DNA of 64,000 nt from Octopus bimaculoides. Its lineage: Eukaryota. The stretch's first letter is position 1. Every line of letters starts with the position of its first letter. The stretch covers positions 7,359,479 to 7,423,478 of the forward strand of contig NC_068992.1 of assembly GCF_001194135.2 (NCBI RefSeq). The letters are read 5' to 3'. The notes below the pieces were generated by a model that was not told the origin of the DNA, searched no databases, and was given only the letters and a program-made list of their open reading frames with translations. A program made the translations under genes and the position numbers. This document shows, piece after piece, positions 1 to 64,000 of this stretch.

Positions 1-881
1 AGTGAACTGGCAGAATCATCACTGCACCAGCATTTCTTCTGTTCTTTATCTTCTGAGTTCAAGTTTTGTTGATGTCAACTTTTCTTTTCATCCTTCTTGG
101 GGTTGATACCACTTGAACACTGGTGGCTAATATAATTAGCTATTACTTTCCCCTTATAAAAATTGTTGATTTAGTGCCAAAATTTGAAACTGTTATTTAC
201 AGTTTACTTAGGAATATAAAAATATATAAATATTTGTACTGCTGTCTTTTTATAATCAGTTGACAGCATGCACGTCTGCTCCAAGATAACGTATTTCTGA
301 AACAGACAATCATCAGTAGTATTAAAGTACATTTTTTTCCAAAAAACCATTTCATGACTAGATTCCAAATGAGTAGATAGCCTATATTTTTCTATTATTT
401 TACAGCATGATAACATATTGAAGTGGTTAAATAAAATCTCTACAGCATCACAGATGCTGGCATTGACTAAACGGAACTCATGATGTCATTTATATTATAA
501 TGAGATTTTGATCTAAATACAAACACTTTGATATGGACACCTTCCAAGTTGTTGGTATTAAAAGAGGTAAACAACCAAATTATAGATAAGAATAAACAGC
601 ATATTAATTTAATGTTGACACTTTTTTTATTCCTTAATGACTTCAGATAATTATTACAGGAAATAATAATTCCTCTTTTCCCCTCCCGCTATTTCTTTTC
701 TCTATTCACCTATATAGAATGTGACTTTTCAGCTATACAGTCATATTTTCCTCAAGCCAAACTCTCTAATTTTTTTTACACAAATGCATAATCAACTAAA
801 GCGCTAGATTTTTGTTTCCATTATATTCAATTATTTACCCACACACAAACATATATATATGTATATATATANNNNNNNNNN

Positions 882-924
<43 letters not shown>

Positions 925-2599
925 TACATAAATACACACACATTTATACACATACAGTTTATGTATATTTATTTTTATTTTTATATACAAACATATTTAT
1001 ACGTATGTTTGTATGTATATAGTTAGCTAATTTTGCTGTTTGTTTTTCCCCTGTCTGTAAAATCTATTAAAATAGCAACAAAACATTTGTTTGTGTGAAA
1101 TATTTGCACATTTACTTTTTCAGGTATTGCAATGACATTTATAGATTTTACTAGATTTTAAATGATTTAAGAGTGCAAGTAACTTCACATAGAATACAAG
1201 ATGATGCTGAAAATGTGTTGCTAGGAAACATATGATCGAATCATTTGAAAGTACATTAGTTTTCTAGGAAGAATGTTTAGTTTCACTGTCATATAATTGG
1301 ATTCCTATTAATATGTTGTTGAGTTGTAGTAAATCAGATATTTTTGACTATTGGCTAGTCAGAGAAAACAAACCCTGCCCCTTTTCAGGGTATGTTTGAA
1401 TCTAGAGAAAAGAAGTAAAACAACCTGAGACGTGGGACCTAGCAGAAATGCTTGAAACCATACAAGACTCTACCAAATTCATTCAATGATCAGAAAATCA
1501 TTTTTAAGTGATTGTGACATTAAGGTTACAAACCTAGAATAGGAACATTTCATTCTATAAGCTTCCAAATTTCATTCTCAATGTTTTGGTTGACCTGAAC
1601 CTAGAAGACATTTGACTGTAGTGGCACACTGTGGAATTGAATGTGAGACCATGTAGCTGCAAAAGCAAATAGCTTAACCATGCAGCCATATCTGCATCTG
1701 TTTTGAATAAGTTGAAAAGAGTCTGAAGCAATATAAAAATAGTCTACCACAGACAGTTCTCTTATTTTTTCTCTTTTTATTCATTGTATTTTTAGCCTCT
1801 CGTATACTGACATGTTTGACAAATAAAAATTTTATAAGTGTGTAAATGTCAGTTAAATTTGTGAAGCATTTCATATTTTTCTAATATAATGGTGCAAATA
1901 TGAGTATGTAATTAAAAGTTTTAATTTGTAGTCACAGGGATTCAGGTTCAGTCACAAAATGTGATACCTTAGGCAAGTGTTTTGTGTGTGTGTGTGTGTG
2001 ACCAAACCTTAAATAAAAACCAAATTTTCATTTCTTCTATCAGGTTTCATAAAATAAGCAACAGTAATATCTTCATGTTTTCTTCCTCTATCAACTTTTT
2101 TGTCGAGGTGCATAACGGATGGATGTGTACTGTGCATCCCAGCTAATAATACTTAGGGGTTGTTGCTCCTCACAGGAACAATGTGGCCATTTAGATTCAC
2201 ACCATTATCTGCCCTTAAAATGCAAGCAACATCAAGTAGATTTTTTTTCCACCTACAGTCTCTTGCTTGAAGGAACCTTGGGTGGAGGGAGCTCTCAGTT
2301 GTTGTGTTAAATCAACATTGGTACTTCACTAGTACTTATTTTGCTGACTTCAGCAGGATAAAGAGTAAAGTTGACTTCAGCATGATTTGAAATAAGAAGA
2401 TAAAAGCCCTTCACTAAATGCTGCAAAGTATTTTCTCTGCCAGTCTATCACCTGTATATGCTAGGTTATATCTAATCTTCTAGATTACAATCTCTTTAAG
2501 AAAAAGTACCTCATGCTTTGTCAGAACCTTCATTCGAGTTTGTAATTTTTGTCAAATGTTTTTATCTTCTATTTTTATTTACCATATGAATATTCCCCA

Positions 2600-2990
2600 T
2601 ATCTATTGTGATTATTGAAATAATTATAATCATTGAAATAACTGTGATCATTGAAGTAACTGTGTATGATATTAAGATAATTGTAAATATTGAAATTATT
2701 GTAATTCTTGAGATACTTGTAATTGTTAAAGTAATTGGGATTATTGAAATAATTGTAATTATTGAGAAATAATTGCTGAAATAATTGTGTTATTAAAGTA
2801 ATTGTAATTATTGAGGTAATTATTATTGAGATACTTGTGATTATTGAAATAATTGTAATTATTAAAGCAATTGTGATAATTGTGATTATTGAGATAACTG
2901 TAATTACTGAAATAATTGTAATTATTGAAACAATTATGATTATCAAAATAATTGCATTTATTGGAAATATTTATGATTATTGAAATAATT
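2600..2990. repeat. Degenerate ~9/18-bp AT-rich minisatellite
   Basis: Recurrent aataattgtaattattga-like units. Confidence 0.8.
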
Positions 2991-4955
2991 ATAAAAATTC
3001 AAAACATTTTTCGTACTTTTTTTCCTTTCCTGTCAGTTTCTTCATTTCCATTATTGTTTTCTTTTTCTATGGACTATCTATATTGTTTTATTTTATTCTG
3101 TCTTTTCCTTTCCACAGTCACGTAACATAATAACAAGCTAGATTCTATTGCCAAACAGAACTACAATTGGTCTCGGTCAAATAACTTTTTCCCCTTTCAC
3201 ATAACTTTACAATCTATTATCAGTTAGAACAAAACTCACACAGGTGTTGCACATCACCAATACAATTCATGTTACTCTAGAAGTGCAGTATCTATATCAT
3301 AACTGTTCACTGACATCTATTTATGTGCTTATCTGTTAATTCAAACGATGAATGGAATAGACACAAACATTCAGAAAATATCTTCATTTTACTCCATATC
3401 TAAACATCAACTATAATTTCCCATTTCTCCCACGACCACCCCTTCAGTGAGGCAACTACAAAGATTTTAATAATCATGTTAGAAGAAGAAAGAGCTTTAA
3501 TCATTCAACAATTAAAACTGCTGTTCGCATTTCTGGAAATAGTTTCTTTAGCCAATCGTCCACCTCACTTTATCTTCTAAATTTATAGCATTGCAGACCA
3601 CTTATTTATAAACATGCAAGCAGTCTTATCACAAATCATTTTATCCTTGTAACTATATGATATATTATAGTCAATTATTAACTTTCAATGAAGTCATTCT
3701 CTCAAAAGTGTTTTCATTGCAGCGTTATCTGTCTGTGGTCTTTTTAGAACTGAAATTTGAAAAACATCTCATTTTCTGTTATATCAGACATATTTTCATC
3801 AAATAATGTGGTTGCTGTTTTTGTTGTTATCATTGTTGTTGTTGTTTATATCCAGACTATCCTTGATCCAGGAAACCTATGATGAAAAGCATTCCAGTCA
3901 TGACTGACTCTGTCTATTTTTCTTTCTTTTATTTTTTGGGTTTTTTTTTCTTTTCAGATACAATGTATCTAATACCACATCATTTTTCTAAAACAGTATG
4001 GTGTGGTTTCAGTGAAATTCTACTGCTATTTCTAGCAGGTCAAACAACCACATATTGGGCCCCCACCCACCTCATTACCTCATCAAACAATGTAGTGTTG
4101 TTGCTATTATTGTTGTTGTTGTTGCTGTTATTGTTTAGCCTCATGTCAACCATGATCAAACAGATCTATGATCAAGGTTATTCCAGCCATGATCATCCCC
4201 TCTTATTTTCAGGCTTGTATCTAGAACTACATTATTTAAAGTGCCCTTCCTTCTTTATGATGGTAGATTGTAATTTTGATAGACATTTGGCTGTTATACC
4301 CAGCAAGTTGATCCATTGAACATGTAGGAAGAGCAATTTGTTTTTAAATACTGTTTACCATTATTTTATCAATTGCAAACCATTTCATCTAAATGATAAT
4401 TACAAATTGGTGACATTTTAATGTAGACAACAGCATAATTAACAGGTGTCCTACACTGTATTTGTATATCTATACAAATGTCAGGTAAATTTATGAGTGT
4501 TTGTTTATACTAAACACATTTTTAACCTCTCTTATGAAAAGAACATACTGTGGTTAAACCACATTTTCTTATTTCTCTATGACCAGAAAAAAAGTCAAGT
4601 TTCAGTGTTTTTATTGCTTTGTTACTCATTTTCTTAACTATAGAGAACATAGTAGCTGAGAACTGTTTACAGTACATACAAACTTGGATAAAATTAAATT
4701 GACCTGATTTAATATAAATAATCACAAATGCAAGCTTTGGAAATGTTTAATAGAGAGAAGCACCAAACAGCATTAGGATAAATAGTGATATAAGTTAAAA
4801 CTTATGGGTGTATTTATAGTAAATTTTTCTGGTTGAAATTGAAAAGTACCTATTTTTCACCACTAAGTTAAAAGCATGTTTACTATAAACACACAGTCAT
4901 AATTCGACCTTATATCTCTGTTTATCCAAATGTTGTTGTGCACTTCATCATCATC

Positions 4956-5217
4956 GCGGAACGCGTGGCTTAGTGGTTAGGGTGTTAGCATCATGATCGT
5001 AAGATTGTGGTTTCGATTCCTGGACCAGGCGACGCGTTGTGTTCTTGAGCAAAACACTTCATTTCACGTTGCTCCAGTCCACTCAGCTGGCAAAAATGAG
5101 TAACGCTGCGATGGACTGACGTCCTGTCCAGCTGGGGAACACATACGCCATTGAAACCGGGAAACCGGGCCCGTGAGCCTGGCTAGGCTTTAAAAGGGCA
5201 CATGTATTATTATTATT
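4956..5217 (+). mobile_element. Full-length tRNA-derived SINE (family C) with 14-bp target-site duplication
   Basis: A box gtggcttagtgg, B-box-like ggtttcgattcc, core ttgtgttcttgagcaaaacacttcatttcacgttgctccagtccactcagctg and an (ATT)n tail. It is flanked by acttcatcatcatc at 4942-4955 and 5218-5231. Confidence 0.9.
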
Positions 5218-5934
5218 ACTTCATCATCATCATTTAATTAAATATTATTAACAGATGTAATATCTTAATGAAAATTAAGGCAGATCGATTTAGTTTTGTT
5301 CAAGTTTATATATACTAAAATAGTTGTAAGCTACTATTTAATTTATGAGTGGGAAAATGAGTGATCAGTCACTGATGAAGCAGTAAGAAAGAAAGGAAAA
5401 ACTAGTCAAGTCTGTCTCCTTTTTCTGGTCACAGAGACAAAAATGTGGTCGTACTACAGTATTTTCTTTTCACAGCAAGGCAAAAGAAAAACTATATGTT
5501 CACTATAAACATCACTGTATGTTTACCTTTCACCTCTTTTTTGATAATTATGCATAATTTTTCCGAAATGACTTCATGAAAAAATAAACTTAAGATGAGA
5601 TGTTACTGAAGTTAACTTGCAGAAATTCTGTTCTAGATAGATACAATGATACATTTATCATAATGTTCTGGCGTGATGGTATTATATCTATGAGAATTTC
5701 AGGTGATTTGAATGTGTAGCTTCAGGAAATGTGTGATTAAAACAGACTTTAGCATGATCTACAAACATTCCTTGCATGTCAATGTGGTCTCACTTTATGT
5801 ACTTTGGTTGCTGTCATTGTTTAGCTCAAAGACTGTCAGTTTTTTTGTATCTTTCTTTTGTTCTTTTTTTTCTTTTTTTTCTAAGACCTGTGCATCCAGG
5901 AAGACATTATCAGATACATCTTTCTCCTTTTAAG

Positions 5935-6198
5935 TTAGTAAGATGTGGTTTGAGGGTTATTTGACTGCTGTTTCTTGCAGTATGAGTAACCACATAGAAG
6001 TTCCCTAGCTGACTTGTGTGTTTTACTGATGGTAGTTGTTATTTAACTTCAGGTCAGCCCAAATTGAACAAATATCTGATTAAAAGTATTCCAGACATCT
6101 TTTTTTCTTTCAGGCAGTGAACACCATCCAGTTCTAAATTAACAAATGTGACCTTTCCTTTATAAGATGATAGGGAAGATTTTGAGGGAGATTTGACT

Positions 6199-6200
<2 letters not shown>
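5935..6200. repeat. Unclassified interspersed repeat (gagggagatttgactgctatttctagcagg family)
   Basis: The same blocks recur near 3850-4320, 6890-7130, 26960-27390, 35780-35965 and 62300-62390. The class could not be determined. Confidence 0.55.
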
Positions 6201-6241
<41 letters not shown>

Positions 6242-7130
6242 TGAATCAGCACATGTTAAGTCACTTGTGTTCTTTCATCAGGACTATATTCACCGTATTT
6301 TAACATCACTGTGATGGGAAAGTACAATGTCGTATTTATACTACCTGTTATATACTGTTAATTTTTTTTTTTTTTTTGAATTTTTTGAAGTTTGTTGCAG
6401 TTGATGTGGGAGAGGCTGATATTTCAAACACAGCTGGCATGGATTTCATCTATTGCTTGCAGATCTATGAGGGTAGGGTATTATCATTTTGTACAAAAGG
6501 TTATGCCAGTGAATATTTGATCATCAATCTTTCTGGGTAATAGATTTAATTCACCACCCAGTTTAGCACCATCGTTGAGCCTTTGGGTACCTTCCGCAGA
6601 ATCCATCCGTTGTAAGCATTCATGCTAGGCCTCTGAGGATAACTTCTTCCCATTTTCCCACCAATCATAAAAGCTTGGAAACATCTGGGTCACAGCAATT
6701 TCTCTTCCATGAAGTTTTACATTCATATTCTCTTCTTCTCAGTCAAATGTATGAACAATACTGATATATTCTTACATTTCTTCGATATCCACATCTGTGT
6801 CCACAAGTGTCTGACTTCACATCATAATTGTTGTCTTCATATGGTACGTTGTTCTCTAGTAGTTATACTTAAGATGTTGTTATTGTTTAACCCCAGGTCA
6901 TCTTTAATCCATCAGCCCTCTGATCAAATGGCATTCTAACCATGATTACATCATAATATTTTCAAAAATATTATTTAAGGCTACCTTATCCATCATGTCT
7001 TAAAGAGTATGGTTGATTTGAAGGCTACTTGGCTATTTTGTAAGAAAGTAGGGTGTGACTTGAGGGAGATTTGACTGCTGTTTTTATAACAAGTCTAGCA
7101 ACAATATAGAAACTCCTTTGATGATAGAGT

Positions 7131-7246
7131 AGCATGGATCTTAGGTGTTTCACTCATAAACACACACATCACCCGGTCTGAGATTTGAACCCACGATCCC
7201 TCAATTGTGAGTCCACTGCTCTAACCACTAGGCTATGTGCCTCCAC
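7131..7246 (-). mobile_element. tRNA-derived SINE head (family D), partial
   Basis: Minus strand gtggaggcacatagcctagtggttagagcagtggactc...gggttcaaatctcagaccggg, with A- and B-box-like motifs but no acceptor stem. Confidence 0.65.
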
Positions 7247-7295
7247 AGGAGTTTTTATATGCATGTTCAAAATGTTTCCTGTAAACAAAATTAAA

Positions 7296-7336
<41 letters not shown>

Positions 7337-10251
7337 NNNNNNNNNNNNNNNNNNNNNNNNNNNNNNNNNNNNNNNNNNNNNNNNNNNNNNNNNNNNNNNN
7401 NNNNNNNNNNNNNNNNNNNNNNNNNNNNNNNNNNNNNNNNNNNNNNNNNNNNNNNNNNNNNNNNNNNNNNNNNNNNNNNNNNNNNNNNNNNNNNNNNNNN
7501 NNNNNNNNNNNNNNNNNNNNNNNNNNNNNNNNNNNNNNNNNNNNNNNNNNNNNNNNNNNNNNNNNNNNNNNNNNNNNNNNNNNNNNNNNNNNNNNNNNNN
7601 NNNNNNNNNNNNNNNNNNNNNNNNNNNNNNNNNNNNNNNNNNATATATATATATATATATATATATACATACATATATATAGACACCTATCCCTGTCCCT
7701 TTATACCTCTAATCTCTCATCAACTGGCACAAAGCACACCCCCTGCCCAACTCACTACTTCTCCCCACTTCCAGCTGAAGAGGTTTTTGTCTTGCAAGTT
7801 ACTTGATGACTCTTTTGGTGCCACATAAAAACTACCCAGTGCATGCTGTAAAGTAGTCATTAGGAAGGGAACCCAGCCACAGACATCATTCCAAAACAGA
7901 CAATAGAGCCTGGTGTGGGTCCAGGTCTTACCAGTTCCAGTCAAGCCGTACAACCCATGCTAACATGGACATTAAATAATATATAGTATAACTTAGATAT
8001 CATAGTTATTTTCCTTGTCTTTAGCCTTACCTATTCATTTATGGGATTTTTATAAGAAATCAATGCTGTGATTTCTTGAAACTTATGAAGGGCTATATTT
8101 TCATGGTTATAGAAATAATGCAGAGCACAAATTATGTTTAAAAATGTTGGTATTTTGATTGTTAGATGTGTTCTTTTGAAAACTTTCTGAATACGACAAG
8201 ACTGAATAAATTTTATTGCATAAAATTATACTTGTAAAGATTGTAGATTACTCGTTAGACAATGTTCATTGTTAATGAAGAAGAGAGAAGTTTACATATT
8301 AGTAATTATCAACAATCTTGTTATATAAGAAATGATTAACTTAAAATCAAATTTTAACTGAAGAATGCATCTGAAAGCGAAAATAGAGCTTATAAGATGC
8401 TTCCAAATGTTAGTATTGTTTTTCATGTTTTAAACTGATCATTCATATTGTAACCACTTTTCTGGAAAGGAAAAGAACCATGATAGAATTGGAATGTTAC
8501 AACTACAGCAGGAATTAAATTCTCCATACACTCCTTCCTGATATCTAGAGGAAAATCCAACCAACTCTTTGTGCTGTAAAACAAACCTGATTTGCTTCTA
8601 AGTTTTATGCTACTGAATACTTTGGATGTCTGATCAAACTTTCAGAACAATGAAGAGATGAAAGAAATTTTAAACATAAAATGCTTCACTCAAAAATGGC
8701 AACTAGTACTGTTAACACAGTGGTCATTTTTACAATTGATTAAGTGCATAGCAAAACTTGAGTAAAAGAATTTCCTTTTGAAATTTTGGTCAACTGAAAC
8801 TTTATTCTGGACTAGATAAGTTAACTATTAGAAGTTGTTGTCATTGTGTTTTTGTATGCTGTGAAATGTTTTAGATATGAAGAAATGTCCTTTATTATCC
8901 AAACATTGGCTATCACATTGTTAACTTTTGATAATAGCTGCTAAACACTTGATGTGGCATAATATTCTGCAACTAAGATGAAGGAATTAACCTGTTTCAG
9001 TGTTTCTCTGTGGTGTTGTTGTACGAAGACTATTAATTTTACTTTTGGTCTATGTACTTTAATGTAGTTTACTAATATTGATTTTAGTAAGAATATTGCT
9101 ATATTTATTTTGTGCATTAGGAAATTGCTTCCTTTACAGCTTACATATTTGTGTTTTAAGAATGTGGATGTGCATGTATGTGTATGTTTGGCATTTCTCT
9201 ACTTAAATGCGGTCCATTCTACAGCACAAGATATTTTAGTCTAAACAACAACTTCAATAAAATTCTGAACTTCAAGAAAGTTTTACATATTACAAATGAG
9301 CAACTTATCAATTAAATTCAAAGAATTCTGATTATCTGGTCTGAAATTTCTAGAAGTTAACAAGTAAACATATACTGACAAAAATAATATACATCAAGTA
9401 TTATAGATGTGAAATCAAACCAATAATTATAGTTCAATAGCTGAGGATTCTTTATCGGCTGACTCTGTAGATACTTTTATTTACTGAGTTTCAAATCTGA
9501 GCTCAGTGTAAATATATGCAATTTTCTGTACACATATTTTTTCAGTCGTTAGCTCTTATAGAACAAATTAGTAGACATGTTGAAATCTTAGTTTAGAATT
9601 TTAGTGGGGAACAATCTAATCATATACTTTCTGTGCAATTGTTAAAACACTATAGATGTAGGCAAGGTTGTGTGGTGAAAAGTGTGTTTTGCTACTCTGT
9701 GGTTCAGTACTGAACTTGGAGCAAGTACTCTCTACCATGATTGTTTTATATTAACCAAATGGTTATCAAAGAAGTTTGGTATAACAGGCAGAAATTGTAT
9801 GTGTGCGTGTGTGCATGTGTGTGTGTGTGTGTGTGTTTATTCCAGTGTAAGATAAAAACTTATGCATCCGATTTCTTATCTTACTAAAATAATGGTTGAT
9901 ATAGTCAACTGAAACCTCTGCATGTGATGCTCTTGTATGGGTGCAGTTTAATGATTGAAACCAGGAGAGAAAAAAAACAAAAATATGTGCCACCAACAAC
10001 CACTTCACCCAAAGGATGAAATTGAAAAGGTCTACAAACATTGCCTACTCTTGAAAACTTTTGTTCGAAATTAAGTTAATACAAAAAATTATTAAAAATA
10101 AAAACTTGAGCAAAACTGTACGTGTGTGTATGTATATATTTATATATACATACACACACACACATATATCTGCACATACATATGTATCCAGGTGTACATA
10201 TATATGTGTGTACACACATACATATACATAGATATATAAGATCAAAGTATA

Positions 10252-10306
<55 letters not shown>

Positions 10307-10597
10307 NNNNNNNNNNNNNNNNNNNNNNNNNNNNNNNNNNNNNNNNNNNNNNNNNNNNNNNNNNNNNNNNNNNNNNNNNNNNNNNNNNNNNNNNNNNNNN
10401 NNNNNNNNNNNNNNNNNNNNNNNNNNNNNNNNNNNNNNNNNNNNNNNNNNNNNNNNNNNNNNNNNNNNNNNNNNNNNNNNNNNNNNNNNNNNNNNNNNNN
10501 NNNNNNNNNNNNNNNNNNNNNNNNNTATATAATAACAGATAACTTTATTTATCAAAAAATGCTATGAGGATAAAAATAAACGTTCTTTTCTATAATG

Positions 10598-11633
10598 TTA
10601 TTCAATAAAGCCACATTCAGCTCCAACAACTGCTTCTATATGAGATCTAAATCATCTACATGCTCGAATCAAGTGGTCCTGGTTCATTTTGGACATTACT
10701 CTGACTATGGTAGTTTTCAAAGAATCTTTGGTGTTATGTGTGTGTTCATTGACCTCTCTATCAACAACACTCCACATGTAATAGTGACTGGATTGAAATC
10801 TGGGGAATTAGGAGGCCAAATGTTAGGGGTTATGTGATCATGAAAATTTTCAGCCATCCATTCTTGTGTTACTAGAGCCATGTGTGATAGTGCAGAGTCT
10901 TACCGAAACACATGTTTCATTGCATACATTGTGTATTGCGTACACTGTCTAACCAGGGCTTAACAGTTATTTCGAGGACCTCAATGTAGGCAGCAGAGTT
11001 AATTATAAGACCTTCTGGAAAGAAGTAAAGAAGCATCAAATATCCTTCATTGTTGACAACCCCTAAAACCATGACAGTTGCAGGAAATTTTGTATGCATA
11101 ACACTTGGAACATCAGAAGGGTCTGCACATAACCATCTGTCATTTCTTCTGTTAACTTTTTGATCTTGGTCAAAGTTTTTTTCGTTTGAGAAAAACTAAA
11201 TCAAATCTTTTTCTGCTGAATTTTTCAGTTTGTTTAAAAGCCTTTTAGATCTGACGTTGTGATTTTCTTTTGCTTTTTCTGACAAATTGACCTTCCCTCA
11301 TCATATAAGACTTATATCTGATCTCTTCGTGGACAACATTTCTGACTGTTCCTTCTGACACATGGAGATAGATCTTTTGCAACTGACCTCATGGACTTTC
11401 TGGGATTGAAATCAATGGTTTGTTGAACTTGCTGATTAAATTCAGGTGTTCTAATAATTTCAGAGCATTTAGAATGCTTTTTTATGCTTTGATACTAGTG
11501 ATACGTTTCCATCTTCAGTTTCTAGCTCCTTACAAACTTTGTAGATGAAAAATCTGGCAACTTTTAACGATCAAGATATTCCTAAATCGCTATGCTCAGC
11601 CTTTATAACCACAATAACAACATGCTGCTTCAT
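10598..11633 (-). mobile_element. Decayed Tc1/mariner-superfamily transposase, DD37D (maT-like)
   Basis: ATG at 11633 and TAA at 10598, about 345 codons with stops and frameshifts. Motifs read FSNEKNFDQDQKVNRRNDRW, HTKFPATVMVLGVV, DSALSH and WPPNSPDFNP. Counting across a 1-nt frameshift gives 37 residues between the 2nd and 3rd catalytic Asp positions. No TIRs were recognised. Confidence 0.85.
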
Positions 11634-12515
11634 TTCTTGATTCAAATTAATCCTACAAATTTTTAATTATTTATAGATAGATAGATAGGTAGGTAGGTAA
11701 GTAGGTAGGTACGTACATACGTACATACATACGTACATAGGTAGATAGAGATAGATAGACAGACAGTTAGTAGGTAGGTAGATAGAGATGGATGGATGGA
11801 TGGATTAAGGAACCCATCACTATGCATAACTATTTTAAAATAATGTAGACATTTAATTTATCTTAGATTTGATATTTCAAGGAAGAAATAGATAATAGAA
11901 GTATACACATATTAGGTGTGTGCTACATTGAAGACATGGCTGTGTTTGATTTCAATGTTTTTATTAATACTTTATCATATTTCCTTATTCGGTTTTTAGG
12001 TCTAGTTTGGTATAATAAAATTATTATTTCAAATTAAATGTATGAAACTAATAAGGGAAGATGAAAAAAGATCTTTAATAAAAAAACGACTTAATTGAAA
12101 CACATTTGAGTCTTCAATATAACGTTTGAAAAAAAAATGTGTTCTCATTTTACATAAATATATGCACACATACATACGTGCATGAGTGTGTGTGTGTGTG
12201 TCTGTGTGAATGTATGCCATATGTATATTTACATGCATGTATATGTATGTACATACATGCATATATGTATATTTCTCTGCATATGAATGATTTTCTTCCT
12301 CATCTCCTAGATTCTGAGATGAAAAAAGAAAAGAAAAATAATACAAAAGATGGTATATTTTAAATTTCTATTTCCTTTCAAGTAATAAGTAGATACTATC
12401 TTACTAACTTACTACTAACATATCTAACTTAAAAACAAATAAGAATTTATAGTTGAGCCACAATATTGAAAACATAGAGAACTAAAAGCCGAACACCAAA
12501 TTCTATATTTTTCAG

Positions 12516-12803
12516 ATATTTATCTCACAGGAACTTCATTTGTGACTGTTGGTGATCACATAATATTGGTGTGCAATGTGGTGGGTGGGGACTATATCCC
12601 CGAGGATGTAGATTGGTTCAAAGATGGCAATGAGATCAAATATGATTCTACACAAAGGGTACACGTAACCAGACAGCGTTCGGTGAATACGAAGTTTTTA
12701 TCGAGTCAACTACTGATTAAAAAAAGTAATATGGATGATGCAGGGAATTACGTTTGCCGTTCTGGCATGGATGTAACCAGCCTGAATGTTGAAGTCCTTA
12801 ATG
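12516..12803 (+). CDS. Internal coding exon, Ig (I-set-like) domain; probably the second Ig domain of a ZIG-8/Dpr-like two-Ig cell-surface protein
   Basis: Acceptor ttctatatttttcag|12516 and donor 12803|gtaggc. The exon is 288 nt with symmetric phase 1-1. It translates to IYLTGTSFVTVGDHIILVCNVVGGDYIPEDVDWFKDGNEIKYDSTQRVHVTRQRSVNTKFLSSQLLIKKSNMDDAGNYVCRSGMDVTSLNVEVLN, with the Ig hallmarks LVC, DWFKDG and DAGNYVC. The family assignment is from recalled resemblance to molluscan zig-8-like proteins, not a search. Confidence 0.92.
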
Positions 12804-12983
12804 GTAGGCAATGATTTTTTATGGCTTCTTTCAGCACATTATTATCTTTCTATTTCAAAACTCTCCCCTTTTTTTGATACATCAAAATATCTCTCAAATC
12901 TTCTTATTCAAATTCTGGAAGCATTTTTGAGATTCAGCGTATAGGCTTCAAGATATTTTCTATTTAAATACCGAATACATCAT

Positions 12984-13034
<51 letters not shown>

Positions 13035-13659
13035 CATACATACAATGGGCTTCTTTTCAGTTTCCGTCTACCAAATCCACTCACAAGGTTTTGGTCGGCC
13101 CAAGGCTATAGTAGAAGACACTTGCCCAACATGCCACGCAGTGGGACTGAACCCGGAACCATGTGGTTGGTAAGCAAGCTACTTACCACACAACCACTCC
13201 TATGCCTTACATGTATATTTATACATAAATTATAGATCCACTATAGGTAGAATAAAGTGAGAGATAAATATCGATTTAATACACATATTGAAAGAGCAAC
13301 TAATAGTTTCATGCTTTTTTAATACTTAAACTAGGCATATTTATAATATATGCCATGTATCTCCGACCAACCTTTCACTAAGGACACTGGACAGTGAGAA
13401 ACTAAGAAAAAACAAGAAGAAAAATACTGCATTAATTGTGGTTTCTGCAGTTAGGGAGGATGGGGATCTTGGTTTCTTTCTTCTCATATATATATATATA
13501 TATATATGTGGGTGTATATATATATGTATGTATATATATGCATATGCATATATATATATGTATATATATTTGTGTGNNNNNNNNNNNNNNNNNNNNNNNN
13601 NNNNNNNNNNNNNNNNNNNNNNNNNNNNNNNNNNNNNNNNNNNNNNNNNNNNNNNNNNN

Positions 13660-13715
<56 letters not shown>

Positions 13716-14969
13716 TATCAGAGATACCCGGCCTTGCTCAGGATTAAAACGGCATAGATTTTTATTGTTTTACTTGTTTCAGTCATGTGACTGTAGTCGT
13801 GCTGGAGCACTGCCATAGGCTGAAGAAATCAACCACAGGATTTATTCTTTGTAAGCCTAGTACTCATTCTGTCAGTGTCTTTTACCAAACCGCTAAGTTA
13901 CCGGAATGTAAACACAGCAACATCATTAATTAATTTCAGTTTAAACAGTTTTTTGGAAGTGGTATTTGATTAAACATAAATTGTGTGCTCCTCCCATCAT
14001 ACATTAACTTCACAACACTTCACTTACAGTAACCATCCTCTATCATATCCTCCCTCTCAGTTGAGAAAGCTCTTTAGTCCTGCAAGATACAGGGTAACCT
14101 CACTAACGCTGGTGCCACAAAAACAAAAAAAGCACACACTATACTCTGTAAAGCAGTAGGAATTAAGAAATGTATCCAGCCATAGAAACCATGCCTGATT
14201 CACTAGAGCAAGACGTGGTTCTCTGTACTGTTGGATCCTGTCAAAATGTCCAACCCATGCCAAGATGGGAAGAAGTCATAAAAATGATGCTGATGATGAT
14301 GCGTGCATACATATGAGTATTTCACTGATGTTTTCCAGTTCAAGATTTGAACATTAATAAGAAAATCAAAAAATCAGTACTTTTTGAACAATGTTCCTTG
14401 TGATATATGTTCAGCACTGAGTCACACAGACACTCCATTGTCTATCTTGCTGTGAAAAATAGTGAACCAATGATCTACTATTGGAAACTTGTTGCCAACA
14501 ACACTATTGTTCACCAAATGTGATACAGTAATATAAAAAATTAAAAAATAGACAACTAAGCTGATATGAACATATAATGGCAATGAAATATCAAAAGTGC
14601 AATAAGTTGATAATGGAAAATATTCGTTATATACATAAAATAAGAGAAAATAGATTTTAAGAATTGTCTAGAGAAAGAGAAATTGAAATAACATTAGTCA
14701 TTGATTAATGTTGTTGCTTTTTTTCCCCTCGCTATATAATTATTTCTTGTCGGGCTTTCTTTTTTTATAAATTGCTCCCAAGATTAAATATGATAACATT
14801 AACTTAGCTATTGTTTTTCCTGAATAGGGTGTTATTTGTTCTCTAAACCATTCTATATTTCTGTACTAATTAGTGTACAATATGAATATTTTTCCATTAT
14901 TATTTTGGAAAGTACAGTGGTGTCCATACTTAGCTGATGATGTCAATAACACCGAAACATGTACGAGAT

Positions 14970-15022
14970 GAAATAATTAAAATAATTAAAATAATTAAAA
15001 TAATTAAAATAATTAAAATAAT
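14970..15022. repeat. (AAATAATTA)n tandem repeat, about 5 copies
   Basis: Read directly from the sequence. Confidence 0.9.
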
Positions 15023-15612
15023 ATTAGCCACTGGCAAATGTTTTTTCTCCCTTCACCACATGATTATTTTTAGACAACTGTTTAATATTCTACTCATTGA
15101 ATATATTAATATTAATTTGTTAACTTAGCTATAAGAACTTTGAGATTGACAGATGAAATTACATAGGTTTATTACATGTGGAGAAATGGTGCACTATAGA
15201 TTTTTTAAACACATACAGACATATAGAAAACAAGCACTAAATTTATGAAAGTGGTGATGTCGATGATGATGATGATGACAGTGATGATGGTGATGACAAC
15301 AACAATGATAATTGTCTTTCCAAGTGCATGATATTAATTTGAAAATGAGATTAGAAAATTTGGTTTGTTCCATTGAAGTATTTATTATCTGCCCTTAAAG
15401 GAAACAACATAGTAACAATACTTCCTCCTGGGTCTGAGTTCTTTTATCACAGTTATATTTGCAATAATCTATAGACTATTTATTATATTCTTACATTTTT
15501 CTATCTTCTTTCTCATTTTTTTTTTCATTTTCTTAATTTTATTTCTCTTTTAACTAATTATATTTAATTTTTTTCATTCTTTTCTTTATTAATTTTTACT
15601 AACAGTTTTCTT

Positions 15613-15687
<75 letters not shown>

Positions 15688-16072
15688 TATATATATGTGT
15701 GTGTGTATTCATCATTTTTGTTGTAGTCCAAGACTTGCCAAACTATGGAATTATTTAAGTAATTTACAGAAAATAATGAGATCATGCAAAAGCTGACCTA
15801 CAGCAGTCAATCTTTTACCATATATATTCATAGTTGTTGAATATATTCTATTATCATCATATTTCTTTATTTCTTTTTTCTTTTTTCTTTTTTTCTTTTT
15901 TGATTTTTGTTGTTGTTTTTTTATTATCATACTGGTACAATTGCCTGAGAATAATTTGAGTTTCAAAGAAATACGTTCTTGAAATTATATTATGATTTTG
16001 TTACTTGATTTCAAAATGCCAGTTTAATTTTGAAGATTTCTTTTTTAAAACTGAAATAATATTAAAATTATT

Positions 16073-16119
<47 letters not shown>

Positions 16120-16522
16120 AATAAAATTATTCATATGGAAATTATTATAGGAAGATAATTGAATACTATAAAAATATAGCAAGTGTATATTGAAAAGATA
16201 TTGGAACCAATATAAAATATATACAAGTTATTTCAGTTTAATTTATAGTATTATTAATATTTTAACCCTAATAAATGAAGCCCATGGTTTTAATAAATAC
16301 TTAATTTTGCACTTTGAGTGGTTTCACTATTTCAGAAAATCAAATACTAGATCTCACCTAATCCTCAACCAGACCGAGACTAAAAATTGAGAGTTAAGCA
16401 ATCATGTCCTATCTTATGACCAGTGAGTTGAGAAGGGAGCCTCTATGTGGATACTTGGCCTCTTAGAAATAGCAGGCAAATTAACTTTTAAAAAACAACT
16501 TTCATCCTTTTGTTGGGATCTT

Positions 16523-16524
<2 letters not shown>

Positions 16525-16599
<75 letters not shown>

Positions 16600-16628
16600 T
16601 GTCTATCTATCTATCTATCTATCTATCT
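16525..16628. repeat. (TC)n plus (TCTA)n compound microsatellite
   Basis: Read directly. Many other (TA)n, (TG)n, (CA)n, (GA)n, (TTA)n and (GATA)n tracts occur throughout, and most long N gaps are flanked by (TA)n or (CA)n. Confidence 0.95.
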
Positions 16629-17711
16629 CTCCCTCTCCCATTCTGAAGCAGAGGGGTGGGGCGGAAAACAAACATCTAATCTAAACCATTGGACTTTTCT
16701 TCCTCACAACACAACTTTCCATCATTTGAATTATTTGAAAGACATAACTTTCCCCTGTTTGAACTATCTGCAAATACATCAATAGTTCCCCCAGATTCTT
16801 CTGTTTTGCTATAATCAAAAGTGTTCCTAGATTTCTTCCTCTTAGATTTATCTCTCACAATCAAAAAGCTAAAGGCTGCTCCCATCAAAACATCATCATT
16901 TTAATGTCCACTTTCTATTTTTGGCATGGGTTCAATAGTTTGACAGGAGCTGGCAAGTCAGAAGATTGTGCTAAGCTCCACAGCCTGCTTGATGCCCCTG
17001 CTCGTGCCAATAACTTTACAGAGTGGACTACGTGCTTTTTTATATGACACCAGTACCAAGACACTCAAAATAAATGTTTTAATATTTGAGATGAGTTGCT
17101 ATTAATACAACGAAATATATTTTCTAATGATTAACCTTGACTTTAAAGATAACAGAAGCAGTTAATAGTCGGAAAAAAAAAATCATAATTATATAAACTC
17201 ATGGTAATAAGTTAGATTGAATTTTTAAAACTTAAATTTACTATCTACTCGTTACTGTTATTAGGTCCTGCATCAAACCTGATTGAGTGGACTTATCATC
17301 AGAGACATGTTTGTGTGTGTGTGTAACTCTACACTTGTAAAAATCAGTGGATGAATAAAAGAGTTCCTTACTTAAAGAATAAGGTTGGCAACAGGGAGTG
17401 CATTGGACCATAAAATATTGCCTCAATAAGTCTTCATCCAGCATGGAAAAACAGACAAGAAATAAATGATATCTTTAACTCGTTTCAGTTAATGGATGGC
17501 AGCTATGCTGGGGCTTTGCTTTGAAGGGACCAGCTGAATAAATCAACCCCAGTATTTATTTTAACAGTCTCTTTTGCCAAACCCCTAAGTTATGGGGAAG
17601 TGAACAAACTAACACCAGTTGTCAAGTGATGGTGGAAGCAAAAACAAAGATACACACTCATAAACATGTGTACATGTATATACATAGATATACATAGATA
17701 TCTACACACAC

Positions 17712-17940
17712 CGGCGAGCTGGCAGAGTGGTTAGCACGCTGGGCGAAATGCTTATCGGTATTTTGTCTGCCGTTATGTTCTGAGTTCAAATACCGCTGAG
17801 GTCGAATTTGCCTTTCATCCTTTTGGGGTCGATAAATTAAGTATCAGTTATGCACTGGGGTCGATGTAATCGACTTAATCCCTTTGTCTGTCCTTGTTTG
17901 TCCCCTCTATGTTTAGCCCCTTGTGGGCAATAAAGAAATA
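17712..17940 (+). mobile_element. Full-length SINE (family A) with 16-bp target-site duplication
   Basis: ggcgagctggcagagtggttagc...ctgagttcaaat...ctttcatccttttggggtcgataaattaagta..., flanked by agatatctacacacac at 17696-17711 and 17941-17956. More diverged copies lie near 1-125(+), 2300-2450(-), 37100-37300(+), 40475-40660(+), 44200-44390(-) and 55583-55805(+). Confidence 0.9.
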
Positions 17941-18756
17941 AGATATCTACACACACTCACATACACACATATATATATGCATATATCTATAATATATATA
18001 TGGATATATGTGTGTGTGAGTGTGCATATATATATATATATATACAAACACATACACACACAATTGGCTTCCACACAGTTCCCATCTACTAGATTCACTC
18101 ACAAGGCATTGGTCAGCCCATGGCCATAGTAGAAGATACTTGCCCAAGATGCTGAGCAGTGGTACTGGACCTAAAACCACATGGTTGCCAAACAAACTTC
18201 TTAACGACATGGCTATAGCTGTGACTGAATGAATTGTTGTTACTGTCGTTTTTCTTCCTATTTTATTGTACTCAACTACTGTCTAAAAACGTGGGAGGTT
18301 TAACAGTATTCCACTTGTGTAGTGTTTAGAAAATAATATGCCTATAAAAAGAAATACTTTTTAGCTTCTTTCTGAAGATAATGGTTATTTCACTCTGCAT
18401 TCCATATTTGGATATCATAATGTCCCAGGCAAGTCTTTTAAATGACCATCGCTCACTAACACTAAGGAAAGATGGAATCGATTTTTAAAAGTCAGGTATT
18501 GCTTTTTGAAATCCTAGACAGGTGAAAGGTAAGGCCCATACTAATGAGATTTTAAGGTCATAAAGCAGAAAGATGAAACTTAATGCTCAATGTAAGGCAT
18601 TTAGATTGGTGCTTTATTGGATCTGAAAATGTTTCTTCTCTTTCTCTCTCCCTCTCACTCTCTCCATCTATCTGGTATTCCCACTGACAAGGTATTAGCA
18701 TATAAGCATATATATATAAATTAATAAATATACATACATACATTTATGTATATGTA

Positions 18757-18823
<67 letters not shown>

Positions 18824-19676
18824 NNNNNNNNNNNNNNNNNNNNNNNNNNNNNNNNNNNNNNNNNNNNNNNNNNNNNNNNNNNNNNNNNNNNNNNNNNNNN
18901 NNNNNNNNNNNNNNNNNNNNNNNNNNNNNNNNNNNNNNNNNNNNNNNNNNNNNNNNNNNNNNNNNNNNNNNNNNNNNNNNNNNNNNNNNNNNNNNNNNNN
19001 NNNNNNNNNNNNNNNNNNNNNNNNNNNNNNNNNNNNNNNNNNNNNNNNNNNNNNNNNNNNNNNNNNNNNNNNNNNNNNNNNNNNNNNNNNNNNNNNNNNN
19101 NNNNNNNNNNNNNNNNNNNNNNNNNNNNNNNNNNNNNNNNNNNNNNNNNNNNNNNNNNNNNNNNNNNNNNNNNNNNNNNNNNNNNNNNNNNNNNNNNNNN
19201 NNNNNNNNNNNNNNNNNNNNNNNNNNNNNNNNNNNNNNNNNNNNNNNNNNNNNNNNNNNNNNNNNNNNNNNNNNNNNNNNNNNNNNNNNNNNNNNNNNNN
19301 NNNNNNNNNNNNNNNNNNNNNNNNNNNNNNNNNNNNNNNNNNNNNNNNNNNNNNNNNNNNNNNNNNNNNNNNNNNNNNNNNNNNNNNNNNNNNNNNNNNN
19401 NNNNNNNNNNNNNNNNNNNNNNNNNNNNNNNNNNNNNNNNNNNNNNNNNNNNNNNNNNNNNNNNNNNNNNNNNNNNNNNNNNNNNNNNNNNNNNNNNNNN
19501 NNNNNNNNNNNNNNNNNNNNNNNNNNNNNNNNNNNNNNNNNNNNNNNNNNNNNNNNNNNNNNNNNNNNNNNNNNNNNNNNNNNNNNNNNNNNNNNNNNNN
19601 NNNNNNNNNNNNNNNNNNNNNNNNNNNNNNNNNNNNNNNNNNNNNNNNNNNNNNNNNNNNNNNNNNNNNNNNNNNN

Positions 19677-19717
<41 letters not shown>

Positions 19718-19961
19718 ACATGTGTGTGTGGATATTTGTGTATGTATGAGTATGTACATGCATATATATGTTTGTGTGTGTATGTGCATGTACATATACG
19801 TTTGTGTGAGCGTGTGTAGACGTTATGAACGCACAAGGTTTTATGTCTATGTATTGTGACAATATGGTTGCGTGTGTTTTTATCTTTTTTCTTTTTTTTT
19901 CTACTTATTAGAGTAACTTCCCTTTTATTCAACGGTTTTTCCATACTGTCTCTTGCCATTA

Positions 19962-20021
19962 ATAGCTGACGAGAATGCATCGTAACTCTTCGCTCCAACA
20001 TTTGAAACTCCGAGTACTATA
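19962..20021 (+). ncRNA. Minimal type-I hammerhead ribozyme motif (Penelope-like)
   Basis: ATAG-CTGACGA-GAATG-(22 nt)-CATTT-GAAAC-TCCGA-GTA-CTAT. Stem I is ATAG/CTAT, the core is complete, stem II has 5 bp with one G.U, the helix III region ACTCCGAGT is near-palindromic, and the cleavage triplet is GUA. Confidence 0.75.
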
Positions 20022-22021
20022 ATGTCAATTTACTGTTTGTCCTAAATTATACATATATATATTTTCATACATGCATATATATGCATACATACATATATAT
20101 TTATATAGTCACATACACACACAAAAATACATACATAAACACACTTCTTGACATTTTAAATGCAAAAATATTCACATGGATATAAAATTTAATGTTATTT
20201 TCTTTTTTTTTTTTTTTTTGAAATATTTTAATAAGACTGTATCTTAATTTATTGACATTTCAATATAAAATATACTGAAAATAAAAGTAAACAATTTTAT
20301 TACCTCCCTTCTTACCTCTCCTCTAACAACGACTCCTCCTACCCCTCCCACTGCCAGATATTCATGAGAAAATATTCGAACTTATGAATATTTGCTCTCT
20401 GAAATACGAAGGAGATTTATTTACATTAATTCCTCCTTCTTTATCGTCTTTTTCTTCTTGTAAATTCCTTTACTGCAGTTAGTCCAGTAAATTGATTTGG
20501 TGAGTAACAAAAACAAACTCATAAACAAACAAAAGCAGCAACTAANNNNNNNNNNNNNNNNNNNNNNNNNNNNNNNNNNNNNNNNNNNNNNNNNNNNNNN
20601 NNNNNNNNNNNNNNNNNNNNNNNNNNNNNNNNNNNNNNNNNNNNNNNNNNNNNNNNNNNNNNNNNNNNNNNNNNNNNNNNNNNNNNNNNNNNNNNNNNNN
20701 NNNNNNNNNNNNNNNNNNNNNNNNNNNNNNNNNNNNNNNNNNNNNNNNNNNNNNNNNNNNNNNNNNNNNNNNNNNNNNNNNNNNNNNNNNNNNNNNNNNN
20801 NNNNNNNNNNNNNNNNNNNNNNNNNNNNNNNNNNNNNNNNNNNNNNNNNNNNNNNNNNNNNNNNNNNNNNNNNNNNNNNNNNNNNNNNNNNNNNNNNNNN
20901 NNNNNNNNNNNNNNNNNNNNNNNNNNNNNNNNNNNNNNNNNNNNNNGTATATGCGCATATACATATATATAGGCACAGGAGTGACTATTTGGAGAAAAGC
21001 TTGCTGCCCAACTACATGCTTCCAGGTTCAGTCCCACTGCATGGCACCTTGGGCAAGTGTCTTCTACTATAGCCTCAGGATAACCAAAGCCTTGTGAGTG
21101 AATTTGGTAGACAGAAACTGAAAGAAGCCCAGTGTGTATATATCATCATCATCATCATCATTTAATGTCCGCTTTCCATGCTAGCATGGGTTGGATGATT
21201 TGACTGAGGACTGCTTCGTTACTGATGAAGATATATCTTGGAATGCATTTTCTGATAATAATCATACAGCTTCCAAATTACAGAGACTTCTGGGACACAA
21301 ATTCATCTGTCTGAGGCAGGAAATTGATAGCAGAAATTAAATCAATTTACCAGTATTCAACCTACCTGAGCAGGTGACAGTGATATGACAACAGGTAAAC
21401 ATAAACAGCAAGAAGTAAAAACCCTTACATTCACAATGTACACTAACAACCATTACAACCTATCACCAAGTTTCATCCAAATTCATGCAACAGTTATATC
21501 ATGATTTTTATATTAGAATAGTTGCATTTCATTAAAAGCTCTAGTTTCGAACAGAATCGGGAGATTTATAGAGAGAAAGCCCTTCAGGAATTTAATGGTT
21601 TAATTCCACAGACCAAACTTTGCCCTGACATTACCAATTTATTTTCATTTTAACACTCTCAAGTAGATGGCATTAGGAAGGGCATCCAACTGTAGAAACC
21701 ATGCTAGTGCAGTCCTCTGGATCATCAGTTCATGTAGAACCATGCCAACATGATAAAGAGATGTTAAATGATGTTTCTGTTGTACCTGTATTCCAAAGGG
21801 CCAGCCTTGTCACACTGTGTCATGCTGAATCTCCCCAAGAATTNNNNNNNNNNCAGCCTTGTCACACTGTGTCATGCTGAATCTCCCCAAGAATTATGTT
21901 AAGGGTACACATGTCTGTGGAGTGCTCAGCCACTTGCACGTTAATTTCACGAGCAGGCTCTTCCATTGATTGGATCAACTGGGATCCTTGTCATCACAAC
22001 TGACAGAGTGCCACATCATAA

Positions 22022-22088
<67 letters not shown>

Positions 22089-23484
22089 CATACATACTTT
22101 AATTATCACAGTACAGCCATTTTAACCAAAGGACTTGTTAAGTGGGACATCTCTATTTTCTTAGTGTTATTTACAGATCAGGAGTGCATGTCTCAATAAA
22201 GTCAAACCAGCATGCAGTAATGAAAGCCACCAAAAACAGAGAAATTGCACAGAATTTTGGGATACATTAATACTAATATATATATTATGAAAATCAAAAC
22301 AAATGAGAAATTATATTCCAATTGCTTAACAGTGAATAACTGATACAGGGAAAGTAACTTCTCTCTCGTATTGTCAGAATGTTGTATAGCAACCAAGATG
22401 GTCCAGAAAGATTGATCCAAATTAAATATGAAAATAATGACTATTATATTATTGGAGTTACCAAAAAATGATGATATATTGCAACAATAAGGCTGGTGAA
22501 TAGTGATACTTAGATGGTAAAATGCATTCCAATCTCACAATATTCCAATATTGGATAGAAATAATTTAACCTGATTATCTACATTAAAATATGGGAATAA
22601 GAATTAATATCTGATTCAATGCTAATATATTATATTTGATACCATATATTATATGTAATTCAAAATCATTTATGATTGAGAGGTAGTCAGTACAATGTTG
22701 ACTGTTAAAATAAATTAGATCCAAGAGAAAACTATGGTGTCGTCCATAATATGGTTGTCCATAATATGCTGTCCATAATATGGTATTGTTAATAATATAT
22801 TTCTTATCAATATTTGGCAGGAGTAACAGTGTGACTCATGGACCAAGAGTTTCATTCATTATCACATATCACACTTTGATAATTGCTAACACACAAAACT
22901 CTTGTCCCTTAAGTCACTCTACTACTTCTGCCCCAAAATTAATAAAATATATATGTATATTCATGTTTTGAGTCATATTTTTCCAGTTTGCCTCTCCAAA
23001 CCATTGGATGACTGAAACAAAACAAAAAAAGAATAAAAGAATAGAAATTATGCAACACAGCAGTGAAAAATGAGAAATCCACAAAATAACATAAAATTAT
23101 AATAATTCAACAGAAGTTTGAAATGGGGTTACAATGTAAATAATATAAAAATATGAGGTAATGATAACTCTCTAAACAAGATGATAATATAAGTTTGAAA
23201 TGAGATTATATTGCGAATGAGAGATTGAAATATTAATATAGTGTTAACTGGTAAGACAGTGTGAAATGATAAGAGAGTGTGAAATAGTAAGATAGTGTGA
23301 AATGATACTGTTAATAGTAGTGTTAAATGCTAAAATAAAAGAGCATGATAATATGGTGATATACAATGTAAAAGATACATAGATTAAGGGATAGGCGGCA
23401 AGAACTATAAAAGTTAAGAAAATTCACGATGGAATTGTGTCCAATTGAAAGTCAGAAACTAGTATATATTGGTTCTGTCATTTC

Positions 23485-23493
23485 TTGAGTTGT

Positions 23494-23524
<31 letters not shown>

Positions 23525-23650
23525 AGTGAGTGAATGAGTGTGTGAGTGTGTGTGTGAGTGAGTGAATGAGTGTGTGTGTGTGTGAGTGAGTGAGTGAGTG
23601 TGAGTGAGTGGGGGGGTAAGTGAGTGAGTGTGTGTGTGTGGTGTGTGTGT
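23485..23650. repeat. (TG)/(TGAG) compound microsatellite
   Basis: Read directly from the sequence. Confidence 0.9.
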
Positions 23651-23773
23651 AAATGAATCGGACACTTGAGCAAGATGCAGTCCTTGAACCTGTCAAATCA
23701 TTCAAGCCATGCCAGCTTGGAAAATGAACACTAAAAAGACAATGATATCAATACACATATATACATATACAGT

Positions 23774-24065
23774 GAAGGCGTGTGGTTTAATGGTCAGCTC
23801 ACGATTGTAAGGTCATGAGTTCCATTCCCAGCAACGTGTTGTGTCCTTGAGCAAGACACTTTTGTTTCACGTTGCTCCAGTCCACTCAGCTGCCAAAAAT
23901 GAGTAGTACCTGTGTCATNNNNNNNNNNCTGAATCTCCCCAAGAACTACATTAAGGATACACATATCTGTGGAGTGCTCAGCCACTTGCACGTTAATTTC
24001 ACAAGCAGGCTCTTCCATTGACTGGATCAACTGGAACCCTTGTCGTTGGAACCGATGGAGTGCCA
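23774..24065 (+). mobile_element. SINE family C head and core with an alternative 3' body
   Basis: Same head and core as 4956. The 3' part matches 21854-22012 (ctgaatctccccaagaa...ggagtgcca). It contains a 10-N gap. Confidence 0.75.
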
Positions 24066-26327
24066 TACTATACATATACAAAGAGAGAGAGAGAAAGAGA
24101 CATACATATTGCTCTGTGGTGAAGAAGTTCACTTCCCAACAGCATGATTCAAGGTTCAGTCCCACTGTCTGACACCTTGATCAAGTGCCTCCTACTATAG
24201 AACTGATTTGACCAAAACCTTGTAAGTGAATCTGATCGAGAGAAACTGAAAAAAGCTGATTGTATATTAATGCATGTGGGGGGGGGGCTTCTTGTCTTGA
24301 CAGTATATGGTAGTTGTAAAAGAGAATGACTGTCATACAAGCGGTGTCTTTTATTTCCAATTTTTCATGGAAACATGTTCAGCCATAGGGAAAGTAACAC
24401 CTTTTTTGGAAAAAGGTGAACGTTGGTGACAAGAAGGACATCCAGCTGTAAAAAATCCACACCAACAAATTCCATCTAACCTATGCAAGCATGGAAAAGT
24501 GGTCATTAAAGCAATGCTGGTAAAGTACATAAATATATTGATATATATATTAGTGTTGTCTTTTTTGTGTGGTGGAGGAGAAACAACAAATATCATTTGC
24601 TTGTTACTCTATCTACTACCACCATCACCCAAATACATCCAACACCTGTTAACTCCTACATCATTATAATTTCAAATAAAATCACCAATATTACTAAATG
24701 ATTAGTGAAGTGGAAATTGACAAGCTAGACTATAAAGCTAAGTAGTAAATTCATGTGTGTGTGTGCATGGGTATATACATTTATAAATATGTATACATGT
24801 ATGTGTGTGTATATATATATATATATACACACATACAAACGTGCACATTATACATATGTGTAAGTTTATATATATACATACACTCACATATGTGCATACA
24901 TGTATGTATGTGTGTGTGTGAGTATTTTCAGAAGATTTTGTGAAGATTCATCTCCATTATTATTTCTACTACTACTGCTACTTCTTTACTACTGTCTCCT
25001 CTTACTTCTTCCCCACCTCCTACTTCACATCTGCCTTCTTTATGAACATGTGTGTGTGTGAGAGAGAGACTATTGGTGAAATATTTTTAAAATTTCAAAA
25101 TTCTGTATATCTAAAAATCAATGAGATATAGGTAATTAAAAGCAACTGAATAGTAAATTTCGTAGAATTTATTTTCAAGAGATCAAGCTTCCAACAGATT
25201 CTCTCAAGCATCTTGCCCAAATGGCATTATTTCTTCATAAGTTCTCTGAAGTCTGAAAAACCATTAAAACTGCAAAGATGGAAAAGCTACAAAACTGAAT
25301 GATATACTAAGAAAAGCATTAAAAGCAGACTTTAATGTATCAATGAGGATTCATTACCACTATCTCTTTGAAAAGCTGTGACACAAGAAGACAACGAAAC
25401 AACAGAATAGAAATGAGGTTATCAGGTCAGGGTTTTTATGCAAAGAAATTTTTATAACTCTATAGACGACAAGAGAAACTACCCTGTTTTCAATGCCTAG
25501 AAAACTATCATTCTAAACATCGAAGATAAAACTGAACTGCACATAAGAGAGCCACAAGAAAGCTTTCTGCAAATCTGGTCATTTTAACATTTTGCATCAG
25601 AACAGAGAAATTTCTAGAATAAAACTTGCTCAACTATACCAACTTTATTGATTTAGAAAACGTTTTTCACTGTAAAGAAAGTAACATTGGATATCAGGTA
25701 TGTCTTCCTTATAACCAGTTCTTGGTTCAGGAAATATTTACTGAGTTGGCAAAACTTTCATTATAATTTGGCCTAAATCTCCATAACAGCTAAAAGAACC
25801 ATTACAAGCATTTCTAAAGGATCCAGCCATATTATATGATTTTCCAATTCATGAAGATTTCAAAACATTTAAGTAGTCTTTATTTGTACTTCTTTCTCAA
25901 TATGCTTATTTTTGTAGTTCTTGTGTTTTAGTCTTTTTGTTGTTGTATTTCTTTTTTTTTTTTTGCATAAAGATTAATCATATACATTCCTCAATCTGTC
26001 AGTCATTCTTTATCCATTTTACACAAATGTTTAAAACTGTTTAAATAAATTATCTTATTCTGTAAACTTTCCGAACATAAAATAGATATTCCATAAAGAA
26101 CTAAAAAAAAAGGTGGGGTGCAAATGCTGCACCTAACTGTTGCATGGATTGATCTTGTATTTCTTCTACTTTCAACCTTAAAGAAATAAAAATATCCTGT
26201 ATGTGTTACTGTTGATGAAGAAGTTGTTGCTGCTGTTGTTTTTGTTGTTGTATAGCCCTGAGGTGTCAGCTTTGACCAAGTANNNNNNNNNNNNNNNNNN
26301 NNNNNNNNNNNNNNNNNNNNNNNNNNN

Positions 26328-26554
26328 CTCTTTTACTCTTTTACTTGTTTCGGTCATTTGACTGTGGCCATGCTGGAGCACCACCTTTAATCGAGCAAAT
26401 CAACCCCGGGACTTATTCTTTATAAGCCTAGTACTTATTCTATCGGTCTCTTTTTGCCGAACCTCTAAGTGACGGGTGCATAAACACACCAGCATCGGTT
26501 GTCAAGCAATGCTAGGGGGACAAACACAGACACACAAACATACACACACACATC

Positions 26555-26591
<37 letters not shown>

Positions 26592-26755
26592 TATATACGA
26601 CGGACTTCTTTCAGTTTTCGTCTACCAAATCCACTCACAAGACTTTGGTCGGCTCGAGGCTATAAGAGAAGACACTTGCCCAAGGTGCCACGCAGTGGGA
26701 CTGAACCTGGAACCATGTGGTTGGTAAGCAAGCTACTTACCACACAGCCACTCCT
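26328..26755 (-). mobile_element. Near full-length SINE family B copy
   Basis: Reverse complement of the 36486 copy, including the (GAGTAAAA)n tail. Partial copies lie at about 13045-13205(-), 13765-13920(-), 18066-18222(-), 20975-21135(+), 24105-24260(+), 47450-47550(-) and 63833-63985(+). Confidence 0.88.
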
Positions 26756-29700
26756 CACTTTGAAGATTTGTCATTGCATCATGGACATGGCATTGGTAGA
26801 GGAAATGATTTTGTTGTCAAGACTTAGATCAGTTCTCATTAAGAAACCATATTCTCAAATTTATTCTAGCCATACCACTCATTTTGTTCTTCAGACATAA
26901 TGTGTTCTGGGTTACTATATTCAATGTATTTTTTATTTTTTATTTTTTAATATCGTAGGATGTAAATATTAAGGGAGATTTGATTGCTATTTCTAGCAGA
27001 TCAGACCTCAATATTAAGGGTCACTTATTGGTACATTGACAAAAAAGTTGCTAATGATAGCAAATATTTTCTATGCTTAAACTTTGGTTGCTTTTCCTAA
27101 TATTAGGAGCAACCATTTCCTATTGGCTTTCCATGACCCTTCATTGAGTTTCTGGCTACTGGTTGTCATAAATTATCTTCACTAATTTTGTTTGCCGTTT
27201 AATGCCATGTCAGCTCTGATTAAGCTCACCAATGATTAAGAGTGTTCCAACCGTAATTATCTTGCTTTTTTTGTATATCTAAGACTACACTGTCCCTTCT
27301 GTGCCCTTCTGTCTTTACAACAATAAGATCATAAAAACTTGAAGGAGATTCAGCTGCTATTTCTGGTCGGTCAAGTAACTGAGATTCTGGTTAGTTTTTT
27401 CATGCTGGCGTTTATTAATCCACATTGCATGCGATATCTCTTTTTTATATAAGCATTTCTCTAACACTTGCCTCCTTATATTTCTATTATCACTGACATG
27501 TCATTACATCTCTTAGAATAAAGCATATTGCTTTACTGGTGTTTCCTGTTCATGACAATAACTGCTGTTAATTCTCTTTCAGCCTGTTAGCTTGAAAAAA
27601 GATTTTTTTTTAATTCCAAAATATAATGAAAGCATTGATTGTGTTAGCCAATGCCTCCCCACTTATGATGATAAGTCAATGAGAGAGTTTGTATGTAGAA
27701 GCACCACTAACTAGAAATACTAGCCAAATTGTCCTCCAATAACACCCCACCATCAAAAAGAGAGAATGCATAACTGTTTGGTCTTGAGAAGTGGTTCAAA
27801 AACTAATTTTATCATCTTTTATAATTTTCCAAATATTGCTAACCCCTCACAACTATATTTCACACTCAATCTTTACCATCTTATTTTTAATAAGAAATTA
27901 AATAAAACAAAAATTGCTTTAGAAAGAGAATTTATTCATATACAAAAAGAAAACATGTTTTGAAAATGATAAATAGCACTTTCCTATAAAAAAAAAACAT
28001 TTTAAAATTTCAATTTAAAGATACCACTTTTTATAGAACCCAAGAATTTTTTCACAGGGGTTCTTGGAATCCACTATGGGAAACACTTCTAGAGGAACAG
28101 GTTGTACTCCTGTGCTTCATAGGCCTTAAACTCAAGAGATGGACTCAATGTCATCAGTGAATAATGAATCTCTTGCAAAAACGATGGAATACCTTAGATT
28201 ATAAGTTTGCTTTTGATCAGAGCTGACCTGAGGCTAAAAACAACAACTTACACACATAAAGTTTGCAAATGCCATCATGTGAAGTTCATTCTAATATTTT
28301 GAGCAAGAACTCTTTCTCTAATGAAGTACCCTGATTGAAGCATTAGAATTCACAACTAGAATTGTCAATACAGACAGTTGTTGCCTAGGATTCTAGTTCA
28401 TTTTTCTTTCTTTTTCCTTTTTTTTTTTCTTTTTACTTCTGATTCTCCATTCTGGGTTTTCCATCAATAACTTTATTTTTCACTTTCCCTCTTCACTCCT
28501 TCCTATTTCTCCCTTTTCTTTCACTCTCTCTCTATCTCTTTCTCTCTGGTGCTGTCATCATTAAGAATTAATGTTTCTATCTGTATATCTCTCTATCTAT
28601 CTGTATACCTACCTATTTGTCTGTCTGTCTATCTATTTTTATATATCTCTATATGTATATCTATCAATCTACTTATTTATCTGTCTGTCTGTATATCTAG
28701 TTATCATATAGATAGACACACATGAGCCTAGGCAGTACAATTTCAGTTCATCAAAGATAAATAGTTAATCCCTGAGAATGCACAAACTCAACATACACTA
28801 TGACTTCATATCTATCAGAATTAAACAGGAAGTTTGAACCTCAGGAAAATATGGAATAATCAACACAAGTTACCCCACACCTGTATAAGCTCAGTCTAAT
28901 TTAACTAACATTTACTACATGAATCTCTCCAAATTATTGATTTCTCTCATCTTTGTATCGATTTCTCACATAAATATTATCTGAACTATTGTTTGTGAAA
29001 CAAGATCAGTTTAGATATTTAAACCATGGTGACCATGTTAAATATAAAAATTGAATTAGTAATGTGTCTGTCGTTTCTAAAATTAAATTTGAAACACTGT
29101 CTAATTTTCTTTACTTTTTTTTTTTTTTTTTTTTTNNNNNNNNNNNNNNNNNNNNNNNNNNNNNNNNNNNNNNNNNNNNNNNNNNNNNNNNNNNNNNNNN
29201 NNNNNNNNNNNNNNNNNNNNNNNNNNNNNNNNNNNNNNNNNNNNNNNNNNNNNNNNNNNNNNNNNNNNNNNNNNNNNNNNNNNNNNNNNNNNNNNNNNNN
29301 NNNNNNNNNNNNNNNNNNNNNNNNNNNNNNNNNNNNNNNNNNNNNNNNNNNNNNNNNNNNNNNNNNNNNNNNNNNNNNNNNNNNNNNNNNNNNNNNNNNN
29401 NNNNNNNNNNNNNNNNNNNNNNNNNNNNNNNNNNNNNNNNNNNNNNNNNNNNNNNNNNNNNNNNNNNNNNNNNNNNNNNNNNNNNNNNNNNNNNNNNNNN
29501 NNNNNNNNNNNNNNNNNNNNNNNNNNNNNNNNNNNNNNNNNNNNNNNNNNNNNNNNNNNNNNNNNNNNNNNNNNNNNNNNNNNNNNNNNNNNNNNNNNNN
29601 NNNNNNNNNNNNNNNNNNNNNNNNNNNNNNNNNNNNNNNNNNNNNNNNNNNNNNNNNNNNNNNNNNNNNNNNNNNNNNNNNNNNNNNNNNNNNNNNNNNN

Positions 29701-29976
29701 NNNNNNNNNNNNNNNNNNNNNNNNNNNNNNNNNNNNNNNNNNNNNNNNNNNNNNNNNNNNNNNNNNNNNNNNNNNNNNNNNNNNNNNNNNNNNNNNNNNN
29801 NNNNNNNNNNNNNNNNNNNNNNNNNNNNNNNNNNNNNNNNNNNNNNNNNNNNNNNNNNNNNNNNNNNNNNNNNNNNNNNNNNNNNNNNNNNNNNNNNNNN
29901 NNNNNNNNNNNNNNNNNNNNNNNNNNNNNNNNNNNNNNNNNNNNNNNNNNNNNNNNNNNNNNNNNNNNNNNNNNNN

Positions 29977-30012
<36 letters not shown>

Positions 30013-31775
30013 TAAATTTCCTTGTCCAGTGTATCCTTCTAAAAATGGTATGTCATGATATGAGAGACATTTGGTTGTTATGTCTAGCAGATCAGTTGAC
30101 TGCAAAGAATTTCTTTTATTGGCTCATTTGTTATGCAATCAGCCATGTGATTACATTTAAAATGACTTGTTCTTTAGACAACTTCTGATTTTTTGGCTTT
30201 TACTGTAATCACATCCATAGGTTTGGTAATTGTCCACCACTTACACTACAGCTTCAGAGAACAATTATTGGACAAAATTTTGGTTATGGAAACACAATTC
30301 CATTTGAAACAGCTGTATTGTGCTTAAGTGTTTGACGTCCTTAGTTTATGATATTAGAGATTATAAGAAACGATTTGAGACAAAAAAAAAGGAAACAGAT
30401 CTACTGACAGGATTCAAGCCTTGTTTCTATTGCTTGCAAGATGATTGTGTTACCCCTTATACTACAGATGGCCAACTATTTCATTTTCTCTAATTATGCA
30501 ACATAATTTGTTTCTGCTATTTTAACTGTATTATTTTATTTTATCTCCATAGTATAATTTAGTCACCTAGCACTAGTAAGATAGGTTATTTTACTGATGT
30601 CAAGCACAATGAGTCCTGCTAGTGAGTTTGTTACATCTATTTTTAAGACTCATATTGCTGCTTATAACGTCTAATATAATTTACATCAAATTCTGGGCAG
30701 TAAATTCATGCTTCTTTTATTTTCTGACTTGCCTTTATTTGTTCTTTGTCTATGATAGAAAATTCATTTATTTCAAAGCAAAATGGGACATCTTTCTCCA
30801 CACTGTATATGTTCTATCTGTTTTTCCTGACTTAAATGTTTCAATCTTGATTTTATTTTAATTACCTCATCTTAAAGAATTGTCCCATTTATTCTTTGTA
30901 AGCCCACCCATAAATTCATAGACTACTACTTCGTTTTTGAACTTTTCTGCTTCAGTTGATTTCATTTTGACATGTTGTTCGAACTTCATATTGTCATATT
31001 TATTTCATATCTCTTGTGTTGAACTCTTGAAATAAAAACAAAACAACAGTAGAATTTTGGGTTTGCCTTTACATTATGCTTTTGAATAGATATCTGTTTT
31101 CAAAAAAGAATTCTAGTTGGTAAATATCTTGTAAGTTAATATCTTGTTAGTCATCAATGATATGGATATTTTGTTGTTTGTTTTTTATTTTTCTATTTTT
31201 TACTTCATGCTGTAGAGTTTGATAACAACTTTATCAAGCATGCTATATTACCCACTTTATCAAATTAGCTAATTTTATTCCACAAACTAATACTTGTCAT
31301 TAATTATACCCATAATATCCTCCAGAAAACTTGTACATTTTAACTTCTATATGTTTAAGTATTTCCTTCAAATTTTATTTTCAGTGCAATTAATTCAACT
31401 CATTCTTTTTTCTTTTCTTTTTTTTTTGTATGTATTGCAAAATGTGATATTTTTTGATATTTGATTAAATTTCTGTTTATCTCACAAAATAAATTCTAAT
31501 TTTTAATAATTTTCTTCATGATTTAAATTTATTGCATATTTAATTAAAATTTCCTTGACTCGTGTACTAAATATTGATCAACCTTTTAACATTACCTTTT
31601 CATTTTTTCTTAATATTTCAATAAAATCTTTCTGGTCATCTTCAGGTGCCATTTAGGTTTTTCTTCCTTCTTTTCACAGGTATGTTTTTTTGGGATTAAG
31701 ATTAAATTGATGATGAAGTCACATGTTAATATACATGTACCTATGAAAGCATGCATGTATGTGTAGCTGTGTGTA

Positions 31776-31815
<40 letters not shown>

Positions 31816-32059
31816 NNNNNNNNNNAATAACACCAAATACAGAAATTGTTACTTCAAATAACTAATTATATTAAAAATTTTACTCATTAAAATATATATA
31901 ATTAGAAAAGCACTCAGAGAGCACAGACCTCCGCCAAGCAGCTCATTTTAACATAGATACACGAGTAAAATTACTAATAGAGAAACGAAAATAAACTTTA
32001 GAAACAGCAATTCTTGCTGACACAAACCACTCCAGTCTCATTGACTTCTGTTTTGTGTG

Positions 32060-32290
32060 TGTGTGTGTTTGTGACTTTTTTACTGGTTTCAGTCATTGAA
32101 CTGCAGCCATACTGGGACACTATCTTGAAGAGTTTTAGTCAAATGAATCAACCTCAGTACTTGTGTTTAAACTTGGTACTTTGTCTCTTTTGTCAAACTG
32201 TTAAATCATAGAAACATCAGCAAATTAACACCAGTTGTCAAGTGGTGGGTAAGGACAAACACAAAAACACACACATAGAGATATATACAA

Positions 32291-32326
<36 letters not shown>

Positions 32327-32930
32327 ATAACAGGCTTCTTTCAGTTTCCATCTACCAAATCNNNNNNNNNNNNNNNNNNNNNNNNNNNNNNNNNNNNNNN
32401 NNNNNNNNNNNNNNNNNNNNNNNNNNNNNNNNNNNNNNNNNNNNNNNNNNNNNNNNNNNNNNNNNNNNNNNNNNNNNNNNNNNNNNNNNNNNNNNNNNNN
32501 NNNNNNNNNNNNNNNNNNNNNNNNNNNNNNNNNNNNNNNNNNNNNNNNNNNNNNNNNNNNNNNNNNNNNNNNNNNNNNNNNNNNNNNNNNNNNNNNNNNN
32601 NNNNNNNNNNNNNNNNNNNNNNNNNNNNNNNNNNTCTATTGGTCTCTTTTGCTAAACCGCTAAGTTATGGGGATGTAAACACACCACCATCGGTTGTCAA
32701 GCGATGTTGGGGGACAAACACAGACACACAAACATATACACACACATACATATATATACATATATGCGATGAGCTTCTTTCAGTTTCTGTCTACCAAATC
32801 CACTCACAAGGCTTTGGTCGTCCTGAGGCTATAGTAGAAGACACTTGCCCAAGGTGCCACGCAGTGTGAATGAACCCGGAACCATGTGGTTGGTAAGCAA
32901 GCTACTTACCACACAGCCACTCCTGCGCCT
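32060..32930 (-). mobile_element. Two tandem SINE family B copies separated by an N gap
   Basis: 32060-32361 and 32635-32930 both match the family B consensus. Confidence 0.75.
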
Positions 32931-33809
32931 GTGTATATAATATTTGTATTTACTAAACTTTGTGTATGAAAAATAACCAAGTGCTCAATATGCATTTGTG
33001 TTAGAAATGTGTAGAGTCTGTATTAACTGTGTGTTGTTAAGCAAGATTATTTCCTCCTATCAAATGACTTTGTACAGTTGACTAATGTCTGAAATAATGG
33101 ATATGGAAAAGTAGACAGAGTATTCAAAAGTATTTTTGATTGATTGTGTGGCTGGTGGCTGGTGGCTGGTAGCTAGTGGCAGGTAGCTAGTGGCAGGATT
33201 GGTTTGTGGTGTTATTGATGAAATTCACTCTCTTCATAAGTATTAGCAGGTGATTCAACTTTAGATATGATCAGAACTGACCAACCACATCACAAACCAC
33301 TCAACCAATCAAAAGGCACCCAACAACTTTTAAATACCCTGACTACCAATCCATTTCCATTATTTCAGACTCACTGATTAATATGGTTGACTGATGTCAA
33401 CTGCACAAAACATTTAGATATAATCAAATAATCCACTTCACCATATTATATATGTATGTGTGTGTGTGTGTGTGTGCGTGTGTGTGCGTATGTGTGTGTA
33501 CGTGTGTGTGTGTAGATAGATAGATAGATAGATAGATAATGTATATTTGCTTCCCCTGTATTTTTAGGAATATCAAATTTCTGAAGTCCTGCCATATTAT
33601 GTAATGTTATAATGCAAAACACATTTTTATTGACTCCAATATTTGTTTATTTCTATGTTACATGGAAGTCAAAAGGTTATGGGTGTCATGTATTGGAATT
33701 TCTGCATTTGAGGAACATGGTTTTATTTAATATGAGGGATTCCTGCATAATATATATGCATATATATATATATCATCATCATCTTTATTTAATATCCATT
33801 TTCCATGCC

Positions 33810-33855
<46 letters not shown>

Positions 33856-34344
33856 TATATAGATAGGGTGATAAATTGAATATTAATTCAATTTAAAACC
33901 AAGTGGCCTAGCCTATAAAAAAATCTGAAAATTCAGAAAAAATTGTATTATGTGTATAAGCGATGACCACTAGGTGGACATCCAATATGCTAGAAAGAGG
34001 TCATCAACGACCCAACCACAAAGAAAAATAATGTTCTCCAGAAAAAATTTTGCAAAACACCACAACAGGACGTAACCACATCTGTGTTCTCGTCAGCACA
34101 ACCATTCTAGAATCAATATAATTTGCAGAACTATACACAAATTGTCTTCATGAAATAAGACTTGCATACAGTTCTACCGATTACATTGGGGTTATTTTTC
34201 AAGAAGGTGCACAAGAAGGTTAACAGAGAAAGTAATCTATACCTGGCAGATGTGCAGGTGCATTAAACACTAGGAATGTACAGAAAATAGACTTCCTCTA
34301 ATGTCCAGGAGATTCTTAGAAGTAGTAGACAGTTTCTGTTAGTT

Positions 34345-34800
34345 AGGCAACCAAGTTAGCAGGGGAGGAGGTAGTTCTGTAGGCATAACTGCTATAATGT
34401 GAAAAGGCTAGGCAAAGTTCAGAGAGCTATCTTTGTTAGTAGGAAAGAGTCTCTCCTTCACAGTGAAAGATAAATTGTATGGTGGCCTGTGTACTAACAG
34501 CTGTGCTACATTGCAGTGAGACATGGGCTGTGAATACTGAGGACATGCAAAGGCTTGAAAGAAATGAAACCAGCACGCTCTGCTGGATGGGTAATGTGTG
34601 TGTGTATGTATGACAGAGTGTGAGTTGAGAGAAAAATTGGGTGTATGAGACGTCAGATGTAGTGTGCAAGAGAGAGGACTACACTAGTATGGTCATGTGA
34701 TGCATATGGACAAGGACAGCTGCATCAAGAAGTGCTGGTCTCTAATTGCAGAGTGAATGTGTGGAAGGGGTAGACCCAGAAAGACATGGAAAGGTAAAAT
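34345..34800 (+). mobile_element. RTE LINE fragment (C-terminal ORF2 region)
   Basis: Nucleotide similarity to the reverse complement of about 58880-59350, for example gaggacatgcaaaggcttgaaagaaatgaa, ggtcatgtgatgcatatggac and ggaaggggtagacccagaaagacatgg. Confidence 0.8.
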
Positions 34801-34974
34801 GCTGATCCCTGATGTATTTTAAATGAAAGACAAAACTAGTTGGTTTACTCATTTTCAGCTACCAAAAACCCTTTTCTTCATATTAGGGGCCTATTTTCAC
34901 AGCAAGTGCAAACAAGTTTACTAAACATGGTATGACACATGACTTTATGTACATATCTATATCTACATATCTAT

Positions 34975-35041
<67 letters not shown>

Positions 35042-36485
35042 NNNNNNNNNNTACATGCATACACACACACACACACATACATACATACATATATATATTT
35101 GGCATCTCAATAGATGATTGGCTTATACACATACCAATCAAAGCTTATTAAAAGCAAGATGAAACTAAAACTAATAGTCATTTCCTTTGTGCTTAATAAC
35201 TAATAACTAATCGCAGAAATATCAACATGTAATATTTTTCTTATTTCTGTGTCTGTTATGTTGAAACATTCACCAACACCAACTTCATTTGGTTTTTTTT
35301 AATCCATATTTTTCTTTCATCAAACAGAATATTATTTGAATGAGAAAGATAAATAATTTCTACTTAATCATTTTTACTTCTTTTCCAGGTTCTTGTTTGT
35401 CTTATTTATTTTAATTAACATCAGTTTTAATAGATTTTCTTCTTGCTCTTCCACTAATGTTCATTAATATTCTTAGTATTACTTTAATTGACGTGGATGG
35501 AAGTGGAATGCATCTATATATTTGATTCGTCTAAACTTCTGATATAAACTTGTGAAGTAAAGCTCGTTAATATTTCTGTTTTTGATTTTGTTAATAATTT
35601 ATTGACTTTAAACCTATTTCAATTATTTTTGAGTTTTGGGTGTTTTGGGAGTTTTTTTGGGGGGGGGGTTCTTTGTTTTATATTTTTCTTTTGATATTCC
35701 AGTTGTTTGTAGATCCCATCACCCTTTGGAAAAAATAATTTGTATACACATTTCTATTGCTGTTCTAACTTCTGCTGTTTACCATCCTGTTCAGCCTTGG
35801 TCAAGAAGACCTGTAGTCAGGCATTCCAGCCATGACCACAGCATCTTATTTTCAGGTGTATTGCAACGGACACCACATATTCAATGTCTCCTTTGTTTTT
35901 TAAGACAAGGTGTGGCAATTTGCAATTCAAGGGACATTTTGGTGCTATTTTTAGCAAGTTGAATGTCCACACAATTGTCCCTTATTGCCTCATGTATCAT
36001 GTATTTCTCTTTCCCCATGTATTAAGTATCATTTTCTTCTCATACGAAGTGTCTCCCTCTTTACTATACCACCTATGTCAGGTATTTTTGCAAGCACATT
36101 CATATGAGCTTTCTAAATATATATAAGCATAGTGAACCCTTATTTAAAACTATATGATTCATCTAAATTCGAAATCAGCCAAACAGGCATCCACTGGCCA
36201 GCATTTGGTTTTTTTTTCAATTCATTATCGTTTCCTCATTAAAACTGCAGCAATTCATTTTCTGAAGTGAGAGACTTCATTTGCAAATCAAATCCTCATC
36301 ATGATGAGATGCTGTGCCAGGGGAATGAAGTATAATGTGTAGAGAGACCTACAAATAAATTATAGAACTCTATATTTGACAATACATAGAGTATTTAATT
36401 GAAAGCGGTCTTATTTTTTTATACAATAGTACATATCATGCATTGATCAATATGGGCCACTTATATTATTTATTTATTTATATAT

Positions 36486-36834
36486 AGGCATAGGAATGGC
36501 TATGTGATAAGTAGCTTGCTTACCAACCACATGGTTCCGGGTTCAGTCCCACACTGCGTGGCATCTTGGGCAAGTGTCTTCTACTATAGCCTCGGGCCAA
36601 CCAAAGCTTTGTGAGTGAATTTGGTAGACGGAAACTGAAAGAAGCCCGTCGTATATATGTATATATATGTGTGTGTGTGTGTTTGTGTGTATGTGTTTGT
36701 CCCCCAACATCGCTTGACAACCGATGCTGGTGTGTTTACATTCCCGTAACTTAGCGGTTCAGCAAAAGAGACCAATAGAATAAGTACTAGGCTTACAAAG
36801 AATAAGTCCTGGGGTCGATTTGCTCGACTAAAGG
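36486..36834 (+). mobile_element. Near full-length SINE (family B), 3' end in gap
   Basis: ggctatgtgataagtagcttgcttaccaaccacatggttccgggttcagtccca...gggcaagtgtcttctactatagcctcgggcc...gaaactgaaagaagcccgtcg, an internal (TG)n, then cgcttgacaaccgatgctgg...gaataagtactaggctt. Confidence 0.88.
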
Positions 36835-36988
36835 NNNNNNNNNNNNNNNNNNNNNNNNNNNNNNNNNNNNNNNNNNNNNNNNNNNNNNNNNNNNNNNNNN
36901 NNNNNNNNNNNNNNNNNNNNNNNNNNNNNNNNNNNNNNNNNNNNNNNNNNNNNNNNNNNNNNNNNNNNNNNNNNNNNNNNNNNNNNNN

Positions 36989-37033
<45 letters not shown>

Positions 37034-37772
37034 TATGCTTACACATTGAAGTTATATATATATTGTATATCCATATATGTAATATTTATCATATATAAAG
37101 CAGCAAGCTAGCAGAATCATTAACATGCCAGACAAAATGCTTGGTAGCATATCTTTCAAGTGAATGTTTTGAGTCCAAATGCCACCAAGTTGACTTTGTT
37201 TTTGTAGGGTTGATAAAATGAATACCAGATGAGCACACGAGGGTCAATGTACTCGACTTACCCCTTCCCTAAAATTACGAGCCATGTACCAATATTTACC
37301 AATACCGCTCATATATATATATAAAAGCATGGAGATAAATGTTTTAACAAGAGTTGGTATATTTAGTTTAGCCATGTCATGTGAATATACAGTGTGTTCC
37401 TCCATTTCTGATGCTGTCAGGTTGACGTGCAGCCCCTGATGGGATTTCCTTGATGAGTGCTATGTGCCTGTTGTAGAATTTTCATGGGAGAATAACATAG
37501 AGGATTTCTCATTGCCTTCTGGTCATGTATTGTATATGCTCTATGGGAAATAGAATGTGTTGAGAAAGAAAAGAACCGGGTATAGAGTGAACCAAGAATA
37601 AATATTTAAAGAAGGTCTGAGAAACTTAAGCATATTAAAAGACAATCAATGAGGGATTCAAAGAATATTTGAGATGCCTGAGAGAAAATGTCCTGTCAAG
37701 CTATCTGAGCTCTGCTCTTATGAAATAAAAGGACATCATATTATTAAAGAAGGGAAAATACAACAATGATTA

Positions 37773-38051
37773 TACAGTTCTATATTTAAGAGATGAATTA
37801 TGTACATTATTTACATTTGACGGATATTTGTCCTCATCTTGTCTGCTGTTAACACAACGTTTCAGCCGATATACCCTCCAGTCTTCATCAAATGTCTTGG
37901 GGAAATTTTGAATCTGGGTTCTCATTCCTAAGGTATTTTTTGATGTTATTATTATTATCATTATTATTATTGTTGTTGTTGTTCAGGTCACTGCTTGGAA
38001 TTGAACTCAGAATCTTGGGGTTAGTAGCCAGCGCTCTTAACCACTATGCCA
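37773..38051 (-). mobile_element. tRNA-headed SINE with hammerhead-containing 3' module, copy 1
   Basis: Minus strand: TGGCATAGTGGTTAAGAGCGC (A box), GAGTTCAATTCC (B box), (AAC/AAT)n, then GACAT-TTGATGA-A-GACTG-gagggtatat-CGGCT-GAAAC-GTT-GTGTT at 37851-37896. Confidence 0.85.
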
Positions 38052-38061
38052 CTTGTACATT

Positions 38062-38102
<41 letters not shown>

Positions 38103-38103
<1 letters not shown>

Positions 38104-38624
38104 TCATCATCCTCATCATCATCATCGTTTAACGTCCGCTTTCCATGCTAGCATGGGTTGGACGATTTGACTGAGGACTGGTGAAACCGGATGGCAACAC
38201 CAGCCTCCAATCTGATTTGGCAGAGTTTCTACAGCTGGATGCCCTTCCTAACGCCAACCANNNNNNNNNNNNNNNNNNNNNNNNNNNNNNNNNNNNNNNN
38301 NNNNNNNNNNNNNNNNNNNNNNNNNNNNNNNNNNNNNNNNNNNNNNNNNNNNNNNNNNNNNNNNNNNNNNNNNNNNNNNNNNNNNNNNNNNNNNNNNNNN
38401 NNNNNNNNNNNNNNNNNNNNNNNNNNNNNNNNNNNNNNNNNNNNNNNNNNNNNNNNNNNNNNNNNNNNNNNNNNNNNNNNNNNNNNNNNNNNNNNNNGCC
38501 AGTCAGGCGGTACTGGCAACAGCTACGCTCAAAATGGTGTATTTTATGTGCCACCCGCACAAGAGCCAGTCTAGAGGCACTGGCAATGTTCTCGCTCGAA
38601 AATCCTACGAAGGCCAGTCAGGCG

Positions 38625-38628
<4 letters not shown>
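38103..38628 (-). mobile_element. RTE 3' UTR and tail copy interrupted by a gap
   Basis: catcatcgtttaacgtccgctttccatgctagcatgggttggacg... plus gccagtcaggcggtactggc repeat units. Confidence 0.8.
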
Positions 38629-38659
<31 letters not shown>

Positions 38660-39218
38660 TCGGATTTGTGTGAATTCGATTTATTCAATAACAAGGGGTA
38701 GAAATAAATGCGTGTAAAGATTTTCATAGCAAAAGTGTGTATAGAAATAAATTTGAATAGAAACAAATGTATATAGAAAACTTTGTGTGCATTAAAAAAA
38801 TGTAGTATTTATATATACAGGCATCGTGTAAAGTCTATCAAAATAAGATGAGCTAAGCTTAGTGTTTCTAAATATATTTGAGTATAACAAAAATGTGTAT
38901 CTATATATGAAGCTTCTTGTATATCTATACCATAAGTTTCATTCAGATGGCAAAACTATACGCAATTAATTCTCTCATTAGTTATTTTTTTCTAAATGTA
39001 TCTGTTTTCTCTTTAACTGTCATCTCTGAATGCTTTCTCCAATTTTGATTTGTTGATAAATGTAGAGGATGGATCTGATAATTTACTGAATGTCTTTTTC
39101 TCTTTCCATAATATTTGTTTTATTGTGGAATTAGGATGGCAGCATATAAAATATTAGTGGTGTATTTCGGTAATTCTTGCTATATTTTGCTAATTCTTTT
39201 CTGAATTTTATGCATATA

Positions 39219-39267
<49 letters not shown>

Positions 39268-39683
39268 ATATTTTCCTTTGAGTTTTATTTAAGTTCCTCT
39301 TAAGAGAGTTCAAGCCAGTCACTAGTAAAGCGACAAGACTGTTTGAGTTTGTAGATATGCGGCAGTGTTGGTGTGTTAGTTGAGCTGCCAGTGCTCACAC
39401 CCAAATGTGTGCATCTATTCACCTAAAGAATCTCAGATGGAGAATCTTTGGAATGTCTAACAAATCTTCCTTGTGCTGCTAATAGATTGGATGATTCAAA
39501 GAATTCACATCATCTTCTTTTGCTCTTTCTTCAAACAATGCGGCTAACCCCTGAGGGTGAATGCTACTGTTGCTTTTAGCCCCAGGAGAACATCTCCTCC
39601 AGCTGGCTATTGACACACTTTCTGTGCCTTGTTGGTATTTGCAAAGGGAAGTCATCCTTCCCATCATCGATCTGACGAGATAC

Positions 39684-39726
39684 GCACGGACCCAGGTTTC
39701 TGGGTATTTACCTTTCGTCAGTGTAC
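39684..39726 (-). ncRNA. Degenerate minimal hammerhead motif
   Basis: Minus strand: GTACA-CTGACGA-AAGGT-AAAT-ACCCA-GAAAC-CTGG-GTC-CGTGC. The core is intact but there are mismatches at the base of stems I and II. ACCTGGGT is one transition away from the palindrome ACCCGGGT. Confidence 0.5.
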
Positions 39727-39850
39727 AACAATCACTGATCTTCAATGCGAAGGGCTCCCAATGCAAATACATATATCTTTTTTGCAGTGACGAAAATTCA
39801 CTGATCTCAAAAAAGTGTAAACAAGCAATAATAAATCTCTGAACGAGGTA

Positions 39851-39882
39851 TAAACAGTAGTTGCACGTGCAGCTACTGTTTA
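39851..39882. repeat. 32-bp near-perfect palindrome
   Basis: taaacagtagttgcacgtgcagctactgttta; 15 of 16 pairs are Watson-Crick, with one T.G. It abuts an N gap. Confidence 0.9.
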
Positions 39883-40710
39883 NNNNNNNNNNNNNNNNNN
39901 NNNNNNNNNNNNNNNNNNNNNNNNNNNNNNNNNNNNNNNNNNNNNNNNNNNNNNNNNNNNNNNNNNNNNNNNNNNNNNNNNNNNNNNNNNNNNNNNNNNN
40001 NNNNNNNNNNNNNNNNNNNNNNNNNNNNNNNNNNNNNNNNNNNNNNNNNNNNNNNNNNNNNNNNNNNNNNNNNNNNNNNNNNNNNNNNNNNNNNNNNNNN
40101 NNNNNNNNNNNNNNNNNNNNNNNNNNNNNNNNNNNNNNNNNNNNNNNNNNNNNNNNNNNNNNNNNNNNNNNNNNNNNNNNNNNNNNNNNNNNNNNNNNNN
40201 NNNNNNNNNNNNTAAATAATTTGTTAAATTCAAAAGTTATATCATTAGTGTGTTGTTGAGTTTCATTGTTGTCAAAGAAAAAGGTGAGCCATCTGATATG
40301 GTTGATAAATATTTTGTATAATATATAAATAAATAAATGGAGTTAAATGCAGGTGTTATTCAAATTCTTTCACTTCCGACACATGTTTCACATAATGCCG
40401 GAGTTTCTACCTTTAAAAACAAGTAGTGTTAAATGAAATATTTTGTAATATTTTTTGTCCACTACTAAAACAGTGAGCTGGCTCAATCATTAGATGCCAG
40501 GCAAAATGTTTAGCAGTATTTTCTCCATTTTTACATTCTGAGTTCAAATTCCTCCAAGGTTGACCTTGCCTTTCATCATTTTGAGGTTGATAAAATAAGT
40601 ACCAATTGAATGTAATTGACTTACCCCTTCCCCCGAACTTACTGGTCTTGTGCCAAATTTTGAGACAAACATTTCATCAAAAGCTCTATAAAGATTCTTC
40701 ACATGTTTGT

Positions 40711-40945
40711 GAAGGTGTGTTGACTAATGGTTTAAGATCATGGATCAGTTCCTGGACTGGATGGTGTGTTCTTGAGCAAGACACTTCATTTCATATTGCT
40801 CCAGTCCATGCTGCTGTGAATGAGTTCCAGTAAAAGCTGGGAAGTTAACCTTGTGATGGACTGGCATCTCATTTAGTGGGAACGGTTGTCATTTCAGTTG
40901 ATTAGACACTGCAGAAACCGGTTAAACTCTGGCTTTACGGGTCCT
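40711..40945 (+). mobile_element. Diverged SINE family C copy
   Basis: Core gtgtgttcttgagcaagacacttcatttcatattgctccagtcca and tail gatggactggc...gaaaccgg. Confidence 0.7.
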
Positions 40946-41362
40946 AGGGTACATACATATTCATGCATACATGTATCCATGCATACACATGCACATAGAT
41001 ATGACAATATATTTATATATATATATACATATATACACACATGTACGCATACACACACACAAATATATATAAGGACTATTTATAAATATACAATACATAC
41101 AAATATACTCGTACATACACCTTACACATACAGATAGATGGACAAACCTACATATATATATTTATATGTTTATTTATTTATGTATTTATTTATTATTAAC
41201 AATTATTTTTGTTAACCCTGATATTATCCTGTTGTTATTTTTCTTATGCTCTTGTCATTATTTGTGAATTATTTTTCTCCAAATTATATTTTACCTTGTT
41301 CTCAGCCCAATTCACATCTAATTATTTGCTTTTTTTTTCTTTTCTCGCATCTGCATGCACAG

Positions 41363-41386
41363 CTACAACCAACAATATCCGACGCG
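41363..41386 (+). CDS. 24-nt microexon of the same Ig gene (A-TTNNIRR-G)
   Basis: Long T-rich tract with a ctaat branch-like site, then tttctttctcgcatctgcatgcacag|CTACAACCAACAATATCCGACGCG|gtaagc. Phase 1-1 matches the Ig exon donor, giving ...EVLN-A-TTNNIRR-G. This resembles the VLNA-x-x-N-x-x-(K/R)R-G linker I recall after Ig2 in this family. Confidence 0.75.
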
Positions 41387-41645
41387 GTAAGCAAAACCTT
41401 TTCTGTTTCTTTGCATCTCATTTTCATTTGTTTTTATTTTTATTTTCATCTTTATTTTTGGCATGGGAGTTGTTTAATTCATTTATATATTGTTTCTTTT
41501 TTGTTTGCATTGAAATTTTACCTCAGTTAACCCCCTTTGTAAATTTTGGTATTTTTTTTTTTTATATTCCCCTAAAATATTTAAGTTATAAAATTGCTTC
41601 TTAAAATGGGGGAGGTTGAAAGCATTTTCAATTAACAACTACATT

Positions 41646-41687
<42 letters not shown>

Positions 41688-41799
41688 TATATATATATGT
41701 ATATAAACATACACACATAGTGTGTGTATAGAATGTTTTTATATATATTATATATGTATATGTACACGTATGTATGTATGTATGTTTATATAGTTTTGC

Positions 41800-42415
41800 C
41801 ATACATCATCCTGTAATGAACCTGGACTAATCATCAATGATGGCCACTGAGGTCATTAGACATTTTGGGTCTTTCAACATGACCCTTTTTCACTTGAATG
41901 ACCCAGCTGGGATTGATCAAGCCCAAGCTTGTGTCCTGTCAGCACTAAGCTTGGTAGCCCCTTTCCTTCACCACCAGGGCTGGCACCTCATGATCCACAG
42001 CCACCTTGAGGCAACCTCTGCCTTCCAATGACTGGCCCCTGTGATACCCAGCATGTTGTAGGCTCTGCAGAGAGATCAGCCTGCAAACTTTGAGTATCCC
42101 ACCTTAATGGGATCACACCTTGCATGCTCTGGCATAGCTCTACCAGCTCAGCATATTACGTTTATTTTCTCTCATTTACCTCCTTAATTCGGGTCTCCCA
42201 GAGAATGAAGAATTCTAATAGAATCATGTGCTTGGACGCTTCCAAGATCAGCACCATTTCCAACCTTTGTGATGATGCTGCAGTAACAGTTTCTGGAAAC
42301 TTCAGCTAATTCCCCAGAGTGATTTCCAGCTTCCAGGTTTTTACTGCTGCGTGTAGGCCTGGGGAAACAAACTTGGCAGCTGGTACTGTTGTCGCACCAT
42401 CGCGACAAAGGTGCT
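41800..42415 (-). mobile_element. 3' fragment of a HERO-like non-LTR retrotransposon (restriction-like endonuclease domain plus 3' UTR), decayed
   Basis: Minus strand reads LKFPETVTAASSQRLEMVLILEASKHMILLEFFILWETRIKEVNERK*T*YAELVELCQ, then after a frameshift KVGYSKFAG*SLCRAYNMLGITGAS...ASRWLWIMRCQPW. This matches the recalled RLE C-terminus LKFP...RPDIV...ELTVPWE...EVGCRGF...RWLW. The PD catalytic motif is mutated. Confidence 0.72.
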
Positions 42416-42419
42416 ACGT

Positions 42420-42553
42420 ATATAAATGCAGAGATACACACATATATATATTTACATATACATGTATATGTGCATTTGTGTATCTATGTGTGTGTGTGTC
42501 TTTCTCTCTATATGTATATATGTTTGTGTGTATATATACATATTGTGTGTGTA

Positions 42554-42612
<59 letters not shown>

Positions 42613-42707
42613 TGTATATATATGGATATACATGCATGTATACATATATTGTGTCTGTGTGTATATATATGTATGAATATTTCTTGTATATATCTATGTC
42701 TATATAT

Positions 42708-42740
<33 letters not shown>

Positions 42741-42756
42741 ATTATATATAATTATA

Positions 42757-42791
<35 letters not shown>

Positions 42792-42900
42792 CATACATAC
42801 ATATGTTAGATTATACAGATTGCAGATATGTATATATGTATATGTATGTATATATATATGCATATATACCTACACACCCACAAATATATAAGTATGTATA
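42420..42900. repeat. Long degenerate (TA)/(TG) microsatellite field
   Basis: Read directly; it is the source of several spurious ORFs. Confidence 0.9.
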
Positions 42901-43221
42901 ATAAATATGTGTATGCTTGTGTGTCTGTGTGTATATTTTTATTATGAATATATCTTCTAGAACGATAAGAGCTTTTCAAGTCTCACAGCTTTCATGAAAG
43001 CTAGATGATTTTTATATCTGTACTCTACAGACATCGTGGGAAATGAAACTTCAGTTTCATCATGAGATTTATATTTAAATTTTATATCATTTATATATCA
43101 TTTATATGCTCTACATTCTAAAATATGTTGAGTTCTATTTTTTTTTTTTTTGTTAGAAAATTGTGTTTGTGTGCATATATATAAAGATCTTTTATAGATT
43201 AAGTTTGCCATATCTCTCCTT

Positions 43222-43333
<112 letters not shown>

Positions 43334-44512
43334 AATCTATCCATTCAAGCAACTTATTGTAATTTAATGATGATAATACAAATTGCAAAATGAAACACAT
43401 TCTTAATTTGGAAACAGTGGTGATTGAAATTATTTTATGTAAATTGATAATTCCCTTTACAAAGAAAATTTTCAATCATCACCATTTTCTAATTTATGCA
43501 GAATTCACAGATGTTTACATATTTACCACAATGAAATCACAGTTCCTAAATTTTACAGAAAAATGGGTGGGTTTGTTGGTCAGCACATTTACCATGAAAA
43601 GAAGGGGTGTGGGTTTGATTCCTACACATATTGATACCCTTCTTTTTTCATGATGGGGATTTGCCCTTTTACTACACTAGTCATTATACAGTGAGGGCTT
43701 TTAATTCTGTTTACAAAAGAACTTTTCAGTTGCCACTATTTCCTAGTTCATACAGGATTTGCACATGTTTGCATATTTTCAATTTATTTTCAGGCATTTT
43801 TTTTTATAGATATAATATTCTAATTATGAGACAATAAATGTAATCATAAGAAAATACTTATTCAGAAAATAAAAGAATTCATTTTTATCCATGATTATAT
43901 GCAATATCTCAAAAATATCCAATGATGTCTCTATTTACATAGTTCATCACACCAGTTCAAATTCTTTTTGTAGAATTAAAACTATTTATGTTCTTTGGCT
44001 TAAGGGGAGCTGCATTTTGTAAAAGATACTTTTATGACACAACATTTTTTGTAACCAACATGTATTAAACATAAACAGCAACACATATATATGGCCTCCT
44101 CTTTCATTTTTATGTAACAGACAATGCAGAAAATCTTTTAACTTTACATTGCTTGTAGTTTTGGGAATCAGTGCTTTAGTGTTAGCTACAATTATTTCTA
44201 ATTTGAGCACAAGACTGAGGAGAAAGACAGTTTATTCCATTAGGTCCAGTACTATATTGGTTCTTTACTTTATTGACCCTGGTGGGATGAAAGGTAAAAT
44301 TGACCTCAGCAGGATTTGAACTCAAAACATAAAGAGCCATGACAAATACAACAAGGAACTTTTTCAGATGCTCTGCTGATTCTACCAAACTACCAATCTT
44401 TTGTTTGTTACAGTAAAATTCTTTCTAAGATGACTTTCGTTTTCCTCCCTCAGTGCATAGGAATTTAGTGTCCTAAATATCCATTATAATTGTTAGTAAT
44501 TGAATACAATGA

Positions 44513-44566
<54 letters not shown>

Positions 44567-45183
44567 CCCCAGAGCAGGTTTTAACTGATTTTAATCTTTA
44601 TTCATTAACAAATGACCATTGATCAAATTCACAAGTTTGTATTTACTGAGTTGCCGTTTGAAGACTAAGCAATTTAATGTATCAGTCCTAAGTATTATTA
44701 TGTCTGCAAATATAACACATAATTATTTTTGCCAATTTCTTTGCAAAATGTTATATTTCAACAAATATTCTGCTTTTGTTTGGTTTTTCTTCTTATTTTT
44801 TTTTTCAACTAATAATTTTTTTACCAATTTCTTTCAACAAGTTTGTTTTTCTAGGAATATGTTTTTCTACAAATATAACTTTGACAAATTATGTTTCTTC
44901 TAATAATTATTTTGATAAATGTTCTCAACGAACATACCGAGAATCATATCAGTATATTTGTGTGTGTGCATACAGACATATGTGTGTGTGGATGTAGATG
45001 TGCATGTGTGTATATGTGTGTGTGGGTGTATGTGTGCGTGTCAGTGTGTATTTATGAATAAAGTGTGTGTGTGTGTGTATATATTTATGTATAAAGTGTA
45101 CATATGTATATATATATTTGTATATATCTATATATATGTATATGTATATAAGTATATGTATATAAGTATATGTATATGTGTGT

Positions 45184-45415
45184 GGAGATGTGTGGTTTAT
45201 TGGTTGGTGTATTGTACTCATGATGGTAAGATTGTGACTTTGATTCCTGGACAAAGTGCTGCATTATATTCTTGACCAAAACACTTCATTTCACATGGCT
45301 CCTCTCCATGCAGCAAAAATGAGTGTTCCTGCAATAGGCTGGTATCCAACCCAGAGAAGAAATAACACCACACAGTCCAAGAAACCAGCTTTAGGAGCTT
45401 AATGCTTGCAAAAGA
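45184..45415 (+). mobile_element. Diverged SINE family C copy
   Basis: catgatggtaagattgtgactttgattcctggac...aaaacacttcatttcac...gcaaaaatgagt. Confidence 0.7.
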
Positions 45416-45478
45416 CCTTTGATCCTCTTTTTTTATATATAATATAATCATATATATATGTGTGTATTTATATGTATA

Positions 45479-45510
<32 letters not shown>

Positions 45511-47337
45511 NNNNNNNNNNNNNNNNNNNNNNNNNNNNNNNNNNNNNNNNNNNNNNNNNNNNNNNNNNNNNNNNNNNNNNNNNNNNNNNNNNNNNNNNNN
45601 NNNNNNNNNNNNNNNNNNNNNNNNNNNNNNNNNNNNNNNNNNNNNNNNNNNNNNNNNNNNNNNNNNNNNNNNNNNNNNNNNNNNNNNNNNNNNNNNNNNN
45701 NNNNNNNNNNNNNNNNNNNNNNNNNNNNNNNNNNNNNNNNNNNNNNNNNNNNNNNNNNNNNNNNNNNNNNNNNNNNNNNNNNNNNNNNNNNNNNNNNNNN
45801 NNNNNNNNNNNNNNNNNNNNNNNNNNNNNNNNNNNNNNNNNNNNNNNNNNNNNNNNNNNNNNNNNNNNNNNNNNNNNNNNNNNNNNNNNNNNNNNNNNNN
45901 NNNNNNNNNNNNNNNNNNNNNNNNNNNNNNNNNNNNNNNNNNNNNNNNNNNNNNNNNNNNNNNNNNNNNNNNNNNNATATATATATATATATACGTATAT
46001 ATATAATACAAACATATATACCCACACACACACATACATACATCTATCTACATAACAGCCCACTAACTATTCTACTCTACCTGTGTAAACTGTGGGTGTG
46101 GAGGTATAATATCTACTATGTATATTTCCTGTTTAGTATTGGGAAAGTTTCATTTATAAGGATGTACTCCCGTATTTATCTGAGTGTTGGGTCTTTTGGG
46201 TGCTTGGATAAGATGCAGATGTCAAGTTGACCCAAGTTTCCTCCATGGTGGTCTTTGGCATGTTGATAGCGTATGGAGGACTGTTTTTTGTCATCATATT
46301 GTCCACACATATGGAGATGCACATCCATACATACAAACATGGTACATAGTTTCAAAACTCACACACACACAGACATGCACACACAATGAGACAGAGGTGC
46401 ATACATATACAAACATACGCTCACACACACATACATAAAAAATACACAAACATGGACTATCATTCAACCAAAATATTCAGTGGCCAAAAGCATATATTTC
46501 TTGTAACAGTATCATATGAGTTTATATTTTTTATTAATATATACCCTGATAAATTTATTTGCTACAACTAGTCAAATTCTATCAGCTTGAAAGAAAAATG
46601 CACAACGGATAATGTAGTTCTTAAAAATAACACAAGATGATCATAATTGGAATGCTTTTGATCATAAGCCTGTTCAGTGAGGGCCAGCCTTGGGCTAAAC
46701 AATATTGACTATATTCATTTGTTCAGAGATATTTACAATGTCAATTCCTAGCTTACTTAAACCGGTTGCTAACAAAAGATGCTTACTCAATGTTGTACCA
46801 TAGAAAAAGAAAAACAAGAAAAATAGCTGAAGAATCCAATTATTGGTTGTCTCTTTCCAAGCTACTTGTTGTTACTTTATATTTATATATGCCTGAGATT
46901 ATTCGCTGCCATCTTCAATTCTTGGCAAAATAGACAGTGAAGGATGTCCATTGAAGGATGGTAAATATTATATATAATGAAGGATGGTAATATTTATGTA
47001 TAATGAATATTATGCATAATGAGGCATTTCTAGTTTTGACATTTATCTTCCTCAGTTTTTGGTGTTGTACAACAAATTATACGGACTCATCATCATTGTC
47101 ATCATCATTTTAATATCCCCCCCCCCATTTCCATGCTTGCTTTGGTCAAGCAGAATTCCATGAGGCAGATTTTTCCACAGTTGGATGCCCTTCCTGTCAC
47201 CAACCCTCACCTGTTTCCATATAAGGTAATATTTTTCCTTTGACTGAATAATAATGTTTTAGAGGAAGATTGGAAATGAAGGGCACTGCTTGTATGATGA
47301 TAACATTTATTTACAACTTCATGCGATGTCAAGACAA

Positions 47338-47426
<89 letters not shown>

Positions 47427-48119
47427 TGCACATACACAGATATACAATTAGCTTCTTTCAGTTTCTGTCTACTAAATTCACTTGCAACACTTTGGTCAGC
47501 TTAGGGCTTTAGTAGAAGACATTTGACAAACTTGCCACAGAGTGCGACTGAAACTCAAATAAGAGGTGTAAATTGGTGTGGCATGAGAAATAACAATGAG
47601 CAGATGACCCCCAACTTCTTTTCACCTCTTAGTTTTATATTTCCTACTCAGTTCATAGTAACATGTGGCCATTATTATCGTACCACTTCTAGTCCCCTTT
47701 TTCTTATATGAAATGTGTGTTTGATTTCCAGTAAAAATAAGGCGTTAATTGTTCAGATACAACTGGACTAACTTTCAAAAACATCACATGATGTTATGTT
47801 CCTACTTGTAATTATTTTTTTCTTATAATTATTCCTTCATATTATTATTATTATTATTATTATTCAGTACTCTTATTTTTATTATGCGCATTCAGTATAC
47901 TATTGAATACAACACTGTATGCCTTGGCTACGTGTAGTGACTTGTTTTGGTTTTGTAATTTCTATTATATTAACAGTACCATGTGTGTGGTGTCTAATAG
48001 TATTGTTTTCTGTATGTTGTTCACATTAGTAAATCCTTTGGTTTTGCTTATATATTTGTCTGCATGTTTTTTAATCATTCTAAAAGCATGTCTACAGGTT
48101 GTTTTGTTTACAGTTTTCA

Positions 48120-48350
48120 TTATTTACACTTGACGAATATTTGTCCTCACCTTGTTTGTTGTTAACACAATGTTTCGGCTGATATACCCTCCAGCCTTCA
48201 TCAGGTGTCTTGGGCAAATTTCGAACCTGGGTTCTCATTCCTAAGGTATTTTTTGATGTTGTTGTTATTGTTCAGGTCACTGTCTGGAATCGAACTCAGA
48301 ATCTTGGGGTTAGTAGCCCACGCTCTTAAGCACTACACCATATACCCATG
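48120..48350 (-). mobile_element. tRNA-headed SINE with hammerhead-containing 3' module, copy 2
   Basis: Same head and body as copy 1. The motif GACAC-CTGATGA-A-GGCTG-gagggtatat-CAGCC-GAAAC-ATT-GTGTT is at 48164-48209. Confidence 0.85.
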
Positions 48351-48686
48351 GGCATTATAGAAAAGTGGACATTAAATGATGATGATGTAAGATATGAGCA
48401 GAGATACTTAATAAGATTCTGACGAAGCTGTAAAAATATCTAATTGGCTCAGTGAAGTAAAAAAAAAAAAATACAAAAGCAAAAAAAAAACGTTAACCTT
48501 TTTTTTTATTATATTTCTGTTGAAATATATTATTGTTGTTTTAATTCAATTTTATAAATTAGTAAAATACATCGTCATTATGAAGGTGGTATTTGAAACA
48601 TAACATGAAATGTTGATGGATGGTTTCAAAGCACACTTTAAAACAAGATCTGTACATCATACAACCAGGAGCAGTGTCAGGTGAGT

Positions 48687-48975
48687 TGGCATAGTAGTTA
48701 AGAGCACGGGCTACTAACCCCAAGATTCCAAGTTCGATTCCAGGCAATGACCTGAATAATAATAATAATGATGATGATGATGATGATGATGATAATAACA
48801 ACAACAACATTGAAAAATACCTTAGGAATGAGAACTCAGTTTCGAAATTTCCCCCAAGACACCTGAAGAAGGCTGGAGGGTATATCAGCCAAAACGTTGT
48901 GTTAACAACAAACAAGATGAGGACAAATATCCATCAAATGTACATAATTCCTCATCTCTTAGATATAGAAATGTA
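48687..48975 (+). mobile_element. tRNA-headed SINE with hammerhead-containing 3' module, copy 3
   Basis: TGGCATAGTAGTTAAGAGC, AAGTTCGATTCC, (AAT/GAT/AAC)n, then GACAC-CTGAAGA-A-GGCTG-gagggtatat-CAGCC-AAAAC-GTT-GTGTT at 48858-48903. Confidence 0.85.
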
Positions 48976-49816
48976 TTACAGTTTTCTTGTTCTGATGTTC
49001 TCTATTTTCAGATATTGATGTTTACATAATTTCTCCATCTCTTTTAGAGATACATTATTATTTGTTCAGGTAACACTTCCATTAGGAGGTACCTTGTTTC
49101 CTAGTTGTCATTGATAGCAATATTTGGCTAATCATTCTTGTTCTTCCTGCCTGAATGGATTGGCATACCCCAAAGTATGGTTGCTTTGTCATTCTTTAAG
49201 ACTCATTCCAACGTATATTCACACCACTTCTTTTCTGCTGCTGTTTCATTATGCCAGCATAACTCCGACAGAATAAAGAATCTTTCAGTTTTGAGTCCTT
49301 CTTAACCAGTATTATGATTTTCCTTTGTTTATTTCCTCCTTGTTCAGTTTCTCTTCTCAGGCATTACTCATCTAGGGGCTTTTTTCTGTTTTTTGCTATC
49401 ACTTAAGCATAACATCCTCTGGACCATTTTCCTAACTTAAGTTTTTCACAACTTCTGTTACTCTTTTTCCTTTCTTCTCACAACTACCTATTATTTCAGC
49501 CTCTATTTTGTACTTGTTTGCTATTTTGAAAATGGAAAACCAATTTTTTTTTTATATATTTTGTTGTGCTTGCACCTATATAAAATGTAACAAAACCTAC
49601 AGTTGATCAGTAATTGATTTTGACAGCCATATGAATCTTTGCAGCAACCTTTCTGCACTTTTAGAAACAAGTTGGATTTCTTTTTGGTTTGTTTCCTTTG
49701 CTAGATTTTTAGTTATTCTCTTTGATATTATTACAGTTAAAGCTTTGTAAGTAGTAGAATGATAGCTTATAGGTCTGTAAGTTTTAGATTTTATTTGTTT
49801 CTTTTAGTTTTACAAA

Positions 49817-50029
49817 TTAACCCTTTCCATACCAACTCACCTGACACTGCTCCTGGTTGTATGATGTACAGATCTTGTCTTAAAGTGCGCTTTAAAACCT
49901 TCCATCAAAATTTCATGTTGTTTCAAATACCACCTTCATAATGGTGATGTATTTTACTAATTTATAAAATTGAATTAAAACAACAATAATGTATTTCAAC
50001 AGAAATATAGTAAAAAAAAAAAAGGTTAA
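49817..50029 (+). mobile_element. TTAA-flanked MITE (piggyBac-like ends)
   Basis: Begins TTAA-CCCTTT (49817) and ends AAAGG-TTAA (50029), with no ORF. Confidence 0.6.
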
Positions 50030-50326
50030 TTTTTTTTTTTGCTTTTGTCATTCTTTTTTTTACTTCACTGAGCCAATTAGATATTTTTACAGCTTCATCA
50101 GTATCTTATTAAGTATCTCTGCTCATATCTTACATCATCATCATTTAATGTCCACTTTTCCATACTTGCGAATGAGACAGAATTTGCTGAAGCAGATTCC
50201 CAACAGCTGGATGCCTTTCCTGTTGCCAATCCTGACCTGTTTCCAAGGCCAGATATGTTTCATACAGAAAACTGGAAATGAACAATATTACTTGTATGAT
50301 GCACATTTACAACCATCAAGACAAGG

Positions 50327-50391
<65 letters not shown>

Positions 50392-51339
50392 NNNNNNNNN
50401 NNNNNNNNNNNNNNNNNNNNNNNNNNNNNNNNNNNNNNNNNNNNNNNNNNNNNNNNNNNNNNNNNNNNNNNNNNNNNNNNNNNNNNNNNNNNNNNNNNNN
50501 NNNNNNNNNNNNNNNNNNNNNNNNNNNNNNNNNNNNNNNNNNNNNNNNNNNNNNNNNNNNNNNNNNNNNNNNNNNNNNNNNNNNNNNNNNNNNNNNNNNN
50601 NNNNNNNNNNNNNNNNCCACCCACAATTGTTCAGATAATGTTTGTTATTTTGAGCAAATACTGTCTATCACAATTACTTCACTCTCCATAAATCTATCTC
50701 TCTAGAATTCCTCTATTTTGCTTGCCATTAGTGCTGTGATGATTTCTATTTTGTTTTTACCTAGTTCTTGATAAAAATTGTTTGAAACTGGATTCTAACT
50801 GTTCAAAGAAGCACTGCCACTTTTCAAACTACCAGATTCTTTGTGATTTAGCAATTTTTTTTAGTTTTATTTATTCCTTTGTTTTATTTTTTTGTATGGG
50901 GTGTCATTCTTTCATTGTTATTTCTGTTGTATTTCTCTTGTCTTCTTTCTCTTTTTTTCTCTTAATTCTTATCCATTTCTGTATGTTTCTTTTCCATGTT
51001 GTTTGTTTTGATTTGGATTTTGCTGTATTACTTTAGTACCCAATTACCTTTCTAATTTACAGTGGCTGCTGTATATTCTTAAACCTTTCTTTTTTTTATT
51101 CTTTTTTATCCATATTATTGTTGGTGCTGTTCGATCTCATTTTTGTTGGTCAGTATTATATAGGGTTAGTATTTGTCTTATTTCTTTGTTTTCTGTGTTC
51201 TAGTTCTGTCTTCATGATTTATGTCTTAAATGTTTATTATTTTTGTTGTTTGTTTTCTGTTTTGTAAATTGTGTTTCCATTTTGTATTCTTTCTTTTCAA
51301 GTGTTCTGTTTCACTTTCTGACAGATATTTGGCTTTCAG

Positions 51340-51375
<36 letters not shown>

Positions 51376-51384
51376 GTTATTGCT

Positions 51385-51795
51385 CTGACCTAGCAGAATC
51401 ATTATCACTTGAGACAAAATACTTAGTGGCATTTCTACCAGTTCTTTACATTATGAGTTCAAATTCCACTGAGGGTTGACTTTACCTTTTGCCCTTTTTG
51501 GGGTCAATAAAATATAGTACCAGCTAAGAACTAGGGAACCAACATAACTGACTAACCCACCTCACCCTGAAATTGCTGGCCTTGTGCCAAAATTTGAAAC
51601 CATTAAGGTGACAAGCTGACAGAATTGTTAGCACACCTGATAAAATGCTTTGTGGTATTTCTTAAGCCAAGAATGACTTTTCCTTTCATCCTTTCAGGAT
51701 TGACAAAATATGTATCGGTTAAGCACTGGGGTCAAAGTAATTGACTAGTTCCCTCCCCCAAAATTTCAGACCTTCTGCCTAGAGTAGAAAGAATT
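51385..51795 (+). mobile_element. Two adjacent diverged family A SINE copies
   Basis: Both contain tagcagaat/gacagaat, cctttt(c)atcctttt, ggggtcaa and ggccttgtgcc/gaccttctgcc blocks. Confidence 0.7.
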
Positions 51796-52105
51796 ATTAT
51801 CATTATCATTTTCATTAGCATCTTCTTTCAATTCTGTTTCCATCTCTTGCCGAGTGTCTTCCTGACACCTAGGTTAGAGAAATGTACTGTGTACATTGGT
51901 AGGCCATTAAAACAAGCACACCAGATAGTTCATTTACAGAGTCATGTAATAAAGAAAAAGGGGAAGTGAGAAAGAAAGAAAAAATAGAAAAGTAAACCAA
52001 TAAAATAAAGTGGGAAAAATGGAAAGAAAATTCACATCAACGATGCTCTTCTCAATACGTGTGACATACCAGTTAAGACAATCTTTTGCACTTCCTGCAT
52101 GGACT

Positions 52106-52137
<32 letters not shown>

Positions 52138-53498
52138 TCTTTGCTCAGTTTTATAGAAACTTTCACTCTAAAAGGAGGAGTTTGCACATGGATTTCATTT
52201 CTTTCCTACCCATTTCATCTTACATTTTACCTGAGATCTTCTCCTAATACTTTTTGCAATAGTTTATCTATTCTCAATAAAATATTTTCCCAAAGTGCTC
52301 CATACTTCAGCAACTCTCTAATATACCATTCCTTGGGAGCCTAACATTACTGGAATTGCATTTATCTTCTTTAGTGAACATATATGTGAAATGTCTTATT
52401 TGAAGTCCTCATATTTCTGGACTTTTTTTCATTTTTCTTGAAATCCAATTCTAGCATTCCCAAATTTTATTAAATTAATGAATTTTACCTACTCTTAACT
52501 GATTGTCAACTATAGTTGTATTTGGTCAACTTGTCTCTGTCATATAGCTATATTAGGATGCAGAAATGAAATAAAAATGTATATATTGATACATTTAGAC
52601 TCAATTATATCCAAAAGCCAGATACTCTAACCACTATCTTGTTCTTTCAAATTACCCTGACCACAAAATTCTCAATGGACAAATCTGCACAACATTGTTA
52701 TGTCTTCTTTTCAATTCTCTCTCGACCACTTTACTACATTCACTTAGCAAATCTGCTACGTTTTTATTTCTTTTCATATATTCTTCATAATGATGACTTA
52801 GCTACCTCATCTCTGTGCAACTTAATATAATTTGTCCTTGAAGCTTTTCCCAGCTCTGCAAGAACAAGAATTAGTGCTTAACTTCCTTGATTGTGTGTGT
52901 GTGTGTGTGTGTTTCTCTCTTTGATTTGCATCATTTTTATCCCATTACATCAAAACAATTCTCATTATGAGCCAGTAACACAGTGTCGAAGTGATCACGT
53001 AACCTGATAGAAATAGTGGCCAGATCTCAAATCTCTTTCAAATTACAACCAACCATCTTTGAAAAAAGTGAGGGGAAAAAAACCATCCTGAAATGAAGAA
53101 CTTCTTAGATAATAAGAGTTATATGCACATTACTACTGGAAGAAATATGAGATGGTCACAGAGGAAATGCCTTTAATAGATCCACTTGATCAGAGCTGAG
53201 CTGGGACTAAACAACTACATCACTACAAATCACACAGCCTGCATACCATTACACAAGCTGGTAGAAATAGCAAGTAAGCTTTTCTCGAATCACATTCTGC
53301 CATCTTAAAAAATGGAGCAATACACTGAATCATCTTGGTGGTGGTAGACTTGTTTTGCTTTTTTATTGAGTCCACAAGACTAGAGGTTAAAGAATTAATA
53401 CTGCCAAGATGTGAATATTCTTGTTTCCCTTCATATATCAAATTTAAAGAGGAACATGAAGAGAGATTGAAAAGAAAGAGAAACTATGTGTATGTGAC

Positions 53499-53537
<39 letters not shown>

Positions 53538-53799
53538 GTGTGCATGAGAGGGGGGGGGGGGAATTAACTTTAGCATTTTGATTGATACTTTATTTATTGA
53601 CCAAAAGGGATGAAAGCAAAATTGGCTTCAGTAAAGTGTTTTAATTAAGAGCACAGAAACCTCTATGCACACTGCAGAGCTTTCCATCTGGTATCCCAGT
53701 TAGATAACTTATAGAATAATGAGAGATCTACGTATAGTGTTGCAGAAAGAAACACTTTGTTATCCTTCTTCTTCACGATGTCAAACCATTGTTTATTTT

Positions 53800-54011
53800 T
53801 CACTCTTCTCTTGGTACAGTCATTGGACTTCAGCCATGCTGGAGCACCATCTTCAAGGTTTTTAATCAAATGAATCGACCCCTGTACTTAATTTTTAAAG
53901 CCTGGTATTCTATCAATCACTTTTTGCTGAACAACAGTCATGTAAACAAACCAATATTGGCTGTCAAGCAATGGCAGGAGGAAAACACAAACACACCCAC
54001 CCACACACACA

Positions 54012-54044
<33 letters not shown>

Positions 54045-54200
54045 CAGGCTTCTTTCAGTTTCTGTCTACCAAATCCACTCTCAAGACCTTGGTTGACCTG
54101 GGGCTATAGTAGAAGATACTTGCCAAAGGTGCCATACTATGGCACTAAACCCAATACCATATGGTTGGGAAGCAAATTTCTTACCACCCAGCCATCCTTG
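53800..54200 (-). mobile_element. Diverged SINE family B copy
   Basis: cagccatgctggagcacc...ggcttctttcagtttctgtctaccaaatccactc...ctatagtagaagatacttgcc. Confidence 0.8.
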
Positions 54201-54281
54201 TGCCATGTTTAAATACCCTGATAATTATTCTATTATTCTAGTCTGCTTCCCTTTCATTATACACCCTTATATTATCAACTC

Positions 54282-54448
54282 TCTGAGTGGTTGGCGTTAG
54301 GAAGAGCATCCAGCTGTAGAAACTCTGCCAAATCAGATGGGAGCCTGGTGTAGCCATCTGGTTTCACCAGTCCTCAGTCAAATCGTCCAACCCATGCTAG
54401 CATGGAAAGCGGACGTTAAACGACGATGATGATGATGATGATGATGAA
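54282..54448 (+). mobile_element. Isolated RTE 3'-tail copy (severely 5'-truncated LINE or RTE-dependent SINE)
   Basis: gagtggttggcgttaggaagagcatccagctgtagaaac...ccaacccatgctagcatggaaagcggacgttaaacgacgat(gat)n, the same as the 3' end of the 58226-60238 LINE. Other copies lie at about 7700-7975(+), 14100-14300(+), 16893-17060(-), 21143-21212(-), 47090-47330(-) and 50134-50330(-). Confidence 0.85.
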
Positions 54449-55330
54449 AATATCTCAAGAAGTATCTTTATAATGTCTACTGCTATGTTTCAATTAGCTT
54501 GATCCCTAGTCATTAGGTTCTTTAGTTCTTGGATATGTACTGGATTTAAACTAAGAAATATGAACTTGTTCAGGTAGCAATGGCATAGTATATAAAGACA
54601 TTAGAACACTTAATTCAGAAATAAGCATCTTATTTCAAATTTGGTCCAATACCATGTACATATTCTGAAATGAGATGGCTGGAGATTAAATTGTTTGCAA
54701 CATAGTGTCGATATAAATGTTGAAAATATATTCTATAAAGTTGAAGTTAATAAAATAAAAAAAATTATGATCATAATATCAACAACTCATTTTAGACTTT
54801 TAATCAACAAGATTATACATGTTTTTCCAAATCAACAAGATTACTCATGTTTTTTCAGATAAATTAATCATACTTCTTACAATCAACATCTGTTGTCATT
54901 ATCATCTTTTAGCATTCTGCTCTCCAGGAATAAGGGGAATCAGATTGAGTCCATTTTGTTGCAAGCATTTGGGTCATTTTTCTACTCTAAGGATAACTTC
55001 CTACCTCCCTCCCACCAGTTTCATGAGCCCTCAATAGACTCTGCTCTTCTTTTTCTGACTAAAACTTTGAAAGCAAATATATTATCATCATCGTTTTGGA
55101 GTCCAATTTTCAATGCTAGCATGGGTCAGACAAACCGTTTCTGGAACATATTTTTCAACAGCCAGCTGTTATTCTTGTTGCCAACCTACACCTGTTTCCA
55201 AATAAAGTAATACATACAGTTGTAAGGTAGTTAAATGGTAGAACCATTTGAACATCAGATCAAATGCTCAAGGTGTCGTCTTTTCTGGTTCTGGTTCTGT
55301 GTTCAAATTTGATCAAAGTCAACTTTGCCT

Positions 55331-55527
55331 TTAACCCTTTAGCATTTAAACCGGCCATATCCAGCCAAAATACTCTACCATTTTTATGCTTAAACTGGCC
55401 AGATGTGGACTCTCACACCAACCCTCATCATAATCTCAAAGCTACGACATAATGCATGAATAATTCAAAGGAATGTGAATAAATAGGCATTATGTTTGAC
55501 AGAATAATGTGAATGCCAGAAGGGTGA
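55331..55527 (+). mobile_element. TTAA-CCCTT MITE of a second family, nested in a family A SINE
   Basis: ttaaccctttagcatttaaaccggccatatcc... interrupts the SINE A block aactttgcct|. The right end is degenerate (aatgccagaagggtga). Confidence 0.5.
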
Positions 55528-56039
55528 TCAGCCTCGGGCCTTATGCCTATATTAGAAACAGTTAATATTACAAGACCTGTCAAGGCAGCGAGAGCTGACA
55601 GAATTCCGAGTGCACTGGACAAAATACATTGCAGTATTTCGTCCTTCTTTATAGTTTGAGTTAAAATCCCACCAAGGAGTTAGCTTTGCCTTTTGCCCTT
55701 TTGGGGTCGATAAAGTAAGTGCCACTCGAGCACTGGGGTTGTTGTAATCAATTTATTCCCTCCTTCAAAATTTCTGACTATATGCCAATATTTGAAACCA
55801 ATATTACAAGACTTGTAATCAAAAGCACTTCTAGCCAACTAGAGTCTACCCCAAATCCACATTTTCCAATGCATCTGCTTTTTTTTTTTTTGTCTGTTTG
55901 TTTTTTGCTTTTTTTTTTTTTTGTCTGTTTGTTTTTTGCTTTTTTTTAAAGATAAGGTAGTCTGAAGATAATTTAGCTGTTATTGATGGTCTTTCTCAGG
56001 CATGAATGGACAGTCACCATGTATGCATATATATATATA

Positions 56040-56430
56040 GACTGGCACCTATGCCAGTGGAGCACTAACAGCACTGTCTGAGTGTGATCATTGCCAGAGC
56101 ATCTGTCTGTCTTCCGTGCTAGTGGCCCATAAATAGCACCATTTGAGCGTGATCGTTACCAGCATCGCCTTACTGGCATTTGTGCCAGTGGCACGTTAGA
56201 AAATCATTCGAGTGAGGTCGTTGCCAGTGCCGCTGGACTGGTTCCTGTGCAGGTGGCACATAAAAAACACCATTTTGAGCGTGGCCATTTCCGATACTGC
56301 ATGACTGGCCCTCATGCCGGTGGCACGTAAAAAGCACCCACTACACTCTTGGAGTGGTTGGCGTTAGGTAGGGCATCCAGCTATAGAAACTCTGCCAAAT
56401 CAGATTGGAGCCTGGTGTAGCCATCTGGTT
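56040..56430 (+). mobile_element. RTE 3' UTR fragment with tandem ~60-65-bp units
   Basis: Repeated gtggcac(g/a)t(a)aaaagcacc...gagcgtg units followed by gagtggttggcgttagg...ccatctggtt. Confidence 0.75.
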
Positions 56431-57415
56431 CGATTCAATTCAACTAAGAAAATTCATTCATCTAAGAAAATTTCTCAAGGCAGTGCTCCAGCATGGCCAC
56501 AGTCTAATGACTGAAACAAGTGAAAGATAAAAGACAGTATATAATACTATCTTCAATAGCAATCAAGTATGACTTCTACCGCATCTTTAAATAATGGTTT
56601 TATGTGTAGATGTAGCCATCAGCAAACACCTCTTAACTCTTCACCTAACTAAACATTCAAAGCATGGCAGCACTTGAGTAATTTTAAAATTCTTCTTCTT
56701 TCTTTTTTATTTATGGTAGTACATTAGTTTATTGATGCACCAGCTTTACAGAGGATCTAGTTTCACTAGTTTCATGTTTTAAGACTCATCATAGATTGCT
56801 TACGATGCCTCTCAACTGTCAAAGTTAACAATATATCTTCTTATGAAATACACAAACTCAATACCACTGACATAAAGAAATTAATATGATGGAATAGCTC
56901 CAGAAGTTTATCCATAGATTATATTTTCTTAGCAAACAAATACAGGTTTATATTGTATGTGATTTCTTGGCTGTCAGCCTTGCATCATTATGTAAATAAT
57001 AATATTTGCATTTGTAATAGGTTCTTTACATTATTCATAAGAGTCTTTATTCTTCTTCACTTTGGCAGCTGAGAGGTGAGATAAGCAATTTCTTATGAGT
57101 ATTAAGAAAAACCAAAGGGCATCATTTACTTTTTGCACATAAAGGTAGCTGCATATATGTTTGTTTGTATGTGTATGTATATATAATTTATGCATATCTG
57201 TGTGTGTACATAAATAAATATATATATATGTGTGTATGTGTGTGTGTGTGTGTGTGTGTATAGTGTATGTGTGCATGTACTTATACATGTGATATATATA
57301 TATATATATATATATACATATCGATATATATAATTGCTAAAGAGGACAACAAACGTTAAGGCAAGGCAAATATCTCAAGTCATATACATTATTATTATTG
57401 GAAAAATAATTCAAA

Positions 57416-57471
57416 GTCTTACAGCTGTTTCTGGGATATCCCAGAGTATGTGATATTCCATCATCAGAGAC
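57416..57471 (-). ncRNA. Minimal type-I hammerhead ribozyme motif (Penelope-like)
   Basis: Minus strand: GTCT-CTGATGA-TGGAATATC-(11 nt)-GATATCCCA-GAAAC-AGCT-GTA-AGAC. Stem I is perfect, stem II has 8 of 9 pairs, loop III is the palindromic AGCT, and the triplet is GUA. Confidence 0.8.
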
Positions 57472-57676
57472 AAATAGGGAAAATGAGAAGGGTATAGCTT
57501 AATGAAATGATGACAGGAGAGATGGAAGTAAGTGCAACTTCTATATGATCAGAAAGTTGAACTGTGATCGTTTATGCCTCTTTTTTCTTCCCTTTCTTCA
57601 TTTCCTTACTCCTTCTCTCCTGTCCTCTATGTCATCATTTCATTTTCTCATTTTCCATCTAGTTCTGATAGTGACT

Positions 57677-57808
57677 CAGCTATTAGAGCAAGGTCAGCAG
57701 CATAGAGGAGCTCCCAGGGGCAGCATGTCTTGAATTCCTGTTATTGCCTGGAGGACTATGATGAATAAGAGGTAGATGAGAACTGATCCTTGATGAACCC
57801 CTACTTTT
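57677..57808 (-). mobile_element. Short RT-core fragment of the same RTE family
   Basis: Similar to about 59690-59820. Minus strand reads GVHQGSVLIYLLFIIVLQAIT and PWELLYAADLALIA. Confidence 0.75.
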
Positions 57809-58225
57809 AATGTATTAATTGATTAATATTTTACAAATATTTTACAAATAATTATCTACCCTGGGTAAATAATTATAAGCTATTTTTGATTTAAGGTTTT
57901 CTTCGATTTTAGAATAAGATGATTTTATACCGAAATTTGTTCATTACATGCAACCGGTCATTGTAAAGACCATTAGTTGAAAGGACCAATGAAACAAAAC
58001 CATTTTCAAATGTGTATCCATTAAACTAATTGTATATGTTTGCAAATAACCTTGTTTTTGTTCCATTCTAAACAAAACTGTCCAACGAACGGGAGCGTGA
58101 AACTCTGAATAACAGTTTTTGTGATATTTTTGCTGCTTTTTAATAAAGCATATTGCTCTGCCTCTGGTATTCGAGTACTATTTTTTCCACCTTGTTTCAC
58201 ATTTATGTGCTTACTCTGGTATATA

Positions 58226-60238
58226 TCATCATCATCATCGTCGTTTAACATCCTTTTTCCATGTTGGCATGGGTTGGACGGTTCGACTGGGGGTCTGGGA
58301 AGCCAGGAGGCTGCACCAGGCTCCAGTCTGATCTGGCAGTGTTTTCTACAGCTGGATGCCCTTCCTAACACCAACCACTCCGAGAGTGTAGTGGGTGCTT
58401 TTTACATGCCACTGGCACAGGGGCTAGAGGGGGCTGGCATCGACCATGTTTAGATGGTGCTTTTACGTGCCACTGGCACAGGAGCCAGTCAATGCAGCAC
58501 TGGTATCGGCCACATTCAGATGGTACTTTTCATGTGCCACCGGCACTGGAGCCAGTCAGGGCAATGGGGACTGGCATCGACCATGTTTAGATGGTGTTTT
58601 TTTATGTGCCAGACAGGTGGCACTGGCATCAGCCACAACTACAATTTCCATTTGGTTGTGGTTTGATTTGATTTTGATGTTGATGTACTTGACTTAATAG
58701 GTCTCCTCAAGCACAGCATGTCATCCTACAATCCAAGGTACTTTTGAGTGGGCTGGTTATGCGACACTGGCATAGGCTACAGCTGTGATCTCACTTTATT
58801 TGCCAGGTCTTCTCAGTCACAGCACATCTCCAGAGGTCTCGGACTTTCATCATTGCCTCTGTGAGGCCCAGCGTTCGACGGTCAGGCTTCCCCACCTCAT
58901 CCCATGTCTTCCTGGGTCCACCTCTACCCCGGATTCCTTTCACTGTTTTTGAGAGTGGCACTTCTTCACACAGCTCTCCTCATCCATCCTTAGTACATGA
59001 CCATACCAGCGCAGTCGTCTCTCTTGCATGCCACATCTTATGCTTCTTATGTCCAACATTTCTCTGAGGGTGCTTACACTATGTTGTGTGTGTACACTGA
59101 CATTACACACCCAGTGGATCACGCTAGCTTCATTTCTTTCAAGCTTACACATGTCATCAGCAGTCACAGCCCGTGTTCACTGCCATAAACCATGGCAGTT
59201 CGCACACATGCATCATACAATCTACCTTTCACCCTGAGCGAGAGGCTCTTTGTCACCAGCAAAAGTAGGAGCTTTCTGAACTTTATCCAGGCTATTCTTA
59301 TTCTAGTTGCAACACTCTCTGAGCAGCCACCCCCACTACAGACTTGGTCCCCTAGATAGCAAAAGCTATCAACTACTTCTAGTTTCTTCCCCTAGAGGGT
59401 GATGGAATCAGTTTTCTGAGCATCTGCAGTGTTTATTGCCCCTGTGCATCTGCCACACATGAAAGTTATCTTCCCGGTTAATCTTCCTTTGATATTGCTG
59501 CATTTCTTATGTGTCCATAGCTTACATTGGGTACATCTTATTGAGTTTCTATCTGAAGGGGTGTGTGATATGTTCATCTTCCTACTTACTTGGACTTTGG
59601 TTTTTGCGACATTGACTCTAAGGCCCTTCAATTCTAAACCTTGCTTCCATACCTGAAATGTCTTCTCTAGTTCTGGTAGTGATTCTGCTATGAGGGCCAG
59701 GTTATCCACACAGAGGAGATCCCAGGGGCAACCTGTCTTGAATTCTAATGTTATTGCCTGGAGGACTATGATGAATAAGCAGGGACTGAGGACTGATCCT
59801 TGGTGGACCCCTACTTCTACCTGGAATTCTTCACTATACTCATTGCCAACCCTAACCTTACTAATGGGCCTGTACAGCCCTTATTAACTATTCATCAATC
59901 CCTACTTTCCACATCTCCCACCAGATAAGGGATCTGGGGACCCTGTCAAAGGATTTCTCCAAGTCCACAAAAGCTAATTATAGGGGTATTTCTTCTGCAG
60001 TTGCCGTACCAGGAATATAGCATCAGTGGTGCTTCTACCCAGCACAAAACCGAACTGCATCTCATCTAAGCAGACTCTCTCCCTAATAAGATGGGCTATG
60101 ACCCTCTCCGTGACCTTCATCACCTGATCCAGCAGTTCGATACCCCTGTAGTTATTTCTATCTAAAGCATCACCTCTACCCTTGTACCAATTGACTATGG
60201 TGCTGCTACGCCAGTCATTGGGTATGACTCTATTATTA
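58226..60238 (-). mobile_element. 5'-truncated RTE-clade LINE (RT core, C-terminus, 3' UTR, (GAT)n tail)
   Basis: Minus-strand fragments read DWRSSTIVNWYKGRGDALDRNNYRGI, QFGFVLGRSTTDAIFLVRQLQKK, AFVDLEKSFDRVPR, GVHQGSVLSP, PWDLLCVDNLALIAES (degenerate YADD), DSFCYLGD and RRLRWYGHVLRMDE. The element ends in ...gttaaacgacgatgatgatga and has multiple stops and frameshifts. Confidence 0.92.
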
Positions 60239-60246
60239 TATGTATA

Positions 60247-60296
<50 letters not shown>

Positions 60297-60362
60297 NNNN
60301 NNNNNNNNNNNNNNNNNNNNNNNNNNNNNNNNNNNNNNNNNNNNNNNNNNNNNNNNNNNNNN

Positions 60363-60396
<34 letters not shown>

Positions 60397-61449
60397 CATA
60401 TAAACATATGAAGAAATAAAGCTGAGATGAGTGAAATGACCATTCCTCACTAATTTGCTTTATTCACATTGAATTTCAATATAATTGTAATCTGCACCAC
60501 CTGAAAGTTATCAAGAAAACTTCATTGCAAAATATCCAGTCTTCTGAAAGTTATGAGGAAAGTCGAGGCATGTGAGTTATCTGAAACTCTTCTCTCTCCC
60601 CACAAAAAATTCCAAAATAATTATCACATACACATCTGAAACATTTGTAGAAAATTTCATTAAAAAATACCCATTTTTAAAAAAGTTATGAGGAAACAAA
60701 TTTGCCTGCTGGGGCACACTTGTGTAGTTATGCCAATAAGTGGATTTGTAAAATTGGACGAGTATTGATCAAAATGCTTTGCAATACTGAGTTGCGTCTC
60801 ATTACATTTTGAGTTCTATTTCTGCCTTCGTCAACTTAGTTTTTTTTTTTTTTTTAACTTTTAAAGGATTTGAAAATAAGTAACAGTCATAAAACTCCAG
60901 TCGTTATAAAGCACCTTTAACTTTCAAAACTTCTTATTTTCGGTTTAACTTATAAAATTAGTGTGTAAAAGGGAAATAAGTCCCCTGGCTTAAAATATTC
61001 AAGAAAGATAACTCTGGAAATTTATTGGTTTGTAAATTTTAGGCAAATACGTGAGTATAGTGTGAATTTTATTTTTTTGTGTTTGTTTGTTTTTAATTAT
61101 TGGTCTTGATCATGGGATTTATGGCCATGCTGGGACACCTAGACTCTAAATAAATTTTTAAAATTATTTCTCAATTTAACTGATCCCCATTTACACTGTC
61201 TCAATTCGTAAAACAGAGTTATATCTTTATTTACAATAATTCAGAGAATAAAAACATCGTTTATAAAAGTAAGCTGTGAGAAAACAGAGAAAACAAGAAA
61301 TCAGTAAAGAAATAATCGAACCAAGAGAAATAATAGCTTCACATAGAGTTATATAGAATACGAGGGATTGTGACATTATTATATCTAAAAGTACTTGAGA
61401 GTTATCTCCCTTCCGTAACATCTCTGTATGGATATTTGAACTGGTTTAC

Positions 61450-61483
<34 letters not shown>

Positions 61484-63313
61484 ATGCATGTTAAATTGGA
61501 ATTTTTTATTTCAAAGTTAATTCAAAATAACAGCGTAACATTTACTGATGGGGTAACTCGATACAGAGAGCAAAGTCAACCATTAAAACAAAATTCCTAG
61601 TCAACAAAACCATTACAACACACACACCCACACTTGCATGCTTCTGTTGTTTCCTTCTTGCAAATTTTTCTCACGAATCATTTGTCGACCTGATGTTATA
61701 GAAAACTGTTGTGGAATGTACCCTGCATTAGTATGGTACAAACAGTAACAGTGTCAGTTCACTTCAACCAAATGTCCATGAAGAGAAATTATCTCTATCC
61801 ACTATTACCCTCTCAGTTTTTGATTCACATGATCTTAAAATCATAAGTGACCTTCTTGAAATCATGAGGGAAAAACTTTAGTAAATTTCCTACAAAGGCA
61901 AACAGTGGAATCTGGGGAAACTAGTGATGGTCTGTGGCGCCATTCAGCGTATGAACGGTTCAAAGCCAAAATTAATTAGTTTGCCATGAGGAAGAGAAAA
62001 TGTCTGACGCAGCAGGTAGTAAACTTTTGTCAGAAGCTAAGGCTGAAAGTGTTAGGTCTCCCTTTGTCAAAGCAATTAATTTACTGCTCTTTTGAACTAT
62101 TTCTACATTAGTCATTAGCCCACAGCAGTGTAGTTGAAGTGTGTAAGAAGAAATGTGATTCTAACAAAGGATGTATACTCTCTTGGTAGAGCTGCAATAA
62201 ATCTTTGGTGTTTAACTATGGAGCAATCTTGAGCCACTGAACCTATGGGCAAAAGCTTCCCACCTGTGACAGTATCATCATCATTTTTTTTAGAGATATC
62301 TAGAATTACGTTATCTTGTGTATCTTTCCTTATTTAATTTGATGAAATTTGTCTGCTATTTCTAGTAGGTCCAGAAACCATTTAGAGGCTCTTAATTAAA
62401 AATTGTAAAGAACTTCTGTTAATTAATAATAGACATACAGACAGACTTACACACACACACGCACACACACACACATGAAAATTGACCACAGTTTCTGCCA
62501 ACCAAATTTCATTCACTGTAGGATCAAATCCAGGATCTTGTAAGTGCTAAACTAAATTATTAGCCCCACATGACTACACTTAATCATTTAACTTAATTAT
62601 TTGATAAATCAATTTATAAATTACTTTATATCATTATCTTCATTGTATGTCATTACTTGTGTTGCATCTTTTCTTTCAAGTCAAAATATTTTCTTCTGTT
62701 TGAATAGTTATTGGTTGCTTTTATTTTGTTATTCATTCTGGTGTAATTAACACTGTTATTATGATCTCATTATAGACAATGTCCTTGGATTCATCTTTAC
62801 TTCATCCTTTCTCTCAATTTATGTGGGGGAAGAAAAGGGAGCATTCTTCCTTATCTATCATTTACACTAATCTTTATAGCTATTTTAAACAACTTTCTTT
62901 CGAAATCGTTACTAGTTTCTCACTTAAATGCTTAGTCAGCATTACACTGTCATCATTTATCAAGAAGATATCAACTTATTTCTTACTGTTCATTCCTTCT
63001 ATGTTTAGAAATGGAGCAGAAATTGGGTAGTTTTTAGCTTCATTTAAGCAGCACTCTTTATTTCTTGTCCCAACATCATTATATTCTGTTTCATTTCAAA
63101 CTCATTTCCTCTCTCAGACTTATTCTTTTCTTTATTCATTACTTTCCCAATACGTTTAACCTTTTACTTCCTTCCTTTCTTTCTTTCATTGTTCGTAATT
63201 GCTCCAAATTATTATCTTCCTTTCTCATCTCTTGCACTCTTGGTACTCTGTGTCAGCTTCTTCTTCATCTCTTATGCTGTTCTGCTTCTCTGTCTTTCAG
63301 TTTTGTTTTTCAG

Positions 63314-63342
63314 GAGATACTTGGGTTCCCCAAGTATGGTGA
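63314..63342 (+). CDS. Candidate terminal coding exon (GDTWVPQVW* if joined in phase 1)
   Basis: About 250 nt of pyrimidine-rich sequence ending ttttgtttttcag|63314, followed by more GC-balanced sequence. The phase-1 frame stops at TGA 63340-63342. There is no transcript support. Confidence 0.3.
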
Positions 63343-64000
63343 AGACATCCTGTCGAAAAGGATGATCACACCTACATAGAACAGAGACGGTTCTATGTTC
63401 AGTATAACAACTTTTCTACTTCTGGTTATGTGACAAAACTACAGACATGTCCGATGTTACAAAAGCATTGCTTTACCAAAAATCTAGTTGTTACATAAAA
63501 TTCCATATCATGAAACTTATTTCATACTGACTGCCATGGTGCACTGAAGCCAACGAAAATAAAAATATATTTTACACATCACAGAATTTCACATAGCTGC
63601 AAGATTTTCAGGAACACAAGCTTCTGTAATGCAGCAGATACCATTTAGTTCTTAGATTACAAAAATGTAGCATGCAACAACCATTGTTCAGATTGTATGT
63701 TTACATTAAAAAAAAACCATGCATGCATTCATACTGGCTTTGTCTTGTACCAATAATATTTGCATAAGTACAGGTTCCACATCCATGAAGTGGAACTGAA
63801 TTATGCTCTTCACAAATTTAATTCTCCATGAACATGACTGTGTGGTAAGAAGCATGCTTCTCAACCACATGGTTCTGGGGTTCAGTCCCACTGTGTGGCA
63901 CTGTGGGCAAGTGTCTTCAACTATAACCTCAGGCTGACGAAAGCCTTGTGGATTTGGTAGACAGAAACTGAAAGAAGCCCATCATGTGTGTGTGTGTGTG

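What the first reader, a model, noticed from the sequence alone, without database searches (positions are those of the whole stretch)
41300..41392. 24-nt frame-preserving microexon with UGC/UGCAUG motifs at the 3' splice site
The acceptor context ...gcatcTGCATGCacag has two UGC trinucleotides (41352-54, 41356-58) between the pyrimidine tract and the AG, overlapping a UGCAUG Rbfox element. A further GCAUG lies at about 41461. UGC next to the 3' splice site is the established signature of neural microexons regulated by eMIC-domain proteins (SRRM3/4, Srrm234). The exon is invisible to the ORF track, and because it is symmetric (phase 1-1) it can be skipped without a frameshift.
Basis: partly seen in the sequence, partly recalled or inferred. 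Interest (0 to 1): 0.7.

Follow-up and report, generated by a model that had tools for sequence, protein, structure and literature searches.

The report
Annotated 24-nt exon of octopus Dpr-like gene
The 24-base segment is a real coding microexon, already in the public annotation of an Octopus bimaculoides Dpr/ZIG-8-type neuronal adhesion gene and conserved across molluscs, but every transcript or isoform I could find includes it, so its proposed brain-specific regulation remains untested.

Summary
Window 41363-41386 (+) is a 24-nt, phase 1-1 exon flanked by cacAG and GTAAGC. UGC lies at 41352 and 41356, UGCAUG at 41352, and GCAUG at 41461.

The exon is real. The window carries two exons of Octopus bimaculoides LOC106868246 (RefSeq XP_052828029.1, 305 aa), a two-Ig protein whose best solved relatives are Drosophila Dprs. 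Ig2 (12516-12803) ends AATG|gt. The microexon encodes residues 254-261, ATTNNIRR, 28.6 kb downstream.

Conservation is deep:
- O. sinensis has the same eight residues.
- Transcripts of another cephalopod carry ATTHNTRR, 20 of 24 nt identical.
- Two Lottia paralogues have a 24-nt phase 1-1 exon at the same place.
- The motif A-x-[ST]-x-N-[VI]-[KR]-R follows Ig2 in nearly all the gastropod, bivalve and cephalopod homologues listed that reach that point.

The regulatory reading is only partly supported. The 3' splice site has the published eMIC-type layout: CUAAU branch site, 24-nt pyrimidine-rich tract, then UGCs before the AG, a 57-nt AG-free zone and a strong donor. However, the exon is present in 20 of 20 assembled cephalopod isoforms and in all RefSeq isoforms of seven mollusc genes. 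The variable parts are neighbouring small cassettes. The Lottia exons have no UGC near the AG. No tissue RNA-seq could be examined. This is an already annotated exon of modest interest.

The parts
41363..41386 (+). 24-nt coding microexon, CTACAACCAACAATATCCGACGCG, phase 1-1. It encodes (A)TTNNIRR(G), residues 254-261 of XP_052828029.1.
   Evidence: tblastn of P0170 residues 254-265 at 41362-97; 20/24 nt identical to the exon in transcript L006
41318..41362 (+). 3' splice-site region. It holds a CTAAT branch-site consensus (41318-22), a 24-nt pyrimidine-rich tract (41324-47), TGC at 41327, 41352 and 41356, TGCATG at 41352-57, and the AG at 41361-62. The previous AG is at 41304, giving a 57-nt AG-free zone.
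   Evidence: architecture compared with PMC8797185
41387..41392 (+). 5' splice site, G|GTAAGC. There are 6 consecutive matches to CAG|GTAAGT, from -1 to +5.
   Evidence: donor score 6.1; only 8 GT sites on the + strand reach 6.0
41461..41465 (+). GCATG, 75 nt downstream of the donor. It is a possible Rbfox-type site and was not tested.
12516..12803 (+). Upstream exon: the Ig2 domain, 288 nt, phase 1-1, ending AATG|gtaggc. It encodes residues 158-253 of XP_052828029.1 at 100% identity.
12804..41362 (+). Intron of 28,559 nt between the Ig2 exon and the microexon. It contains SINE copies, microsatellites and assembly gaps.
41387..64000 (+). Start of the downstream intron. The next coding exon (GPRNEKNHQ...FLEP) is not in the window, so this intron is longer than 22.6 kb.

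Best explanation
Window 41363-41386 is a genuine coding microexon that is already annotated. It belongs to Octopus bimaculoides LOC106868246, a two-Ig-domain cell-surface protein of the Dpr/ZIG-8 family. It is spliced between the Ig2 exon (12516-12803) and a last exon that lies beyond the window.

It adds eight residues, ATTNNIRR, to the stalk between Ig2 and the hydrophobic C-terminal tail. This is the octopus form of a motif, A-x-[ST]-x-N-[VI]-[KR]-R, that follows Ig2 in this protein family across molluscs. In Lottia the motif is encoded by a 24-nt phase 1-1 exon at the same position, so the exon predates the cephalopod-gastropod split.

In all isoforms available it is included, so it behaves as a constitutive exon of this gene. 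The alternative splicing in this region happens in small neighbouring cassettes.

Shown: the exon's existence, phase, coding content and conservation, and its constant presence in known isoforms.

Inferred: in octopus the exon sits between introns of 28.6 kb and more than 22.6 kb. It is probably recognised through its strong donor plus a distal CUAAU branch site, a long pyrimidine tract and UGC motifs just before the AG. That layout is the one that recruits the eMIC form of Srrm234 in neurons of other bilaterians. If the gene is neuron-restricted like its fly and worm relatives, the exon could depend on eMIC and still look constitutive.
For: -: P0170 is XP_052828029.1 [Octopus bimaculoides]; its residues 158-253 match window 12515-12802 at 100%, and residues 254-262 (ATTNNIRRG) match 41362-41388.
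- O. sinensis XP_029643349.2 has an identical ATTNNIRR.
- RNA-seq contigs of another cephalopod read AAT G|GT ATG GTT GCA GAG AAA G|CT ACG ACA CAC AAT ACC CGA CGC G|GT ATT.... The 24-nt unit is 20/24 identical to the window, and CCGACGCG, with its three CpGs and both Arg codons, is unchanged.
- the unit is present in 20 of 20 isoforms. GMVAEK, GIGA[DE]R and the Ig2 exon vary.
- two Lottia genes have cag|CGGAGACAATAAATGTTAAACGTG|gtaagc and cag|CTGATTCTTCTAATGTTAAAAGAG|gtaaga after an Ig2 exon.
- the motif is conserved in gastropods, bivalves and cephalopods.
- every RefSeq isoform of seven mollusc genes keeps the unit, while flanking cassettes vary.
- the best solved relatives are Dpr4 (E 1.6e-24), Dpr2, Dpr10 and Dpr6. 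ZIG-8 scores 1.7e-6.
- splice-site strength, the CpG island and the rarity of the UGC pair.
Against: - No RNA-seq of O. bimaculoides tissues was examined. The RefSeq protein is a computed model, and assembled contigs and RefSeq isoform sets can miss minor skipped forms.
- The tissue of origin of the cephalopod RNA-seq runs is unknown. If the gene is expressed only in neurons, 'constitutive' and 'neural' cannot be told apart.
- The recognition mechanism (branch site, UGC, eMIC) is inferred from sequence only. Conservation of the intronic motifs in other octopods could not be checked.
- The splice-site matrices used were generic and written from memory.
Confidence: 0.8

Rival explanations
1. The exon would be a switch-like alternative cassette, included in neurons through eMIC-domain Srrm234 binding the UGC motifs and skipped elsewhere. 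Skipping would give an in-frame isoform that lacks the eight residues.
For: - The exon is 24 nt long and in symmetric phase.
- Two UGCs lie at -11 and -7 between the pyrimidine tract and the AG. This configuration is seen at 1% of AGs in the window.
- There is a CUAAU site 41 nt upstream, a 57-nt AG-free zone and a strong donor.
- The same feature set is published for eMIC targets in fly and mammals (PMC8797185). A UGC between branch point and AG is present in 74-79% of SRRM3/4-dependent human microexons.
Against: - No isoform without the exon appears among 20 cephalopod transcript isoforms, the single RefSeq products of two Octopus species, or the isoform sets of seven mollusc homologues.
- Those same data sets do reveal other small alternative cassettes right next to it, so the sampling is able to detect such events.
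- The homologous Lottia exons lack UGC near the AG.
Confidence: 0.2
2. The exon would be controlled by Rbfox through the UGCAUG that overlaps the 3' splice site and the GCAUG 75 nt downstream.
For: TGCATG lies at 41352-57 and GCATG at 41461-65. RBFOX has been reported to regulate micro-exons in human brain; this rests only on the title of Li et al. 2015 as listed in the references of PMC8797185.
Against: - On my own knowledge of Rbfox RNA maps, an upstream site usually represses and a downstream site enhances. The two sites therefore point in opposite directions.
- GCATG occurs 66 times on this strand of the window, about once per kb, so one copy within 100 nt is unremarkable.
- Neither Lottia exon has (U)GCAUG in the flanks that were read.
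- There is no evidence of skipping.
Confidence: 0.1
3. A chance pseudo-exon: an AG...GT pair in a long intron that happens to be open in frame.
For: Long AT-rich introns hold many decoy sites. There are 156 short AG..GT pairs with positive scores in the window.
Against: The encoded peptide is part of annotated proteins in two Octopus species and is conserved at the same position in other molluscs, with the same exon length and phase.
Confidence: 0.01

Closest known systems
RefSeq gene model LOC106868246 / XP_052828029.1 (Octopus bimaculoides), with its orthologue LOC115217806 / XP_029643349.2 (O. sinensis)
   Same: This is the same exon. Residues 254-261, ATTNNIRR, directly follow the Ig2 exon of the window.
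   Different: The annotation names the protein 'uncharacterized'. No paper in the searched library mentions the locus. An older 2015 model (XP_014768900.1, 147 aa) lacked this part. The O. sinensis model carries an extra 41-residue segment that was not found in the window.
eMIC-dependent neural microexons (SRRM3/4 in vertebrates, Srrm234 in other bilaterians)
   Same: The length is 27 nt or less and the exon preserves the frame. UGC motifs lie between the pyrimidine tract and the AG. There is a long AG-free zone, a CUAAY branch-site consensus and a strong donor (PMC8797185; bioRxiv 10.1101/2024.09.17.613571).
   Different: No skipping was seen in any available isoform. Neural specificity and dependence on the factor were not tested. 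The homologous Lottia exons lack the UGC signature.
Drosophila Dpr proteins and C. elegans ZIG-8 (two-Ig neuronal surface proteins that bind DIPs / RIG-5)
   Same: There are two Ig domains (Pfam). The best solved-structure matches are Dpr4, Dpr2, Dpr10, Dpr6, Dpr1 and Dpr11, then DIPs and ZIG-8. NCBI names many mollusc homologues 'zwei Ig domain protein zig-8-like' or 'lachesin-like'.
   Different: Orthology to a particular Dpr was not established. I did not examine whether fly or worm genes have an equivalent 24-nt exon or an NVKR-type motif after Ig2. Every named homologue carrying the motif was a mollusc.
Neighbouring alternative mini-cassettes in the same gene family
   Same: All are short, phase 1-1 and located in the Ig2-to-tail stalk. 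Examples are the 18-nt GMVAEK and GIGA[DE]R cassettes in another cephalopod, GGGNLN in Ruditapes, YIRLYGKG in Gigantopelta and a 17-residue cassette in Babylonia.
   Different: Those cassettes are variably included, while the 24-nt exon is always included. No counterpart of the two 18-nt cephalopod cassettes was found in the window.

Membership tests
eMIC (SRRM3/4, Srrm234)-dependent neural microexon | Very short exon (27 nt or less, or 51 nt or less), usually frame-preserving | tested here: met
   24 nt, phase 1-1
eMIC (SRRM3/4, Srrm234)-dependent neural microexon | UGC motif between the pyrimidine tract or branch point and the AG, close to the 3' splice site | tested here: met
   TGC at 41352 and 41356 (-11 and -7). 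Two or more TGC in the last 15 nt occurs at 1.0% of AGs. Both come from one 7-mer, TGCATGC.
eMIC (SRRM3/4, Srrm234)-dependent neural microexon | Long AG exclusion zone or branch point-to-AG distance, long pyrimidine tract, strong branch-site consensus | tested here: met
   Previous AG at 41304 (57 nt). CTAAT at 41318-22. The tract at 41324-47 is 22 of 24 pyrimidines. The branch site is predicted only.
eMIC (SRRM3/4, Srrm234)-dependent neural microexon | Alternative inclusion: skipped outside neurons | tested here: not met
   Tested by proxy only. The exon is present in 20/20 cephalopod transcript isoforms, in both Octopus RefSeq products and in all isoforms of 7 mollusc homologues. No tissue-resolved RNA-seq was available.
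eMIC (SRRM3/4, Srrm234)-dependent neural microexon | Inclusion depends on the eMIC-domain protein | not testable with these tools
   Needs knock-down or knock-out, or a minigene co-expression assay.
eMIC (SRRM3/4, Srrm234)-dependent neural microexon | Conservation of the intronic UGC in orthologues | tested here: inconclusive
   Two Lottia paralogues lack UGC in the last 40-50 nt. No other cephalopod genomic sequence could be obtained.
Dpr / ZIG-8 family of two-Ig proteins | Two Ig domains (V-like Ig1 plus Ig2) in a protein of about 300 residues | tested here: met
   Pfam gives I-set/V-set at 45-139 and Ig_3/ig at 165-245 of P0170.
Dpr / ZIG-8 family of two-Ig proteins | Closest sequence relatives are Dprs / ZIG-8 rather than other IgSF proteins | tested here: met
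   PDB search: Dpr4 1.6e-24, Dpr2 1.4e-20, Dpr10, Dpr6, Dpr1 and Dpr11 all rank above DIPs, DSCAM and NCAM. ZIG-8 scores 1.7e-6.
Dpr / ZIG-8 family of two-Ig proteins | Membrane attachment by a C-terminal hydrophobic signal (GPI or TM), and binding to a DIP/RIG-5 partner | not tested
   The hydrophobic tail ...RKWWIVFGFMSLLYQNGVTFLEP is seen in P0170. No predictor or binding data were used.
Rbfox-regulated exon | (U)GCAUG in the flanking introns, conserved, with a position-dependent effect | tested here: inconclusive
   The motifs are present at 41352 and 41461. Conservation and effect were not testable. GCATG occurs about once per kb in the window.

The most novel reading that the evidence does not exclude
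The 24-nt exon would be an ancestral Srrm234-eMIC-dependent microexon of the protostome Dpr/ZIG-8 family. It would have been kept for more than 500 million years because its conserved dibasic end (KR or RR followed by Gly) is a processing or shedding site that releases the two-Ig ectodomain from its membrane anchor. The variable mini-cassettes on either side would tune access to that site. This would tie the neural microexon programme to control of synaptic-specificity receptors.
Probability: 0.08. Interest if true: 0.6.

Novelty: already known. Interest (0 to 1): 0.25.

Why it matters
The result shows that a tool-free reader can pick a true 24-nt exon out of a 28-kb intron from splice-site and phase logic alone. 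Biologically the exon is ordinary, because it is already in RefSeq.

The comparative picture that came out of the check appears not to have been described. A fixed 24-nt, phase 1-1 exon encoding A-x-[ST]-x-N-[VI]-[KR]-R follows Ig2 in mollusc Dpr/ZIG-8-like genes, and lineage-specific alternative mini-cassettes lie on either side of it. If the octopus 3' splice-site layout really reflects eMIC dependence, this exon would be a handy lophotrochozoan test case. It could show how a microexon that is constitutive in a neuronal gene relates to the neural microexon programme.

Tried and rejected
- **Word-indexed protein search with the Ig2 exon.** It returned only two genomic fragments, P0001 and P0002. 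Searches showed these to be unspliced genomic contigs of related species, so they gave no junction information.
- **Search with the intronic ORFs that overlap the microexon.** I concatenated their translations, hoping to pull orthologous genomic contigs from other octopods and test conservation of the UGC motifs. There were 1358 candidates and none scored.
- **Fetching genomic DNA of homologous genes.** The O. sinensis gene (548 kb), Argonauta (166 kb), Gigantopelta (157 kb), Haliotis cracherodii (299 kb) and H. rufescens (148 kb) all exceed the 100-kb limit. Two look-ups failed because only the longest isoform is on record. Only the two Lottia genes gave DNA.
- **Looking in the window for the 18-nt cassettes GMVAEK and GIGADR.** I searched by approximate DNA match and by listing all phase-1-open AG..GT mini-exons. 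There was no convincing candidate. The cassettes may be lineage-specific, may lie in assembly gaps (4549 N in the window) or may lie beyond it.
- **Looking for the other exons of the gene.** The last exon, the Ig1 exons and the extra O. sinensis segment are not in the window.
- **Repeat origin of the exon.** Rejected by self-BLAST.
- **Literature.** Nothing was found on the locus, on the SRA runs or on Dpr-family microexons. The 2026 preprint that uses O. bimaculoides RNA-seq has no supplementary tables held.
- **Pfam scan of all + strand ORFs.** I prepared it but did not run it, because the homologue route made it unnecessary.

Full report
**What is at the coordinates**

The sequence reads ...tctaattatttgctttttttttcttttctcgcatctgcatgcacag|CTACAACCAACAATATCCGACGCG|gtaagcaaaacc. 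The segment between the AG (41361-62) and the GT (41387-88) is 41363-41386, which is 24 nt. TGC lies at 41327, 41352 and 41356. TGCATG lies at 41352. GCATG lies at 41353 and 41461. The nearest upstream AG is at 41304, and the only CTAAY in the neighbourhood is at 41318.

The window is AT-rich (about 30% G+C) and strongly CpG-depleted (observed/expected 0.29). It is full of microsatellites, assembly gaps (4549 N) and transposon remnants.

**Is it more than chance?**

I scored every AG and GT with generic metazoan splice-site matrices. I wrote these from memory, so they are approximate and were not trained on this species.

- The candidate's acceptor scores 4.3 and its donor 6.1. Both are higher than the scores of the neighbouring Ig exon, which is certainly real (-0.1 and 3.7).
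- On the + strand only 8 GT sites reach the donor score and 75 AG sites reach the acceptor score.
- Only two AG-(3 to 51 nt)-GT pairs on the + strand, and none on the - strand, reach both scores. The candidate is the only one whose length is a multiple of three. It ranks 4th of 156 by summed score.
- The thresholds were set at the candidate's own values, so this shows only that few decoys of equal quality exist.
- Independently, the 24 nt contain three CpGs and are 50% G+C, against 25-31% in the flanks. Only 22 such CpG clusters exist in the 64 kb, and one of them lies in the Ig exon.
- The segment is not part of a repeat within the window.

**Which gene it belongs to**

An open frame at 12470-12811 contains an Ig-domain exon with clear boundaries, tttcag|ATATTT...CTTAATG|gtaggc (12516-12803, 288 nt, phase 1-1).

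An exhaustive profile search with this exon found a family of proteins of about 250-330 residues in which the domain is the second of two Ig domains. One of them, P0015, continues after Ig2 with ...VQVLN GMVAEK ATTHNTRR GIGADR GTRTN.... Translated in phase 1, the window's 24 nt read A-TTNNIRR-(G).

Searching with P0015 returned P0170, which is XP_052828029.1, 'uncharacterized protein LOC106868246 [Octopus bimaculoides]'. Its sequence contains the window's Ig2 exon at 100% identity, followed directly by ATTNNIRRG and then PRNEKNHQKTSSSERSTTISRKWWIVFGFMSLLYQNGVTFLEP. The window is therefore from O. bimaculoides or something nearly identical, and the microexon is already part of the public annotation.

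The O. sinensis orthologue XP_029643349.2 has the same eight residues, and its gene spans about 548 kb. The Ig1 exons and the last exon are not in the window. The microexon therefore lies between an intron of 28,559 nt and one longer than 22.6 kb.

Against solved structures the protein matches Drosophila Dpr4 (E 1.6e-24), Dpr2, Dpr10, Dpr6, Dpr1 and Dpr11 best. DIPs come next, and ZIG-8 scores 1.7e-6. Pfam finds two Ig domains. NCBI names mollusc relatives 'zwei Ig domain protein zig-8-like' or 'lachesin-like'. It is a Dpr/ZIG-8-type protein.

**Evidence from transcripts**

P0015 and its cluster mates come from RNA-seq assemblies (Logan contigs of 1.1-3.7 kb from several SRA runs). They are spliced. 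The corresponding genomic ORFs, P0014 and P0201, run into intron sequence instead.

The nucleotide sequence is ...CTT AAT G|GT ATG GTT GCA GAG AAA G|CT ACG ACA CAC AAT ACC CGA CGC G|GT ATT GGT GCA GAC AGA G|GT ACA.... The 24-nt unit differs from the window at 4 of 24 positions. The last eight bases, CCGACGCG, are identical, including three CpGs and the synonymous positions of both arginine codons.

Three clusters give 20 distinct isoform proteins in all:
- P0015 with 10 members
- P0168, 90% identical to P0015, with 5 members
- P0169, in which Ig2 is skipped, with 5 full-length members.

All 20 contain ATTHNTRR. The 18-nt cassettes GMVAEK and GIGA[DE]R, and the Ig2 exon itself, are present in some isoforms and absent in others.

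**How old the exon is**

Two Lottia gigantea family members were small enough to fetch as DNA.
- In L010 the Ig2 exon ends GCTAAATG|gtaagt. About 550 nt later comes ttcattttctctttcag|CGGAGACAATAAATGTTAAACGTG|gtaagc, encoding (A)ETINVKR.
- In L011 the exon is cctttcag|CTGATTCTTCTAATGTTAAAAGAG|gtaaga, encoding (A)DSSNVKR.

Both are 24 nt and phase 1-1. The motif A-x-[ST]-x-N-[VI]-[KR]-R follows Ig2 in nearly all the listed homologues that extend past Ig2. These include Haliotis, Gigantopelta, Patella, Aplysia, Pomacea, Littorina, Physella, Babylonia, Nucella, Saccostrea, Mizuhopecten, Ruditapes, Mercenaria, Solemya, Sinanodonta and Argonauta. The exon therefore predates the split of cephalopods and gastropods and the duplications within the family.

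In seven mollusc genes with several RefSeq isoforms, every isoform keeps the unit. The differences lie immediately before it (Mizuhopecten) or after it (Babylonia 17 residues, Gigantopelta 8, Ruditapes 6, Haliotis 1).

**The regulatory reading**

Published descriptions of eMIC-dependent exons list the following features: long AG exclusion zones, UGC close to the 3' splice site, long pyrimidine tracts, strong CUAAY branch sites and, in mammals, strong donors (PMC8797185). A UGC between branch point and AG occurs in 74-79% of SRRM3/4-dependent human microexons and is helpful but not strictly required (bioRxiv 10.1101/2024.09.17.613571).

The octopus exon has all of these features: CUAAU 41 nt upstream of the AG, a 24-nt pyrimidine-rich tract (22 of 24), a 57-nt AG-free zone, two UGCs at -11 and -7, and G|GUAAGC. 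Two or more UGCs in the last 15 nt occur at 1.0% of AGs in the window. Among 39 pyrimidine-rich acceptors on the + strand with an AG-free zone of at least 40 nt, exactly one has two UGCs in the last 15 nt, presumably this acceptor. The resemblance is real. One 7-mer, UGCAUGC, accounts for both UGCs and for the UGCAUG, so these are not independent observations.

Several things count against a switch-like alternative exon.
- No isoform lacking it was found anywhere, in data that do reveal neighbouring small cassettes.
- The two Lottia exons use an ordinary pyrimidine-AG acceptor without UGC.
- The upstream UGCAUG would, on my own knowledge of Rbfox position rules, repress rather than promote inclusion.
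- GCAUG occurs about once per kb here.

I could not obtain genomic sequence from another octopod to test conservation of the motifs. I also had no tissue RNA-seq.

**Most likely account**

This is a constitutive, ancient coding microexon of a Dpr-like gene. In the octopus, with its giant introns, the 3' splice site has the distal branch site, pyrimidine tract and UGC arrangement typical of exons helped by the eMIC form of Srrm234. Fly and worm relatives of this protein are neuronal, so the exon may need that factor and still appear constitutive. This last step is inference.

The function of the eight residues is unknown. Their position, in the stalk between Ig2 and the hydrophobic tail, and the invariant dibasic end suggest a processing or recognition site. 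That is speculation.

**Verdict**

The exon is already annotated, so interest is low to modest.

Noticed in passing
L006-L009 and proteins P0015, P0151-P0159, P0168, P0197-P0200 (another cephalopod; not in the window): Two 18-nt phase 1-1 cassettes flank the 24-nt exon and are variably included. They are GTATGGTTGCAGAGAAAG (GMVAEK) before it and GTATTGGTGCAGACAGAG (GIGADR, or GIGAER) after it. No counterpart was found in the window at 4-5 or fewer mismatches, or among phase-1-open AG..GT mini-exons.
   Followed up: partly
proteins P0169, P0202-P0205 (another cephalopod): Some transcript isoforms skip the whole Ig2 exon (...FLNVV|ATTHNTRR... or ...FLNVV|GMVAEK|ATTHNTRR...). This gives a one-Ig protein that still carries the microexon.
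   Followed up: no
P0194 (O. sinensis XP_029643349.2): The model has a 41-residue segment (LPFEAVTLKLEQNSVKFNCLLQAIINYGKTDDYRLCIAEDD) between the microexon and the last exon. It is absent from the O. bimaculoides protein and was not found in the window. It could be an extra exon or a prediction error.
   Followed up: partly
window 41209-41604 (+): The frame containing the microexon is open for 131 codons because the T-rich intron has few stop codons. A second frame is open for 94 codons. These are composition artefacts, not genes, and a protein search with them found nothing.
   Followed up: yes
window 58794-60459 (-): Broken reverse-transcriptase ORFs (Pfam RVT_1, E 2e-08 and 6e-04) sit next to a PHD-finger-like stretch and are interrupted by a microsatellite and an assembly gap. 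This is a degraded non-LTR retrotransposon inside the downstream intron.
   Followed up: partly
window 10720-11494 (-): ORF fragments show a weak DDE_3 transposase match (E 1.4e-03). This looks like a decayed DNA transposon just upstream of the Ig2 exon.
   Followed up: partly
window about 13030-13230, 26470-26900, 36520-36760 (-), 53890-54300, 63709-63981 (-): Repeated copies of one short element give similar pseudo-ORFs (...HAVGLNPEPCGW / RRHLPKVPRSGTEPGTMWLVSKLLTTQP...), usually next to CA/TA microsatellites. They look like SINE-type repeats and account for several of the CpG clusters in the window.
   Followed up: no
mollusc homologues: The eight-residue unit almost always ends in a dibasic pair, often followed by Gly (NVKR|G, NIRR|G, NTRR|G). 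This invariant feature of the stalk could be a convertase-type processing site. It was not tested.
   Followed up: no
window 12516-12530 (+): The Ig2 exon has a second possible acceptor 15 nt inside it (tctcacag|GAAC at 12531), in frame with the first. Homologous proteins align from the first acceptor.
   Followed up: no
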